Origin: Botryllus schlosseri
Lineage: Eukaryota
Reading direction: 5' to 3'
NCBI GenBank assembly: GCA_051294905.1
Contig: CM119372.1
Span: forward strand, 23,004,001-23,068,000
Length of the DNA stretch: 64,000 bases
Shown here piece by piece: positions 1 to 64,000 of this stretch. The position numbers and the translations under genes were made by a program. The notes beneath the pieces were generated by a model, which saw only the letters and a program-made list of their open reading frames with translations, was not told the origin of the DNA and made no database searches. How positions within the stretch are numbered: the stretch's first letter is position 1; every line of letters begins with the position of its first letter.

Positions 1-397
1 ACCACTGATCTGATAAATTAATTTCTCACAAAATGACTCATTCATACCAGCGCACCTTGCTCGTATCTAGCATTCGTCTGCCGCCCCCTTCTGTCTCAAT
101 CAACTTCGCTGCAACAGTCCTGAGGAACGTAGCCGAAGTATATTCTCCAGATGTACATGCTAGGAAATTTGAATAAAATGGTTTCAAGCCATTCTCTAAT
201 TTTCCTCATATCAGTGAGGTGCCCAGCCACTTTTGTAAGTGCAAGGGTGTCCAGGAGGGGCCCACCCGTGGCCCGTGAGAAGGTCCTGAGTGTCCCCCGC
301 GGTAATTTAAGAATTGACTCCTAGTATGCTTTGAAAAAGCTTCTGGGAGGTACAGAACTTCAATATATAATTGAATGGTATATTCATATTGAAATGA

Positions 398-431
398 ACC
401 CGAATATTTTCGGCCGACACTCGTCAGGGGT
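398..431 (-). ncRNA. Minimal type-I hammerhead ribozyme motif
   Basis: Minus strand ACCC-CTGACGA-GTGTCGGCC-GAA-AATATT-C-GGGT: stem I ACCC/GGGT, intact CUGANGA and GAAA core, 1-bp stem II, palindromic stem III AATATT, UUC cleavage triplet. Confidence 0.7.
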
Positions 432-528
432 AATCGTCAGCAACTAGTAGAGAATCGGAAAGAACATTTTGATACGATTGTTGATATTCAATGCTCTTTC
501 CAATTTTCTAGTAGTTGCTGACGATTAT

Positions 529-562
529 ACCCCTGACGAGTGCCAGTCGAATATATTCGAGT
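529..562 (+). ncRNA. Degenerate hammerhead motif (mirror arm)
   Basis: ACCC-CTGACGA-GTGCCAGTC-GAA-TATATT-C-GAGT; GAAA changed to GAAT and stem I mismatch. Confidence 0.45.
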
Positions 563-1908
563 TCATTTCAATATGAATATACTATTCAATTGAAAATATA
601 TTGAATAGCGACAATCTTTACCGGAGGTCTCAGAACAACTACACAATTTAATAATGTAATAAATAATAATAATGGACCCTTGCAAAGCTAATTCGCGAAA
701 TATTGCATGAATAGTTTTAACCGCGTGGCATGGGGACAGTAAATTTTCGAAGGACACCACTTTCATCCGATCTACCAGTTAATGTGATTACCCGTATGCA
801 ATATATGCTAACACCAATATTATTGACGACTACATTCATTCATTAGCTATATTTTAAACATTTTTGCTAGTAAATAAATGCACACTGATTTTTCATAACA
901 TAAATATTAGTGATTTTGGTGCGTAATATGCCGATTGGTTAAACAGGTAAGTCTTACACATAGGTATATATTATTTCCCTTCATCTCATCAAAGATTTGC
1001 CCCTTTCAATTTCACTTATGGCTGCGCCCTTGAATATTGTCCGTGTCACTGCGTGACCGGAAAATTTGTTTGAGAAAAAAGGACACCACACTTACGCAAA
1101 TTGCCCTGTCCTAATCAAGACCTCATTGCCACCTGGAAACTAAAGCTATGGTAGCTAAACAATAAATGGCCCGCGTAATCATCCGTGCACGGCATGAGGC
1201 CCCTAACCAAAGCGATTGCACGCCGCTGTGCTAGTGAATGCTGACTAGGCCAATCGTTCTCAACCATTTTTAGCTCACGAGCCAGTAAAATTTCAGAAAA
1301 CATATGGCAGACCGGTGTACCTTCGAAAATCGACATCAACCCAAAATGTGCAAGTATACGAAACCGTTTTTTTTAAGCATGGTACTAGAGAGTGGCATTT
1401 CTAGGGGTTTGTTCGTAATTAATTAATTACATATGCTAATTATGGTACTCATGTAATTTCACGGTAGTGTGTCTCCATAATCGAGGTAAAATTGCCTGGC
1501 CTAAATAAACGAGCTACCACCGAGACTCGATTTCAGTCTTCCGCGCCGAAAATAGTATGAATTAACCGACCTACGCTAACTCGAATATTAAATATTCTAG
1601 TCTTTGACAATATCGAGGGAAGAAGAAGCGTTTCGGAGTCGGACCAAACACCTTGTCGTGCTACCTTGTCCATTTGCCACTACCACCAGACTTACTACGA
1701 ATACAATGCTTCGCACGAAAACACCTGTCAACAGTGACACCCGGCAATCCACAAAATAAATAAACCGAAAATGAATGGTCGTACAAACTTGCAGTTTAGC
1801 TAGTCAGCTCGAATTTGTCGCTCGCAAGTTCTCACCTAAGATGGCTTGAACCTTGAACATCAAGTCAAATCGAACATGTTACCATAGGCCTGATGTAGTG
1901 GTTCTCAA

Positions 1909-2927
1909 TAGGGATGGTGTGAACGTGACGTTCACGTTCGCGTTCTGTGTGTGAACCTCCGAAATTTAGAGGTTCACGTTCACAAACAAACCTTGGTAGG
2001 TTCTGCACTGTGAACCTTTTTCATGTAATACAATTTTCATTTCATTATAACATATTTGGTAGAAATTTATATAGCATTTCAACTGCGGGCCACTCTATGC
2101 ATGGCGCTGGCAGCATAAAATACCAACACTAAACGAGCATGCACCTTGACAATCTCAAATATTTTTAATTGTTTTGTTACAAAAGTTTGCTCGTAATATC
2201 CATCTTTCCGTATGTGAATATTTAGTGACTCTCTGCTGTAAGCTTGACCCGTAAATCACACAACATCAAGAGCGAAATACACTACATATAGTAGGTATAG
2301 TCAAGTCAGCGAATTATGCTTATTTAACCAATCAATAAAATTGATATCGTTGTCTGATGTAAAAAATCTAGCAGGCGTAGGTATATGGGGTCAATTTTGA
2401 TTTCAAATATTTATTGTACCATGAAAACCAAATCCGTGCGATTGGAGTGCTGGCTACTGCTGTATAGCTTGTTAATGGAATAATATCGGTAACATGTATA
2501 GAAACCCGTTTTACAGTCTGCTCAATATCAACGTAGCAATACTCAGACGCCGAATACATTGTCCGGTCTGGCCAAGACCGTAAGGCGTAAGCTTATTTCC
2601 TTGCAAGTCCCAGTGGAAATTGTTGGCAAAGCGACGGAAGATATTGATTTTATGGGATTTTCTATATCATTTGATTGCCACAGTTGATACATTTGGCGAC
2701 GTAAAATGTCAATGTACTTTAGCATTATGGCATTATGTAGCCGAGTCGTCGCTAGGTAGGCTACTGTGTACATTACATAGGCTATCTATTCACCGAATTG
2801 TAGGGTTGGAATCAGCAATATGACGTCACTTGACGTCATGAGGCTCACGTTCGCTTTTACACAGAACCTTTCAAAAAGGTTCGCGCTCACACGAACCTGA
2901 ACCTTTCAGAGGTTCACACCACCCCTA
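1909..2927. mobile_element. Non-autonomous TIR element, TAGGGATGGTGTGAAC family, copy 1
   Basis: TIRs tagggatggtgtgaac / gttcacaccaccccta; 5-bp TSD CTCAA; subterminal GTGAAC/GTTCAC repeats; homologous to 31092-32076 and 51873-53338. Confidence 0.85.
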
Positions 2928-3039
2928 CTCAACCAGTGTGCCGATTGGACTATGCTCAGGGGTGTCGCTTGAAAATGTGGTCGACGTATAACAAAAATCA
3001 AGGAATCCAAATTATCACCGTAGCATTGTCGGTGGTTCT

Positions 3040-3762
3040 AAGACACACAATTAATGTACAATGTGATGCAATGAATAGATAGGAAAATGTTGTAGCGACC
3101 AAGTACGGTCTCTCAATTTGCCATCCCCTCTGCCTTAGGCCCGATGTAGCAGTGTTCGCTCTTCCTTGAATTCTTCTTTTATCAGGTCTTTTTTTTTACT
3201 GCTTTTGTCACGACTCTGGGAGCACAGCGACGTACGGGACGGGAATCCGTCATCAAATACTGTGGAACCCAAACTCACCCTCGTATAATAGCATTTGGGA
3301 AAGTGAATACTACATAAAAGGTCACCACTTGGGCAATTCGACCGTGATGTTGAGATTTGGCCGAAGGTGTTGACCCTTTTTCTGTAGTCAGCCCTGCGGG
3401 AACCAATGACTGGACAGTGACATGGCGATGGCGTTGGTTGATGACCTTTCTTTTATTTAGTTTTATTCGTCGCCTTGCCAAATCTTGCACTCATGGTACT
3501 TGTTGTTTTTCAGTGTTCGTGGTATTTCGACTTGGTCATACTATACCGATATTGCGCAATTGGGATTCCCGAGATGCCAACTTATAGCACGGCCCACTTT
3601 CCATACAGAGTTTTTATAAAACGTGGATTTCGTTCATCACATTGCGAGGAGGAGCCTCGATAAGCCTCCGATGCTTAGGAAGAGATTCTAGAATCGAACT
3701 CGGTCGGACGCGAACCCGCAAACCATTTGTGTTGCACTAGTGCAACGTGCCACTACCCTACT
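3040..3762 (-). mobile_element. tRNA-derived SINE-like element
   Basis: Minus-strand head with A-box-like GTAGTGG and B-box-like GGTTCGCGTCC; body shared with ~12690-12900 (+) and 3' part shared with 60281-60474. Confidence 0.5.
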
Positions 3763-4507
3763 AGCAATTCAGGGTTCTCGAAGAGCTAGGGTGTGCCGCG
3801 AACATTTTTCCCTTTGGTAGGGTGCCGCGAGGTCAAAAAGGTTGAGAACCACTGGCGCAATGTTATCTCATTGCGCTGTAAATTACGTAACTGACGAAGT
3901 TCTAAATCAGTTTGAAATTGAATGCTTTATTTATTTTATCAATGGTCAAGCCTTCAATATCTTGCATACATGCAACATCGTAGTGACATTTTTCTTTGGA
4001 GCGACTAGTTTAGCATGAAGGATCACCTTACGCGTATTTACTGTGAGTCCTTGAACTGACTATCCTTATATTTCGGACCAAACATCGGTATTGAGATGAT
4101 GTATACTTGAAATTAGGTTAGGTTTCCGAGAGAAAGTAAGGTTACTTACGGACATAGTCGTAATTCTTCCCCACACAATCAGCCCCTCCATTAAGAGCTG
4201 GTATTTTCTTTCGTTCTCTCATTTTCCGGAACGCATAAGAGCCAGTGCCATCTCTTACCTTGTCACACAGGCCGTATTGCCCAAACGCCTGCCACGAGCA
4301 ATCTATAATAGCAAATCTACTATGTCAATCCCTTAACTCTACCTGAGGCGTTCTACCTTAAGGTACATAATTTGTAGGCCTACTTTGCTTCATAGTGTAT
4401 TTGTATGACAGTTTTATTAGTTGCTTTAAAAATGTCGGACGAATGGTCATTGGTCATCCATGTCTACTGTCTAGCTTTAGCAGTCTCGCGACACACACTG
4501 TCTAGTG

Positions 4508-6069
4508 CAGGGGTCGGCAACCTTTCGCTACTCGCGGGCCAAATTTCGGGTGTACAACTATTTGGTGGGCCGGAATTTTTCTTAGTATTATATTTTACCC
4601 TCACTTCGGTATATTATCCTACATTGCTGCAATCTCAATCATATACCAATCAGAACACACATGTATTTAAACTTCAACAACACAGAATAAATGTGACAAT
4701 TGACGCAGCTTGCTTTGTGAAAGGTTTTCAACTTCTGGTAACAAGTCAGATAAAACAAGAATCAGACCCTATTTAAAATGGACGTCCGAAATACGTGATC
4801 TTAGCTTGCCCTTCGTGAATTTCATTGTTCAAAACTCTTGTTCACATGCGTACGTTCTTCCAAAAATCGATGCAATTTCTTTTGCATTGTTGGTCAAGCT
4901 GGGATAAAGACCAATTTCAAGAATGTTCTCTTCGGCAAAGTCATGCAGCGATATGCTCTTTGTATGACATATGTCATTCAGTTCAACTGCATCGCATTTC
5001 AGAAAGGTCTATTTGAAATTTTCAGGCAATGGTATTGGCTTCCACATTAAACGGAGTACTGAATAGTCAAAATTCATTTTATAGAGAACGAATGTCGGAA
5101 AAGCGGGTGAATATTCAGTAGTTAAATTTCGTATCACAGTTACAAATGTAGTGTTGGTACTAGGTTTTCTCTCCTCCAGTATAGGAAAGTGAGCATAATT
5201 TTCTTTGTACTGTTGACATTTCCAGAGTCACAGATTTGTTTTGAATGCGCCTCAACATCTCATGTATTTAGTTGTTTTCCCCCTGAAGTTGCAAATTCAA
5301 TTTGTTCAGATGTGACGTTAAGTGTACCAAGAAAGCAAGATGAGATACCCATTTTCGATTACAAGATTATGAGTCGGCGATATTTGTGTTTTCGAGGACA
5401 GTTGCTATTTCATTTCTCAGTTCATACACTCGTGTAAGCATAGCTGCTCGACTTAATGCGCGAACATGACAGACATAGGCCTATACATGACATCGCCATA
5501 TTGATTCTCTGCCTCTAGTAATATCTGGCGTTACTGATTCAGTTAATGAGACAAAGATCATATTGACAGTTTTCACCATTGTGGCCAAAACACTATTCAG
5601 GTTTGTTGTCTTGGCACGCAATGCCTTCTGGAAAATTAAACTATAGATAGGCTAACTACCATACGGAGGCTAGTTATCTATAATTGAACAGTTTGAGATT
5701 CCGTCATTGCGTCTGAGATGTTCCAAGCGTTTTTGAAGCAAAGGAAGGACACCTTTATTGTCACACCCCATTAGAGTGGTAAACCCTTTAAAAAAGTATG
5801 GAACACCTTCGTTTGCGAGATACGCCCGATTGATAAGCACTGATCCAGTCTAGTCTATCTTTGTGGCGTAACAATAGACTAATACGATGTAGGCTACTAT
5901 TATATCGTAGCAATACCGCATTTTTTTCATGCAGTGCTGCACTGCAGATTGAAACTCATTATGAAACGGCGGGCCGTATTCTTGTGATAACTAATTATTA
6001 TGTCGCGGGCCGGACGATTTCGCTTGGCGGGCCGGATCCGGCCCGCGGGCCGTACGTTGCCGACCCTTG
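4508..6069 (-). mobile_element. hAT (Charlie-like) element with decayed transposase
   Basis: TIRs caggggtcggcaac / gttgccgacccttg; TSD GTCTAGTG; minus strand ~4770-4900 reads IASIFGRTYACEQEF*TMKFTKGKLRSRISD, the hAT dimerisation motif. Confidence 0.85.
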
Positions 6070-6077
6070 GTCTAGTG

Positions 6078-7820
6078 CAGAGGTCTCAAACTCAAATGTG
6101 CTCGCGGGCCATTTCCTAGTTTTTGATGACGCCGCGGGCCGCAGCATCAATAATCGGGATATCTAATGTATAGGTTCCAACTAGGCCTTATTTGACGGGT
6201 CCTTGCAGACAAGCATTCCACAATAATCGTGGGAATGTGATTTACTATTGCATTGTTTACGCTTGACACGAAATAAAATCCCATTTTCAAATATTTGAAT
6301 AATCTTTTTTGTGCCAAAATAATTTTCTAATAAGTTATAGACATAATACGAGAGGATGCATCATGACCAATGTTCCCTCTAATTTTTGACGAGTCTGCGC
6401 AGACTCACCAACTCACTGCGCAGACCCTACGACAACAGTGCGTAAAAATGAAAAAAAAGTCATCACTTCGGATTTTTTGTGCGCAACTTAGATTTTCTGT
6501 GCCCAGAGACCGTGTCAGCACTGCGCATTTACGCACGTGCGCAGCATAGAGGGAACATTGATCATGACATCGTAAAACTGTCGGGTTATAATAGTGCAGC
6601 TAGTGGACCTTTGACGTGCCACAATTTTACATAGTATATTTTAAAATATACTGAAGATTGATCTGATATCAGAGCATTTGAGCGGTGGAGCCTAATCCTG
6701 GTTTTGATAAAGTCGTGATAAATATAGGCTATTGTTATTGTCATTGCCAAAGTCAAATTAAATCAGCGTTCGATTTTGCCTTCGATTATTATTGGAACAT
6801 ATCAATAACAACTTGAATATAATAATTATTGAGCCACAGTAATAGCATTGCTTCTTAGTCTTTTTAGCGATCGTACCCCTTTTGTGCTTCCAATGAGATT
6901 TGTCGTAGCGCCTGTCCATTTTCAACACAATTTCTAATGGTACCTATATTAAAATCGGAAAGCCCATTCACACAAGACTATTTTCCAGTTAAATATATTG
7001 GCCAATAAAATATTCCACAGCATATAGGCCTAATTCCACAATGCATCTCACACACCCTGATGTGGTGCTTCGTACCCCGAAGGGGTCTACGGACCCTGCT
7101 TAAGAACCCCTGGAATAGAAATGTCCAATCGGCGAATAATTCATTGGTGTTACAGCAGTAGAGCGTAGTGCTGCCCTACTCGCCTCCGATAATAACATGG
7201 ACAGAGAGAACAATAAACAACACCCAGCATGTAACCAACTATACGTCACGGGGGTCAGAATGCCAATGGTTGCCATACTGACCTGATTAGATCGTTATAT
7301 ACCCTAAGCAGCGAAAGCTACGACCTCTTGATATATTTCAATTCTCCATGACAGTTTCATAGATTGTTGCGCCCGTAGGATTAACAAGTCACCGTTTCGA
7401 TTCGCAAGTCCTTGTCTGATTTTAACGTTTGATCCGACTCAACTCGAGTTATTTTTATTTAATCAGTCAGTCAATCTAAAACCGAGTAAATTTACGAGAA
7501 GGTCGCACCAAACCAAATCACAATTTTAAGTCACGAATCATCAACGGGTCATGTTCTATCGTCATGAACTAGACATGTGACGTAATAGCTGATCTTCTAC
7601 CTCATGGTAGCTTTTAAAAGTGATGTGATAGTGAAGTTTGTTGAGATCCCAGTGATTTTTGTAGTAGTTTTAAATTGGACTTTAGGCTCTTATATCTAAA
7701 AAAATATATGGCACTTGAACATATTGTTGAATACTTAAAATTTCCAAATGCCGTCGCGGGCCGCACAAAATGCTCTTGCGGGCCGCATGCGGCCCGCGGG
7801 CCGCGTGTTTGAGACCTCTG
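6078..7820. mobile_element. hAT-type non-autonomous element
   Basis: TIRs cagaggtctcaaac / gtttgagacctctg; TSD GTCTAGTG on both sides; GCGGGCCG subterminal motifs. Confidence 0.85.
6368..6560. mobile_element. Short hAT MITE nested in 6078-7820
   Basis: TIRs caatgttccctcta / tagagggaacattg; TSD ATCATGAC. Confidence 0.85.
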
Positions 7821-8090
7821 GTCTAGTGTCTACTCACCCACAGGCGCGTAAGCGGCAATGGAACAAGATTCTTGAACTAAATACAGTGGTGAAGACGGTT
7901 TCACAACTGCTTTATAGATATCCGTCAGGCAGATATCTTCTTCGTGGTAACATGACTCAACGTAATTAGGCTTGCGGCCCCGTCGTATAGTTGTTAATCT
8001 AAAATGAAAATTGTACCTCAATCGGATATTACATATAATGTCGTTGGAAGCACAACGCGTTATTATTTTCAGAGGGTCGTGTGTATACCG

Positions 8091-10230
8091 CAGGGGCGGC
8101 CAACCCGTGAGGCAATACTCGAAATTAGTTAGAACATCAGGTAAAATTGCAAGGCCAACCAAAATTTGATTAGCATGACCACGAAATTTGATGATACTAA
8201 AACATTAGTTCCAACGCATTGGCGTAGCCAGGGGCCAGCCCCATTTATCGCAGATCTTCGCATAGGACCATAAAGTAGAATATTTCGTAGCAGATTTATT
8301 TGACTTGAAATTTTTCTTAGCACTTCTCATGATTTATTGTCGCTCGATTTCTTACATGTAGTATTGGAGACCCCTCCTGAAAATTATAAATACGCGTAAT
8401 TTACAGAATTGAGTTAATAATATTCGCAATTAGGAGATAGCGTGTCGTCCAGCATACGCAGGCCGTGTTATTTTTGGCATTTCAGGAGCCAGATGCTAAA
8501 ACTGCCAAAAATAAGCAATTTTTGGCATATGCCAAAAATAACACGGCCCGCCAAATAGTGTATTTCGTTCATGGTGTTGTGTTAACAGGACCACGTCACA
8601 AGCGAGAAGAGCGTGTGTGAAAGGCAGGTTTATTATTCTGGGTCCAGCCCACCCATTAGGGGTGAAAGCATGGTGTCCTAAATGGTGTGGGCACGGCGAG
8701 ATTGAACGGCTGACTTGCATTTGGTTTGCGTCATACTTTCCATTTGTCCAAAGGCAATTTTACGACCATTTTTGACCGGCTTGCCGAGCGCTAAATTTGA
8801 TAAAACGGGTATCAATGAGATGCTGCCGCTGTACTGAATATTAGAATATAAATTATATTCTGCTCATGGAACTGGAACCCCCAAAATCAGCCACGATTTT
8901 TGCATTGTGATCGAGTTGAACATTGTGACACAACAAACTGTCTGACTCTTTCTGAGCTGCATAGTCTCGTTTTGCCAGAGAGTCTTGTTGCGTCAATGTT
9001 CTTGAACAAGCTAACCTTCCCAGGACTCTTCCATGCGAGTTGGTAATAGAGCCACATGAAGAGACAAAAGTCCTCAGAAAATATCTCGGTAGACTGAAGG
9101 TGATGGGATAGTTGGACTAATAAATAGAATGTGTTGAGACACAACACAGGAAACTCCTGGAAAAGTATCGGGAAGAAAATTCTCTCCGCGATGAGATCGA
9201 TGGCACTGGCGAAGTGATCTCTTTTCATGATGCATGAAAGCCGGTTTGGCCCTCCAAAGATTTTGAAGCTCTGAAAACTTTTTGTGGATGACTGGCAACA
9301 TTCTTTCCCTCAACGGCTACTGTTGAAGCCGATATTTCCCAGATTAGCTGGGCGAGAAATGAATTTGGGAGAAACTTAGTTGGCCGGAGTTTGGAGGCAC
9401 TGTTACAGTGCAAACGATTTAAGTCTATTCAACAGCTGTAACAATCAGCTTTTGAGCGTGTTTGTTAGGCTTTTCTTTCTATTTTTGCTTATTGGCACCG
9501 ATTCCGATGGATACTGCACATTTTGTGGTTTCGTTTGATATTATTAACCTATGAAATCGTTGGGTTTTTTCTTCTTCTTATTGTTTGTTGGCACTGATTA
9601 TACGTGGATGCTGCACATTTTGTGGTTTCTATTGACAAACTGGCCCAAATAAAGCGTTTTTGTGACTAATTCGAGTCTGAAACGATCTATTTAGAGGACG
9701 ATGCCAAAACTGCCAAAAATAAAAATCTTAAAATGCCAAAAATAAGTTATTTTTGGCAGTTTTGGCATATGCCAAAAATAACACGGCCTGAACATACGTC
9801 TTCGCTTGTGCGCTCGCAGCGAGATCGTCAACTATGAAACATTTGCACAAAATGATAGAGGCATGCTCACCGAAACCTTCGATGTTGCTATGTCTAAACT
9901 CCGAATGATCCTGTCCTTGCCAAATGAGCTCAGTGGTATAAAAAGGCGACCCTAATATATGCAAGTGACGTACTTATTGATCGAATTCATTCATTACCTT
10001 TGAAACAATTTAGCGCTTCGCGTGACCAGGACTTCAATGCACACTGCACAGTTGTAGACCGAGTTTTCATGGCGTAATTGTTATCAATTTTAAAGCGTAG
10101 CAACATACGTCTTGTTTTCAACGTTACCTAATTCGGTTCGCTCCTATCGGACGACTGAGAAAGGTCATCAACATTGAAGTGGCCCGCGCAATGGTTCGTA
10201 TAAGTTGGCCGAAAAGGTTGGTCACCCCTG
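8091..10230. mobile_element. hAT-type MITE host with nested insertion
   Basis: TIRs caggggcggccaacc / ggttggtcacccctg; TSD GTATACCG/GTATACCC (7/8). Confidence 0.7.
8459..9790. mobile_element. hAT-type element, CAGGCCGTGTTATTTTTGGCA family, copy 1
   Basis: 21-bp TIRs; TSD AGCATACG/AACATACG; inverted homologue at 27436-28780; partial copy from 37109. Confidence 0.85.
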
Positions 10231-11370
10231 GTATACCCTAATACATGGTGTCCAACAGCACCTTTTCAGGTTCCGCCAAGAAAACACTGGTCTTCCCTTC
10301 CTGTATAGACCAGGGGTTCTCAAACCTTGTTACACTACGTAACCTACCTCTTACGAATTGTTTGCATGTATGGCGTAGCCTACCGCTTAGAAATAATGTT
10401 GTATAAAGTGTGCGAAATTGAAAGACAAATCCCCACAGAGTATACACTTCCAAACATTTTTTCACTGCGATATACATGACCGTGTGTCAGCATTAACTGA
10501 AATTAGAATAAAACTCCAAGAAAGGATAATTCCTTTCTAACAGCAGCTGTAACTCGTTGCCAATTTATTGTACAATATCATCTGCTAAGCTTCGATAAAA
10601 TGAAGAAAATCAGATGCCAATACCTGCAATTTGTTACGTGATGAACAAGAAATGTATTCACAGATTCAGCCTCCCAGTTTTGAAGTGATGGATATCGGCA
10701 CCCATTTGCCGTAGAAGACAACCCGTTCCCGAGGCATCTATCAAAGGTGGTAATTGACTCTTTCAAACATTTATCTCGGATCGCATAAGAACCTTTCCTG
10801 GCATCATTGGTCGGGATCGCTGATGACGGGGATTCTAGACGAAGATGCTCGATACGTAACACAACCATCTTTAATATGTATCATTGAGTTCCTTACTAAT
10901 CGTGCTTGATAGAAGGTATTTCCGAAGACAGTATCTTGCTTTGGGTAACAGCCATGAGCTCGAGTTCAGAAGCGAATGAAGATGTTCTTGCCAGCAAATT
11001 AGGTATTTCTTGGGAGTATTGTTCTTTTCGCTGGAAATGTGAAATGATAATGGGTACATCATTATTGTTAGCGAGTGACCGAGCAGCTCGATTTATGATT
11101 GGTTGGAACCGAACAGTAATGGAAAATGATAAAATAATGAATTTGGTGGTGAGAGAAATCACAAAACGAGAGCGTTAAGCAAAAATGCAATTACTGCAAT
11201 ACAAATTGGCTATAGCCAGAGACGCAACACTAATGAAATACACGGAGAGAATAGAGTCGGTCCTTTTGTTTTGTGATTTCTCTCGTTGTTGTTGTTATAC
11301 CATTCTTACGTCACACTACCTATTTCATCTTTATATTTCGAATTGCAATCTCCGTATTATACTGACGGCC

Positions 11371-11404
11371 ACTACCGACGAGGGTTAGTTGAAAAGCTTA
11401 TAGT
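11371..11404 (+). ncRNA. Degenerate minimal hammerhead motif, second family
   Basis: ACTA-CCGACGA-GGGTTAGTT-GAA-AAGCTT-A-TAGT: stem I ACTA/TAGT, palindromic stem III AAGCTT, one core substitution (U4>C). Confidence 0.45.
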
Positions 11405-13247
11405 GAATTAATTGCGAATATGAATGTGTTGTTCATTGCAAAAGTTAGCACAATAGTGTTCTGGTCCTCGTTTGCAAAGATGCTCGGTATTTTGCAAGCA
11501 ACAGCACGGACGTAAACGAGCTGTTGGTGATTTTCATTCACGTATATCTAAATAGCGACTATCCGGTCACTTATGTGGAACACGAGACTGTTAAGCACGA
11601 ACTTCGATTGCATTATTTCAGGGACGAAGCTTTATGAGATTAGCGACCAGTGTTGATGGTGATGGATATATTATTTGGACATCGATCGTATATGTGTCAA
11701 TATAGCCTCTACATATTTCAATGAAAATCCATACTAATAACTATCCGGGTACCAGTGCACACTGCACAGCGTATACCCAGAGATAGTCAATTACAAGTAG
11801 CCTGCTTATACACAAATAACTCAAAATGTTTTGGTATTGTAGCACTTACTTGAGTGATTTTGATTTGCTTCTATCTACTTGAATAGTGGTTAGGCTAAAC
11901 TACTTAAAATATTGTGATTTTGAAAAGAACAGAGTCATTTTGGGATATGATTGCATCACTGTTATGAGTGAAATGCCCGTATTAAAGTAAATAAATATTG
12001 TTTTCGAAAACGTATTTGTACTGTCATTATTCATTATGCGTCTCAAATACGCATCTTGCAATTTCAAACGTAGTCACCTCCAATTAACTGGTAAAAGTAC
12101 GCGACCCTTCGACCAAGTCTACTTTTTGAAACTGTATACTTACTGGGGTAATTTTAAGACCTTGCATTTTCTACTTTCAATCGAAATAGTTTTCAAAGGT
12201 CTTGAAAATCGCTAACTGATAGTGGTAATTCAGTATAGCGGTATACGGCTTACTTCTACTTGAGTAGCGACACTTCACGGTCTTCTCTGCATATGCCCTT
12301 GTTTCCCCACTCGGAACATGGTGTATGTGGGATATGTATACTCACGGGCAATTCTGAAGGTCCGTTACCTCAAACCACAAAGTGTCTCTAATCACGAAGT
12401 CGATGACGCTTCTCCACGATTTCAATGTTTTATCCGCGTGACGCTGCATGCACTCGGTGAAGAAATCACTCAATGCAGAATTGACGTCAGGAGCAAATTC
12501 CGAGGCAAAGTCAGAGGTTGCCGCATGCTGGCGTCTTCCCTCGGGACATTCATAAAAAACGGATTCATGATTTTTTCCATAGCGACAAGCTAAAAATGAA
12601 AGATTGATATGTTACAATGCCACAATTTTTCGAATCCCGTCTTGTTCCTACAAGTATTTACCGAACCCAACACCTAAAGTTCTAGGCCTAAGTTTCGCGC
12701 CGCACCATACCGCCCTTGTTTATCTGGGCTCCTCCTCGCCATGTGATCCGCTTAAGCGGTGTCTCACAAAAGTCTAGAGCTAGCGCTACAAGTGCATGGG
12801 CTTATATCATGAATCAAGCAATAAATATCCTATGACTAGAGTAGTCGAAACACCATGAATACCCAAAACAACTATAAACGAGTGAAATAAGAGGATTAAA
12901 ACTTATATTCATGAAATTGCCACATTTCTAAATCCACCAAACTACGGTGTACCGAATGATTTCTCCCAGTCAAGGGATGTAAAGAAAATTTAGTTGCAGT
13001 GTACCACGGGTGCATGGCTATCTTTTTTTCTATAACGGCAACATTACGATTACTTTTATGGCGCACGACCGAATGCCAGTGGGAGCATTCAAACTAGCAA
13101 ATGTCAAAACCGAGAATGTCAAAATACCTGGTCGTTCAAAATAACGAGTATCAAAACAGCGGGTTTCAAAATTACGTGCCATTCAAAGTATCCGGTGTCA
13201 CAGAAGCGGTGTCATTATATAGGGTACTATGTAAACTATAACCATAA

Positions 13248-13876
13248 CACTGGCCAACAAAATGAAAGAAAAAAAAATAATGATATCAGGGCAGATGAGA
13301 TGAACAATTGAACATATTATGGCAGACCATTGCCGGAACCTTTCGAGAAACTGCACTATATAGCTTATAGGTGAAAATCGTCCGGAAAACTATTGTGCTT
13401 TAAAATAATTTAATAATATTTGATTACAACTGATTATTTCAAATTTACAAAAGGTGGTTGACGTAAAACTGATTGAATTAATGCCACGTTATTTGAGTAT
13501 CTAAGTATTTACTTATATATATATATGACTGGAGTTTATTTATGTACGTAGGGCTACATGATATCCGTGAAAGTCTGTAACTATGATAAATGTATTAACC
13601 TAAATATAGTGCTGTTGCTGTATTTTGATTTAAAAGTGTCTTCTTTGTGTAAAAATAACCAGTAGATTGAATTTCTAAACTTTGTAGTACGACTGAGCCG
13701 ATTTTATATCTAGTCACTACCGCAAAAATGGGAGATTTTGGTCAAAATAGTCCCATGTGTTATCTCCACAACAAGAGCCAATTTGAAAAAAGTAGGGTCA
13801 TATTCGGAATCAGTGCCCTTCAGAACTCCCAAAATCACTCTTACTCTGTTTGCCTAAAAATATGTGTTGACCAGTG
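13248..13876. mobile_element. Probable MITE with CACTGG termini
   Basis: cactggccaaca ... tgttgaccagtg; TA follows the right end, left flank is AA. Confidence 0.45.
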
Positions 13877-15277
13877 TAATCAATCCGCAACTTCCAATGC
13901 CTATCCAAACTAGCAGAAGAAAAGAGCGCGCTGGTCTTGCCAGCTATAATCTCGCGTTCGCCTGTCGTTACGATATTGATCCACATAATGCTGTCGTTTA
14001 TATCTAGCGTCCACCTAACAATGAAAATGAAATAGACGTTTATTGAGCGTTGAAACTATAAAGTTGTCCGTTACCCGAATCGACTTCAGCAATGAATAGT
14101 CGTAAGAAAATGATGATAACTCTCCATACCCATATCCATACCTTGAGTTTTATGAATGACGATCGGAAAGCAAATTCCAAGTACAGCAAATCCAACGATA
14201 TTTTTCGGAAGCATGACCTTTAGTTGCTGTGAGAGCCGCCGATGCTGAATGAATATAATCCTTTACGAAATTTGTATCAACTATGTAGATATTTACATAC
14301 AGATGCGTAAGGACATGTTGGGCCCTTGGGCAGAAATTGAAGATTAAACGAGCGAATCCTACAGTTTCCTACGTATAATCGAGATGTTTTTGAGTGGTTT
14401 ACCACTATTTCATCTTACTAAGCATTGTCGTAATTGTAACGACCGGGACAATCTGTATTGGAACAATCGGATTACTCAGTTCACATGACCGAGATGTTGC
14501 AGTTTGGCTTTTATTTTTGAAATAATAACTCACTGTGTATTACAAATTAATTATTAAACATCGCTGTAGCATTTTTGCAATAAATTAGTTATATTGTTGG
14601 ATTGAAATGGCTTCGAACTAGGTTGGCATCATTTTCGATATGCTTGTTCACAAAGGGCAGTGAGATCCGCACCCGGCGCTCCAAACTCCCAACTAAGGCG
14701 AGCGGAAATTTGAAATGGGCCTCAAATTTATTTCGTCAAAAAGCATAAATTAGCGTTTTATGTATAAAGATTGCTGAGTCGAATTCTTAAATTTTAAGTT
14801 TTGTCTTCGCGCGAGTTATTGTTTCCGTATCATACGTGCTTCACCACAGAAACATACATGTTCTTTGTTAATCTATAAAGGTCGACCTATTCATATGGCT
14901 AGTGATCTTTGCGGTACTCCATTGACTAAAAACGCTGCGTGCCATTATTTGTGGGAATACGTCAAATGACATGGGCATTCACTGATGTTCGCGATAGCTA
15001 CGATTAGGGTTGCATTTAAAACAAACGGTGTTATAAAACACTTTGTTTAAAACATGTTTTAAACAGTGTTTTAAATAAAGGCCTTTTAAAAAAATGTCTC
15101 TTTTAAAGTTGTAAAATTATGCTATAATTGTGTAAATACTTTCCAAAAAACCTGTTGTATGAGCCTACGGACAATTACCACTCGACGTATATCGATATGG
15201 GATGGTTGGAACCCTCAAAATAGTCGGTTCAACATTAAGAGTACAGATAACTCGGCAAAGGAGCTACATTTACCCTA

Positions 15278-17960
15278 CACTGTAAAAAATAAAAACCTCG
15301 ATATACCGCGAAATGTTTGGAAGCACGGTAGCCAGACATTTCGTGGTAATCTAACATTACCGTTAGTCAATGTAAATTTAACTTACACTCGTCCGGTAAT
15401 CTCACTTTACACGCCAGACTGTAATGTTACAGTCACCTCCGGTGTATCTAATCTACATGTTCTCCTGTACATTTGCGATCGAGACTGTCATTTTACCGCC
15501 TACCTACCTACATGCTATCCCTGTAAATCAGGATTACATACCAGCTTGTAAATTCACGTACATCCATACCTATCGCAAAGCAACCCGATGCAAAAATATC
15601 GCAACATTTTCTTCACATACCCAAAACGACATTGGAACAAACTGTATATTCATTCATGATATCACGATGAAGTGGTTATCGATGGAAAAATATTGCTGCT
15701 GGAGGTCTAATTCTTCTTTAGGAGACATGCAGTAACACGAGTGGTCTCAAGAAAACGTGAATTAATTCCACCACCGGCCAAACTTCCAATTGTTTCTTTT
15801 TCTCGTTCTCATTCCTTCTGTGTAAGTAGTATCTTGCAGTTCCACTAAAAAGAATTCATGCGTAAGTCGCTATATAAAGCAAAGTTCCTAACCTGGACAG
15901 TGGACATGACTGTATAAAGACTAAGACAAATAGGCTAACAAAAATATAACATGTTTTGAAGTACCGGTACTGGCACATTGTGTGATGACGGCTTCGCCTT
16001 TTACATGACATAGCAGAGATTCGTGACTTTATCTGTATTGAAGCAAAAGGTTCCTAATTAAGGGAGGCATGTGTGGCAAACAAATCCAGCAGCGGATGAA
16101 AACATATCTATGCTATGGCCCGAAAATGACATTACCAAGCCAACAGTTTCAACTCCTCCGCAGCGGAGTATGAGGTCACTATATAAGTCGACAAATATCC
16201 CAAAATAGAACAGAGAATGCGGCGAATGAAATATATCAATATGAAATCTAAGTCATCGAGGGCTGGTGTGCAGAGTCAGATATTCACGGTAACAAATACT
16301 ATGTAGTACTGTATTACCTTTTAAGATGCGTATTCCATTCAGCATTCCTAGGAATCTTCAACGATCGTGTCCACTTTCTTCAAGCATAACAAGCTTCGCT
16401 CCACCCTTTGCTCAAATCTCACTAATGGCCACTGGCCAGACGACACTCGAACGATTTCGAAATAAATGGTATTTATCCGCTGACACATCACACCAATAAT
16501 ATTTACTGGTCACGTTATGATGTTTGATCTGGGTCGTTTTTTCCATACAGAAACATTTATCATTGCATATAGTCCCTTTTTTCATCTAATTTCGTATAAA
16601 TTGATATATATTCCATGTGTTGTTCACGGGTCCATCTACTTTGTGAATGTCGGCAATGTCGGCGCAATGTCGGCAATGTCGGAGCAATGTTAGCAATGTC
16701 GGCGCAATGTAGGTACAATATACGAACTTATACCGTGCAATATACTTATATTCAAATAATTATAACTGATATTATACTTGACAGATAGCAATGTCGATGA
16801 TGTTGCCGCAATGTCGACAATGCCGGCGCAATGTCGACAACGGCGGCGCAATGTTGATAATGTCAGCGCAATGTCGCCGCAATGTAGGTACAAAATGCGA
16901 ACTTATAACTTACAATATACCTATTTAAAAAAACTTTTTAGTAGATATGACTCATGTTTAATTGGGTGAGTATGCTATGCTTGATATTTTACTTGACCGA
17001 TAGCAATGTCGATGTTGCCGCAATGTCGATAATACCTACATTGCGGCGACATTCTAATTGGCGACATTGCGCCGGCATTGTCGACATTGCGGCAACATCA
17101 TCGACATTGCTATCTGTCAAGTATAATATCAGTTATAATTATTTGAATATAAGTATATTGCACGGTATAAGTTCGTATATTGTACCGACATTGCGCCGAC
17201 ATTGCCGACATTGCGCCGACATTGCCGACATTCACAAAGTAGATGGACCCTGTTGTTCACTACTTACTGTACTTACCTAACCAGACGCTGCTTGTGATGT
17301 CACAGTTGTGCGTTGGTTGTTTACTACGAATCTCAGAAAAAGCAGTCACCTAATGTAACCTATTACAGGTCGCCTTGTCCGCCATTAACAAATGGTCAGC
17401 TGAGCATGCGGTGCTGATATTTTGTAGTTTCCCCGAGCAATATTATGCATCCTGAACTAATTTTCTAACTTATCAGCCTTATCCGTGACAACAAATGTAA
17501 CCAGCGAGACTGGCCGTACAGCCATTGCCTTATAATATAATATGGCTACGGTGTACCACATTAGCTACGATTTTCAGTTATTTCTTGTACCCTACTAAGC
17601 TTAAATTGATACTAGAGGGCCAACAATTTCGGTATGACAGACCCCAGTCTCGCAAACGAGGTTCAATCAGGTCAAATCACCTCTCGAATGATATATCAGG
17701 AACATTCAGTTCTACGTATACATTGGCTGCAGCGATTTTGAAGCTAATCAACTTTGCCAGTAGCCCGGTAAACTGCAGTAACGAGTAACTGTCAGTAATT
17801 TTGCGAAGAAATTCTGGTAACTTACTTTACATCTATATTAAGGTAATATTACATATCAAAATGTAAAATGACAAGCTACGCACAGTAATTGGCTGCGACC
17901 GGTAATTCGTGGTAAAATTTACAGAGATTTCCCAGTAAATCTACCAGATTTTTTACAGTG
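15278..17960. mobile_element. EnSpm/CACTA-like non-autonomous element
   Basis: TIRs cactgtaaaaaat / attttttacagtg; 2-bp TSD TA; many TTAC/GTAA subterminal motifs. Confidence 0.75.
16628..17250. mobile_element. Foldback MULE-like MITE
   Basis: Long TIRs starting gggtccatctactttgtgaatg; 10-bp TSD TGTTGTTCAC; internal CAATGTCGG(CG) tandem repeats. Confidence 0.85.
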
Positions 17961-19910
17961 TATATTTTCAATTGTCAACGCCAATCCACTATGGCGTCAC
18001 AATTGAATATTGGTGACATCATGACTTTAAAAAAAACACAAAAAAAAACATGTTTTAAATAAGTGCCTTGATTTAAACATGTCTGTTTTAAATTGACTTT
18101 TGTTTTAAATGCAACCCTAGCTGCGATATTGCTACAGAAACAGTGTGGTGTAGGAAATTCTCCTCATACGATGATGATAATTCACGTAACAGTGAGTCGA
18201 CTGTGGGTGCTCTAGATCTTAAATAATAAATATGGTATCTTAATCGTTGGTGCAAAAACAATTCAGGGCACTCTACCCCTATAAACTATGTAAATAAAGT
18301 CCGGGTAACTGATTATCCCGTCACAGTCATTTGTCAACCCATCGTCAATGGTAGTTTTCAAAATTGCGAGTTGGGTAACGGCGAGTATATCTCTCTAATC
18401 TATCACGGGCTTAATACTGAATACAAACAGCGCCATTTTCACATTGATCAGCTTTCATCATTACCAAAAAAGTATAAATTTGATTCATAAAACTTGATGA
18501 ATAGCCTACGTCCTTCAATTATAAGCGATATATTTTCTTGCAACCAGAACTATTGTGGGGCAGGTTCGCGTCAGTGTGAAAATTTCACGACCGTTTGAAA
18601 CAAAGAGGAAAATCGCGGAAGGTGGTGTTCCTTTAAGCCATCGCACCTAACTGTGCATCAATATAAGTGTTCAAATACATCGTAGTTCTCACCACACAAT
18701 ATTCTTTCTGGTGATTCTGCGGACCGCTGAATCAGTCCATGAAGGGGCAGCATATATATTGTTAAGTAACAATCGAATTTTTCGGTACTGCCGCTTGAAC
18801 AGACCGGCGCCTGGATCGACCATAAATGGCCTTGACGTAACCGATTTTGTAGTTTTTACTGTATATTTTGCAGTTTTTACTGCATATTTTGCTGTTTTAT
18901 TCATCAATCGTGTCAACACTAGGCAACAGTTGCCCTCTAAACCTCCACCGCCTCCATTTGCTCTCATCTCCACCCTGCCGCCCAATTTGTAGTCAGCGCC
19001 TCCCAATCGCCCATTTCGTCGCCAGCGCCGATTTGACGCTCGCCGACACCCCCAGGGGGTGCGGGCGCCCAATTTGGGAAGCACTAAGTTATACGAACAA
19101 GGAATGAATAAGTCAAAGGCGTGAGTATTCGAATTTTGTCCCTTTTCTTCGCCTCTTACCTACGTCTCTCACCAGCATGACTTGATCGACCATCTATTGC
19201 TGACTCGGCAAAGTGTACGTCACCACATACAGTCTCAAACCAACGGAAATTCAGTAGACGTTCTTTAATTCCAATATAAAGATATATAGAAGTAAAATTA
19301 ACAGTTGTGTTTGGACGAATAAGAATTACGTCAGCTATATTATTGTACGACAATTATATCCATCATTCAGAAAGGCTCTCGAAAGCAGCCTACAATTCTT
19401 TCTATCATCGGATCCCAGAGTGTGTCAAGAACCAGTGGAATTCGTAATTTAGCTATAGAACGGGTGAGCTGATCGTTTCTCAAGAGAAGCTGTATAAGGC
19501 CCTCGCTTATACCATGGTCCGAAAAGACATCGTAGTCGGTGCGCGATTACCTCTTCTGATCCAACGACAACAATTACATCAAACAGTTTAAAGCTGGTGG
19601 TTTCACGTTGCTTCACTCAAGACACATCTTTCTTCGCCCACGTTGGGAACCACTGATTCAGCTGGAGGATGTTTTATACATTATTATCTGTCGTATTTAG
19701 TTATGCATTAGTTTTCGATAATACAGCGTGCTTTGTGACATCATAAACCATATGACGTGATGTAGCCTATGCCAGTGGTTCTCAACCTTTTTCAGCTCGC
19801 GGGCCTGTAAAATTTCAAAAAAATTTGACGGACCGGTGGACTTTCAAACGTTAAAATCAACTCAAAACCTGAAGCATGCAAATGTTTTTTGCAAGTATAT
19901 GGTGCTAGAG

Positions 19911-21254
19911 CAGTGGTTCTCAACCTTTTTTGACACGCGCCCCCCTTGGAGATGGTCAAAAAAATCGCGCCCCCCTGACCTCCCTTGCATTTATCGTCAT
20001 GTCAAAAAGAGCACATCATCTAATACAGAGGTGGGCAACGTTTTTGATAATCATAGCTGCATTTCGATTGCTTATGTAGCGTAAGGCCGCATTCCAGGGC
20101 ATAGCCGCAATGAACGATCTGGACGCAAAATTCCTATGGTAAACTGTCCATATCCATTCCCGGTGAGCTCCGGACTATTCTACTTTTCACAATGGCCTAT
20201 TGTACGCACCGAAATCGCGAGTGGCAATGTTATGAATAATTGCCGGGAGGTGCATATTGTCGCGCGGAGCGCGAAAAGTTTTCAGGGCCGCGAACAAATA
20301 GTTATTTCTTGCCAATTCCCATTCCGGCTCAGATTAAGAAGGGTGCTACTGCATTAAAATCGAAAAATGAAGTCTTGTTGAATTGCACGGAGGGCGAAGA
20401 AAATTTCAAGATTAATTAAATCTCTCGAAAATGCGGGAGTGAATTCGTAATTGCAATTTGCATGTCTACGGCCGCCAACACATACTAATTAATCGAATTA
20501 GGCGTCGACGGCCGCTCAAATTCCCTTTTACGGCCGCAGGCTGCCCAGTGCCCACCCCTGATCTAATAGTATACATAAGGTATATATTACGTCAATGTTG
20601 TTGAGTCTTTTACATCGCTGACAAATTTCTCCAAACTTGTTTGAAAATAACAAAAAAACATTGAACAAGACATCCAATAATTAATTTCAAGGTAGGCCAC
20701 CCTGAGACTAATCCTGATGCTGGTAGTGAGTACAGAGAGCAAGGCGTCGTTCTGTCCTGCCAGGCTAAATTTGATCAGTTTTAGAAATTAATTAAATTGT
20801 GTTGATTTATAGCCTAATTGAGGGCGAAACCGTGCAACCTATGTTGCATCTAAGTCTGTCTTAGGCAGTGCAGTTCGCAAGCTACTAACAACAGCTGCCC
20901 AGCGCGACGACAAGCTTTAGGCTACTGTCAAAGCTATGAAGCAATGAATGACTTACACGTGGGAATTGCTCTCTATATCTCCAAAAAATATCAAAAATTT
21001 GCTCAAATGAAGTTGGAATCAGACTATACTCCGTTGAGCGCGGTTGCTGGAGTTTGTATTTTTCAAGCTTTCTTGAATATGGAATAAATTTCATCTTCAT
21101 TAATTGTCTTCTCATAATGGATGTGAAACACATGTTCAGACACGTACAATTTATACTGACTTTGTTAATTTCTCGCGCCCCCCCTATACTGACTTCGTCA
21201 ATTTCTCGCGCCCCCCTTGAGAGCCTCCCGCGCCCCCCAGGTTGAGAACCCCTG
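19911..21254. mobile_element. hAT MITE
   Basis: TIRs cagtggttctcaacc / ggttgagaacccctg; TSD TGCTAGAG; empty-site paralogue near 1380-1400. Confidence 0.85.
20026..20560. mobile_element. hAT MITE nested in 19911-21254
   Basis: Ends cagaggtgggca / tgcccacccctg; TSD ATCTAATA. Confidence 0.8.
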
Positions 21255-23003
21255 TGCTAGAGAGTGGCATTTTGAGGGTTTTGATCGTTATTAATTATTA
21301 TGTACGTGATGGCACCCAGGTGATTTTATCGTAGTAAGTCTGCTGAGTCGAGGTAAAATTGCCTTGCCCGGGTAAACGTGCTAGCGCCGACAGTCGTTTA
21401 CAGTCTTTCGCGCCGAAGTTCATTGATTTAACCAACCACGCTAACTCGAATAATATTCTTCTCTTCGACAACATTGAGAGAACAGGCGTTTTGGAGTCGA
21501 ACCCAGCACCTTGTCGTGCTACCTTGCTCATTGTCCACTGCCACCAGACGTAGGCTACTCTGGCTACTATGAATACAATGCGCCGCACGAAAACACCTGA
21601 CAACAGCTATACCTGGCCAATGGCCATCCACAAAATCAGGGTCATGGTCTTAGGCCCCTACTGGGTGATAAACCAAACTTATGGGGGTGCTTCGCCCCTA
21701 GACCCCACAGATGGTTGGATGTTTCACCAGTCCTTGTGAACACATTCATTCTACTCAGTGTAGGCCAGTGGTTCCCAACCGGTGGGGAATTCCCCACTGG
21801 TGGCGAATTCAATGGTTTCTGGTGAATTCCAAAAAAAGGTCAACTTTCTCGCTCGGTTCCCAGAATACAGTATTTTCCTTCACGCTGCGGTGGTTGACTA
21901 AAAAAGAAAAAGGTCAACTTTTTACTCGGCTCCCGAAATACCTGCCGAACTCTGGTGTTGATTTACGGCATGTCAGTTGAATTTTGCTATAGATATGACC
22001 AAAATTCTCAAAAAAGAGGACGGAATATCAAAAAAGGGGACAAAACGGCGTCCTCCGAGGACACAAAAAAAGAGGACAAATCCTCTTAAAAGAGAACGTA
22101 TGGTAACCCTAATAATAATTAAACCTATTCGGGTGGGCCTGTTGGATTAATTACTTCATTGCATGTCAATATTTAGTGATCTACTGTCTGTTATATAGTG
22201 AGAAGATATTAAAATCACCCAAGAGTACTAAACTAAAGGACGCACACGACTCCAAATTCGTTTTTCTTCATGGCAAACAATTTTTCTCTGTGGTCTGACA
22301 TTTGTCCTGTGGGACGGCGAGATTAGATTCCCTGGATTTGGGAGCCTAAAAAATTAAACATATACATAACGAAGGTTTCGGTCAATAAAGCTCAGTCCTT
22401 TTCGGCAAGGTCATCTCGCTGGCGAGGTTTTCACACAGTGTTTGGATTCCTATGTTAGCCCAAACTATATTTTGTGTTGGCGCATCGTGGAGGGATATTG
22501 GTTGACGCCGAAATGCCTATTTCTATAAATCATGAGCGCGTTAAAATTTAAAAAAGTAGGTTAAAGTTTTTACAAAATGCTCTAAAATTTATGTTCATAC
22601 ATCAAATAATGTTGGGCCCCCTTCAGGCTCAGCCCCGCTCCAATCGGGGGGTTTGCGGTGCGGCAGTTACGGTCTTTCACAAAATGTATAAATCGAAAAC
22701 GAATGATCGCGCAAACTTCGCGGTTTAGCGAGTCAGCTCGTAGTTTGTCGTTAGTATGTCGTCAAATGACACGGCTTAAACTTGAAGCCACATCGAACAT
22801 GTCTCCAGACCAAATGTTACTTTATGAAGTTCCAAGTTTAAAATGAGAAAGTTGTGAATTTGATGTTCTATTATATTTTATCAATGGACAAACTTTCAAC
22901 AAATTGGATCTTGAAATTAAGGAATAAAATTGTAACATACCTCGCAGACCGGCTGGAAAGACGTCGTGGACCGGCACCGTTTCGCGGACCGGCGGTTGAA
23001 AAC

Positions 23004-24235
23004 CAGAGGTGGTCAGTAACGAAGTACTTCTACTTTTTTGAAGTACTCAATTTTTCTCTACTTCTGTTACTTACTCAAGTAGATCTTTCTTTCGCTACTT
23101 CTACTTGTACGTCGTAATATTTTGTGAATTACTTACTTACTTTTCGCTATTTTTAGTTTGTCAAGTAGAAGTAGTTTAATCCCCCAATAAGAAGGATAGC
23201 CTAAGGAATTTCGGAGCCGTTTTCAGGTAGTATCAACATTTGATTTTCATAAAGGTCATGTAATACCGCTCCGCGCACAGTAGGTATGGGGTGACAAATA
23301 TGTTTTAACGAAAGTATCGCTGAACATAATTTAGACACCGGGTTGCGTGGTTCCGTACACACCGCATTGTCACCTATATCAAGTATTTCATCACAGTAAG
23401 TATGACCCCCATAACGTAGAAACTACCGGTTCGCAATCTAGCAATTACCCATTATACCTAGCAGCCCATGACGTGTCCTAATCTGGAAAAGTGGACTTTT
23501 ACTTTTTTAACGTTAGACCTGTTTCAGCAGACCACCGTTGAAACTTTCTGGACAAAAGACATGAAATATACTTTCCGCTTTTTAGAAGTAGTATTAGTAT
23601 TTTTCTTTCAATTACGAGTATTATACGTTGAGCTCTAATTATAGTTTCAGTTCTTTTGTCTGGAGAACATACATGTTGAAGAGTAAACGAAAGTGTAATA
23701 ATGCCTTCTATTTCCGAAAATATAGCTATACACTATGGCACTTTTATGATCTGCCATATTTTTTATTTAACGTATACTAATTGCGCAAATTGTTAAAGCC
23801 GTACCCGACACAGCTTCTCCGTATTGCTCTTCGGCTGAACTAGGGGCCTTATAATATGGGGGAGGGCACCATGCCATGATATTCTCTAAAACGGGGTGTT
23901 TGAGTAAACAAAGGATTAGTATCACATTTCCATATCACTACTCTCAATTACATCCCATGATGTGGACGACTGCATATTCTATCAAGAATTGGCACCTCCT
24001 GCGATGCATCAACATGAATCATGCTCTCTACACCTTCCGCATAGCTCCATTTGCAGCTTTTGAAAGTCCATGCGAACAAATTACGATCGTTTTCACGACT
24101 ACTTATTTACTTGAGTAGATTTAAAGTCAGCCAATTCTACTTCTACTTAAAGTAGTTTTAGGTTGCTTATGAAAGAAGTACTTCTACTCGTACTTGAGTA
24201 GCTTTTTTCGTCGCTACTTCTACTTCTACTTGCAC
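23004..24235. mobile_element. CAGAGGTGGTCA-family element (TACTTGAGTA subterminal repeats), right end not found
   Basis: Homologous to 30606-32398 (inverted) and 43283-44073. Confidence 0.7.
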
Positions 24236-25654
24236 CCTTTGGAAAATCAATTCTTCGTTTCATGATCATGCGTAAAAGCAGACAACGCATTAAAAATACA
24301 GGACTGCTGCGTAATAAATAAATCGGCACTAATCGTATAAAACGCACAACCTTCAGGTTATAGTTGTATTGTACAGTATTGCGATAACAAACGATTCAAA
24401 AATACTGTTCACGGTACGCGCATATATACATATAACGTTGAGATAGTACAATAATTCTTCAAATAGAGTAAAGCCATGCAGCAAGGGTCGAAATGGCATT
24501 TTCACTCGCAAAACAATAGGAATTAAAAGATAAAAGGTTTTAGATCGGGCAGAAAATCATTTATGTAAAATCTATGACAAAGCTAACTGAACAATGCTTC
24601 AGTGGACTCGTACGTTTGCGCCACTGCATGGATCGTCATCGTTTCACCATAGTTACTCATCTAGTGTTGAGAAGATCTCACCTACAATATGTTTGTTATG
24701 TAACCCGAAAAGCAGTCGACAGTTTTGATGAAAATTGGAGGAATCTTTTTTGTGTGTGAAAAAACGTGAAATATGAATTGAAAGTATGCACATTTCTCGT
24801 TCAAGAGTGACCACCAGGTGGTTGATCAATAATGTGTTCGGGAGCCACGTCGAAAAGCTGGTCTTTTGAGAAAGAGTGACCACGGCGACGTTTCCTTGTG
24901 AAAGATCGCCGTCGACTCGCCCTTCATTTTGCGAATACTAGGTTGAACGTAGATGGGAGTAAACGTTTGTATCTATTATATGCGCATTTCGTAGAAAAAC
25001 ACCCAAACCATTTCTTCAAATATTCATTTTACTTATCCGCGCAAAATGCATCCGACTGTTCCACAGTTGTGATTCGGAATATGGTTGCAATCGCTACAAT
25101 TTAATTTTGGGAGATTTGATTCAGGGTAATGTGTGTGATGAAAACGGAGAATTGCATTCGGTTAAAAAAGCAGACTGACCCAGCTATACGTAATGTAACC
25201 CGCCTACAGCATAAAACGTTTACTGACGGCAAGAGAGCCAAGCATTGTCCTTAACATGGTGGCGAAATTATTTGATGATTAAGTATTAAGCTTAGTCGAC
25301 TTGATTTTAGCAAGTTAAAAATATTTCGAGTTCAAATATTTCAAATTCGGGTAGCATATGGAATCACTATTTATACTGCATAACTTGTAAGTCCGCAAAC
25401 GGGAAATTTCGCAACATGACTTGTTATCAATCAATATTGTATCAGTTCGATACTGACCAAGCCTAATATTTCTTCAAATACTGGTCGTTTCAAAATATGA
25501 TTGGGAACCACTGATGATGAGTAGATGATTTTGGCTTACTCGTATCATAAGTATATAAGGCTGTAGCGTGCATGCTGAAAAAGTTCGAGTTGAGGTATAC
25601 TTTCCGAATAATTTATTGCAATCGTTCCTCTCGAAGTAGGTGATATATGTATCT

Positions 25655-25985
25655 TCAACGGAAGCTCATCTCTGTGAACTGCATATTCAAATCTTTTTTT
25701 GTATCATGGTAATACCAACGAATCCCACGACCATGGCTTATATTGTACAATCCATTGAGGTTTGATCTGTGGCAATCGTTGTACCACCATCCTCCTTTGA
25801 ATTCTATTGCACAGTTAGATTCTGCACGTAGATCGTTGTCTGCGTCTTTTGTGGTAAACTGTTGATCGTTCAAAATACCTTTCCTATTACTGGCAACAGA
25901 TCGTGCAATGGCATCACTTGCGTTCCCCGAATATCCACTCACGTGTAGTCTGTAATTGTCAGAGGCCGGTGCGATGTTGAAGGAA
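25655..25985 (-). pseudogene. Fibrinogen-related-domain (ficolin/tenascin-like) gene, last exon
   Basis: SFNIAPASDNYRLHVSGYSGNASD...FTTKDADND...NCA...GGWWYNDCHRSNLNGLY...MQFTEMSFR*; acceptor ttttcaacag at 25986; AATAAA at 25612-25617. Confidence 0.9.
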
Positions 25986-26490
25986 CTGTTGAAAATTAAT
26001 ATTATTATAGGGCAACCATAGTTTTGCGGAGCAAATTCCGGACACTCTTTAGCGCCCACTAGTAGACTTTAAAATTAGGTATGGTACATTTCTTTCAATA
26101 TGACGTCACACTAGAAAAGTTTTGCCTAGCGACCATAGGTGGTCACGATCCGGATCAGGAGCCGTTATAATGTTAGGTCGGTGCATTAATGTGGTTGTGT
26201 CTCGTAAGGGCAACCCTACATCATTTCAGGCGCTTTTAAGGGATGGGGAATTTCCAGAACAGTCCATGAACCAATGATTTTGCCGTATCAGGATATATGT
26301 AGTTTGTTTAGCTTCTGGTCGTGTACCTGTTGGTTTTGTTTTGGTATTCATGATGTTTCGACATCAATGGTCATTTTACACCAGATCGATATTATCTTAT
26401 TTGATTCCTGGACCGCGGACTTAAAGCACGACCCTATATTTAGCTCTTGACTTTTGCAAAGCACCGCTTACGCTGATCGGATATTCGTAC

Positions 26491-26587
26491 CTGTATTTTG
26501 CTGTGTACTAAGTCCCATTCCATTCGATCATGTTTATACGCAGCTCGTGATTTCCTGTCTCGGTCAGTTGATGAATTTTTTTTAGAC
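26491..26587 (-). pseudogene. Fibrinogen-domain exon with in-frame stop
   Basis: AG|GLKKIHQLTETGNHELRINMIEWNGT*YTAKY|GT; TAG at 26508-26510; intron phases fit both neighbouring exons. Confidence 0.85.
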
Positions 26588-26802
26588 CTTCGGAAATAGA
26601 AAATTTTGGTTTTCGTTACTCGTTTTTCTGAGATCCTTTACCGTATCACCTAATGCTTTATTTAAACAATGAATTACAACATAAATGAGTTTTAAAGTCT
26701 TTCGGAAATTGACGTTATTTACAACATTTCTCCAAACTCTTGCCATTGAAGGATTCGCCAGGGACTCAAAAAATATGCCGCTGATTACAATTGGGAATGG
26801 AA

Positions 26803-27306
26803 AATGGTTGTAATGACTCGAGTCACGATTTTCTGATAACTCGACTTGACTCGAGTAATTTTCTCAAAATACGGAAACGACTCGTTTCGACTCGAGTCAT
26901 TGCGCATGACTCGAACCAAGTCATATGACTCGAGACTCAGACGGCCAAAACCGACATTTCATTGTAATTTCGAAGAATAGTACAGTAACCACACTATTGG
27001 GATCTCGTCTATTGGTACTGGTACTTGAAAATGTGATCAGAAACTGCTTAAAGTGAGGAAAATTAGTATGACATAAATGCGAACTATTCAATATCATCAA
27101 ACAGAGTTTTTAAACATGGGTTTAACAAGACATTAACTGGAAACTGAGAAGTCAACACAATGACTTGGACTCGACCCTCTGTTCGATGACTTGGACTCGG
27201 ACTTGACTCAGTGGTGAATTGAAAATGACTCGGCTAGACGCGAGTCAAAACTATAAAAGTGAAATTGACTTGTGACATGGAGCCTTGTGACTTGGTTACA
27301 ACCCTG
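26803..27306. mobile_element. hAT MITE with GACTCGAGTC repeats
   Basis: Right TIR ttacaaccctg, decayed left TIR; TSD GAATGGAA; related copy 42003-42341. Confidence 0.75.
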
Positions 27307-27435
27307 GAATGGAATGAATTAAATTGCTGTCAAAACAGCAATTCTGTTACTTCACATAAGCGCTGATACTTATATTCTCGAAAAAGGCTCAGGGACCCCC
27401 AAATGGTGACTTACCACGTCTATAAAGCACATCAG

Positions 27436-28780
27436 CAGGCCGTGTTATTTTTGGCATATGCCAAAACTGCCAAAAATAACTTATTTTTGGCATTTTTCGA
27501 TTTTTATTTTTGGCAGTTTTGGCATCGTCCTCTAAATAGATAGTTTCAGCCTCGAATTAGTCACAAAAACACTTTATTTGGGCTAGTTTATCAAAAGACA
27601 CCACAAAATGTGCAGCATCCACGTATAATCAGTGCCAACAAACAATAAGAAGAAAAACCTAACGATTTCATAGGTTAATAATATCAAACGAAACCACAAA
27701 ATGTGCAGTATCCATCGGACTCGGTGCCAATAAGCAAAAAAAAAGCCTAACAAACACGCTCAACAGCTGATTGTTACAGCTGTTGAATAGACTTAAATCG
27801 TTTGCACTGTAACAGTGCTGCCAAACTCAGGTCAGCTAAGTTTCTCCTAAATTCATATCTCGCACACCGAATCTGAGAAATATCGGCTTCAACAGTAGCC
27901 GTTGAGGGAAAGAATGTTGCCAGTCATCCACAAAAGGTTTTCAGAGCTTCAAAATCTTTGGAGAGCCGAACCGGATTCCATGCATCATGAAAAGAGATCA
28001 CTTCGCCAGTGCCATCGATCTCATCGCGGAAGGAATTTTCTTCCCGATCCTTTTCAGGAGTTTCCTGTGTTGTCTCTCAACACATTCTATTTAGTAGCCC
28101 GACTATCATTTCTCCTTCAGTCTACCGATATATATTCGGAGGACTTTTGTCACTTCAGGTGGCTTTAATATTACCAACTCGCATGGAAGAGTCCGGGGAA
28201 GGTTAGCTTGTTTAAGAACATTGACGCAACAAGACTGTCTGGCAAAACGAGACCATGCAGCTCAGAAATAGCCAGACAGTTAGTTGCGTCACAATGTTCA
28301 ACTCGATCACAATGCAAAAATCGTGGTTGATTTCGGGGGTTCCAGCTTCATGAGCAGAATATAATTTATATTTTAATAATCAGTACTGCGGCAGCTTCTC
28401 ATTGATACCCGTTTTATCAAATTTAGTGCTCGACAAGCCGGTCAAAAATGGTCGTAAAATTGCCTTTGGACAAATGGAAAGTATGACGCAAACCAAATGC
28501 AGTCAGCCGCTCATTCACGCTGTGCCCACACCATTTAGGACACCATGCTTTCACCTCTAATGGGTGGGCTGGACCCAGATTAAGAAACCTGCCTTTCACA
28601 AACGCTCTTCTCGCTTGTAACGCGGTCCTGTTAACACAACACCATGAACGAAATACTCTATTTGGCAGGCCGTGTTATTTTTGGCATATGCCAAAAATTG
28701 CTTATTTTTGGCATTTTCAAATTTTTATTTTTGGCAGTTTTGGCATTTGGCTCCTGAAATGCCAAAAATAACACGGCCTG
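27436..28780. mobile_element. CAGGCCGTGTTATTTTTGGCA-family element, copy 2
   Basis: Perfect TIRs; TSD CACATCAG; reverse-complement homologue of 8459-9790. Confidence 0.9.
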
Positions 28781-28846
28781 CACATCAGTCATAAATGGAT
28801 CTTCCAATATCACATGAAAAGTTATCTTTTAAAAGTGTTATAAAAT

Positions 28847-29279
28847 TAGAGTTACCACACGTCCTAAAAGGATTTTTAAGAGGATTTGTCCTCTTTTTTG
28901 AGTTTTTTGAAAGTGTCCTCGGAGGACGCCCAAATGTCCTCTTTTTGAGATTTTGTCCTCTTTTTTGAGAATTTTGGTGAAATATGGGGAAAAATTGGAC
29001 TGAGATACAGTAAATCAGCACTGAAGTAACGCTCCGGCGGCTATTTCGGGAGCTGAGCCGGCAAGTTGACCATTTTTTTTTTGTTTTTTTAGTCAATCAA
29101 CGGAGAATTGAACAAAAGTGTGAATTTCTGGAGCCGAGTCGGAAGTTGATTTTTTTAAATCAACCAACCAAAGTCGGGGAAAATATTTACCATTTTTTAA
29201 GGATTTTACTCCACTATTGTAAGTCGGAAAATTGTGAAAAAGTTTCCTCTTTTCAGATTTCCAAAATATGGTAGCCCTA
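28847..29279. mobile_element. TAGGGTTACCA-family MITE
   Basis: tagagttacca / tggtagcccta; TSD TATAAAAT/AATAAAAT; homologue of 40810-41148 and ~21840-22110. Confidence 0.7.
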
Positions 29280-30489
29280 AATAAAATGCCTTAGCTTCTA
29301 CTCGGCTGAATTAAGACGATTAGATGCTACTCTGCGGTCGGCGGTCATCATCATCAGAACATTCATTCCATACCAATGATCTATATCTACGTATTATAGC
29401 TGTTGAACCGACTCTTTCGAGAGTTCCAACCATCCCATATCGTATACGTCGGCTATATCGGGTGGTATTCGTCGTCCATAGGCTCACACAACATGTTTTT
29501 GGAAAGTATTTACACAATTATGGCATAATTATACAACTTAAAAAAACACAGTTTATTTTGAAAAAGGCCTTTGTTTAAAACATGTTTTAAACAAAGTGTT
29601 TAAAACAACCATTTGTTTTGAATGCACCTCTATAGCCGTATTAGTATCTATCTCATTTGTACGGGTTCTGTTCGTGTACAAATAATGGTCATTTTACACC
29701 AGGCCGATATTATCTTTTATGATTTCTGACTTACGGCATAGAGACTAAATTTTTCTTTTAGGCGTTTGGAAGACATCGTTTTCGCTAATCGGATATTGAT
29801 GCCTGTATTAGATGCCAAGTAAAATTATCCTACAAGACAGCAAATGTCGCACATATTCATGTGCCTATATTTCTACTGTCCGGAAATCTTGCGTAATTAC
29901 TCTAGTCACTATTATAGTAACAAATATGCAAGTTATTCACAGAGGCGAAAACGCCTTAGCTAAACCGTTGAATGTTGCATGCAAGGCACAGCACTGCTCA
30001 GTGCTCATGCTCGTGGAATATAACGAAAATATATGTGGTACCATTACGGAATTTCTCGTGATTTGGTGTCAAAGTCACATACGTTGTCGCCAGATTGTCA
30101 TAATGTGGCTCATGAACATGCTCGACATTTGCTAAACATAGGGTTACCATACTTCCATAAATTACGGGAATTACGGATTCTGACAGCAGAGACGGCAAGG
30201 TTGACTAAAAGAAGGTCAACCATCACCAAATCTACGTTCGAGCTAGTCTAGTTGGAAAACTACATTTTTGTTAGTCAACACAACAGTATTTACAGTAAAG
30301 ATTTTTAAATTACCCGATTTCTCGTCGTATATCTAAAAAAAAAAATTGATTTGTAAAAGTGTCCCCTTTTCCGTATCTCAAAATATGGTAACCATTGCTA
30401 AATATGTATATATGTCTGAAAGTGATGGCACGCTAAATTAAAAGATTCGGTGTTTCGGAAAACTGGAGGCTCAGCAGACGGATTCTTAC

Positions 30490-30582
30490 CAAGCCAGAAC
30501 TCGCCGTCTGCATTTCCAAATCCATTGACGTAATCGTTTCATCCACGACATAAATTAACAGATCCATGCGGCGTTGAAAGAC
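30490..30582 (-). pseudogene. Fibrinogen-domain exon, frameshifted
   Basis: VFQRRMD/[frameshift]/SVNLCRG*NDYVNGFGNADGEFWLG|GTAAGA; TGA at the conserved W; acceptor is AT instead of AG. Confidence 0.85.
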
Positions 30583-30605
30583 ATGATATATGTCAGTATC
30601 ATATA

Positions 30606-32398
30606 CAGAGGTGGTCAAAGAACTAGAAGTAGCGACGAAAAAATCGACTCAAGTACGAGTAGAAGTACTTCTTCCATAAGTCACCTAAATCTACTTGAAG
30701 TAGAAGTAGAATAGACTGACTTTAAATCTACTCAAGTAAGTAAGTAGTTTTGAGAACAGTCTTAATTCGTTCGCATGTACTGTCAAAATCTACAATACAC
30801 TTCTAAAAAGCGGAAAATATATTTTATGTCTTTTGTCTATAAAGCTTTAAAGCTGATCTGCTAAAACAGGTGTAACGTTAAAAAAGCCAGATATTCCAGA
30901 TTAGCAGGACACGTCATGGGCTGCTAGATTACGCTATGATAGGTAATTGCTAGATTGCGAAACGGTAGTTTCAAACGTTATGGTGGGCCATATTTACTGT
31001 GATGAAAAATTTGATATGGGCGATAATGCGGTGTGAGCGGAACCAAGCAATCCGGTACCTAAATTATATTCACTGGTACTTTCGTGAAAACTAGGGATGG
31101 TGTGAACCTCTGAAAGGTTCAGGTTCGTGTGAACGCGAACCTTTTTAAAAGGTTCTATGTGAACACGAACGTGAACCTCGTGACGTCACGTGACGTCATA
31201 TTGCTAATTCCAACCCTTTCTTTCAATGAAGTGATAGCCTATGCCCTATGTTAATGTACACGATACCTGGCGAAGATTCGGCCCACATAATGCCACAATG
31301 CTGAAGTACATATCGGCGTTTTAAACGTCGCTAAATGTATCAACCGCGGTAATCAAAGGATATAGTAATTGCATAAAATCAGTACATTCCGTCGCTTTGC
31401 CAACAATTTCGACGAGGACTTACCAAGGAATATAAGCTTACGCACAAACGGTCTTAGCCAGACCGGACAATGTGTTCGGAGTCTGAGTATTGCTACATTG
31501 ATATTGAGCAGAGTGTACAACGGGTTTCTATACTCTCTACCGATACCACAAACAACAAGTTATGCAGCAGTAGCAAGCACCTTAATCACACGGATTTGGT
31601 TTTAATGATACAGTAAAGATATGAAGTCAAGATTGACCCAGTCCGAACGATCGATTTTTTACATCAGAAGACGATATCAATGTCATTGATTGGTTGAATA
31701 AGCATCATTCGCTGACTACGTATATCGATTGCGGGTCAAGCTCCCAGCAGAGAGTCACTAAATATTCAGAAACGGAAAGCTGGATATTCCGAGAAAATTT
31801 TGCAACAAAGCAAGTGAAACTTTTAGGGTTGTCGAGGTGCATGGTGCATGCTCGTTTAGCGTTGATTTTTTATGCTGCCAGCACCATGCATGGAGTGGCC
31901 CGCAGTTGAAATGCAATAAATTTGAGTCAAAGATCTTATAATGGAGTGAAAATTACAATTTACCAAAAGGTTCACAGTGCAGAACCTACCAAGGTTCTGT
32001 TGTGAACGCGAACCTCTATATTTCCGAGGTTCACACACAGAACGCGAACGTGAACCTCACGTTCACACCATCCCTAGAAAACATATTCTCATACCATAAC
32101 TACTGTGCACGAAGCGCAACAAAATTTCTGGGCTTTACTTGACTTTTATGAATATTAAATGTTGGTACTCCGTGAAAACAGCCTCCAAATTCCTCAGGCT
32201 ATCTTTCGTATTGGGAGATTAAACTACTTCTACTTGACAAACTGAAAATAGCGAAAAGTAAGTAAGTAGATCACAAAATATTACGAAGTAGAAGTGGAAG
32301 TAGATAAAATCAAATGTACTTGAGTAAGTACCAGAAGTAGAGGAAAACTACTTGAGTATTTACAAAAAGTAGAAGTACTTCGTTACTGACCACCTCTG
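30606..32398. mobile_element. CAGAGGTGGTCA-family element with nested insertion
   Basis: TIRs cagaggtggtca / tgaccacctctg; TSD not clearly preserved. Confidence 0.75.
31092..32076. mobile_element. TAGGGATGGTGTGAAC family, copy 2
   Basis: Perfect 16-bp TIRs; 6-bp TSD GAAAAC; inverted relative to 1909-2927. Confidence 0.85.
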
Positions 32399-32488
32399 GT
32401 AATAAACAGGTCACTTTTATTTGGACTACAATATAGCCACTCATTCCACCCAGTATTGTGGGGCTACACAAAAAATCATCGGATAGAG

Positions 32489-34458
32489 CAGTGCTTTTCA
32501 ACCTGTGTGACGGTTCGCACTGGTGCGAATGAAAAAAATTGCAGTGCGAATGACGAAGGTGATGCGAACAGTGCGAATGAAAATCCGCGTCAAGTGCGAA
32601 TGACGAAGGTGGTGCGAATGGTGCGAATAAAAATCCGGATTAAGTGCGAATGATTAATTGTTAACTTTTCTGACGAGGAATAATTCAAATAAACTTAATA
32701 GGAAATTTAGAATCAGTGGAACTTTTGTAGTTGCGACGCAATTGTAAAAACTTAATACGACGCACGACTAATCGTAGCTCTTACAAGCCGTGGTGAATTA
32801 ATATTCCCACACTATAATTATTACGTCACCAAAAGTCTGGTTTGGAAGCTGGTGTAGTGGCAGTATAGAGATCTCTACAATCTCTATAGCGGCAGACATA
32901 CAGTATATCAGCCCGTCTGATCCTGCGATAAGCTCGAAAAATGATGTCAAATTGACTTTCTGCTTTCTTTCGCTAAACAATCATCATATTTTCGTAATAA
33001 CTGTTCGATTAGCGCGAGGTACGAGGATAGTAGTAAATACCAACATTACAGCGACTCACATTCGCAAGTTTACTCTAACGTAAATTTTTACCCTTTAATG
33101 GTTATTAAAGTAGGGACCGCAAAGGGTATAATTTTGGGTCGACACGGTGCCAGAGCTATCTGTGAATATGTATGTAATATTTATTGAATTTGTTGCAAAA
33201 AATCCTGCGATCGTTTTACATATCATATGGCATGGAATTCATGATCAAATTTGTCCGACTGTTTTTTTCTGGAAATCATGGTCGAAGACTGTTGGGATGA
33301 ACTAGTGTAGGGGTGTGCAACGAGCGAGTTCAGGCCTATGAGACTCATTCATTTCGAGGCCAACCCCTTCTTCGTCGGGGCACATGAAGACGTAAAGTTT
33401 TGGCGAATAAACCGCTGATAAAATGCGGTGCCAAAAACATGAGCGGCGATAAAACCTCGGTCTAAAAATGACCGATGCTGGATGGCCAAACCTTTCGAGA
33501 TGGATTGGATATGCTCCGTTGTCGGCACGGAATAGTCGCGTTCTTGCAATCTGAGTAGACAATATATAGTACAACTGTGATACGCAGAGGAATTTAGTTC
33601 GCCTAATTTGAAATCGTGTACGTCAGACATGTGTCGTAGAGCTGTGTTGGTTAGAATTATGATGTGCGCGCTCTGTATGTCATGTCATATATGCCCGTAA
33701 CATCGTAGCATACAACTGTAATATTAAATATAAATTCCTCTTCATGGGTGAGGCTCGGGTCGCGAGATGCCACAATTTTGGTGGTATTCTAAAAGCTGGT
33801 TTACCGTTATCAAACTGTTATGAATTCTCAAGTTAGATTGGCGTGAAGGGTAGAACACGCAGTATAGGCCTACCATGAGTTATTTGCTCTTCTCATAAAC
33901 TTGCGAGCGAGCCAGAAGTTGGAGCAACGTGTCATCAGGTATGGGGCTCTAATGTGCCAAGTCTTCTTGATCGTTTTGCACCTTATGTTCCAAAGATATA
34001 AGACAAAAGCCTCAACACAAACATGTGGGTTTTTCATCCTTTCGACAAACTGGAGCTTCGCGTGACCTTTGTGCCAGCTCTCAAAGACGATTTCAGCCAG
34101 CAAGCATTTTTCACTCGCGAAAAATACGCTATATTTTGGATAGGAGTGCAGAACAGATTTTAAGACCTGGCCATCCAAGCACTAGTAGAAGTTCTCGTAC
34201 AAATTCCGAACAACATTGTTTGGTCGAAAAGGGTTGTATTGAAATAATTGTAAGTAAAACGAGCGAAAAAAGTTGCCTTTTTAATGAGACATTTGATAGC
34301 TTAAGCTACATAGTTATCCATATTGTCGCACATCTGAACAAAGTGTTGAGTAGGCCTATCTTCATCTTTTTGTATAATAATTTTCGATTAGTTTGTGCGA
34401 ATGAGATTTATTTCACGAAAAAAGTGCGAATGGAGCTCAAAAAGGTTGAAAAGCACTG
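32489..34458 (-). mobile_element. hAT element with probable decayed transposase
   Basis: TIRs cagtgcttttcaacc / ggttgaaaagcactg; TSD GGATAGAG; GTGCGAATG subterminal repeats; broken minus-strand ORFs. Confidence 0.85.
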
Positions 34459-34572
34459 GGATAGAGTCTTTGGAACTATCCAACAATCTTGCACATAAAT
34501 ATAATATTTACGGTTCTAACATACGTTGATGTGACTCTGTCACTGTGCAAGATCATAGAATCATGATCTTGC

Positions 34573-37054
34573 CAGACATGGGGTGATTACTTTATGAATG
34601 TAATCGATTGCGATTACGATTACTTCGGAATCACGCGATTACGATTACGATTACGATTACAGCAAAATCAGGAAGTAGTCGATTACGATTACGATTACAT
34701 TGGAAAAGTAATCACGATTACTCACGATTACATTTTTTTGCTTCTTAGAGCTATACTCTTAAATGATATATTGGAAGACAATACAAGGATTGCGATGAAA
34801 AGGCCTAATGAGATATCAACTCTCTTCATACATCATGCGTCATTTGCTTATTACGTCATAATATCCCAATTGCCCAACTTTATAGTCGATGATTTATCGC
34901 ATCCAACAATTTGCATTATTGCCAGGTCTTTACCTGCCGCACCCCAAATTCCTTAATAGGGTGGGGAGCGTTCTCGTAGGGGACTCAAAAGTATTTCGTA
35001 AACCAACATAAATTATAGAGCATTTTCGAGAATTTAAATAATTCTTGAAAATGTACTTCGAGCTTTGCGATTCAAATGTCTCTAGTACAGGGGTCACCAA
35101 CGCGGACCAAATGAGTCGCCCGCGGTCGCTGTAGCAAATATCCAAATGAGAGATTTGAAAGTTGAAACTGGTTTCATATGAGCAGCAGTTGAACATGGGT
35201 CGGCCGACCCCAAGGAACTTACGAACGCAGTCGCTCGGGGCATTGTTTGTCTTCCACGCGGCGGCTCAACGGGAATCTATAGTTAATATTCCCGAGTCTC
35301 GACGCGGAGATTGGCGCTTCGGCGCGCACTGCAGCAACGCAACTGAGCCCGGAGGAGCTGGTGTGAGTTCCGGCGAGTGAGCGTTTTTTGTTCTTGGTAA
35401 GGGTCGAAAACCCGGCCCAGTGCTCTGATTGTTTCACTCTAAGTGACGAAATCCAACTGAACACGGATAAACGGCGGGAGTAAGTGGTAACCCGTCGGTC
35501 GTCGCAATAATCAGTACACTACATACACAAGAAATAGCTTTTTGTTTCAAAACGGTTGGTGATCCCTGCTCGAGTAATAGCTGGGTTTGAAATGCATACC
35601 TCTTCCCCTAAAAAAACATTCATAGGCTATTTTATGGGAACAATCATTTCGGAGCCGGTCAATACCGCGCCACGATCGCACAACACACCAAAAGACATGC
35701 AGTTTCGGACAACACGAAACTCCACGGGATGTGATACCAAAGAAATATATGGCCGAAACTTAGGGTATTCGTCCATTGTCAATAGCCGCGCTGGGTGGGC
35801 GTGACTAATAACTCCTGTCCTTCCAATCTGGGCCCACAATGCAAATGTCACCCGGTGCATCCACAAAGGAATATAGTCATGACAATTTGTGTGTGCGTCA
35901 CACAAAAGGTATATTCTTTTAGTCTGCTACGTTTGGCGAGTACAATATTTTTTGATTATACAACAGACTGGAGGTCGCGAATTAACAACATACAATAAAG
36001 TAAATATAATACCATACCAGATGCTATGATTATGAATTACGTGCCCCAGCTCTACAGGTAAATCTGACACTCGGGGCTGAGAGAGGTTATAAATGAATAG
36101 TAATATAATGCGATTACGAATATTATTGACGAATTCAGTTTTGAAAATTGACCAACGGTTGGACAGGGGAACGAATTGCTGTTTTGGCTGAATTGCTGAT
36201 TCTAGCTACAACCCACGCTGACATGTCAGGCTATATAAGCGGGTGGTTATGGCCGCAGGTACAAATGCTAAGTAACGAACTGTGAAATAACGATTGACGC
36301 CCGTTTCAAGTAGTTATATAAGAATAAGATATAGTGAACATAAAAATTCTGCCTTCAACTTAATACTTATACTGCGAGCTGCTGTTACGAGAAACGGCTA
36401 AGCACGGCTCGGTTATGATATATATCAGCAGCTGTTTATTTGTAATGCTTCGTTGTGGAAACTGCAATGTTTTATTCGACGAGTACAAAATTCCGAATCT
36501 TCGTCAGGTGCACGTGCGTACGTAGGCCTCCTGCTCGTCAAGCAGCAACGGTAAACTGCGTTTAACTAAGCACAACCAAACATCAATACATAAGTTACTA
36601 TTTGAAACTATAGGCAGAGTGGCGATCCATATCCTGCTGCGAGGTAGGGGCTTCTGTAGTGTATTGATAACCTGATATACACCACGGGAGGTGTTCTTAC
36701 AATAACACTACAATGTCCATCGCATGTCTGTTTACTATGTGTGGATACTTCTTACGCAATGACGAGACGAGCTAATGAGTCAGTGGCGTTTGAAAATAGA
36801 CGTTTGTGCTATCGCTAACGTGGTATATTATCTCATTCTTGATCACGAATATTCAGTTTATGTCATAGTCCGTGTACAAACAAAAAGTAATCGTTCTTTC
36901 ACCAAAAAAATCGATTAGATGTGGAAAGTAGTCGATTACGATTACGATTACTTCGGATTTTTTTCGAATGTAATCGATTGCGATTACGATTACTTCAAAA
37001 TGCTGTAATCGTCGTAATCGATTACGATTACTAATCGCGATTACCCCATGTCTG
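34573..37054. mobile_element. hAT-type element with (GATTAC)n subterminal arrays
   Basis: TIRs cagacatggggt / accccatgtctg; TSD GATCTTGC. Confidence 0.85.
35131..35406 (+). pseudogene. Decayed 28S rRNA fragment
   Basis: gtagcaaatatccaaatgag...gcagcagttgaacatgggtc...gggaatc..gttaatattcccga...cgcggagattggcgcttcggcg...caacgcaactga.cccggag match conserved eukaryotic LSU rRNA motifs in the expected order (recognised from memory). Confidence 0.75.
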
Positions 37055-37831
37055 GATCTTGCTCCAGCGCGTTCCTTGGCTGATTATTCAGCGCTGACGG
37101 GAATGACGCATGCCGTGTTATTTTTGGCATATGTCAAAAATACCAAAAATAACTTAAATTTGGCATTTTTCAGATTTTATTTTTGGCAGTTTTGGCATCG
37201 CCTTGGATTCATATTTATAGACTCGAATTAACCATGCAAACTGCTTCAGTTTGGTCTTTCCTATGAAACGGAAGTCAGAACACATGCAGTATCCACACTC
37301 TGCCATCAAACAGCAATATTTGAATCCGAATTGAAAACGATGTTGGAGAAGAAATGTACCCGATACAAGACGAGTGCTTCGGCAATATCTATTCCCAATA
37401 GTCGATTCACTATGCGTACAACATTAACGGCATTCACACAGGTCACAATACTTACGATAGCAAAAGGGTTTCTGATACGTTTGGATAGCAGTCTTCACTA
37501 CCCAACCAATGGTTATGGAAATCACGAGTGGCTTTGATATTCAATATAATATGAAAAAAATATCCAACGGGAAATAAACAAAAAAAAAACAGTAAAGGAC
37601 TGAATGTTTGCAGGCCTATGTATGGTACGCATTGATGGGGGTTACTTCTTGGCCACTGAGGCATTTTGCACTGTATAAGTGTGTATGTTCAATTGTTCAT
37701 TGATGAAACTATATCCCTATTGTCCAATGGGACACAGTCTATAAGTGATTGCACCATATGATGACATTTTCCTTAACATGTTGTAACATGTTTCATTCAG
37801 TGTGCATGCCTCCTCTATACATCGCCTAGGC

Positions 37832-38147
37832 CAATGGTTCTCAACCTGGGGAGCGCACCCCCCTTGGGTGGCGTGAATGCATCTCAAGGGGGCACGAAGA
37901 AGCGGTCAACTGAGAAAATTTTCGCGCTCTGCGCGATTTACCTCCAATTCACGCGTGTTTCTCTATATATAGACCGAATTTCATATTTTTGAATTCTCTC
38001 AACAACAGTCATAACCTTCCATGCCATCAAACAATCTGTTGGGGTTGCTAGAATCCCAGTTGGTTTTGTAATATGACGATAAGGGGGGCGCGAAATTTTT
38101 TACTGTCATAAAGGGAGGCGTGTCTAAAAAAAGGTTGAGAACCACTG
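37832..38147. mobile_element. hAT MITE
   Basis: caatggttctcaacc / ggttgagaaccactg; TSD GCCTAGGC; inverted homologue 44899-45175. Confidence 0.85.
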
Positions 38148-38499
38148 GCCTAGGCCAAGGTGGGTATCTTATTCCATAGACTACTCCAAGTCGCTTGGAC
38201 ACCTTCCTGTCTTTTCATTGTATCGCATATTTGTGGTGTATTGAACTGATAAAAATTGCTAATAAACCGATGAATTGAATTGACCCAAATGCAGCATGGG
38301 TTGCGCGTACACTCTTAGCGAAAAGAGTGGGTATACACACCCCAAATGTGGTAAACGAAAACAGAACCTACGTAACCCGGCGGGTGTATATAACCAGAAT
38401 TCATTATTCCTCGGGGTGTACATCGGATATTTAACCAACCCATTAGCATTGATAGGGGTGTAATTTCCATATATACACCCCACTTGAAATCCTGTACCT

Positions 38500-39587
38500 C
38501 AGGGGTGTCAAACTCAAATTGCGTCGCGGAACGGATTGAAACCTTAAAATCACTCGCTGGCCAGACCAGTCAACTAATTCCAAAATGTTACTTAATGCCT
38601 TTGCCTTTCGCTTGACTTCTTTGTTATCAAGCATAAATTTATATAGATGTGGATCACGGATCACGGCGGTATTATTCTACCAAGTAGCAACACCTTTATT
38701 CGCGAACAATGGAATTTGCGCAAATGCGATGATTGAGTGGTTGAATACAGTTATGAACCGCTAAAACAGTGCTGCTAACGACAATATAGGTTGGCAATTT
38801 CTATGTTGCCTTTGCTTCAGTCGTAATACGGCCTCATCCCTGCGCCGGCATTTGGGAGGGATACAAGAGATTTAACTACAAACACGGATGTTGAAATTTT
38901 CGGGGCAGTGACCAGCACAGTGGAATTGATACATAAACTTGGCAATTTCCGCATATCTTTTATGTTCAGGATACCGAGTCTTTTGAGCAGTGATTTGTTA
39001 GACGCACAACCTGGCCCCATTAGTGCCATGGCTATAATGCTATCTCAAGTCACCACGTCAGTCAGCTCTGCTAGTCAAGTGTATCACGTGTGAACTGAAA
39101 GAGGATGAAAAAATTAATAGCATTATATGCAATTACCAATGTTATAGACAACATTTCATCGTGTATGTGAAATTTTTTCGCGGCATGCGCGACACTTTTA
39201 AAAAGGAACCCCTATAACAGTGAAACGTGCCTTACCGGTCACGGTAAAAAAGGCCGGCGCGAATGTGGGGTGAGAGGCGATGCCGCAGAAGTTTGCTTTA
39301 TGATCTTATGGCGTTGGGGGCAAGACCAACGATTTTTTTCGGGGGGAGGGGGGTGACGAAGTACTGTTTAGTCCCTGAATTAGAGCGAAACCACAACACC
39401 GCAGTAGGCTTGTTATAATGTGGCCTATGAATATGAATAACAAATGTGCTGGATAGAATAAGCATTTTCAATCTACTCACCTGCGACACCCCTGTGCTAT
39501 AGATAATACAATATTTTTTCAATATACTCAGAATGGCTCCGCGGGCCGGATGAAATGGCATGGCGGGCCTCATGTTTGACACCCCTG
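38500..39587. mobile_element. hAT (Charlie-like) non-autonomous element
   Basis: TIRs caggggtgtcaaac / gtttgacacccctg; TSD CTGTACCT. Confidence 0.85.
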
Positions 39588-40447
39588 CTGTACCTTCTTC
39601 CAAATGGCATACTATTGCAAATAAACAGTCACGATTGCATAGATTCGATATCAATTGAACCATAATAACATAAAATGAAAACATATTTCGTGAAATAACA
39701 AAAACAAAGATCCCAGCGACGGAGATAAGAAATTCACTGAAATTACTGTTCGAAGAACATTGCATATGTAATATTAGGAAGTCGCCTCCTCCAGGTTTTT
39801 GCAAAACACTCTTATACGGCGAAGGTTGAGTCACTATCATCAGCAAGTACTTGTGGCATCATCCTGAAGTCAAAATGCATACCACAACCCAATTAACAGG
39901 CACATATGCTAACATGTGTATACTGGAAGATTGATAACTTAACGAAAGACCACACAAATAGAAGCCTTTACGAAGTATATATAGGGTTGCATTTAAAACA
40001 AAAATCAATTTAAAACAAACCTGTTAAAAACAAGGCCTTTGTTTAAAACATGTTTTTCATTTTTTTTTTTTTTTTTTTTGACATGACGTCATCGATATTT
40101 AATTGTGACGTCACAGTGGATTGCCAATGACAATTGAAAATATGGGATATATATGACTCTTTCGACGAAAGGGCTTCTGACCACTGTCATAAACAGTCCA
40201 AAAATATATTTAACCTGTACTACACCGTTATGCAGCATTTTTACGGTCGGCGGTAATCATCATCAGAACACCCATTTCGTACCAATCATCTATATCTACA
40301 TGCTAAAACTGTTGAACCGACGACGATTTCGAGGGTTCCATAGCCCCTCCCCCCCCTCATCGTATACGTCGACTATTATGAGTGCAAATCGTCTGTAGGC
40401 TCATACTACATGGTTTTTCGGACGTATTTACATAACTACGACATAAT

Positions 40448-40696
40448 ACTTTACCCAATTTACTTACTATGCCGCAATTATTTACGCCGGTCGCCGAGTT
40501 TAGTATTTCATGTAACTTGTATATATAGTTTAAATGTTTATATAGTTTGAAAGTTATTATAAGCCTTAAGTTATTATAAGCTTATGTCCCAGAGCACGAA
40601 AACTCGATCCTTGATAACATATTTTGTCCGTGGTGCACAAGGCCGGAAACGGCGACACGCGCCACTTGAAACTCCTCATTAATAATAATAATATTA
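40448..40696 (+). mobile_element. Short 5'-truncated retroposon insertion
   Basis: 16-bp TSD ATAACTACGACATAAT (40432-40447, 40697-40712) and (AAT)n 3' tail. Confidence 0.75.
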
Positions 40697-40809
40697 ATAA
40701 CTACGACATAATTAAACAACGTTTGAAAAAAAACTTAAATGCATTTGTTTAAAACACTGTTTAAAACATGCTTTAAACAAAGTGTTTTAAAACACCGTTT
40801 GTTTTAAAT

Positions 40810-41148
40810 TAGGGTTACTATATTTTGGAAATCTGAAAAGAGGACACTTTTTCAAAATTTTCAGACTTGCAAAACCGGAGGAAAATCTTGAAAAATGGTA
40901 AATTTTTCCCGCTTCGTGGTCGGTTGACTAAAAAAATAGGTCAACTTTCCGGCTCAGTTCCCGGAGCGTTACTTCAGTGCTGACTTACTGTGTCTCAGTC
41001 GAATTTCGCCCTATATTTAACCAAAATTCCCAAAAGAGAAGACAAAATCTCAAAAAAACGGACATTTGGGCGTCTTCCGAGGACACTTTCAAAAAAGTCA
41101 AAAAAGAGGAGGACGAATCGTCTTAAAAGAGGACGTATGGTAACCCTA
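40810..41148. mobile_element. TAGGGTTACCA-family MITE
   Basis: tagggttac / gtaacccta; TSD TTTTAAAT. Confidence 0.8.
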
Positions 41149-43282
41149 TTTTAAATGCAACCCTAGTTGCGAGTGTCGGCTACATGAGGTAACAAAATGT
41201 ACGAGTGCTGACAACAGGAAAATGCCTAGTCATTGAACTACATCCATAATTGCTGGATAACATGTACTAACCGGGTTGATCAATCCACAGTATGTCGTAA
41301 CGCGAACGCGAACATTTGCTTTTCCTAGATTAGCATGCGAACGCGAATGTGAACCGAACGTTAGTGGGAACTCGTAAAGAATGGTTTTCCAGCATGCGAT
41401 ACCATAAATTTCACATTTCAGATTTTGCACAGGGACGTTTTTCATGAACGTCAAACGAATCAGATCAGTGTTACGCCTATACTACTACACAGTGTGCTAC
41501 TAGATTATGAATATGAATATGAATTTTAATTCGGATAAATAGGCTTTATTGAATGCAAAATGATGATCTACAATGGGTGAAGATTCCAGAGAACAGTGGT
41601 CCTATCATCTCTCCCAAATTTACTCAGACTCGCCCCACGACCGACGTGTTCAATTTCGATGGTGTATTGAAAGGCGGCCTTTTTAACTTGCTGTTAAATC
41701 CAGTTCAGGTTAACTCAACTCGAACGAACTCATCAGTGTTACAGTATCACTTCCAAAATTGCGAACGCTACTCACGATTCATTCTCTGTTAGCCACTTGA
41801 ACTTCGCGTACTATTTTCGCGATACCGCCGGAATCCTTAAAAGACATACGTAAGACGTATAGTTCGCATTCGACGTTGACTATATACAAACTACCGATAC
41901 TAACCCCGCAGTCGCCGTTGGTTACCCATTTGCCGCCGACAAACCGTGTCAGACAATATTTCGCTGGAAAATAATCAGTGTCAATCTGATTCAACGAAAA
42001 TACAGGGCTGTAACCAAGTCACAAGGCTCCGAGTCACAAGTCAATCTCACTTTTATAGTTTTGACTCTAGTCAAGTCGAGTCGTTTTCAATTCACCAACG
42101 AGTCAAGTCCGAGTCCAAGTCATCGAGCAGAGGCTCGAGTCCGATTCATGGTATTATGAATCGAGTCCGAGTCCAAGTCACCAAATTGATTGCTCAGTTT
42201 CCAGTTAAAGTCTTGTTTGATGATATCGAATTGTTCGCATTTAGAATATGCCAATTTTCCTCACTTTTAGCAGTTTCTATGGTCGCATTTCCAAGTACCA
42301 GTACCAATAGAAAAAAATCCCAATACTGTGGTTACAACCTGCCTTTTATGGTCGTGACATCTCTTCCAACTTGGAAATGTTCCGTGGTTCAGCTCAAAAA
42401 GTTATAAGCTGATTATTAAAAGAGGTCCGTTTGCCCATACTTATACTCACGGCCTATTTCGGAAGCTGATTACATTCAGTATCTTCGCGATCGTCAGAAT
42501 AGAGGCAAACAACCCCAGAGTTAGAATCACTGTCTTTGACTACAGCATCCAAACGGCCTTAACCAACTCTAGGAATATACCGTTATCTTATAATTGTGAG
42601 TATAATTATACTTTTTCATTAAATGATGGTTATTTTCATTTATTTGTCATTGAATTTTTTTCGAGGGCAATGGTCCCCATATTAAAATCAATATACGCTA
42701 CACCAAATCGCGCACGTCACGAAGAGAAATCTCAATTAGCGTAAATCTGCTTAGAAATAACATTGTTAATGTAGATTTACGAAATAATTTTGAGCCAACT
42801 TCAAGCCTTCAAAATTCCGGACATTTAGGCATATTTTAGAATTTCCTCCCGGACGCAGTTTTTGCGGTGATATCCCGGACGTGTCCGGGAATACCCATAC
42901 ATATGACAATGGCAATCCTACGTTAGTGTTAACCCTGGTTAATAACCACTGATAATATGAAATGTATATGTGCATTAACTGTATTGTGTATATTAGTTAA
43001 TCGGCCTGCTGCGGTGATAGGGGTGAAATCCGTGTTTGTACCAGCGATAATATCGACTGACAACTATTTTAGAGAAAGTGAAAGTGATGCGTGGCAGAAA
43101 TTTCGCAAAGGCTTATGAAGCGATGACATGAGATGTCGACACCACATCACGCTCAAGTAGAAAGAAACACTCATGTAAATCTTTTATCTGCAGTTTGAAT
43201 ACGTCGGATTTCTGAGGGAAATAGTTGTTGCCAGACTTATTTTCACATTGTCATTTTAATTTGATATCACATCATATTTAGA

Positions 43283-44073
43283 CAGAGGCATGGCGTGTCC
43301 TAATATGGACAAGTGGTCTCTGACTTGTTGAGAGTGAGACCTGTTTTAGCAGACCACTGTTGAAGCTATCTAGACAGGAGACATGTAACATATTTTCCGC
43401 TTTTTAGAAGTAGTGTTTGTACTTTTCTTTTAATTCACAGTAGTTTGAGTTCCAATTATTTTCAGTTCCTTTGTCCGGATCTGGAGAACTTACGTGTTGA
43501 AGTTTAAAAGCAAGTGTAGTAATAATGCCTCTATTTTCCTAAAATAAAATTACACTATGGTATGGCACTTTTACGATCCGTCATATTTTTTATTAACGTA
43601 AAGTCTTAACGCGCTATCCGATACAGCTTCTTGGTATTGCTCTTCGACTAAACTATGAGCCTTATGACACCATGACGTTTTCGAAAACGGGGTTTTCGGG
43701 TAAACAAAGATTAGTGTCCATAATAGTGATTTCCATAGCGATACTATCATTTGCATCCCGTGATGCGGACGAATGCTTATGCTCTCGAAAATTGATACCT
43801 CATGTGATGCATCAATATGAATCAAGCTCTCCGCCCCTTCCGTAGACCTATAGCTCAATTTGCAGGTTTTGACAGTTCATGCGAACGTATTATGACCGCT
43901 TTCAAAACTACTTACTTACTTGAGTAGATTTTAAGCCAGGAAATTCTACCTCTACCTCAAGTAGTTTTAGGTTGCTTTTAAAAAGACTACTTCTATTCGT
44001 ACTTGAGTAGATTTTTGCGTCGCTACTTCTACTTCTACTTGAGTAGCCTTCTTGACTACTTTGACCACCTCTG
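43283..44073. mobile_element. CAGAGGTGGTCA-family element with left-internal deletion
   Basis: TSD TATTTAGA; left end reduced to cagagg; right TIR tgaccacctctg. Confidence 0.75.
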
Positions 44074-44898
44074 TATTTAGAGCGCTGTTTGAGATACAAA
44101 ATAATATCCTGTATCTGATTTGAATCTTTTGTTGAATGAAACTTTTTTGTTTCTACAGGAGTATCAGTTATAACAGGGGTGGCAATTATTTTTCGCCGCG
44201 GGTCAAATGAGAAGCGGAAAATACGTTGGCGTGCCGAGTCAAAACATTTAGCTGTGTTTTACAGCGCAATAATTTTTTTTCGAAATTGAAAGCAGTGAAA
44301 TACACTGCCTATAAATGCTGCTCAGTGGATGTGCTGATATTAGGGAATGAGAAAATGAGGGTTAATTGCCAAAGATAATATTTATTTGCCGTCATATTTC
44401 GAACAATGTTAAACATGATACGTTTGAACTCTCTTTAAATCTCTATCTGCATCTTTTTATCAAGACATCAACAACATGTTTTTGGAATATTAGACAGCTT
44501 ATTGTCCTGACCGCTGCCTTCCGCGCACTGTGCAGCTTGGGGAAATAGCCTTGTTGTGGAGCGAAGCTTGCAGTTCTTCTGAAATTCACCCTCCCTTGAC
44601 CACTGTATGTCTTCGAGTTTTGGTCATACGACCGACTTAAATTTTAGTCCTTAAAAACGGCGTCCTGGTCGGCACTAACTACTACAAAAACAGGCTTACC
44701 CCCGACTTCAGTAAACAAATACTTATTGATCCAAACCTTCTTTGAATTTCAGCTTTCGGCTTTCTTATTTTGACATGCCAGTTCACTCTTTATGGGTGGA
44801 GATGACTCATAGTAATCACGGGCACCAATTGACTTGTTTTACGAATGAGGGATTTGGAAACGTATCAGGTAACAAGTTGAAGCACATGCCGTGTAATG

Positions 44899-45175
44899 CA
44901 GTGGTCATCAAACTTTTTAGACACGCCCCCCTTTAGGACAGCGAGGAATTTCGCGCACCCCTTATCGTCATATCACAATATACAACCAGAATGCTGGCAA
45001 TCCCAACGGATAGTTTGACGGCATGGGAGGTTATGACTGTTGAGAGAATTCTCAAATACGAAATTCGGATTATACACAGAGCATTAACTATGAATTGAAG
45101 GTAATTTTTTTCAGTTGACCGCAGATTCGTGCCCCCTTTCAGATGCTTTCACGCCCACTAGTTTGAAAACCACAG
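44899..45175. mobile_element. hAT MITE nested in a larger hAT element (~44174-45455; inverted homologue from 51150)
   Basis: TSD GTGTAATG; homologous to 37832-38147. Confidence 0.75.
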
Positions 45176-45526
45176 GTGTAATGCGTAATGTGACAATGCC
45201 AACAAAGAAGGTTTGACGACTTCTTGCGACTTTGACGGTTACGGCATGATTTGCCACATTGAGTTTATTTTGAATATGGATTACGCTTGCGAGGTGAACA
45301 GGCGTGAAAGTAAACGAATTTTCGGTTCAGTTTATACAGCCTATGGTTTTAGTCCACGCTGCAACATAAAAATGTAGGTTTTATGTTTTGAATTCCAAGC
45401 AACCTTTCGCGGGCCGCACAGATTAGCTCCGCGGGCCGCACTTTGTCCAGGTCTGAGTTTTAACGTCATGTAGTTTTTAGGCATATTTTATTCGTTACTA
45501 TCTAAAAAATTACGCAGTATGTGTCG

Positions 45527-45712
45527 CTAATAACCCTCGTTGCTGTAACCGCCATAGGTGCTGCATTTTAATAACAAGTATTGATCATAGTTACGAGGCT
45601 TGTAGCAAACGTATCCGTGATTATAATAGCTCAGAGGCTTGCTCTCTTTACTGTTTGGCCCACCAGTTCCAGGTCTCCATATCACCAATACATCTTTTGT
45701 TCCCGCCGCACT
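45527..45712 (-). CDS. Divergent C-type-lectin-like protein, last exon
   Basis: atttccag|SAAGTKDVLVIWRPG...HGYVCYKPRNY...EGY*; phase 0 matches the donor at 48766; YVC resembles the CTLD C-terminal motif. Confidence 0.6.
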   Translation of the reverse strand, partial: SAAGTKDVLVIWRPGTGGPNSKESKPLSYYNHGYVCYKPRNYDQYLLLKCSTYGGYSNEGY

Positions 45713-47357
45713 CTGGAAATATCGTAGCGAGCTGTAGTTATCAATATGGAATTCGCGATGGTCCTTGCCATAACTTCTTTGGCTATTATACTATATGGTT
45801 TACAAGTAGCTTTTTACCAGTGGCGGCTCGTCCTATAGGGCAACTGGGGCATTGCCCCACCTAAAATTCTGTTCAATAACAATTTAACCATTTATAGACG
45901 CACAGCGCTCAATATATATCGAGATCACAGCGAAACCCGCGTTCTTCTTGTGCTTTCGCTTGCAAATGCCCATACATAGCGAAGTCTCCGCGAAAATCGA
46001 ATTCTCTTCTGTGTTTTCGCTTTGTGAATGCCTAGCCGGGGCTTGCCCCGGTAGCGCTCATAACAAGCTTTCACTATCTATTCTCTCAAAGCTGCGCACA
46101 ATTAAGAAACGTTGCTTTACTCTCTCCTATTCGTAAAATGGCCGACCAACCGGGGCAAATATGCTTGCTGGCCCCTAAGGTGTGATGTAACAATCGTATC
46201 TATATCTGAACTCGGATACCGTGATATGCGTTGAGTCGACCGTTGCTGGTACAGGTCGATTTTGATGGTGTTTCACACCATGATAATTCTTGAAACTTGG
46301 TATGTCATGTCGTGATGGTGGTATTTAACACTGTCCTAAGTTTCAGGGTTTCTACTCAAAGTTTAGGGTAGTAATTCCGTTTCCAAAGTCGAGTGTGTGC
46401 TGATCGGTCATGTATCGCAAACATATTTCACGCAAAGCCGGTATTGGTCTCCATTGATTTTAACGATGCTCCTTAGCTAGATCCGTCATGAACTTTTACA
46501 TGGTATGTCTTGATTTTAGTATCGAACGCTGTGCCAAGTCTCAAGGTTGACACTCAATGATTAGGGCAGCAATTTCGTTATTAAGTTCGAGTATGGTAGA
46601 GATGTGCGCTGATCTGACACTTAGCCTACCTAACGCATTGCGGATTTCACGCAAAAGCCGGTGTATCTGTGTTCCATACTGAGATAGGTGATGAGATGAT
46701 GATATCATGAAACAGTTTACTAACATCCTCGGTTTGCATTCAAATATTTAGTTTTATTTTATATTATCCAATGTCAATTTCACCGTGGAATGGTGGCCTT
46801 CGGGCCATTTGCTCACAATTACAACCCCTGTCAAGCGCGATAGCTGTTTCGTTTTCGATGGCGGCTAACAGCTGATCGCTTGATCAGCCGATTCCTCAGT
46901 AAATATTACGCAAAATTCGGCGTTGATCTGTTCGTATTAATTTTGACAGTGTACCATACCGAAAACGGTCATGAGGCTATACTTCTCGATGATTTCATGT
47001 AACAGTGTACCAAGTTTTCGGCTTTCATCCACGTATTTATTCGGTAATATATTTTCCGAAGGCGATTTTGCAGCAGACATATAGACACTATAGACCGTAA
47101 GCCGTATGTGTCGTGTGACAGTCTCCAGCCTCAAGGCCAGAATCTCCCAAGCTGTACCGGGACCGAATTTCCGAGGCTGCTATCCGTAGTTCTTCAGAAT
47201 GATGTTTTGGATTCAATATGACATTTCCTTGTCCAATCTATGAGATAACAATTGCGTATGTGTCCGAACTCGTTGACCTTTCCAGTTAGGCATACGCAAT
47301 CTCTCGATTTATAGTCATTTCCATTTCTGCAGATAAGTAGTCAGGTCAAGTGCGAAC

Positions 47358-47972
47358 ATGAATCGTGTTGAATCTTTGCTCCGTACGCCGTTTAGCCAGC
47401 TGCCTTTAGAGCAAAAATTAGAGGTAAAGCGACTAGGTCCGTATCAGCCTAGAAATTGCCCATTGATCCAATCGTACGCCGGAGGAAAGCGCACTCGTGC
47501 CTTTTCTTCAGCGCATTTCGATAAAAATGAATGGCTTACTTATGGCGAGGATAAAAACGCCTTGTTTTGCTTTTACTGTCTTTTATTCGACAGTGCCGGT
47601 ACCGGAAGCAGTGGCTCTTGTTGGAACAAAATTGGTTATCGCGATCTGAAGCATTTGTCAGAGCGTCTGAAAACGCACCAAAAATCCCAAGTGCGCATGG
47701 CTAGTGCAGTTAAATATAAATTGTTTGGCAGAGTAAATGTAATGTCGCAGCTCAATGAAAGTTATCGCGTATCAGTCTGCAAGCACAATGAGCTTGTAGA
47801 TAAGAATAGGCATGTTCTCTCTCGGGTGATTGATGCCATTAAATTTATTGGAGTTCATGAATTGCCCCTTCGAGGCCACGATGAGAAGGAATGCTCTCTC
47901 AATAGGGGGGTATTTTTGGATCTAATTAAATACGCGGCTTCCATTGATAGCATTTTACTCGAGGCACACTGA
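47358..47972 (+). pseudogene. Truncated hAT transposase N-terminus (TTF-type zinc finger plus start of DUF4371, ZMYM1-like)
   Basis: WLTY..DKNALFCFYCLLF...W...GYRD...LKTH..S and LPLRGHDE...NRGVFLDL motifs; stops before the catalytic domain. Confidence 0.85.
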
Positions 47973-48114
47973 CAGTTAATTTACCGATATATTTTGTTAT
48001 GGCTATGGAAAAAAAGTGAAAAATTCATCAAGATGAAATAATTTATTCATGAAATTGTTTAATGCGATATGTGCTCGCATTTCAATTTAACACAATGCTT
48101 TGATTCCTGCTTGA

Positions 48115-48516
48115 ATGATGGCAGGCAGACTCGTAATTAATCTTCCATGGATAACAGCTGGCTTTTTATGTTTTACGTTTATGGGTGCCACCGCTTTGAT
48201 TGCCTATCCCCTGGTCGTAACGCATCAGGATCGTGTACCAAACACTTTCGGACGAGGGCAAATCGATTTGACTCGCTTTCGGGACGAGAATCCATATACA
48301 AATCGGGTCGGAGGCGCTGCAGCACTTTACAGAATTGCTGAGCATGGAACGATTAAAACACCACAAGGTGTCATGCGAATGCTCTTTGTAGGTAGTTGGT
48401 CTGTGTATTTTTGGTATAGTCTTACTCGGCGCTTGCGTAATCTCTACCACGAAATCATAACGCATGCTACTAAGGATAACCTGATGATTGATTCGTGGCA
48501 TGGGAACGATTCTTAG
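48115..48516 (+). other. Cargo ORF (133 aa) with two hydrophobic segments inside the hAT element
   Basis: WITAGFLCFTFMGATALIAYPLVV and VMRMLFVGSWSVYFWYSL; not transposase-like; coding status unproven. Confidence 0.35.
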
Positions 48517-48766
48517 TTCGCGTACATTTTGTAAAATAATCATTTGAATAAAAAACAATGAATAAAACATTTGTTACCGCACTTCAAGTCACGCCACCGG
48601 CAAACCTCTCGCGGCACCTACGTTAAAAATCATTGTTTACGGGAAATTCATGTGGCCATCATGAACGTTGAAAAACGCTACTGTGACGTCATATTGATAA
48701 CAAGTCGCTTGCGGCCCTTGCCCCACCACCCGATATTGTCACGAGCCGCCACTGCTTTTTACTTAC

Positions 48767-49099
48767 GCCATCATCGTCTGTCCACAGCCTCACTTCGCCC
48801 CAGTCCGCTGGAATCTTCTGTTCGACTTGATACTGAACCTCTGCGTATTCTGCGGCATTTCGGACCTTGTACACTCCAGCAGAATACTTGCTTTTGCATT
48901 CGGATTGCGCGGCGGCAAAACCTACGTTACCAAACCAATCGATTCGGACCCAGTAGTTACCTCCGTCGTATTGGAAATGGAAGGAAGATCCGGCTGCAGT
49001 TACAGAACGATATGAGGAAGACGTCGATTGCCACACAATGAAAAGCCGTACAATGCTGAGCCTGGATATCGTTCGCAATCCGACGTTATGTATGAACAT
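48767..49099 (-). CDS. Divergent C-type-lectin-like protein, first coding exon
   Basis: Hydrophobic N-terminal stretch, then F..YWV...VGFAAAQSECKSKYSAGVYKVRNAAEYAEVQ...RLWTD, ending at GGC|GTAAGT; start codon uncertain. Confidence 0.6.
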
Positions 49100-49206
49100 T
49101 TGAACAATGAACATTGAACAATCAACATGAACATTGAACACTGAATTGTGAACACACCTAGACGCAGTTGCTTGGATAAAGACATCAGTGAGCCATATCG
49201 TTAAAT

Positions 49207-50098
49207 TTAGTGCACCTCACAATCCATTGCATACGCCCCAATTTGGAAGACGTTTGCTACAATAATATTTCCATGATGTGGCATATTTCGTAAAATAACA
49301 ATACCAGGGGTGTGCTGTGCAACCCTTCCCACAAATAAGTCGGGTTTTAATAAAGTTGTAAAGCTGCACATTATCTTTTTAGTAATTGCTAAGGCCATCA
49401 AGGTAATGGCGAATCCGAGACTTATAAACACAACTCGATATAGGGCAATACACATAACCATTAACCATACTGTCGGCGGTATAAATCGCGAGTAAAGCTA
49501 AAGAAATTCAGCTTATCGAATATAGATGTTGTCGAGTATATTCATGTATGAATTCAGCGTATGCATATTTTAATTATTTGTTTCCTATATCTTGGCCCAC
49601 TTGATGTTAGCTCATACGTACCAGACTATAAGCTAAATTGGACAGCATCACACCGTTCGCAGTCCGAGCAATTTTTCTCCTTCAGCCACGGGTTGCACAA
49701 TGCAAAGTAGGCTATATATGTGGAACTATACAGCTATCCAACCGCCATGGTCTCACAAACCGATATTTCCCTCACAAGAGAGTTCAGTAATTGTAATAAT
49801 CGTCAGATTATATGTGGCGGAAGTGGCGTAGAAGCTCTCCACAAGGCAACTGATTAAAACGTAATAGGATTACAATTGAATTGGTTGATTGTGTAGTTTG
49901 TAGTAGAAGAAAGATTTGCTATCACTGTTATTTGTCAGATGCCGAATAATCGCTCCAGTTATATTGTATCAACTACTATAGCAAATCAAAACTCACGTTG
50001 CAACCGCGCCGTTTCGACTGTACCCGCCATCAGCATCACTAAGCCGAGCATGACAACCGGCGTAGTTGGCATACGGAAGGTTCGTCTATCTATAGTCA
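49207..50098 (-). pseudogene. Possible decayed MFS (SLC46-like) transporter exons
   Basis: Fragments PVVMLGLVMLMAG|GTGAGT, G*RRKIA...GVMLSNLAYSL|GT, AG|LYSRFIPPTVWLMV...SLGFAITLMALA; phase-0 intron 49498-49621; stops present. Confidence 0.3.
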
Positions 50099-51872
50099 TA
50101 GAAATAGCTTCAAAGAACGATTGAGATCGATATAAGACTAGGTAAAGGATAAGATACGTGGTTATATCTTAAAAGTTTGTTTGAGCGGGGCCATATTTCT
50201 AGATCTAGGATAAATTGAGATGAAACAGTATCTATACATAGTTTACTATACATTTTCTGTCTAGGTTTCCACCTGCAGCGGTCATGCACTACCAACTATA
50301 TTACTGACTAATATATTCGTACTAATATAAAACCGGATATTTTCGGCTGACGCTCGTCAAGGGTGATCGACAGCAACAAGTAGAAAATTGGATTGCTGAC
50401 GATTACTCCTGACGAGTGACAGCCGAACACATTTCAATATGAATATAGTATTCAATTGTATTGAAGTTCTCAACCTCCAAGAGTCGCATTTTTACCACGC
50501 GACTTCTACTTCTATTTGAGTATCAACACCAACAACTTCGACCGCCTCTGTTATATACCAGGCAACGGTGCCTTGTAATGATATCATGAAATGCCAGCGA
50601 AATCAATCCATAGTCCTCCCCGTCTGGAGAAGCCTCAGTCTTTTCGAGTCCGGGATTTCGAGAGACTCATGTCTGCGCAAAATAGATTACCTTTTTATAT
50701 ATTACTCAGAAAAATACAAGAACATCACCAACGAGCCGAAATGCGTCTCATAATGTATCGACAACGGATGCCATGTCGCTGTAATTTTTAAGAAATAAAG
50801 CCTATGGAATTGTAATAAGAAGGAATGGAGCGCTGCCTTTACTCGCAGACAAAGCACCCAGCGGATATCCACATCTCATTGACAATGCTCCGGAAAGTTC
50901 GTGCAGGCGCGGATATGAAACTTCATGATTACCACGATGTAATCCGCTCATTGCGCGATTCCTGCAGGAACGATTGATGCATGGCGCAACCCGTGCATCC
51001 GATTGCATCAGTTCGAATATTTCACGGTTAGTTGATGTTGCAGTTCAGTGTAATCTAACAGACTAATGTTTCTCACTGTAGTTAGGGTTTTCATATTTGA
51101 GACCGCAAAATTACTGACAAAACATTGACGCTACTTATATAGTCTATATCAGACCTGGACAAAGTGCGCCCCGCGGGTCAAATGCGGCCCGCGAAGCCAT
51201 TCTGTGCGGCCCGCGAAAGGTTGCTTAGAATTTATAACATTAAACCGACTTTTTGAATGTTGATGCGTGGACTCAAACGATAGGCTGTATCAACTTAACA
51301 TGAAATTCGTTAACTTTGAAGCCTGTTCATTAATATGCCACGATTACGCTGCCTACGTACCTCGCATGCGTAATCCAGATTCAAAATAAAGGCAATGTGG
51401 CAAAGTATGAGTAACAATTAAATTCACAAAAAAATCACTATTCCCATATTGCTTGAGTCAAGCCTTCTTTGTTGCCATTGTCACATTAAGCATTATACGG
51501 TACCTGTTTCAAATTGTTACGCGAGGCGTTTCCAAATCAATCAATGCTCGCGACTACTATATGACTCATCATATTTATCACCCATAAAGGATGAACGGGC
51601 ATGTCAAAAAGAGAATGCCTAAAGCTGAAATTCAAAGAAGGTTTAAAGCACTAGATATTTGTATACTAGAGTTAGGGGTGACCGCGTCCTTTTAGTTTTT
51701 GCCAACATGTCGCCGAGATTAAGGATTATAATTATGACAAAAACACGAAACACTCGGTCAAGGGAGGCGAATTTCAGAAAAAACTGCAAACTTCGCTCAA
51801 CAACAAGGCTATTTGAGCTGCACACTGCTCGAAATGCAGGAACTAAGACAAACTTTGTACTATCCCATATAC

Positions 51873-52915
51873 TAGGGTGGGTGTGAACCTCTGAAAGGTT
51901 CAGGTTCGTGTGAACGTGAACCTCTTTGAAATGCTCTGTGTGAACGCGAACGTCAACCTCATGACGTCACGTGACGTCATATTTCTAATTTAAACCCTAC
52001 ATTTCAGCGAAATGATATATATTAATGTACACGATACCTAGCGACGACTCGGGCCACATAATGCCACAATGCTGAAGTACATACTGACCTTTTAAACGTC
52101 GCCAAATGTATCAACTGGAGCAATCAAATGATATAATAATCCCATAAAATCAATATCTTCCGTCGCGTTGCCAACAATTTTGACGAGGACATACAAGGGA
52201 ATATAAGCTTACGCCTAAACGGTCTAGGCCAGACGAGACCATGTATTCGGCGTATGAGTGTTGTTACGTTTATATTGAGCAGAGTGTAAAACGGGGTTTA
52301 CCCCATTAACAAGTTATACAGCAGTAGCCAACACTCCAATCGCACGGATTTGGTTTTTATGATACAATAAACATATGAAATCGAGATGGACCCCGCGTAC
52401 AGACTTGGACAACTAGATAATCCTAGTTGTCTAATTTCACTAAATTAGAGCGGATTGCCAGTAATCTAATTCTAATCTAATTTGTGAAACATTTCGATGT
52501 TCTAATTCTAATTCTAATCTAATTCGTCAAATGTCCCTATTCTCTAAATCTAGTTCTAATCTAATTATTGTTTTCCTGGAAATGTCTCTTTGTCCGAGGC
52601 ATATTGCACTATTTCAGTGAGTTAACAAGAATATCTCCTCTTGTGCAAGGAAATCCAGTGCCAAACCGCCATCGCCTTACTTACACCGCGCAGTCATCGT
52701 AGATATTATGACGAATAATAGCCTGCTAGAGTAGCTTGTAGTCTGCGAACAACATTCTAGTTTTTAAAACTTTACGTTAGTACATCGCCGTTCTGACTAA
52801 CATGGGCGATGCCCATGGTTACCATAAAAGAAGTAATATTTCATTAAAGTATAGTAAAAATCGAGCAAAGCTTGGTGCACAGAAGTAAACAACTCTCATG
52901 GGTATGGGAATGCAC

Positions 52916-52955
<40 letters not shown>

Positions 52956-53338
52956 TAAACAAAAATATGTGACGGTTATCGCCTGACGGCCTTTTGCACC
53001 ACGCACTGTGATTTGATATGAACTGAATTTTGCTGTATTCATTTCCCATATACAAATTCATTGAATTTCCAAGTTTTTGGGAACTGAGTAATTCTAATTC
53101 TAATCTAATTTGGAAAAAGCTGTGTAGCTCTAATTCTAATTCTAATCTAATTTGGAAAATGCTGTGCAGCTCTAATTGTAATTCTAATCTAATTTGGAAA
53201 AACTGTGTAGCTCTAATTGTAATTCTAATCTAAGTAAAGAAAAACTGTGTAGCTCTAATTCTAATTCTAATCTAATTCCGAAAAGCTGAAAATTTTCTAG
53301 TTGTCCAAGTCTGCCCGCGTACGCTTGTTAGATTTTTT
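51873..53338. mobile_element. TAGGGATGGTGTGAAC family, copy 3 (truncated, interrupted)
   Basis: Homologous to 31092 onward; split by 52400-53313 and cut off by the LINE fragment. Confidence 0.75.
52400..53313. mobile_element. hAT MITE with CTAATTCTAATCTAA arrays and a (TTG)n microsatellite
   Basis: TIRs cagacttggacaactag / ctagttgtccaagtctg; TSD CCCGCGTA. Confidence 0.9.
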
Positions 53339-53339
53339 C

Positions 53340-54195
53340 CTGTTCTCACATCTCTAACTATTTCCTAGATCTCTTCCTCACTTGTGTCAGTTATAAAATA
53401 TGAATCTAAGCTTGACCTGCAGTAAACCACTGGGGATATATCAGGGTAATTGGCACAAGAAGAGGCCAACTTGTCACCTATAGAAACGATATACTCATTG
53501 AGTGATTGTGATATCACTATTCACTAATTTTGGTGCCATCGTCTTTGATGATACTAAGTGGAAAATTTGTATCAGTACGTTTTACATTATTCAACTGTTT
53601 GATCATACGAAAAGTTTGCCTTTGATCTCCATAATGATTGCTGAAGCAATTCATATAATATGACTCCTTTGCTTCTGATTTGATGTGATTCAACTTATTA
53701 GCATATGATTTATATTTTCTTTTATCGCCCTCAGTTCCACTCCGGGACCCTGTTTTATGCAAGAGTTTTCTCTTTTTAATAGAGCGTACGATGCCAGGAG
53801 TAATCCATGGTTTAATTTGCAGCTTTCGCTGCCTTCGTGACAATTTGTGAAGAGGAATGTGCTCATTTATCAAACGCAATATATTGACAATAAAATGATT
53901 AAAGTTCTCATTGAAGTTGTGTCTTGAGAGGGGGTAGAGTTATCATTAGCAAATTTGTCAAATGCATCGTGCAACAGTGAGTTTCGCGATTCAAGTGTTG
54001 GGAATCTTCTATATATACCATGGTGGCAGTAGGTGCAGGCGATTTAACTAGAACCTCAGCAACAAGTGGGTAATGATCAGTGAGGTCATTTTCCATAACA
54101 TAAGGAAATATTGTATATGAATCGAGGTTAGTGTAAATATGATTTATAAGAGTGGCAGAATGGTGGGTCACACGAGTGGGCTGCGTAATAATTAG
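53340..54195 (-). mobile_element. LINE (CR1/L2-group) ORF2 fragment, endonuclease end and linker
   Basis: QPTRVTHHSATLINHIYTN...DLTDHYPL and KPWITPGIVRSIKKRKLLHK; frameshifted. Confidence 0.8.
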
Positions 54196-55189
54196 GAATA
54201 GTGCCTACAGAGTTAAGAATGAATAAATAATCTTTTTCAAAAGCGGATTGGGATAGAATGTTGATATTTAGGCACTCCTGCACCGTCTACCATATACAAG
54301 TTATAACTTGTATACTTCCAAAGGGAAATAAACGACCATGGCCACAGGTATTCATGTAATTCTCACCGTTCTGTCTAGTATCACGGGGGCGCCTATAGCC
54401 TGTGATGATAGCGTGATGCAAATGATCGCATGATCGCATGCAACTGATCGCAGCTTCATGTGATTCATATTTCCGACTGTCAATCACAGAGCTTATGGAT
54501 ATTTTTCCCACGAGCTTCCGTCATTATATGTAAACAATTCACCGGAATTTTAAGGACACACGGTGATTGACTCCCAGCTTAAAATCAATTATGGATTGGG
54601 ATTGACTATAATGATATCCCAATTCGAGCATTACTTGCGATTTCCAAAGTAAGGCCCTCGTTCGATTTCCAGTTTTGTCTTCAGGTTTAGTAGTGCAATA
54701 AATATATCGACGATCCAATCATATCAATTCACCCTTTTGTCTGGATGTACAGAACATTTGCGAGTTAAGTCATTTTACATGGAATCTCATTACGTTTATA
54801 GCAATCCTATTCAGGCGTTTGTCCTATCGCATGACCATACATAGACGGCCAGCCCTCTCCTCCCACTTTTTAAAAGGGTAGGCTATGTTATATAATTCCC
54901 TAATATATACTACTATATTTACTATACTACTATTATTATTATTAAAAATTAGATTAGCATTAAAAAGTGTTTTCGTGCATTTGGTATTTACACGAGCCGT
55001 GGCATATCACATTCCATACTTTTAGCAAAAAAACCTTCTCCAGCAACTTCTTGTTATTATAAAGTGCTTCATGGATCTCACGACAGCTCAGGTCTTGGTT
55101 TACCTTTACTCCCGGCCGAAACAGCACTCCGTCAGCCCTCCCAAATAAAACCGTTGGTATGGGGCCTCCCATAGGGTGATAAGCCAAAC

Positions 55190-56190
55190 TTCTTCACTTC
55201 GTTCTGAGTAGGCGCGTCAACCAAGATGGAAAAAGGCTGTACACAAAGTTTTGACAAATCAATTTTTGAGCGTATGGAGCATGAACTCCTGTAAAAATGA
55301 TTGTAGTCTTGATCCATGTTGGAATCGGAGAATATTCCTTTTGCAATCGTAGTGGAGGAATGATTGCTGGTGTTTGACGGTGTGGAATGCCCAGGTACCC
55401 TCAGCAGCAGCTGCCCCTTGTGGTCTGTGGTCGTTGGTGCTGATCAACTTGTGAGAAAATTGTTCATCGACTGGTTCGAATCAATCATTATGACACTCTT
55501 CTTGTGTTTTGGGGTATCAATGTGGGTTGAAATAGCGGTCTTTCCTATGGCCACCAGATTAGTGTCACAATTGCAGATATTGCAATGTGCGAAACACTCG
55601 CCCTCTAAGCTTCCTTTGATACCTTTGAATTCTCTCTCATAATCGTCACGAAAAAGTTTTTACGCCTGATCATTTTAACTAATCAGATTTATCCTTATTA
55701 GTAGCTAAAACTATATGCGCGATATAATTTAGATAAATTTATCAATGATTTATTGCTTTACTACTTTTTAACCCAAGTGTCGACTGCACTGCGCCCTTTT
55801 TCAGTACCTATAAATGCTGCCTTCCCCACAGCTTATATTCTGCTGTATAGGCTAAACAGCAGAAACCTGGTGTTGCTGTTTACGGCTAAAGTGACGTCCG
55901 CTACGATAGCTTGGAACATCCAAAACTTCTATACTACTCACTGCCCTAGCTATCTCACCACTAGGAAGTCAAATCGTGTGGAGTGTACGCCACGGGACTT
56001 CCTTTCATTCATGATGTCATAACAGCTCGACGCGAAGGCAGAATTTTAAAATATTATGCAACACAGATACCAGACGAAAACGATCGAAGTTCTGTAGGTG
56101 TTGAAAATAAGACAAAATAAGGACGCAAGTCGAAAAGAAGGACAAATCTTAGAAATAAGGACGGTACATACATGCCATATGGCCACCCTG
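55190..56190 (-). mobile_element. Decayed DNA transposon 5' part (zinc-finger transposase fragment and terminus)
   Basis: AHCNICNCDTNL...STHIDTPKHK and AAEGTWAFHTVKHQQSF; terminus tggccaccctg at 56190 with GGAC subterminal repeats. Confidence 0.55.
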
Positions 56191-56836
56191 TGTATAGTTG
56201 TAGTCAGCAGTCTTGACGCATTGCATTAAAGTTCAAATCTCTTTTTTGGTAATATCTGGATACTCCTAATCCATCATGATTAGCTCCTCGTACTATAAAG
56301 AGATATTTTAGTAATTCAGAAATATGCTCGGTTTCAAATCTTCCACGTACTACGGCCTTCTGAACTGGTCAACAACATCTTTAGAATTAATACATCTAAT
56401 TTCGCTCTCATGATGATTCTTCTGGTAAATACACGGTTCATTTAATAGCATTACATTGACACTTGAAGTTTCGACTTTAGACTTCTAATATCCCCTAACA
56501 CTATTCTATTCTCGAATCCAAAAAGGTCTGGAATTATCCGTCATATGTTTAGATACACGCTAAGACAAGAATGACGACGACTAAGTACTATTCTATATTT
56601 AAGGTGTGACGATCAACTTTTCGCCATATTTTCTATCTTCCGGTATTCAAATTAAGCTGACTTGCTCATCGCATTAATCGGCCATTTAACTTGGTGATAT
56701 ATTTTCTATAGTTTATGATGTCATAAACCTCGATCATCGGCATTCACCGATGTTCGCGATAGCTACGACATTGCTACAGAAACAATGTGGTGTAGGAAGT
56801 TCTCCCCATATACGATGATGATAATACTGGTCTTCA

Positions 56837-57500
56837 AATTTCGAAAAAAAAATTGCGCCAAACATTTTAATGATTGATTTAGGCTAATGTAAGGTTGCTG
56901 AATTCGATTCTGTGCTCAGAATTTCTTTATCACGTCAAACTTTTTCCGTATGAATTTTTCCCATTTTCGTAAATTAATCAAATTTCGACTTTCGTTATTG
57001 ACATCACGGTTAGCATACAACAGCAACAGATCAAATATTGTTATTAAAATCATCTATCATGAAACCTGAGTTGTTGTAGTACAGAATGAGTGAGTTTTGA
57101 TGAACTTGAATCCAGTAAATCTCTATCTTTGTTCAATGTTCAATCAGAAGCTCTTTTCGACCCATAAAATTACACTGATCTACGAATTTCAAAAATAAAT
57201 TGCCTCAAACATTTTAATGATTGTTTTAGGCTAATATTAGGTTGCCGAATCCGATTTTTTCTCTATCACGTCAATTTTTTCGGTGTGTATTTTTCTCATT
57301 TTTATAAATTATTCAAATTTCAGCTTTCGTTAGTGACATTCCGGTGAGCGTACAACTGCAACAAATCAAATATTGGTATTGAAATCATCTATAATGATGA
57401 AACCTGGGTTGTTGTAGAACAGAATAACTGAGTTTTCGGAGAACTTGAATCCAGTGGTTCTCTTTTCTCTTTCGATCAGGACCTCTTTTCGACCAATATA
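56837..57500. repeat. Diverged ~350-bp tandem duplication
   Basis: 56837-57165 aligns with 57185-57495. Confidence 0.7.
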
Positions 57501-58514
57501 TTTATACGTGGATGCAACTAATTTTAGTCGGTAGCAGTCATCATCTTTATATACCACTCTTCATTTGAAGATTGTGATTAGTGGCTCCGTACCTAATTTA
57601 GTTCCCTACGCTTATCATTCTTTATACATCCGTCCTGCAGACTTAATCGGTTAATGCATTTTGTGACAGCACACTGCTCTTTCGTAAAACGTGAAAATGT
57701 TTGCAAACAACAAACATTGTATTGTTGGTATATTATGTAGAAGAGAATTTTTCACTCCTGTACATGACCTAAATATGTGGCCCTTAAAGCTTGTTTTGGA
57801 ACATTAGAAGAAACAGGATGCCTGCTTTTCCAAAGAATAAAGGGCTTATCATGATAACTTGAAAAAATTTGTCATCAATAATCTACGCCTCTACTTATCA
57901 TGCTAATTCTTCTTCTCCAGTTTTCATATTCTGTTACATTTTAACGGAATCGAGGAAAGCTGTTTGCTTTATTTTTATTTTCGGTTTATTGCCCAGGTAT
58001 AAAGGGCTTCTTTTGCATTGTCTATTATAGACAACCAGATGAATGGAGACTGCTTACTAACAGCTCAACACGAAACCTGAAGTGCGTGTTAATTCACAAT
58101 AGAAATAAATATGCATCGGTTCTAGAACAGTCGATCCGTCTCGACATAGGACGTTTTGTGGCCTACACCACATACCACGTGTTCTATGCTGGAAGAGAGC
58201 CAGAGATGAGCATTGGTTAATTTCTAGTGACGTTTTTATATGGTTTCGAGGCTTTTTCCTAGTGTTTTGCAGGATTTAATGCCAGTTCTAAATACAAACA
58301 GCTTCGAATTTTTGGTTGTTTCTGTTTTCGCCGTAATATTTTACTATGAACTAGAGTTGGTCGAAGGGATCGGCGTTGCTACTCAAGTAGCACAAGTAAC
58401 GCCTTAGACTTCTACTCAATTACAAGTAGAAGTAATAATTTCCCGAGACATCTGAAAACTATTTCAAGTGGAATACGAACTGAAAGGTCTGATGAAGTCA
58501 GTAAATTTCTAAGT

Positions 58515-59380
58515 AAAACTGAACTCATCATTTTTACGCCAATCAGACGCCCCATCGACCACAATCAATTCACCATCAGATTCGGACCAGACACCATTCA
58601 AGCCAAGACCTGTGTACGTAACCTAGGTATTCACTTTGACGGCATGCTCTCAATGGAAAACATATCGACTATACATCAAAGATCTGTTTCATGTATATCC
58701 ACAAGATCAGTCGAATCAGGAACTACCTATCTGAGGATGCATGCAAAGCCATAATACTGTCGCTGGTGATATCGCGGCTTGACTGTGGAAATGCTCTGCT
58801 TTACGGGGTAAACCAAAATTGCATCGACAAGCTACAAAAGATCCAAAACATCGCTGCTCGTTTGGTAACTCGGTCAAGGAAGCGTGATCACGTAACGTCG
58901 ATTCTTAGATCCCTTCATTGGTTACCCGTGAAATTTAGGTCTGAATACAAGCTTCTTCTGTACGTCTTCAAATGCATGGAGGGAAGTGCACCAGCGTATC
59001 TTCGTGAGCTAGTGTCAATGTATAATCCCGGAAGAGCGCTGCGTTCTCAGTCGCAAAAACTCTTGTCAGTTCCAAGAGTCAGAACATCGACCTACGGCGA
59101 GAGAACCTTTTCTTCCTCGGCCGCCATTCTGTGAAACAATCTTCGATTTTCTATCCGACTATGTGACTCGCTATATGTTTTCAAACGCAAAATCAAGACC
59201 GTTTTATTCGCACGAGCGTTCGAGCTACAGTAGTGTTCATTCCCCCCCAACAACTATGCACTCCGTCTTTTATACATATCATTTACTTTTATACTTTATT
59301 GCCTTTTATGTACAGCGCCCAAGTGTAGTAATGATATATTGTTATATTCGGCGCTCTATAAATTATTATAATATTATTAT
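58515..59380 (+). mobile_element. L2-clade LINE 3' end
   Basis: KTELIIF..., SLVISRLDCGNALLYG, LQKIQNIAARLVT, LRSLHWLPV, APAYL; ends in an ATT/TAT-rich tail. Confidence 0.9.
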
Positions 59381-60748
59381 ATTCTTTATTCACAGTAAGA
59401 AACTGGTCAATACACACATAATCCGGGGAGTAACCTGCACCCAAAGGAAAATGGCGAGATTGGAGTAAATTTTTTAAAATTTCAGTAATGCAGTCAAATT
59501 GTTATTCCTATGCAATACATGGAGTCTAAGTCAGATTACAGAATTGCAGTAGATGAAGAATTGGCAAGGGTTACAGAGCAGAGGTAGAGATGATTGAAAA
59601 TGAAGAATCGAAATTACAGAAACGATGCTCTGATTCACTAGTATAATTTTAGTCCAGTGGTGCATTCAACGCCTTCCGAAGAATATGCACAGTGCCCAAT
59701 AACGTGATCTTTTGGATCATGTCGAATCGAACGTTACCCGGAATCTGTCGGATATGTCTCATGAGTTTTTTGCTTACGACCCCTGTAGCGCCAATGACTA
59801 TCGGTACAATGTTTATTTTGCATCGCCACATTTTCTCACATTCCATTTTGAGGTCTGCGTATTTGGACTGCTTTTCTGATTCTTTTTGTTGTATATCGTG
59901 ATCAGCTGGGACAGCCAGTTCAATGAACAAGCATTCTCTTTTCTTTTTTAGTTTGATGATCATATCCGGGCAGTTGCTTCTGATTTCGGGGTCAGTTATA
60001 ACTGGTACATCCCACAGAATTTTTACCTGTTCGTTTTCTGTCACTGGTGCTGGGCTGTAATCGTACCAATTTTTTGTCGAAGTGGTGATGTTAAAATGTT
60101 TGCATAATTCAAGATGAATGTAGTGCCCAATCCTATTGTGTCTCCATGTGTATTCGGTAGCTGCAAGTGCACCACAGCCGGACATGTGATGTGCCACAGT
60201 TTGATTTTGGTTGTGGCACATTCTGCATTTGCCGTCTGTGTTTTGCTTCAGAATTCTTTTGCGATAGTATTTTGTAGGGATAACATAACATAACATGGTT
60301 GGGTTATATTTTTATCTGAACAAGTCACACACAATGTACAATGCGATAAGACACAATGCGATGTCATGAACAGATAGGAGGATGTAGAACCACACGCATC
60401 AGTAGCGATCCTTTACTCTAACATCCACCTCGGCCTAGAGTGCCCGATGTCACATTTCTTTTTTTTTCGATGCTGAGCGATTGGTCTTGTGCTGCGAAAA
60501 TGAACCCTTCGCTTGTCGGTTTCAGACCAGAGCTGGATAGCCAGGTCCATGAAAGCTCGTCTACATGGGGCTTTGAAGTTAACTTCTTGTGCTGTACATG
60601 AAGAGGCATTGACTCCCATATCGTTTCTCTCATTTTGAGCGTTGCATTTTTGTATCGAACTCGTGCTGCTTTTGCTATTGTTGTGGGTTTGGCAACAGTG
60701 TTTTCAGCAGTGTACAGGTTAGCTGTTTCCATGTTGACTTCTCTGACG
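59374..60748 (-). mobile_element. R4/Dong-like RLE non-LTR retrotransposon, 5'-truncated copy A
   Basis: LKPTSEGFIFAAQDQSL, CRMC...H..SGC zinc knuckle, RHN, PD..IELAVP, EKQSKY restriction-like endonuclease; 3' UTR ending AATAAAGAATATAATAA. Confidence 0.9.
60281..60474 (-). mobile_element. SINE 3' fragment inserted in the R4/Dong ORF
   Basis: (ATGTT)n tail; removal restores QDQSLPTKYY in frame; similar to 3045-3150. Confidence 0.7.
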
Positions 60749-63700
60749 TTATTATATTCTTTATTCACAGTAAAACTGGTAGATACACACATAATCCGGG
60801 GAGCAACCTGCCCCCAAAGGAAAATGGCGAGATTGGAGTAAATTTTTAAAATTTCAGTAATACATTCAAATTGTTATTCCTATGCAATACACGGAGAAGT
60901 CAGATTACAGAATTGCAGCAGATGAAGAATTGGCAAGGGTTACAGAGCAGAGGTAGAGATGATTGAAGATGAACAATCGAAATTACAGAAATTATCAGTG
61001 GCGGCTCGTGACAATATCGGGTGGTGGGGCAAGGGCCGCAAGCGACTTGTTATCAATATGACGTCACAGTAGCGTTTTTCAACGTTCATGATGGCCACAT
61101 GAATTTCCCGTAAACAATGATTTTTAACGTAGGTGCCGCGAGAGGTTTGCCGGTGGCGTGACTTGAAGTGCGGTAACAAATGTTTTATTCATTGTTTTTT
61201 ATTCAAATGATTATTTTACAAAATGTACGCGAACTAAGAATCGTTCCCATGCCACGAATCAATCATCAGGTTATCCTTAGTAGCATGCGTTATGATTTCG
61301 TGGTAGAGATTACGCAAGCGCCGAGTAAGACTATACCAAAAATACACAGACCAACTACCTACAAAGAGCATTCGCATGACACCTTGTGGTGTTTTAATCG
61401 TTCCATGCTCAGCAATTCTGTAAAGTGCTGCAGCGCCTCCGACCCGATTTGTATATGGATTCTCGTCCCGAAAGCGAGTCAAATCGATTTGCCCTCGTCC
61501 GAAAGTGTTTGGTACACGATCCTGATGCGTTACGACCAGGGGATAGGCAATCAAAGCGGTGGCACCCATAAACGTAAAACATAAAAAGCCAGCTGTTATC
61601 CATGGAAGATTAATTACGAGTCTGCCTGCCATCATTCAAGCAGGAATCAAAGCATTGTGTTAAATTGAAATGCGAGCACATATCGCATTAAACAATTTCA
61701 TGAATAAATTATTTCATCTTGATGAATTTTTCACTTTTTTTCCATAGCCATAACAAAATATATCGGTAAATTAACTGTCAGTGTGCCTCGAGTAAAATGC
61801 TATCAATGGAAGCCGCGTATTTAATTAGATCCAAAAATACCCCCCTATTGAGAGAGCATTCCTTCTCATCGTGGCCTCGAAGGGGCAATTCATGAACTCC
61901 AATAAATTTAATGGCATCAATCACCCGAGAGAGAACATGCCTATTCTTATCTACAAGCTCATTGTGCTTGCAGACTGATACGCGATAACTTTCATTGAGC
62001 TGCGACATTACATTTACTCTGCCAAACAATTTATATTTAACTGCACTAGCCATGCGCACTTGGGATTTTTGGTGCGTTTTCAGACGCTCTGACAAATGCT
62101 TCAGATCGCGATAACCAATTTTGTTCCAACAAGAGCCACTGCTTACGGTACCGGCACTGTCGAATAAAAGACAGTAAAAGCAAAACAAGGCGTTTTTATC
62201 CTCGCCATAAGTAAGCCATTCATTTTTATCGAAATGCGCTGAAGAAAAGGCACGAGTGCGCTTTCCTCCGGCGTACGATTGGATCAATGGGCAATTTCTA
62301 GGCTGATACGGACCTAGTCGCTTTACCTCTAATTTTTGCTCTAAAGGCAGCTGGCTAAACGGCGTACGGAGCAAAGATTCAACACGATTCATGTTCGCAC
62401 TTGACCTGACTACTTATCTGCAGAAATGGAAATGACTATAAATCGAGAGATTGCGTATGCCTAACTGGAAAGGTCAACGAGTTCGGACACATACGCAATT
62501 GTTATCTCATAGATTGGACAAGGAAATGTCATATTGAATCCAAAACATCATTCTGAAGAACTACGGATAGCAGCCTCGGAAATTCGGTCCCGGTACAGCT
62601 TGGGAGATTCTGGCCTTGAGGCTGGAGACTGTCACACGACACATACGGCTTACGGTCTATAGTGTCTATATGTCTGCTGCAAAATCGCCTTCGGAAAATA
62701 TATTACCGAATAAATACGTGGATGAAAGCCGAAAACTTGGTACACTGTTACATGAAATCATCGAGAAGTATAGCCTCATGACCGTTTTCGGTATGGTACA
62801 CTGTCAAAATTAATACGAACAGATCAACGCCGAATTTTGCGTAATATTTACTGAGGAATCGGCTGATCAAGCGATCAGCTGTTAGCCGCCATCGAAAACG
62901 AAACAGCTATCGCGCTTGACAGGGGTTGTAATTGTGAGCAAATGGCCCGAAGGCCACCATTCCACGGTGAAATTGACATTGGATAATATAAAATAAAACT
63001 AAATATTTGAATGCAAACCGAGGATGTTAGTAAACTGTTTCATGATATCATCATCTCATCACCTATCTCAGTATGGAACACAGATACACCGGCTTTTGCG
63101 TGAAATCCGCAATGCGTTAGGTAGGCTAAGTGTCAGATCAGCGCACATCTCTACCATACTCGAACTTAATAACGAAATTGCTGCCCTAATCATTGAGTGT
63201 CAACCTTGAGACTTGGCACAGCGTTCGATACTAAAATCAAGACATACCATGTAAAAGTTCATGACGGATCTAGCTAAGGAGCATCGTTAAAATCAATGGA
63301 GACCAATACCGGCTTTGCGTGAAATATGTTTGCGATACATGACCGATCAGCACACACTCGACTTTGGAAACGGAATTACTACCCTAAACTTTGAGTAGAA
63401 ACCCTGAAACTTAGGACAGTGTTAAATACCACCATCACGACATGACATACCAAGTTTCAAGAATTATCATGGTGTGAAACACCATCAAAATCGACCTGTA
63501 CCAGCAACGGTCGACTCAACGCATATCACGGTATCCGAGTTCAGATATAGATACGATTGTTACATCACACCTTAGGGGCCAGCAAGCATATTTGCCCCGG
63601 TTGCTCGGCCATTTTACGAATAGGAGAGAGTAAAGCAACGTTTCTTAATTGTGCGCAGCTTTGAGAGAATAGATAGTGAAAGCTTGTTATGAGCGCTACC

Positions 63701-64000
63701 GGGGCAAGCCCCGGCTGGGCATTCACAAAGCGAAAACACAGAAGAGAATTCGATTTTCGCGGAGACTTCGCTATGTATGGGCATTTGCAAGCGAAAGCAC
63801 AAGAAGAACGCGGGTTTCGCTGTGATCTCGATATATATTGAGCGCTGTGCGTCTATAAATGGTTAAATTGTTATTGAACAGAATTTTAGGTGGGGCAATG
63901 CCCCAGTTGCCCTATAGGACGAGCCGCCACTGGAAATTATGCTTTGATTCACAAATGTAATTTTAGTCCAGTGGTGAATTCAAGGCCTTCCGAAGAATGT
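60749..64000 (-). mobile_element. R4/Dong-like copy B (3' UTR and ORF end), split by hAT copy 2
   Basis: 60749-60990 aligns with 59374-59622; 63941-64000 aligns with 59627-59686. Confidence 0.85.
60996..63932 (-). mobile_element. Young non-autonomous hAT element (2,937 bp), copy 2
   Basis: Same TIRs; perfect TSD GAAATTAT; mirror ORFs at 61778-62392 and 61234-61635. Confidence 0.95.

Follow-up and report, generated by a model that had tools for sequence, protein, structure and literature searches.

Head-to-Head Ends of a Likely Penelope-like Element in Botryllus schlosseri Carry a Hammerhead Motif with a Predicted Pseudoknot

Results

An Inverted Repeat with a Complete Hammerhead Motif

We analyzed a 64,000-nucleotide stretch of Botryllus schlosseri DNA (hereafter the window; contig CM119372.1, positions 23,004,001 to 23,068,000), near the start of which lies an inverted repeat whose left arm carries, on the minus strand at 431-398, a complete type I hammerhead motif (table 1). 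Every core letter is present, CUGANGA, GAAA, and NUH being found in order, and the stems are in place; position numbers follow standard usage for hammerheads. The two arms are complementary at 91% of positions between 369-432 and 528-591 and at 89% between 431-468 and 490-527 (100 of 110 aligned letters overall). The original prediction had placed the repeat at 343..603; its two inverted arms are indeed there, although the limits are corrected to about 330-338 through 592-605. It had also read a mutated copy of the motif on the plus strand of the opposite arm, and this is what the right arm holds: GAAU replaces GAAA (A15.1 lost) and one stem I pair is mismatched, the damage sitting at 552 and 560, where the family majority letters restore both GAAA and stem I. 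In the family majority the core letters are likewise retained (run X5, at most 4 of the 31 differences being unlisted).

A descriptor search at the level of the window recovered the motif. A loose hammerhead descriptor gave two matches in the 64-kb window (the left-arm motif and a poor one at 3891), against an expectation of 0.05 per simulated window of that size; when the pseudoknot described below was required too, two matches were obtained (427, minus strand; 11375, plus strand), with none in 12 simulated windows. An Rfam scan of the whole window returned no family above its threshold, and the Rfam hammerhead models yielded nothing in window 1-3000 up to E = 10. A mir-786 match (E = 2e-5, far below the cut-off) was due to hairpin shape only and was rejected. 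A curated Rfam match is a convenience and not the definition of a hammerhead.

Elsewhere, the window consists of repeat-rich animal DNA, in which a fibrinogen C-terminal domain exon (25655-26068, minus strand; PF00147, E = 3e-24) and decayed transposon pieces occur. An inverted duplicate of 2.94 kb (45814-48754 and 60996-63936, 99.9% identical) appears to be a young hAT-like element, with a weak DUF4371 match and a second frame of 133 aa that has no Pfam match. Another element, of 1.35 kb and with repeated terminal motifs, occurs as two copies in inverted orientation (8458-9790 and 27436-28781, 91%) and as shorter pieces at 28665-28785 and 37108-37230, and a fold-back palindrome of about 620 bp with internal repeats lies at 16628-17250. 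Decayed non-LTR retrotransposon fragments were recognized by eye at 59649-60873 (minus), 58350-59134 (plus), and 53517-53939 (minus), one of them with a cysteine motif and a restriction-enzyme-like end (Pfam match weak, probably spurious).

Table 1. Features of the hammerhead-bearing repeat and of its relatives in the window
Feature	Position	Strand	Remarks
Left arm, 5'-truncated 3' end of the repeat, with one-sided tail	330..468	-	Outer end 330-338; loose ends
Right arm, inverted 5'-truncated copy without tail	470..592	+	5' end 21 nt longer; may reach 605
One-sided tail, about 30-39 nt	330..368	-	Inner limit 359-368; alignments, end clusters
ATG frame, 18 codons (18-19) to element end	334..387	-	Candidate ORF start of parent element
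Strand complementary to loop II (419-413), 7/7 pairs	435..441	-	Predicted pseudoknot
Stem I, 5' strand ACCC	431-428	-	Motif reading
Catalytic core CUGACGA	427-421	-	Motif reading
Stem II, 1 bp (G10.1 and C11.1)	420 and 412	-	Motif reading
Loop II, 7 nt	419-413	-	Motif reading
GAA	411-409	-	Motif reading
Stem III palindrome AAUAUU, 6 nt	408-403	-	Motif reading
C17, predicted cut 3' of C402	402	-	Motif reading
Stem I, 3' strand GGGU	401-398	-	Motif reading
Candidate 7-bp target duplication	331..337 with 590-596	+	Not significant alone
Divergent relative, same layout, compensatory changes	11361..11404	+	Sequence-only model
ATG frame behind the relative, homologous to 387-334	11420..11509	+	DNA alignment
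Second locus, left arm without tail	50306..50392	-	Damage to core and cut site
Second locus, right arm with tail	50393..50482	+	Stem III and 3' strand of stem I lost to a 10-nt deletion

A Predicted Pseudoknot and a Divergent Relative

The loop that closes the single pair of stem II is complementary to a strand, not noted in the original prediction, that lies 3 nt upstream of stem I and whose letters repeat the start of the catalytic core. All seven pairs are possible in the left arm and six of seven in four other copies (chance about 0.012), and the family majority at 415 (96% in X1) converts the lone mid-pseudoknot U-G to U-A; among the four close arms no compensatory changes occur. We interpret the pairing of loop II with 441-435 as a predicted pseudoknot that would brace the 1-bp stem II. 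In predicted folds loop II can alternatively pair with the core, and this capacity to engage either the core or its upstream copy may constitute a switch, or a mere by-product. Non-circular permutation of the kind treated in PMC10085705 was considered for the upstream strand and ruled out, as no GAAA follows it.

The structure had been fixed before a sequence-only model revealed a divergent relative in the window (E = 4e-5 in 231 kb). The relative displays the same layout, with a 7-nt strand, a 3-nt linker, a 4-bp stem I, the core, a G, a 7-nt loop, GAAA, and a 6-nt palindrome. Compared with the left arm, 27 of 44 letters are identical and 12 of the 30 paired positions differ; 14 of the 15 pairs are nonetheless kept, with double-sided changes at four of them, which comprise two pairs of stem I, one of the palindrome (AAGCUU in place of AAUAUU), and one of the seven in the pseudoknot. 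Random placement of the 12 changes equals this outcome at P = 0.001-0.004 (permutation), all double changes stemming from this one sequence; a column-shuffle control on five sequences, counting three of these pairs, was not significant (62 of 500 shuffles reach three double changes). Core position 4 and position 11.1 have decayed in the relative, which retains 9 of 10 core letters, and a model search for a sixth copy found none within E 0.01. Conservation is seen for the core, which is intact in the majority sequence of the family, and covariation against 11361-11404 for stem I and the palindrome (permutation P ≤ 0.004).

Downstream of the motif an ATG frame reaches the end of the element. In the left arm the ATG, at 387, lies 15 nt 3' of the predicted cut, and in the relative this distance is 20 nt; the two frames align with gaps of 9, 6, and 3 nt (the last near the end and uncertain). 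Among the minor variants listed within the frame, those at 373 and 378 are synonymous in the majority sequence, a weak sign, and that at 339, near the end, is not. Another copy of the frame is contained in P0006, an ENA protein call that represents a further member of the family and departs from it at the same outer end. The stretch 11361-11509 (plus strand) can be described as a divergent second family that shares the pseudoknotted layout and the homologous ATG frame. Around the relative at 11361 neither Pfam nor PDB matches were found, and no RT or GIY-YIG; a by-eye likeness of 11422-11570 to the Penelope RT thumb was unconfirmed and was dropped.

Head-to-Head Junctions of a Longer Unit

Contigs and reads of four runs (X1, X5, X7, and the RNA run X23) were aligned to window 200-800 at a likeness of at least 80%. 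The element drew 58,996 contigs in X1, 27,165 in X5, and 5,469 in X7, the flanks almost none, and the summed depth in X1 is ~10^6 on the arm against tens on the single-copy flanks, a figure that is not a copy number. In all four runs loose ends appear before 338 and behind 468, and the repeat family extends on both sides: past 468 its sequence is that of 470-489 reverse-complemented, and ahead of 470 it reaches 30 nt or more. Since the loose ends show the family continuing beyond both arms, the locus consists of two fragments of a single longer unit, both truncated at the 5' side and meeting at 469, and the 21-nt "spacer" (470-489) of the original prediction belongs, by the same evidence, to the 5' part of the right arm. 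The family sequence before 470 includes the palindrome TGACGTCA, which we take to be a CRE-like site, possibly part of a pseudo-LTR (pLTR) promoter that is cut off here.

The inverted repeat is accordingly not a fixed unit, as its junctions also differ among copies: seven of the 15 joints listed (442 further exist) connect opposite strands, each at a different place. No empty insertion site occurs among the 15 joints listed, and contigs of X5 and X7 attach both flanks to the element. At the outer ends, loose-end clusters fall at 338 versus 369/379 (clipped ends, the true ends lying a few letters farther out), in keeping with a one-sided tail. The second locus of the close family is head-to-head as well, with a different junction and without a spacer; thus, at each of the two close-family loci of the window a 5'-truncated copy is fused through its 5' end to an inverted one, and at both the tail is present on one of the two arms, the left arm of the first and the right arm of the second. 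As for the candidate target duplication, a feature that is optional among Penelope-like elements, an equal or better match was obtained in 47 of 300 random range pairs (16% background), and none was found at 50306-50482.

These ends bear on the possibility that the locus is a MITE or a fold-back DNA element with many small hairpins, resembling a hammerhead by chance. The element is short, palindromic, non-coding, and high-copy, it contains several perfect small hairpins, and it lacks an Rfam hammerhead match. Its ends, however, are asymmetric and its center variable, stem I and the palindrome covary in keeping with a hammerhead, and the full descriptor gave no match in the 12 simulated windows, so we regard this account as largely refuted and extremely improbable. 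What the arrangement does resemble is the published class of Penelope-like insertions, which consist of inverted, truncated, one-tailed copies (Craig et al. 2021), and the inverted Penelope ends invoked in the original prediction are to this extent borne out.

Searches for the Parent ORF

None of the 193 window frames of at least 68 aa gave a match to a PLE-type RT or GIY-YIG, nor was either found by motif. Protein searches with the short ATG frame likewise retrieved no RT or GIY-YIG, only P0006 and one unrelated repetitive protein (atlas matches <0.8). The linked ORF for which the original prediction proposed to look was therefore not encountered in the window frames, around the relative, or in the protein searches. 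Family pattern scans gave no hits in metagenome contigs, viral contigs, or prokaryote genomes. A looser pattern retrieved 37 metagenome loci, which we attribute to chance: stem I and the pseudoknot never occur together in them, BLAST aligns none of them to the element, and their weak model matches derive from the search pattern itself.

The absence of a Penelope ORF nearby, as originally noted, stands, and it would be expected from 5' truncation. A short non-autonomous retroelement derived from a pLTR, retrozyme- or SINE-like and moved in trans by a Penelope protein, would also account for the lack of any linked ORF and for the steep fall of X1 depth 5' of about 455 (2.2 million at 431-451, 0.62 million at 452-472). 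There are precedents, as non-LTR retrozymes are described as pLTR derivatives (bioRxiv 10.64898/2026.07.22.740005) and pLTRs alone can mobilize sequence in trans, according to Arkhipova et al. (2013; PMC3846280). Against this, autonomous PLEs as a rule lose 5' sequence steeply, as reported (Craig et al. 2021; PMC8969392), the junctions vary and the family extends at least 30 nt past the longer arm, and the gaps between the ATG frame and 11420-11509 preserve the reading frame. Non-LTR retrozymes, moreover, are defined in the bioRxiv account as units repeated in tandem, head to tail, every one bearing a complete and active type I motif; the loci of the window share with them the short, non-coding, pLTR-related character and the type I hammerhead, and differ in being head-to-head truncation products. 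The small non-autonomous family of the original prediction is hence less well supported than truncation of a longer unit, and we consider non-autonomy distinctly unlikely.

Predicted Folding and RNA Reads

When folds are predicted without pseudoknots, a structure other than the hammerhead has the lowest energy (pair probability of stem I 0.02), and the fold energy does not depart from that of shuffled sequences (z = 0.2). As a monomer the RNA is predicted to favor two inactive hairpins (-9.8 kcal/mol), one of loop II with the core and one of the GAAA box with the 3' strand of stem I, and in the dimer prediction an off-register 14-nt dimer (-11.2 kcal/mol) beats the stem III dimer (-0.2 kcal/mol). 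Taken as a duplex, the pseudoknot helix (-8.9 kcal/mol) is stronger than the core/loop helix (-6.1 kcal/mol). RNA reading through the whole locus would form a fold-back at -152 kcal/mol. Being of opposite orientation, the arms cannot be mutual dimer partners in one transcript; furthermore, a read-through transcript would contain the antisense arm first and would fold into a single long hairpin, so that the mirror arm would bury the motif and the copy at this locus is likely silent as a ribozyme and inert.

In the RNA run X23, 3,489 of 12,895,792 records aligned to window 200-800, both directions alike; 99% of them continue into unlike sequence and 22 reach at least 99% identity. These records represent read-through of many copies and are therefore uninformative on this locus, and no sharp molecule starts or ends were seen in this run, whose library type is weak for cleavage ends. 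Among the listed differences in window 200-800, six are A>G in X23 versus two or three in the DNA runs; editing of fold-back RNA is a possibility, individuals differing between the RNA and DNA runs.

The predominance of inactive folds in these predictions and the lack of sharp ends in X23 raise the question of function, namely whether a hammerhead-derived fold has been retained chiefly to bind protein or to signal initiation next to the start codon, with self-cleavage slow or dispensable. The anole Poseidon element offers a parallel, as its hammerhead is reported to cleave solely in the presence of protein, elements mutated in it remain able to insert, and RNA-seq shows no ends at its cut site (Frangieh et al. 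2024; PMC11167929). Yet ordinary RNA-seq reveals cleavage ends poorly, the majority sequence of the family preserves the core letters, as the decayed relative largely does, and one natural ribozyme in which a pseudoknot accompanies a 1-bp stem II cleaves quickly, at more than 1.2 per min (PMC3088659). We therefore view a signal without need of cleavage as possible, if doubtful.

Discussion

Our results point to a model in which the inverted repeat consists of the head-to-head, 5'-truncated ends of a very abundant repeat, likely the pLTR of a protein-coding Penelope-like retrotransposon, the 1-bp stem II of the left hammerhead being predicted to be braced by a 7-bp pseudoknot; we hold this reading to be probable. 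The hammerhead identity and the link to Penelope are favored by the covariation against the divergent relative, by the one-sided tail, by the variable head-to-head junctions, and by the ATG frame that reaches the end of the element. With published head-to-head insertions the locus shares the inverted truncated copy joined at the 5' end, the tail of 30-40 bp on one side, and about 20 first ORF codons, and it departs from them in that both copies are cut to about 130 nt, without an ORF body. Arkhipova et al. (2013; PMC3846280) described a 31-bp tail, with pLTR and tail together encoding the first 22 aa of the ORF, against 18-19 codons here, and Frangieh et al. (2024; PMC11167929) attributed the tail to initiation by the RT at two sites within the beginning of the ORF. 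By analogy, the RT of the parent element would have started at two sites about 30-39 nt apart within the start of its ORF, and two short cDNAs would have been made and joined at their truncated ends. The resulting insertion would have been dead on arrival and has presumably drifted since, its arms being 91% alike.

The hammerhead itself is partly conventional. Pairs of hammerheads on opposite strands, 100-700 bp apart, have already been reported (Cervera and De la Pena 2014; PMC4209133), and the left-arm motif is similar to the pLTR hammerheads of the Drosophila virilis and Oikopleura type described there: it is type I, with a short stem I, an intact core, and G10.1-C11.1. As in the Penelope motifs of that study, its helix III is palindromic, implying a dimer, the flanks are AU-rich, and most copies are truncated. 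In other respects it departs from the common Penelope form: helix II has one base pair here and at least three in all 56 motifs that Cervera and De la Pena list, and the left-arm motif, unlike those, has no extra base after A9 and has a predicted pseudoknot in loop II. The uniformity of the 56 is partly due to their descriptor, which demands a stem II of at least 3 bp together with a gaaannuh box of 8-9 nt; for the same reasons it would miss the left-arm motif.

Pseudoknots were detected in about 40% of hammerheads by Perreault et al. (2011; PMC3088659), whose figure 4 presents one natural hammerhead with a 1-bp stem II, a fast type II ribozyme dependent on a 6-bp pseudoknot. That metagenomic hammerhead and the present motif both seem to offset a 1-bp stem II by pairing between the regions of stem I and stem II. 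They differ in that the former is type II, of normal fold, and proven fast, and the latter a sequence-predicted type I motif in an animal repeat, whose palindromic stem III requires a partner. Our literature search, which covered sources other than Lunse et al. (2017; dimeric Penelope hammerheads), where the form may occur, found no Penelope element with a 1-bp stem II and a pseudoknot. Overall, the insertion arrangement is already known, and the hammerhead shape appears to be an unusual structural variant with modest comparative support.

How such a motif might operate in the parent RNA can be outlined. Pairing of loop II with the segment immediately upstream of stem I would create a pseudoknot that keeps stems I and II in contact. 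Stem III would arise between two parent RNAs, joined through their 6-nt palindromes, and cleavage would occur 3' of C402, at a distance of 15 nt from the downstream ATG, the protein of the element probably assisting. A further step is to suppose a Penelope-like clade missed by the published descriptor, in which loop II switches between the core (off) and the upstream core-like strand, where the pseudoknot forms (on); this we put forward as a tentative and rather unlikely extension of the model.

As an insertion, the locus is ordinary debris of a known class, and its possible interest lies in the shape of the ribozyme. Penelope motifs are reviewed as acting as slow dimers, those assayed so far being slow or protein-dependent. 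A pseudoknot is what made another hammerhead with a 1-bp stem II fast (PMC3088659), and the present 44-nt case is cheaply testable. The dependence of the published descriptor on a longer stem II suggests that published counts miss whole families. If the switch should prove real, the dimer could be fast and regulated, unlike the sluggish Penelope motifs assayed to date, and would provide a handle on the role of hammerheads in the Penelope cycle.

Follow-up and report, generated by a model that had tools for sequence, protein, structure and literature searches.

How did two nearly identical transposon copies come to lie in opposite orientation, 12.2 kb apart, and what might such a pair do to the gene beside it? 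The copies were found in the 64-kb stretch of DNA analysed here (the window). A sequence-only reading had described them as a giant inverted repeat made of two recent hAT insertions, and exact alignment agrees with the equal length (2,937 bp), opposite orientation, three substitutions and separate TSDs that it had noticed by eye. Pairwise alignment of both copies gives 99.90% identity without gaps, with substitutions at 46033/63717, 46146/63604 and 47605/62145, two of them non-coding; the divergence is 0.10% (95% interval 0.02-0.30%). Calling this a giant inverted repeat is true geometrically, while its nature is that of two transposons, not a palindrome. Features are collected in Table 1.

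Table 1. Features of the twin elements, their target sites and the host gene (window positions).
Feature	Position	Strand	Basis or comment
Left copy TSD, left half, CTTTTTAC	45810..45817	.	flank comparison
Left copy, internally deleted hAT element, TIRs 45818-45831 and 48741-48754	45818..48754	+	
Left copy TSD, right half	48755..48762	.	covers host intron +5 to +12 (host gene on - strand)
Spacer between twins, 12,241 bp, uninverted	48755..60995	.	chiefly older repeats plus host exon
Right copy TSD, left half, GAAATTAT	60988..60995	.	
Right copy, same deleted hAT element, TIRs 60996-61009 and 63919-63932	60996..63932	-	
Right copy TSD, right half	63933..63940	.	
Uninterrupted paralogue of right target site, single 8-mer GAAACGAT	59619..59626	.	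sister repeat copy
Truncated transposase ORF, left copy	47358..47972	+	residues 1-200 of 697-aa hAT transposase
Truncated transposase ORF, right copy	62392-61778	-	one extra change, G83V
Internal deletion junction, 2-bp overlap	47955..47956	+	X12 contigs
Host coding exon, 75 codons + 2 nt, ctgcag acceptor	48767..48993	-	phase-0 GTAAGT donor at 48766-48761
Putative next host exon, ttccag acceptor ending 45713, 61 open codons then stop	45527..45712	-	sequence only

The termini of the elements are sharply defined. All four twin ends (4/4) carry the perfect 14-bp TIR CAGTGGCGGCTCGT, and a search allowing up to two mismatches returned four matches in the window, all of them twin ends, against 0.18 expected (100 shuffles). 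A separate perfect 8-bp TSD flanks each copy (CTTTTTAC for the left, GAAATTAT for the right); among repeat lengths of k = 2-12, a match was seen at k = 8 only, for both copies. Homology between the twins ends at the element boundaries, and the flanks are not duplicated. The uninterrupted paralogue of the right target site lies 1.4 kb from the right copy, within a sister copy of the repeat into which the right element inserted (59374-59622 aligns to 60749-60991 at 93.6%, and 59619-59684 to 63933-63998 at 88%), and confirms insertion with an 8-bp duplication. The right copy presumably entered a non-LTR retrotransposon fragment at its 3' end; Pfam did not confirm this family.

The twins are almost certainly two independent cut-and-paste insertions, each of which left its own 8-bp TSD; independence from segmental duplication, as proposed earlier, is borne out by the distinct perfect TSDs and by homology that stops at the TIRs. 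We rejected a segmental or inverted duplication because the flanks are not duplicated, a fold-back element or palindrome because of the 12-kb heterogeneous spacer and the separate TSDs, and a composite transposon or macrotransposon because both outer ends are 5', with differing flanks (CTTTTTAC versus GAAATTAT) and no shared outer TSD. A completed TE-mediated inversion (NAHR product) was also rejected, since the TSDs are not exchanged. By this TSD criterion, used in PMC2775673, the spacer has undergone no inversion so far, as the sequence-only reading had held.

Several features place the twins in the hAT superfamily: the 8-bp TSD (2/2), the short TIRs, and the PF05699 domain and DDE motifs predicted in an intact relative. 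That relative, a 697-aa protein from public collections (P0002), matches the twin ORF at 199 of 202 residues (99%) and belongs to a cluster in which four of the seven members are full-length at 697 aa. Pfam assigns it DUF4371 (70.4 bits) and the hAT dimerisation domain PF05699 (45.6 bits; cut-off 21.4). The motifs DETTD, YDGA, CYAH, RWN and SAESER, at 248, 311, 340, 398 and 630 of P0002, all lie past the twins' deletion point; we take them to be the DDE triad with CxxH and RW. The protein resembles ZMYM1-like proteins of Hydra (50%) and of a fish (46%), and its one match in a PDB sequence search was irrelevant. Members of the Buster group of hAT have a TSD with a central TA, which neither TSD here shows at positions 4-5 (0/2, two sites only). 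The architecture of DUF4371 with hATC and the Tip100-like TIR are suggestive of the Tip group without defining it, and the transposase may be Tip-like, a placement by architecture and TIR likeness. The length of hAT TIRs is given as 10-25 bp in PMC3942097. A literature search with a 9-mer of the TIR returned only unrelated papers among the matches listed, and Rfam gave no match in 44000-64000.

After residue 200 the left ORF continues for a few unrelated codons and then stops, without the catalytic DDE residues or the dimerisation domain, and tblastn did not find the C-terminal transposase part in the twins. X12 records 10 and 11 diverge from the window at 47956 and 47955, continuing for 544 and 1,071 other letters. 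We infer an internal deletion of at least ~1.5 kb because the remainder of the 697-codon ORF is missing. With an ORF spanning only residues 1-200 of 697, the twins are not autonomous; judged from their sequence, they represent one Ds-like, non-autonomous internal-deletion derivative that cannot make a working transposase and whose partner is known from its protein. The family had been called recently active, and the 99% match to an intact transposase supports a young family. The proposed search for a full-length transposase succeeded for the protein; in a metagenome scan for DNA of the intact element, none of 27 pattern matches was confirmed.

The left copy lies 12 nt inside an intron of what the exon's homologues indicate is a real coding gene. 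Two homologues of the host exon were found at 41% and 38% identity (E 1.3e-11 and 1.3e-10), and both read 'VS' at the donor position; a third match, P0035, covered 21 residues in a repetitive protein and was excluded from the homologue alignment. If the putative second exon is used, the predicted intron would measure 109 nt without the insertion and 3,054 nt with it. This second exon gave no Pfam match, ESM Atlas matches below 0.9, and no RNA joint among the best 15 of 1,698; another frame of this DNA, encoding a short cysteine-containing peptide, needs a non-standard splice and is less favoured. A C-type-lectin-like identity for the host exon is a weak lead. In the ESM Atlas, 11% of the members of the clusters ranked 2-3, at 0.90, have Lectin_C; LOX-1 or Ly49I accounts for nine of the 12 PDB rows, at E 0.45-0.65 and below two unrelated rows. 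The exon had no Pfam match, Lectin_C included, and no match in a PDB sequence search; fold searches with its low-confidence model (pLDDT 51) gave no meaningful match (lowest E 0.68, highest Z 3.5). Among candidates for a full-length host protein, 0/8 and 0/1,426 scored, the searches covering proteins from 131 and from 173 aa upwards. The idea that an inversion would separate lectin exons thus keeps one coding exon, backed by homologues, while the lectin label is weak and the second exon unsupported.

The origin of the pair turns first on the kinship of its members. Both carry H113R, absent from 6/6 cluster members covering the site, and T193A, absent from 5/5; at the protein level they are closer to each other than to the seven cluster members, and G83V is a derived change of the right copy only. 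The common deletion and these two substitutions missing from intact relatives make the twins close sisters. We favour a local hop as the likeliest origin of the pair (probability about 0.65), because the deletion and the private substitutions are common to both. hAT elements are documented to hop locally (PMC2753552), and in rice a single Ds gave rise to an inverted pair with its members 1.1 kb apart (PMC3239180). Counting against a local hop, the twins are not identical (three substitutions) and the window is saturated with repeats, among them a second inverted pair of the same family (8458-9790 / 27436-28781, 17.6 kb apart, ~91.5% identity), so adjacency of relatives is common in the window.

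Chance adjacency after a recent genome-wide burst of the deletion derivative, with both copies coming from distant donors, is the strongest rival, though rather unlikely. The family is multi-copy (X12 depth of 94-177 over the transposase region versus 2-3 in four low-copy pieces, depth not being copy number) and has other deletion joints (45853>47193 and 47688>48626), and the three substitutions imply some separate history. With assumed copy numbers and an assumed genome size of 0.3-1 Gb, 10-50 equally similar copies would yield 0.001-0.12 chance pairs this close genome-wide and 200-500 copies 0.6-12.6, the expectation exceeding one at ~200 copies for 0.3-0.5 Gb. However, the two substitutions common to the twins are absent from all intact cluster members covering them, and X12 contigs cross 47955/6 as the full-length form. 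At 46170 the twins' letter has low depth, which may point to a rare sub-lineage, a hint only, as contigs drop rare variants.

That depth comes from a read comparison over 44000-61040 in four of 24 listed runs (X1, X6, X12, X23), which was swamped by repeats and for which X1 counts are incomplete. At 46170, 46216, 46242 and 46492 each of the three contig sets has the twins' common letter as a minority, and RNA reads show it in 0/10, 0/19, 0/10 and 0/7; these positions are among the 40 best-supported differences, beyond which there are 1,086 more. In X1, the closest sample, the twins' letter makes up ~29-40% of summed depth at three of the four positions, so those variants are not private; at 46170 its depth is 676 of 82,319 in X1, and zero in both X6 and X12. 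Low-copy pieces differ from the window at 13/697, 3/253 and 5/348 (X6) and at 15/1111 and 9/851 (X12). Both insertions are probably much younger than these between-sample differences at the locus, and thus probably segregating rather than fixed.

Gene conversion can act between inverted repeats, and such later homogenisation of two older insertions would account for the common deletion and private substitutions. This is highly improbable here: neither TSD pair has a mismatch, the window's other inverted pair has not been homogenised (91.5%), and the twins are 99% identical in protein to intact family members elsewhere, so the element is young regardless of conversion. We hold it equally improbable that the assembly created the pair, either as a haplotype mosaic placing heterozygous insertions in cis or by polishing that inflated arm identity. 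X1 does have two alleles at 45722-45737, beside the left site, which makes the locus heterozygous in the closest sample, and no listed record spans the stretch. But an assembler could not invent two different perfect TSDs and a seamless empty paralogue, a fold-back chimera would have brought duplicated flanks, and there are none, and three differences remain between the arms, one of them (G83V) derived in the right copy only.

Under the favoured local hop, the family's intact 697-aa transposase would have moved the derivative in trans, one twin arising from the other over a short distance while the donor was kept, either because the element transposed during replication or because the gap was repaired from the sister chromatid. 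The outcome would be the inverted pair with 5' ends outside. The pair has not recombined, and its likely effects are passive: it lengthens the 109-nt host intron to ~3 kb, and it is a substrate on which ectopic recombination could occasionally invert the spacer or aberrant transposition of the SCT/SLCT type could act.

What the pair could do follows from its ends. The outer ends are both 5' and the inner ends both 3', so only directly oriented 5'+3' pairs exist. By analogy with known pairs, this geometry would permit recombinational inversion and SCT/SLCT-type alternative transposition, not classical macrotransposon behaviour. The earlier proposal of alternative-end transposition accordingly survives for the directly oriented pairs and fails for the macrotransposon's outer pair and the reversed-ends pair; inversion of 48755-60995 is allowed by the geometry, with no inverted allele among the listed rows. 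Neither an empty-site joint, an inverted allele, a junction-spanning contig nor a host splice joint appears among the best 15 of 1,698 joints and 24 of 175,451 pieces in the repeat-swamped comparison. It is very unlikely that the twins act as a natural, active 'double-Ds' in an animal, in which the intact Tip-like transposase or ectopic recombination flips or breaks the spacer so often that inverted and uninverted alleles segregate or arise somatically, switching off a lectin-like immune gene. If it were true that the identical TIRs make ends interchangeable, the outer 5' ends could move an 18.1-kb block with the exon, and the pair would then be a precursor of hAT composites caught in the act.

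The twins mark a young hAT family, probably still mobile, with an intact transposase in public data. The family thereby has some value for transgenesis, as a candidate tool, and as an indicator that structural variation is still arising. The locus offers a clean substrate in its state before inversion, and any flip of the spacer would show up as exchanged TSDs. A natural pair in an animal, with its products observed, would merit reporting; no such products have been observed at the twin locus. The inverted twin arrangement is real but ordinary, of a kind known in plants to cause local inversions.

In plants, linked hAT pairs are well established as a source of alternative transposition, as described in PMC3239180. 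The inverted Ds pair of rice OsRLG5-161 treated there is, like the twins, non-autonomous hAT with its own 8-bp TSDs, in or at a gene, and offers two directly oriented 5'+3' end pairs; it gave SCT, SLCT and 11% (33/300) spacer inversions by homologous recombination. That pair was engineered, with 5.9-kb Ds elements 1.1 kb apart, over-expressed Ac and tissue culture, whereas the twins are natural, 2.9 kb long, 12.2 kb apart, of another hAT group and in an animal genome, with no rearrangement observed. Tip100, BuT2 and the BuT2 deletion derivatives, as presented in PMC3942097 and PMC12511174, share with the twins the 8-bp TSD, short TIRs, size range and internal deletion, and BuT2 shares the DUF4371 and PF05699 architecture with P0002; of the twins' first 11 TIR bases, 8 agree with the published Tip100 TIR. 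The BuT2 transposase has five exons and 643 aa, the twins' relative a single 697-aa ORF. The maize Ac/Ds macrotransposon (PMC3239180) likewise has two nearby hAT copies enclosing host DNA but uses external 5' and 3' ends, whereas both external ends of the twins are 5', without a shared outer TSD. Galileo of Drosophila buzzatii, a P superfamily element, also provides opposite DNA transposon copies as an ectopic recombination substrate with a diagnostic TSD pattern; after inversion its copies have exchanged TSDs and chimerism (PMC2775673), while the unexchanged TSDs of the twins represent the pre-inversion state.

The two hAT copies are of equal length (2,937 bp), lie in opposite orientation and differ by three substitutions and no gaps in self-BLAST and direct comparison, as had been noticed by eye in the sequence-only reading. 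Each has a perfect 14-bp TIR at both ends, and these four ends are the only TIR matches with at most two mismatches in the whole window (0.18 expected); no further match to the element was found within the window. Each twin is flanked by its own perfect 8-bp duplication, different for the two, and among lengths of 2-12 bp tested only 8 matches. The right copy splits a repeat, of which an uninterrupted second copy lies 1.4 kb leftward; the latter matches the left flank as far as the target 8-mer and, from that 8-mer onwards, the right flank, and it carries the 8-mer a single time, direct evidence that the right copy inserted with an 8-bp duplication. The different TSDs and the uninterrupted paralogous target site bear out the claim of separate insertions, and the two-insertion reading of the pair is sound.

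The sole protein-like ORF of the element matches DUF4371 below the Pfam threshold. A search with this ORF among longer proteins gave 18 matches in 1,918 candidates, the top one being P0002, a full-length transposase of 697 aa from public collections, identical to the twin ORF at 199 of 202 residues. P0002 has DUF4371 and a hAT dimerisation domain, both above cut-off, and its 90% cluster has seven members (four full length; contigs up to 4.8 kb). Its relatives P0003-P0019 (45-86% identity) come from several sources and include ZMYM1-like-named proteins in Hydra and a fish. The twins retain transposase residues 1-200 and none of the remainder. Two contigs of sequencing run X12 cease to match the window at 47956 and 47955, continuing for 544 and 1,071 other letters, which locates the internal deletion junction; judged from the missing part of the ORF, the deletion would be at least about 1.5 kb. 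Every catalytic-region motif of P0002, in roles that we presume, falls in the deleted part. Both twins have H113R and T193A, which are absent from all cluster members covering those sites (6/6 and 5/5), and G83V is in the right copy only; H113R falls in a probable zinc finger (C71, C74, H107, H113; Pfam support weak). The truncated ORF, shared deletion and shared H113R and T193A thus make the twins one Ds-like derivative requiring transposase in trans. Other internal-deletion derivatives of the family appear as high-depth joints in runs X6 and X12 (45853>47193 and 47688>48626).

The left copy lies 12 nt downstream of a minus-strand GTAAGT donor, which it leaves intact. The adjoining exon of the host gene is coding: of its three matches among 1.84 billion representatives, two align along its length (41% and 38%). 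Both of these homologues show 'VS' at one same point and diverge after it, as would be expected of read-through past a conserved phase-0 donor. A candidate next exon, predicted from sequence, starts at 45712; Pfam, the ESM Atlas and the joints listed from reads gave it no independent support. For the lectin label there are weak leads: ESM Atlas clusters matching the exon at score 0.90 have Lectin_C in 11% of members, and its PDB rows, non-significant, are mostly LOX-1 and Ly49I; Pfam and fold searches of the exon were blank or uninformative. A fibrinogen-domain exon 20 kb from this lectin-like exon is possibly part of a second innate-immunity gene.

The right copy sits just past the ORF end of a fragment that we take to be part of a non-LTR retrotransposon, where it is not expected to disturb any host gene. 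Pfam gave one sub-threshold, unrelated match on the two 3'-end copies of that retrotransposon. A segment of about 200 bp has an RNA depth of about 2,100-fold per strand in run X23 (elsewhere about 1-50) and thousands of loose ends, and joints from 60275/8 to 60476 bypass it in X1, X12 and X23. It thus has the look of an insert of its own, strongly transcribed, within the fragment; it has no Rfam match.

Features of the window in and around the hAT pair
Feature	Position	Strand	Remarks
Left twin	45818-48754	+	ORF 47358-47972
Right twin	60996-63932	-	ORF 62392-61778
Host-gene exon	48993-48767	-	
Fibrinogen C-terminal domain exon	25655-26068	-	PF00147, E 3e-24
Non-LTR retrotransposon 3' end (presumed), two copies	59374-60311; 60749-60995 + 63933-64000	-	second split by right twin; ORF presumably of a restriction-like endonuclease
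Transcribed segment	~60280-60476		
Inverted pair, one hAT-like MITE family	8458-9790; 27436-28781		TIR starts CAGGCCGTGTTATTTTTGGCA; perfect 8-bp TSD CACATCAG at 27436-28781, none seen at 8458-9790
Fragment of that family	37108-37230		
Further elements, at least six	6078-7820; 6368-6560; 32489-34458; 34573-37054; 38500-39587; 52400-53313		CA-starting TIRs, perfect 8-bp TSDs; one nested inside another; 52400-53313 is a MITE with TSD CCCGCGTA, a (TGT)n run and subterminal tandem repeats of 42 bp
Degenerate fold-back-like self-inverted repeat	16628-17250		74% identity over about 620 bp

The twins diverge by 0.10% (0.02-0.30%), and in most low-copy pieces other samples stand about 1-2.8% apart from the window, so both insertions probably postdate the allelic variation and still segregate. 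Intact hAT-like MITEs are dense in the window, which besides the twins holds 15 homologous pairs 240 bp or more in length (all 16 pairs, which are not independent: 12 inverted, 4 direct). These, including the inverted hAT-like MITE pair (17.6 kb apart, 91.5% identity), caution against over-reading the closeness of the twins; the MITE pair also shows that arms of this sort do not become homogenised as a matter of course. Whether one twin hopped from the other hinges on the number of equally similar copies: in a simple random model with assumed genome sizes of 0.3-1 Gb, the expected number of chance pairs this close is 0.001-0.12 if there are 10-50 copies, rising to 0.6-12.6 if there are 200-500. 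The read comparison offers hints at best: at four pre-selected element positions the letter common to the twins is outnumbered in every contig set and has no RNA reads, but in X1, the closest sample, it still makes up 29-40% of summed depth, which does not equal copy number, at three of the four. hAT elements are known to hop locally, with about 15% of Tol2 re-insertions on the donor chromosome (excerpts of PMC2753552), and we give roughly two chances in three to one twin having arisen by a local hop from the other.

Completed TE-mediated inversions are recognised by exchanged TSDs (excerpts of PMC2775673); those of the twins are unswapped, in agreement with the original view that the spacer has not inverted. 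Its inversion would cut the host-gene exon off from any exons to the left of 45817. Among the read-comparison rows listed, in a comparison swamped by repeats, there was no empty, inverted or broken allele at the locus, and short contigs are unable to reveal an inversion because all four junction sequences persist after it. By ORF direction, both 5' ends point outward and both 3' ends towards the spacer, and a 5' end of one copy pairs with a 3' end of the other in direct orientation only. Alternative-end transposition, as first proposed, is thereby narrowed to the directly oriented pairs: the end pairs required for a classical macrotransposon or reversed-ends reaction are absent, unless this transposase were to treat its ends as interchangeable.

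The element resembles the Tip group in domain architecture and TIR: P0002 shares DUF4371 and the hAT dimerisation domain with BuT2, which carries DUF4371 and hATC, and the TIR of the twins agrees with that of Tip100 at 8 of 11 positions (excerpts of PMC3942097 and PMC12511174). In rice, the directly oriented 5'+3' configuration of a Ds pair gave the alternative transposition reactions SCT and SLCT, and 11% recombinational spacer inversions (excerpts of PMC3239180). Because that pair had a 1.1-kb spacer and over-expressed transposase, whereas the spacer here is 12,241 bp, rearrangement rates at the twins should be far below the rice figures. The twins add one more case to a well-documented class, the linked and inverted pair of young non-autonomous hAT elements, here before any inversion.
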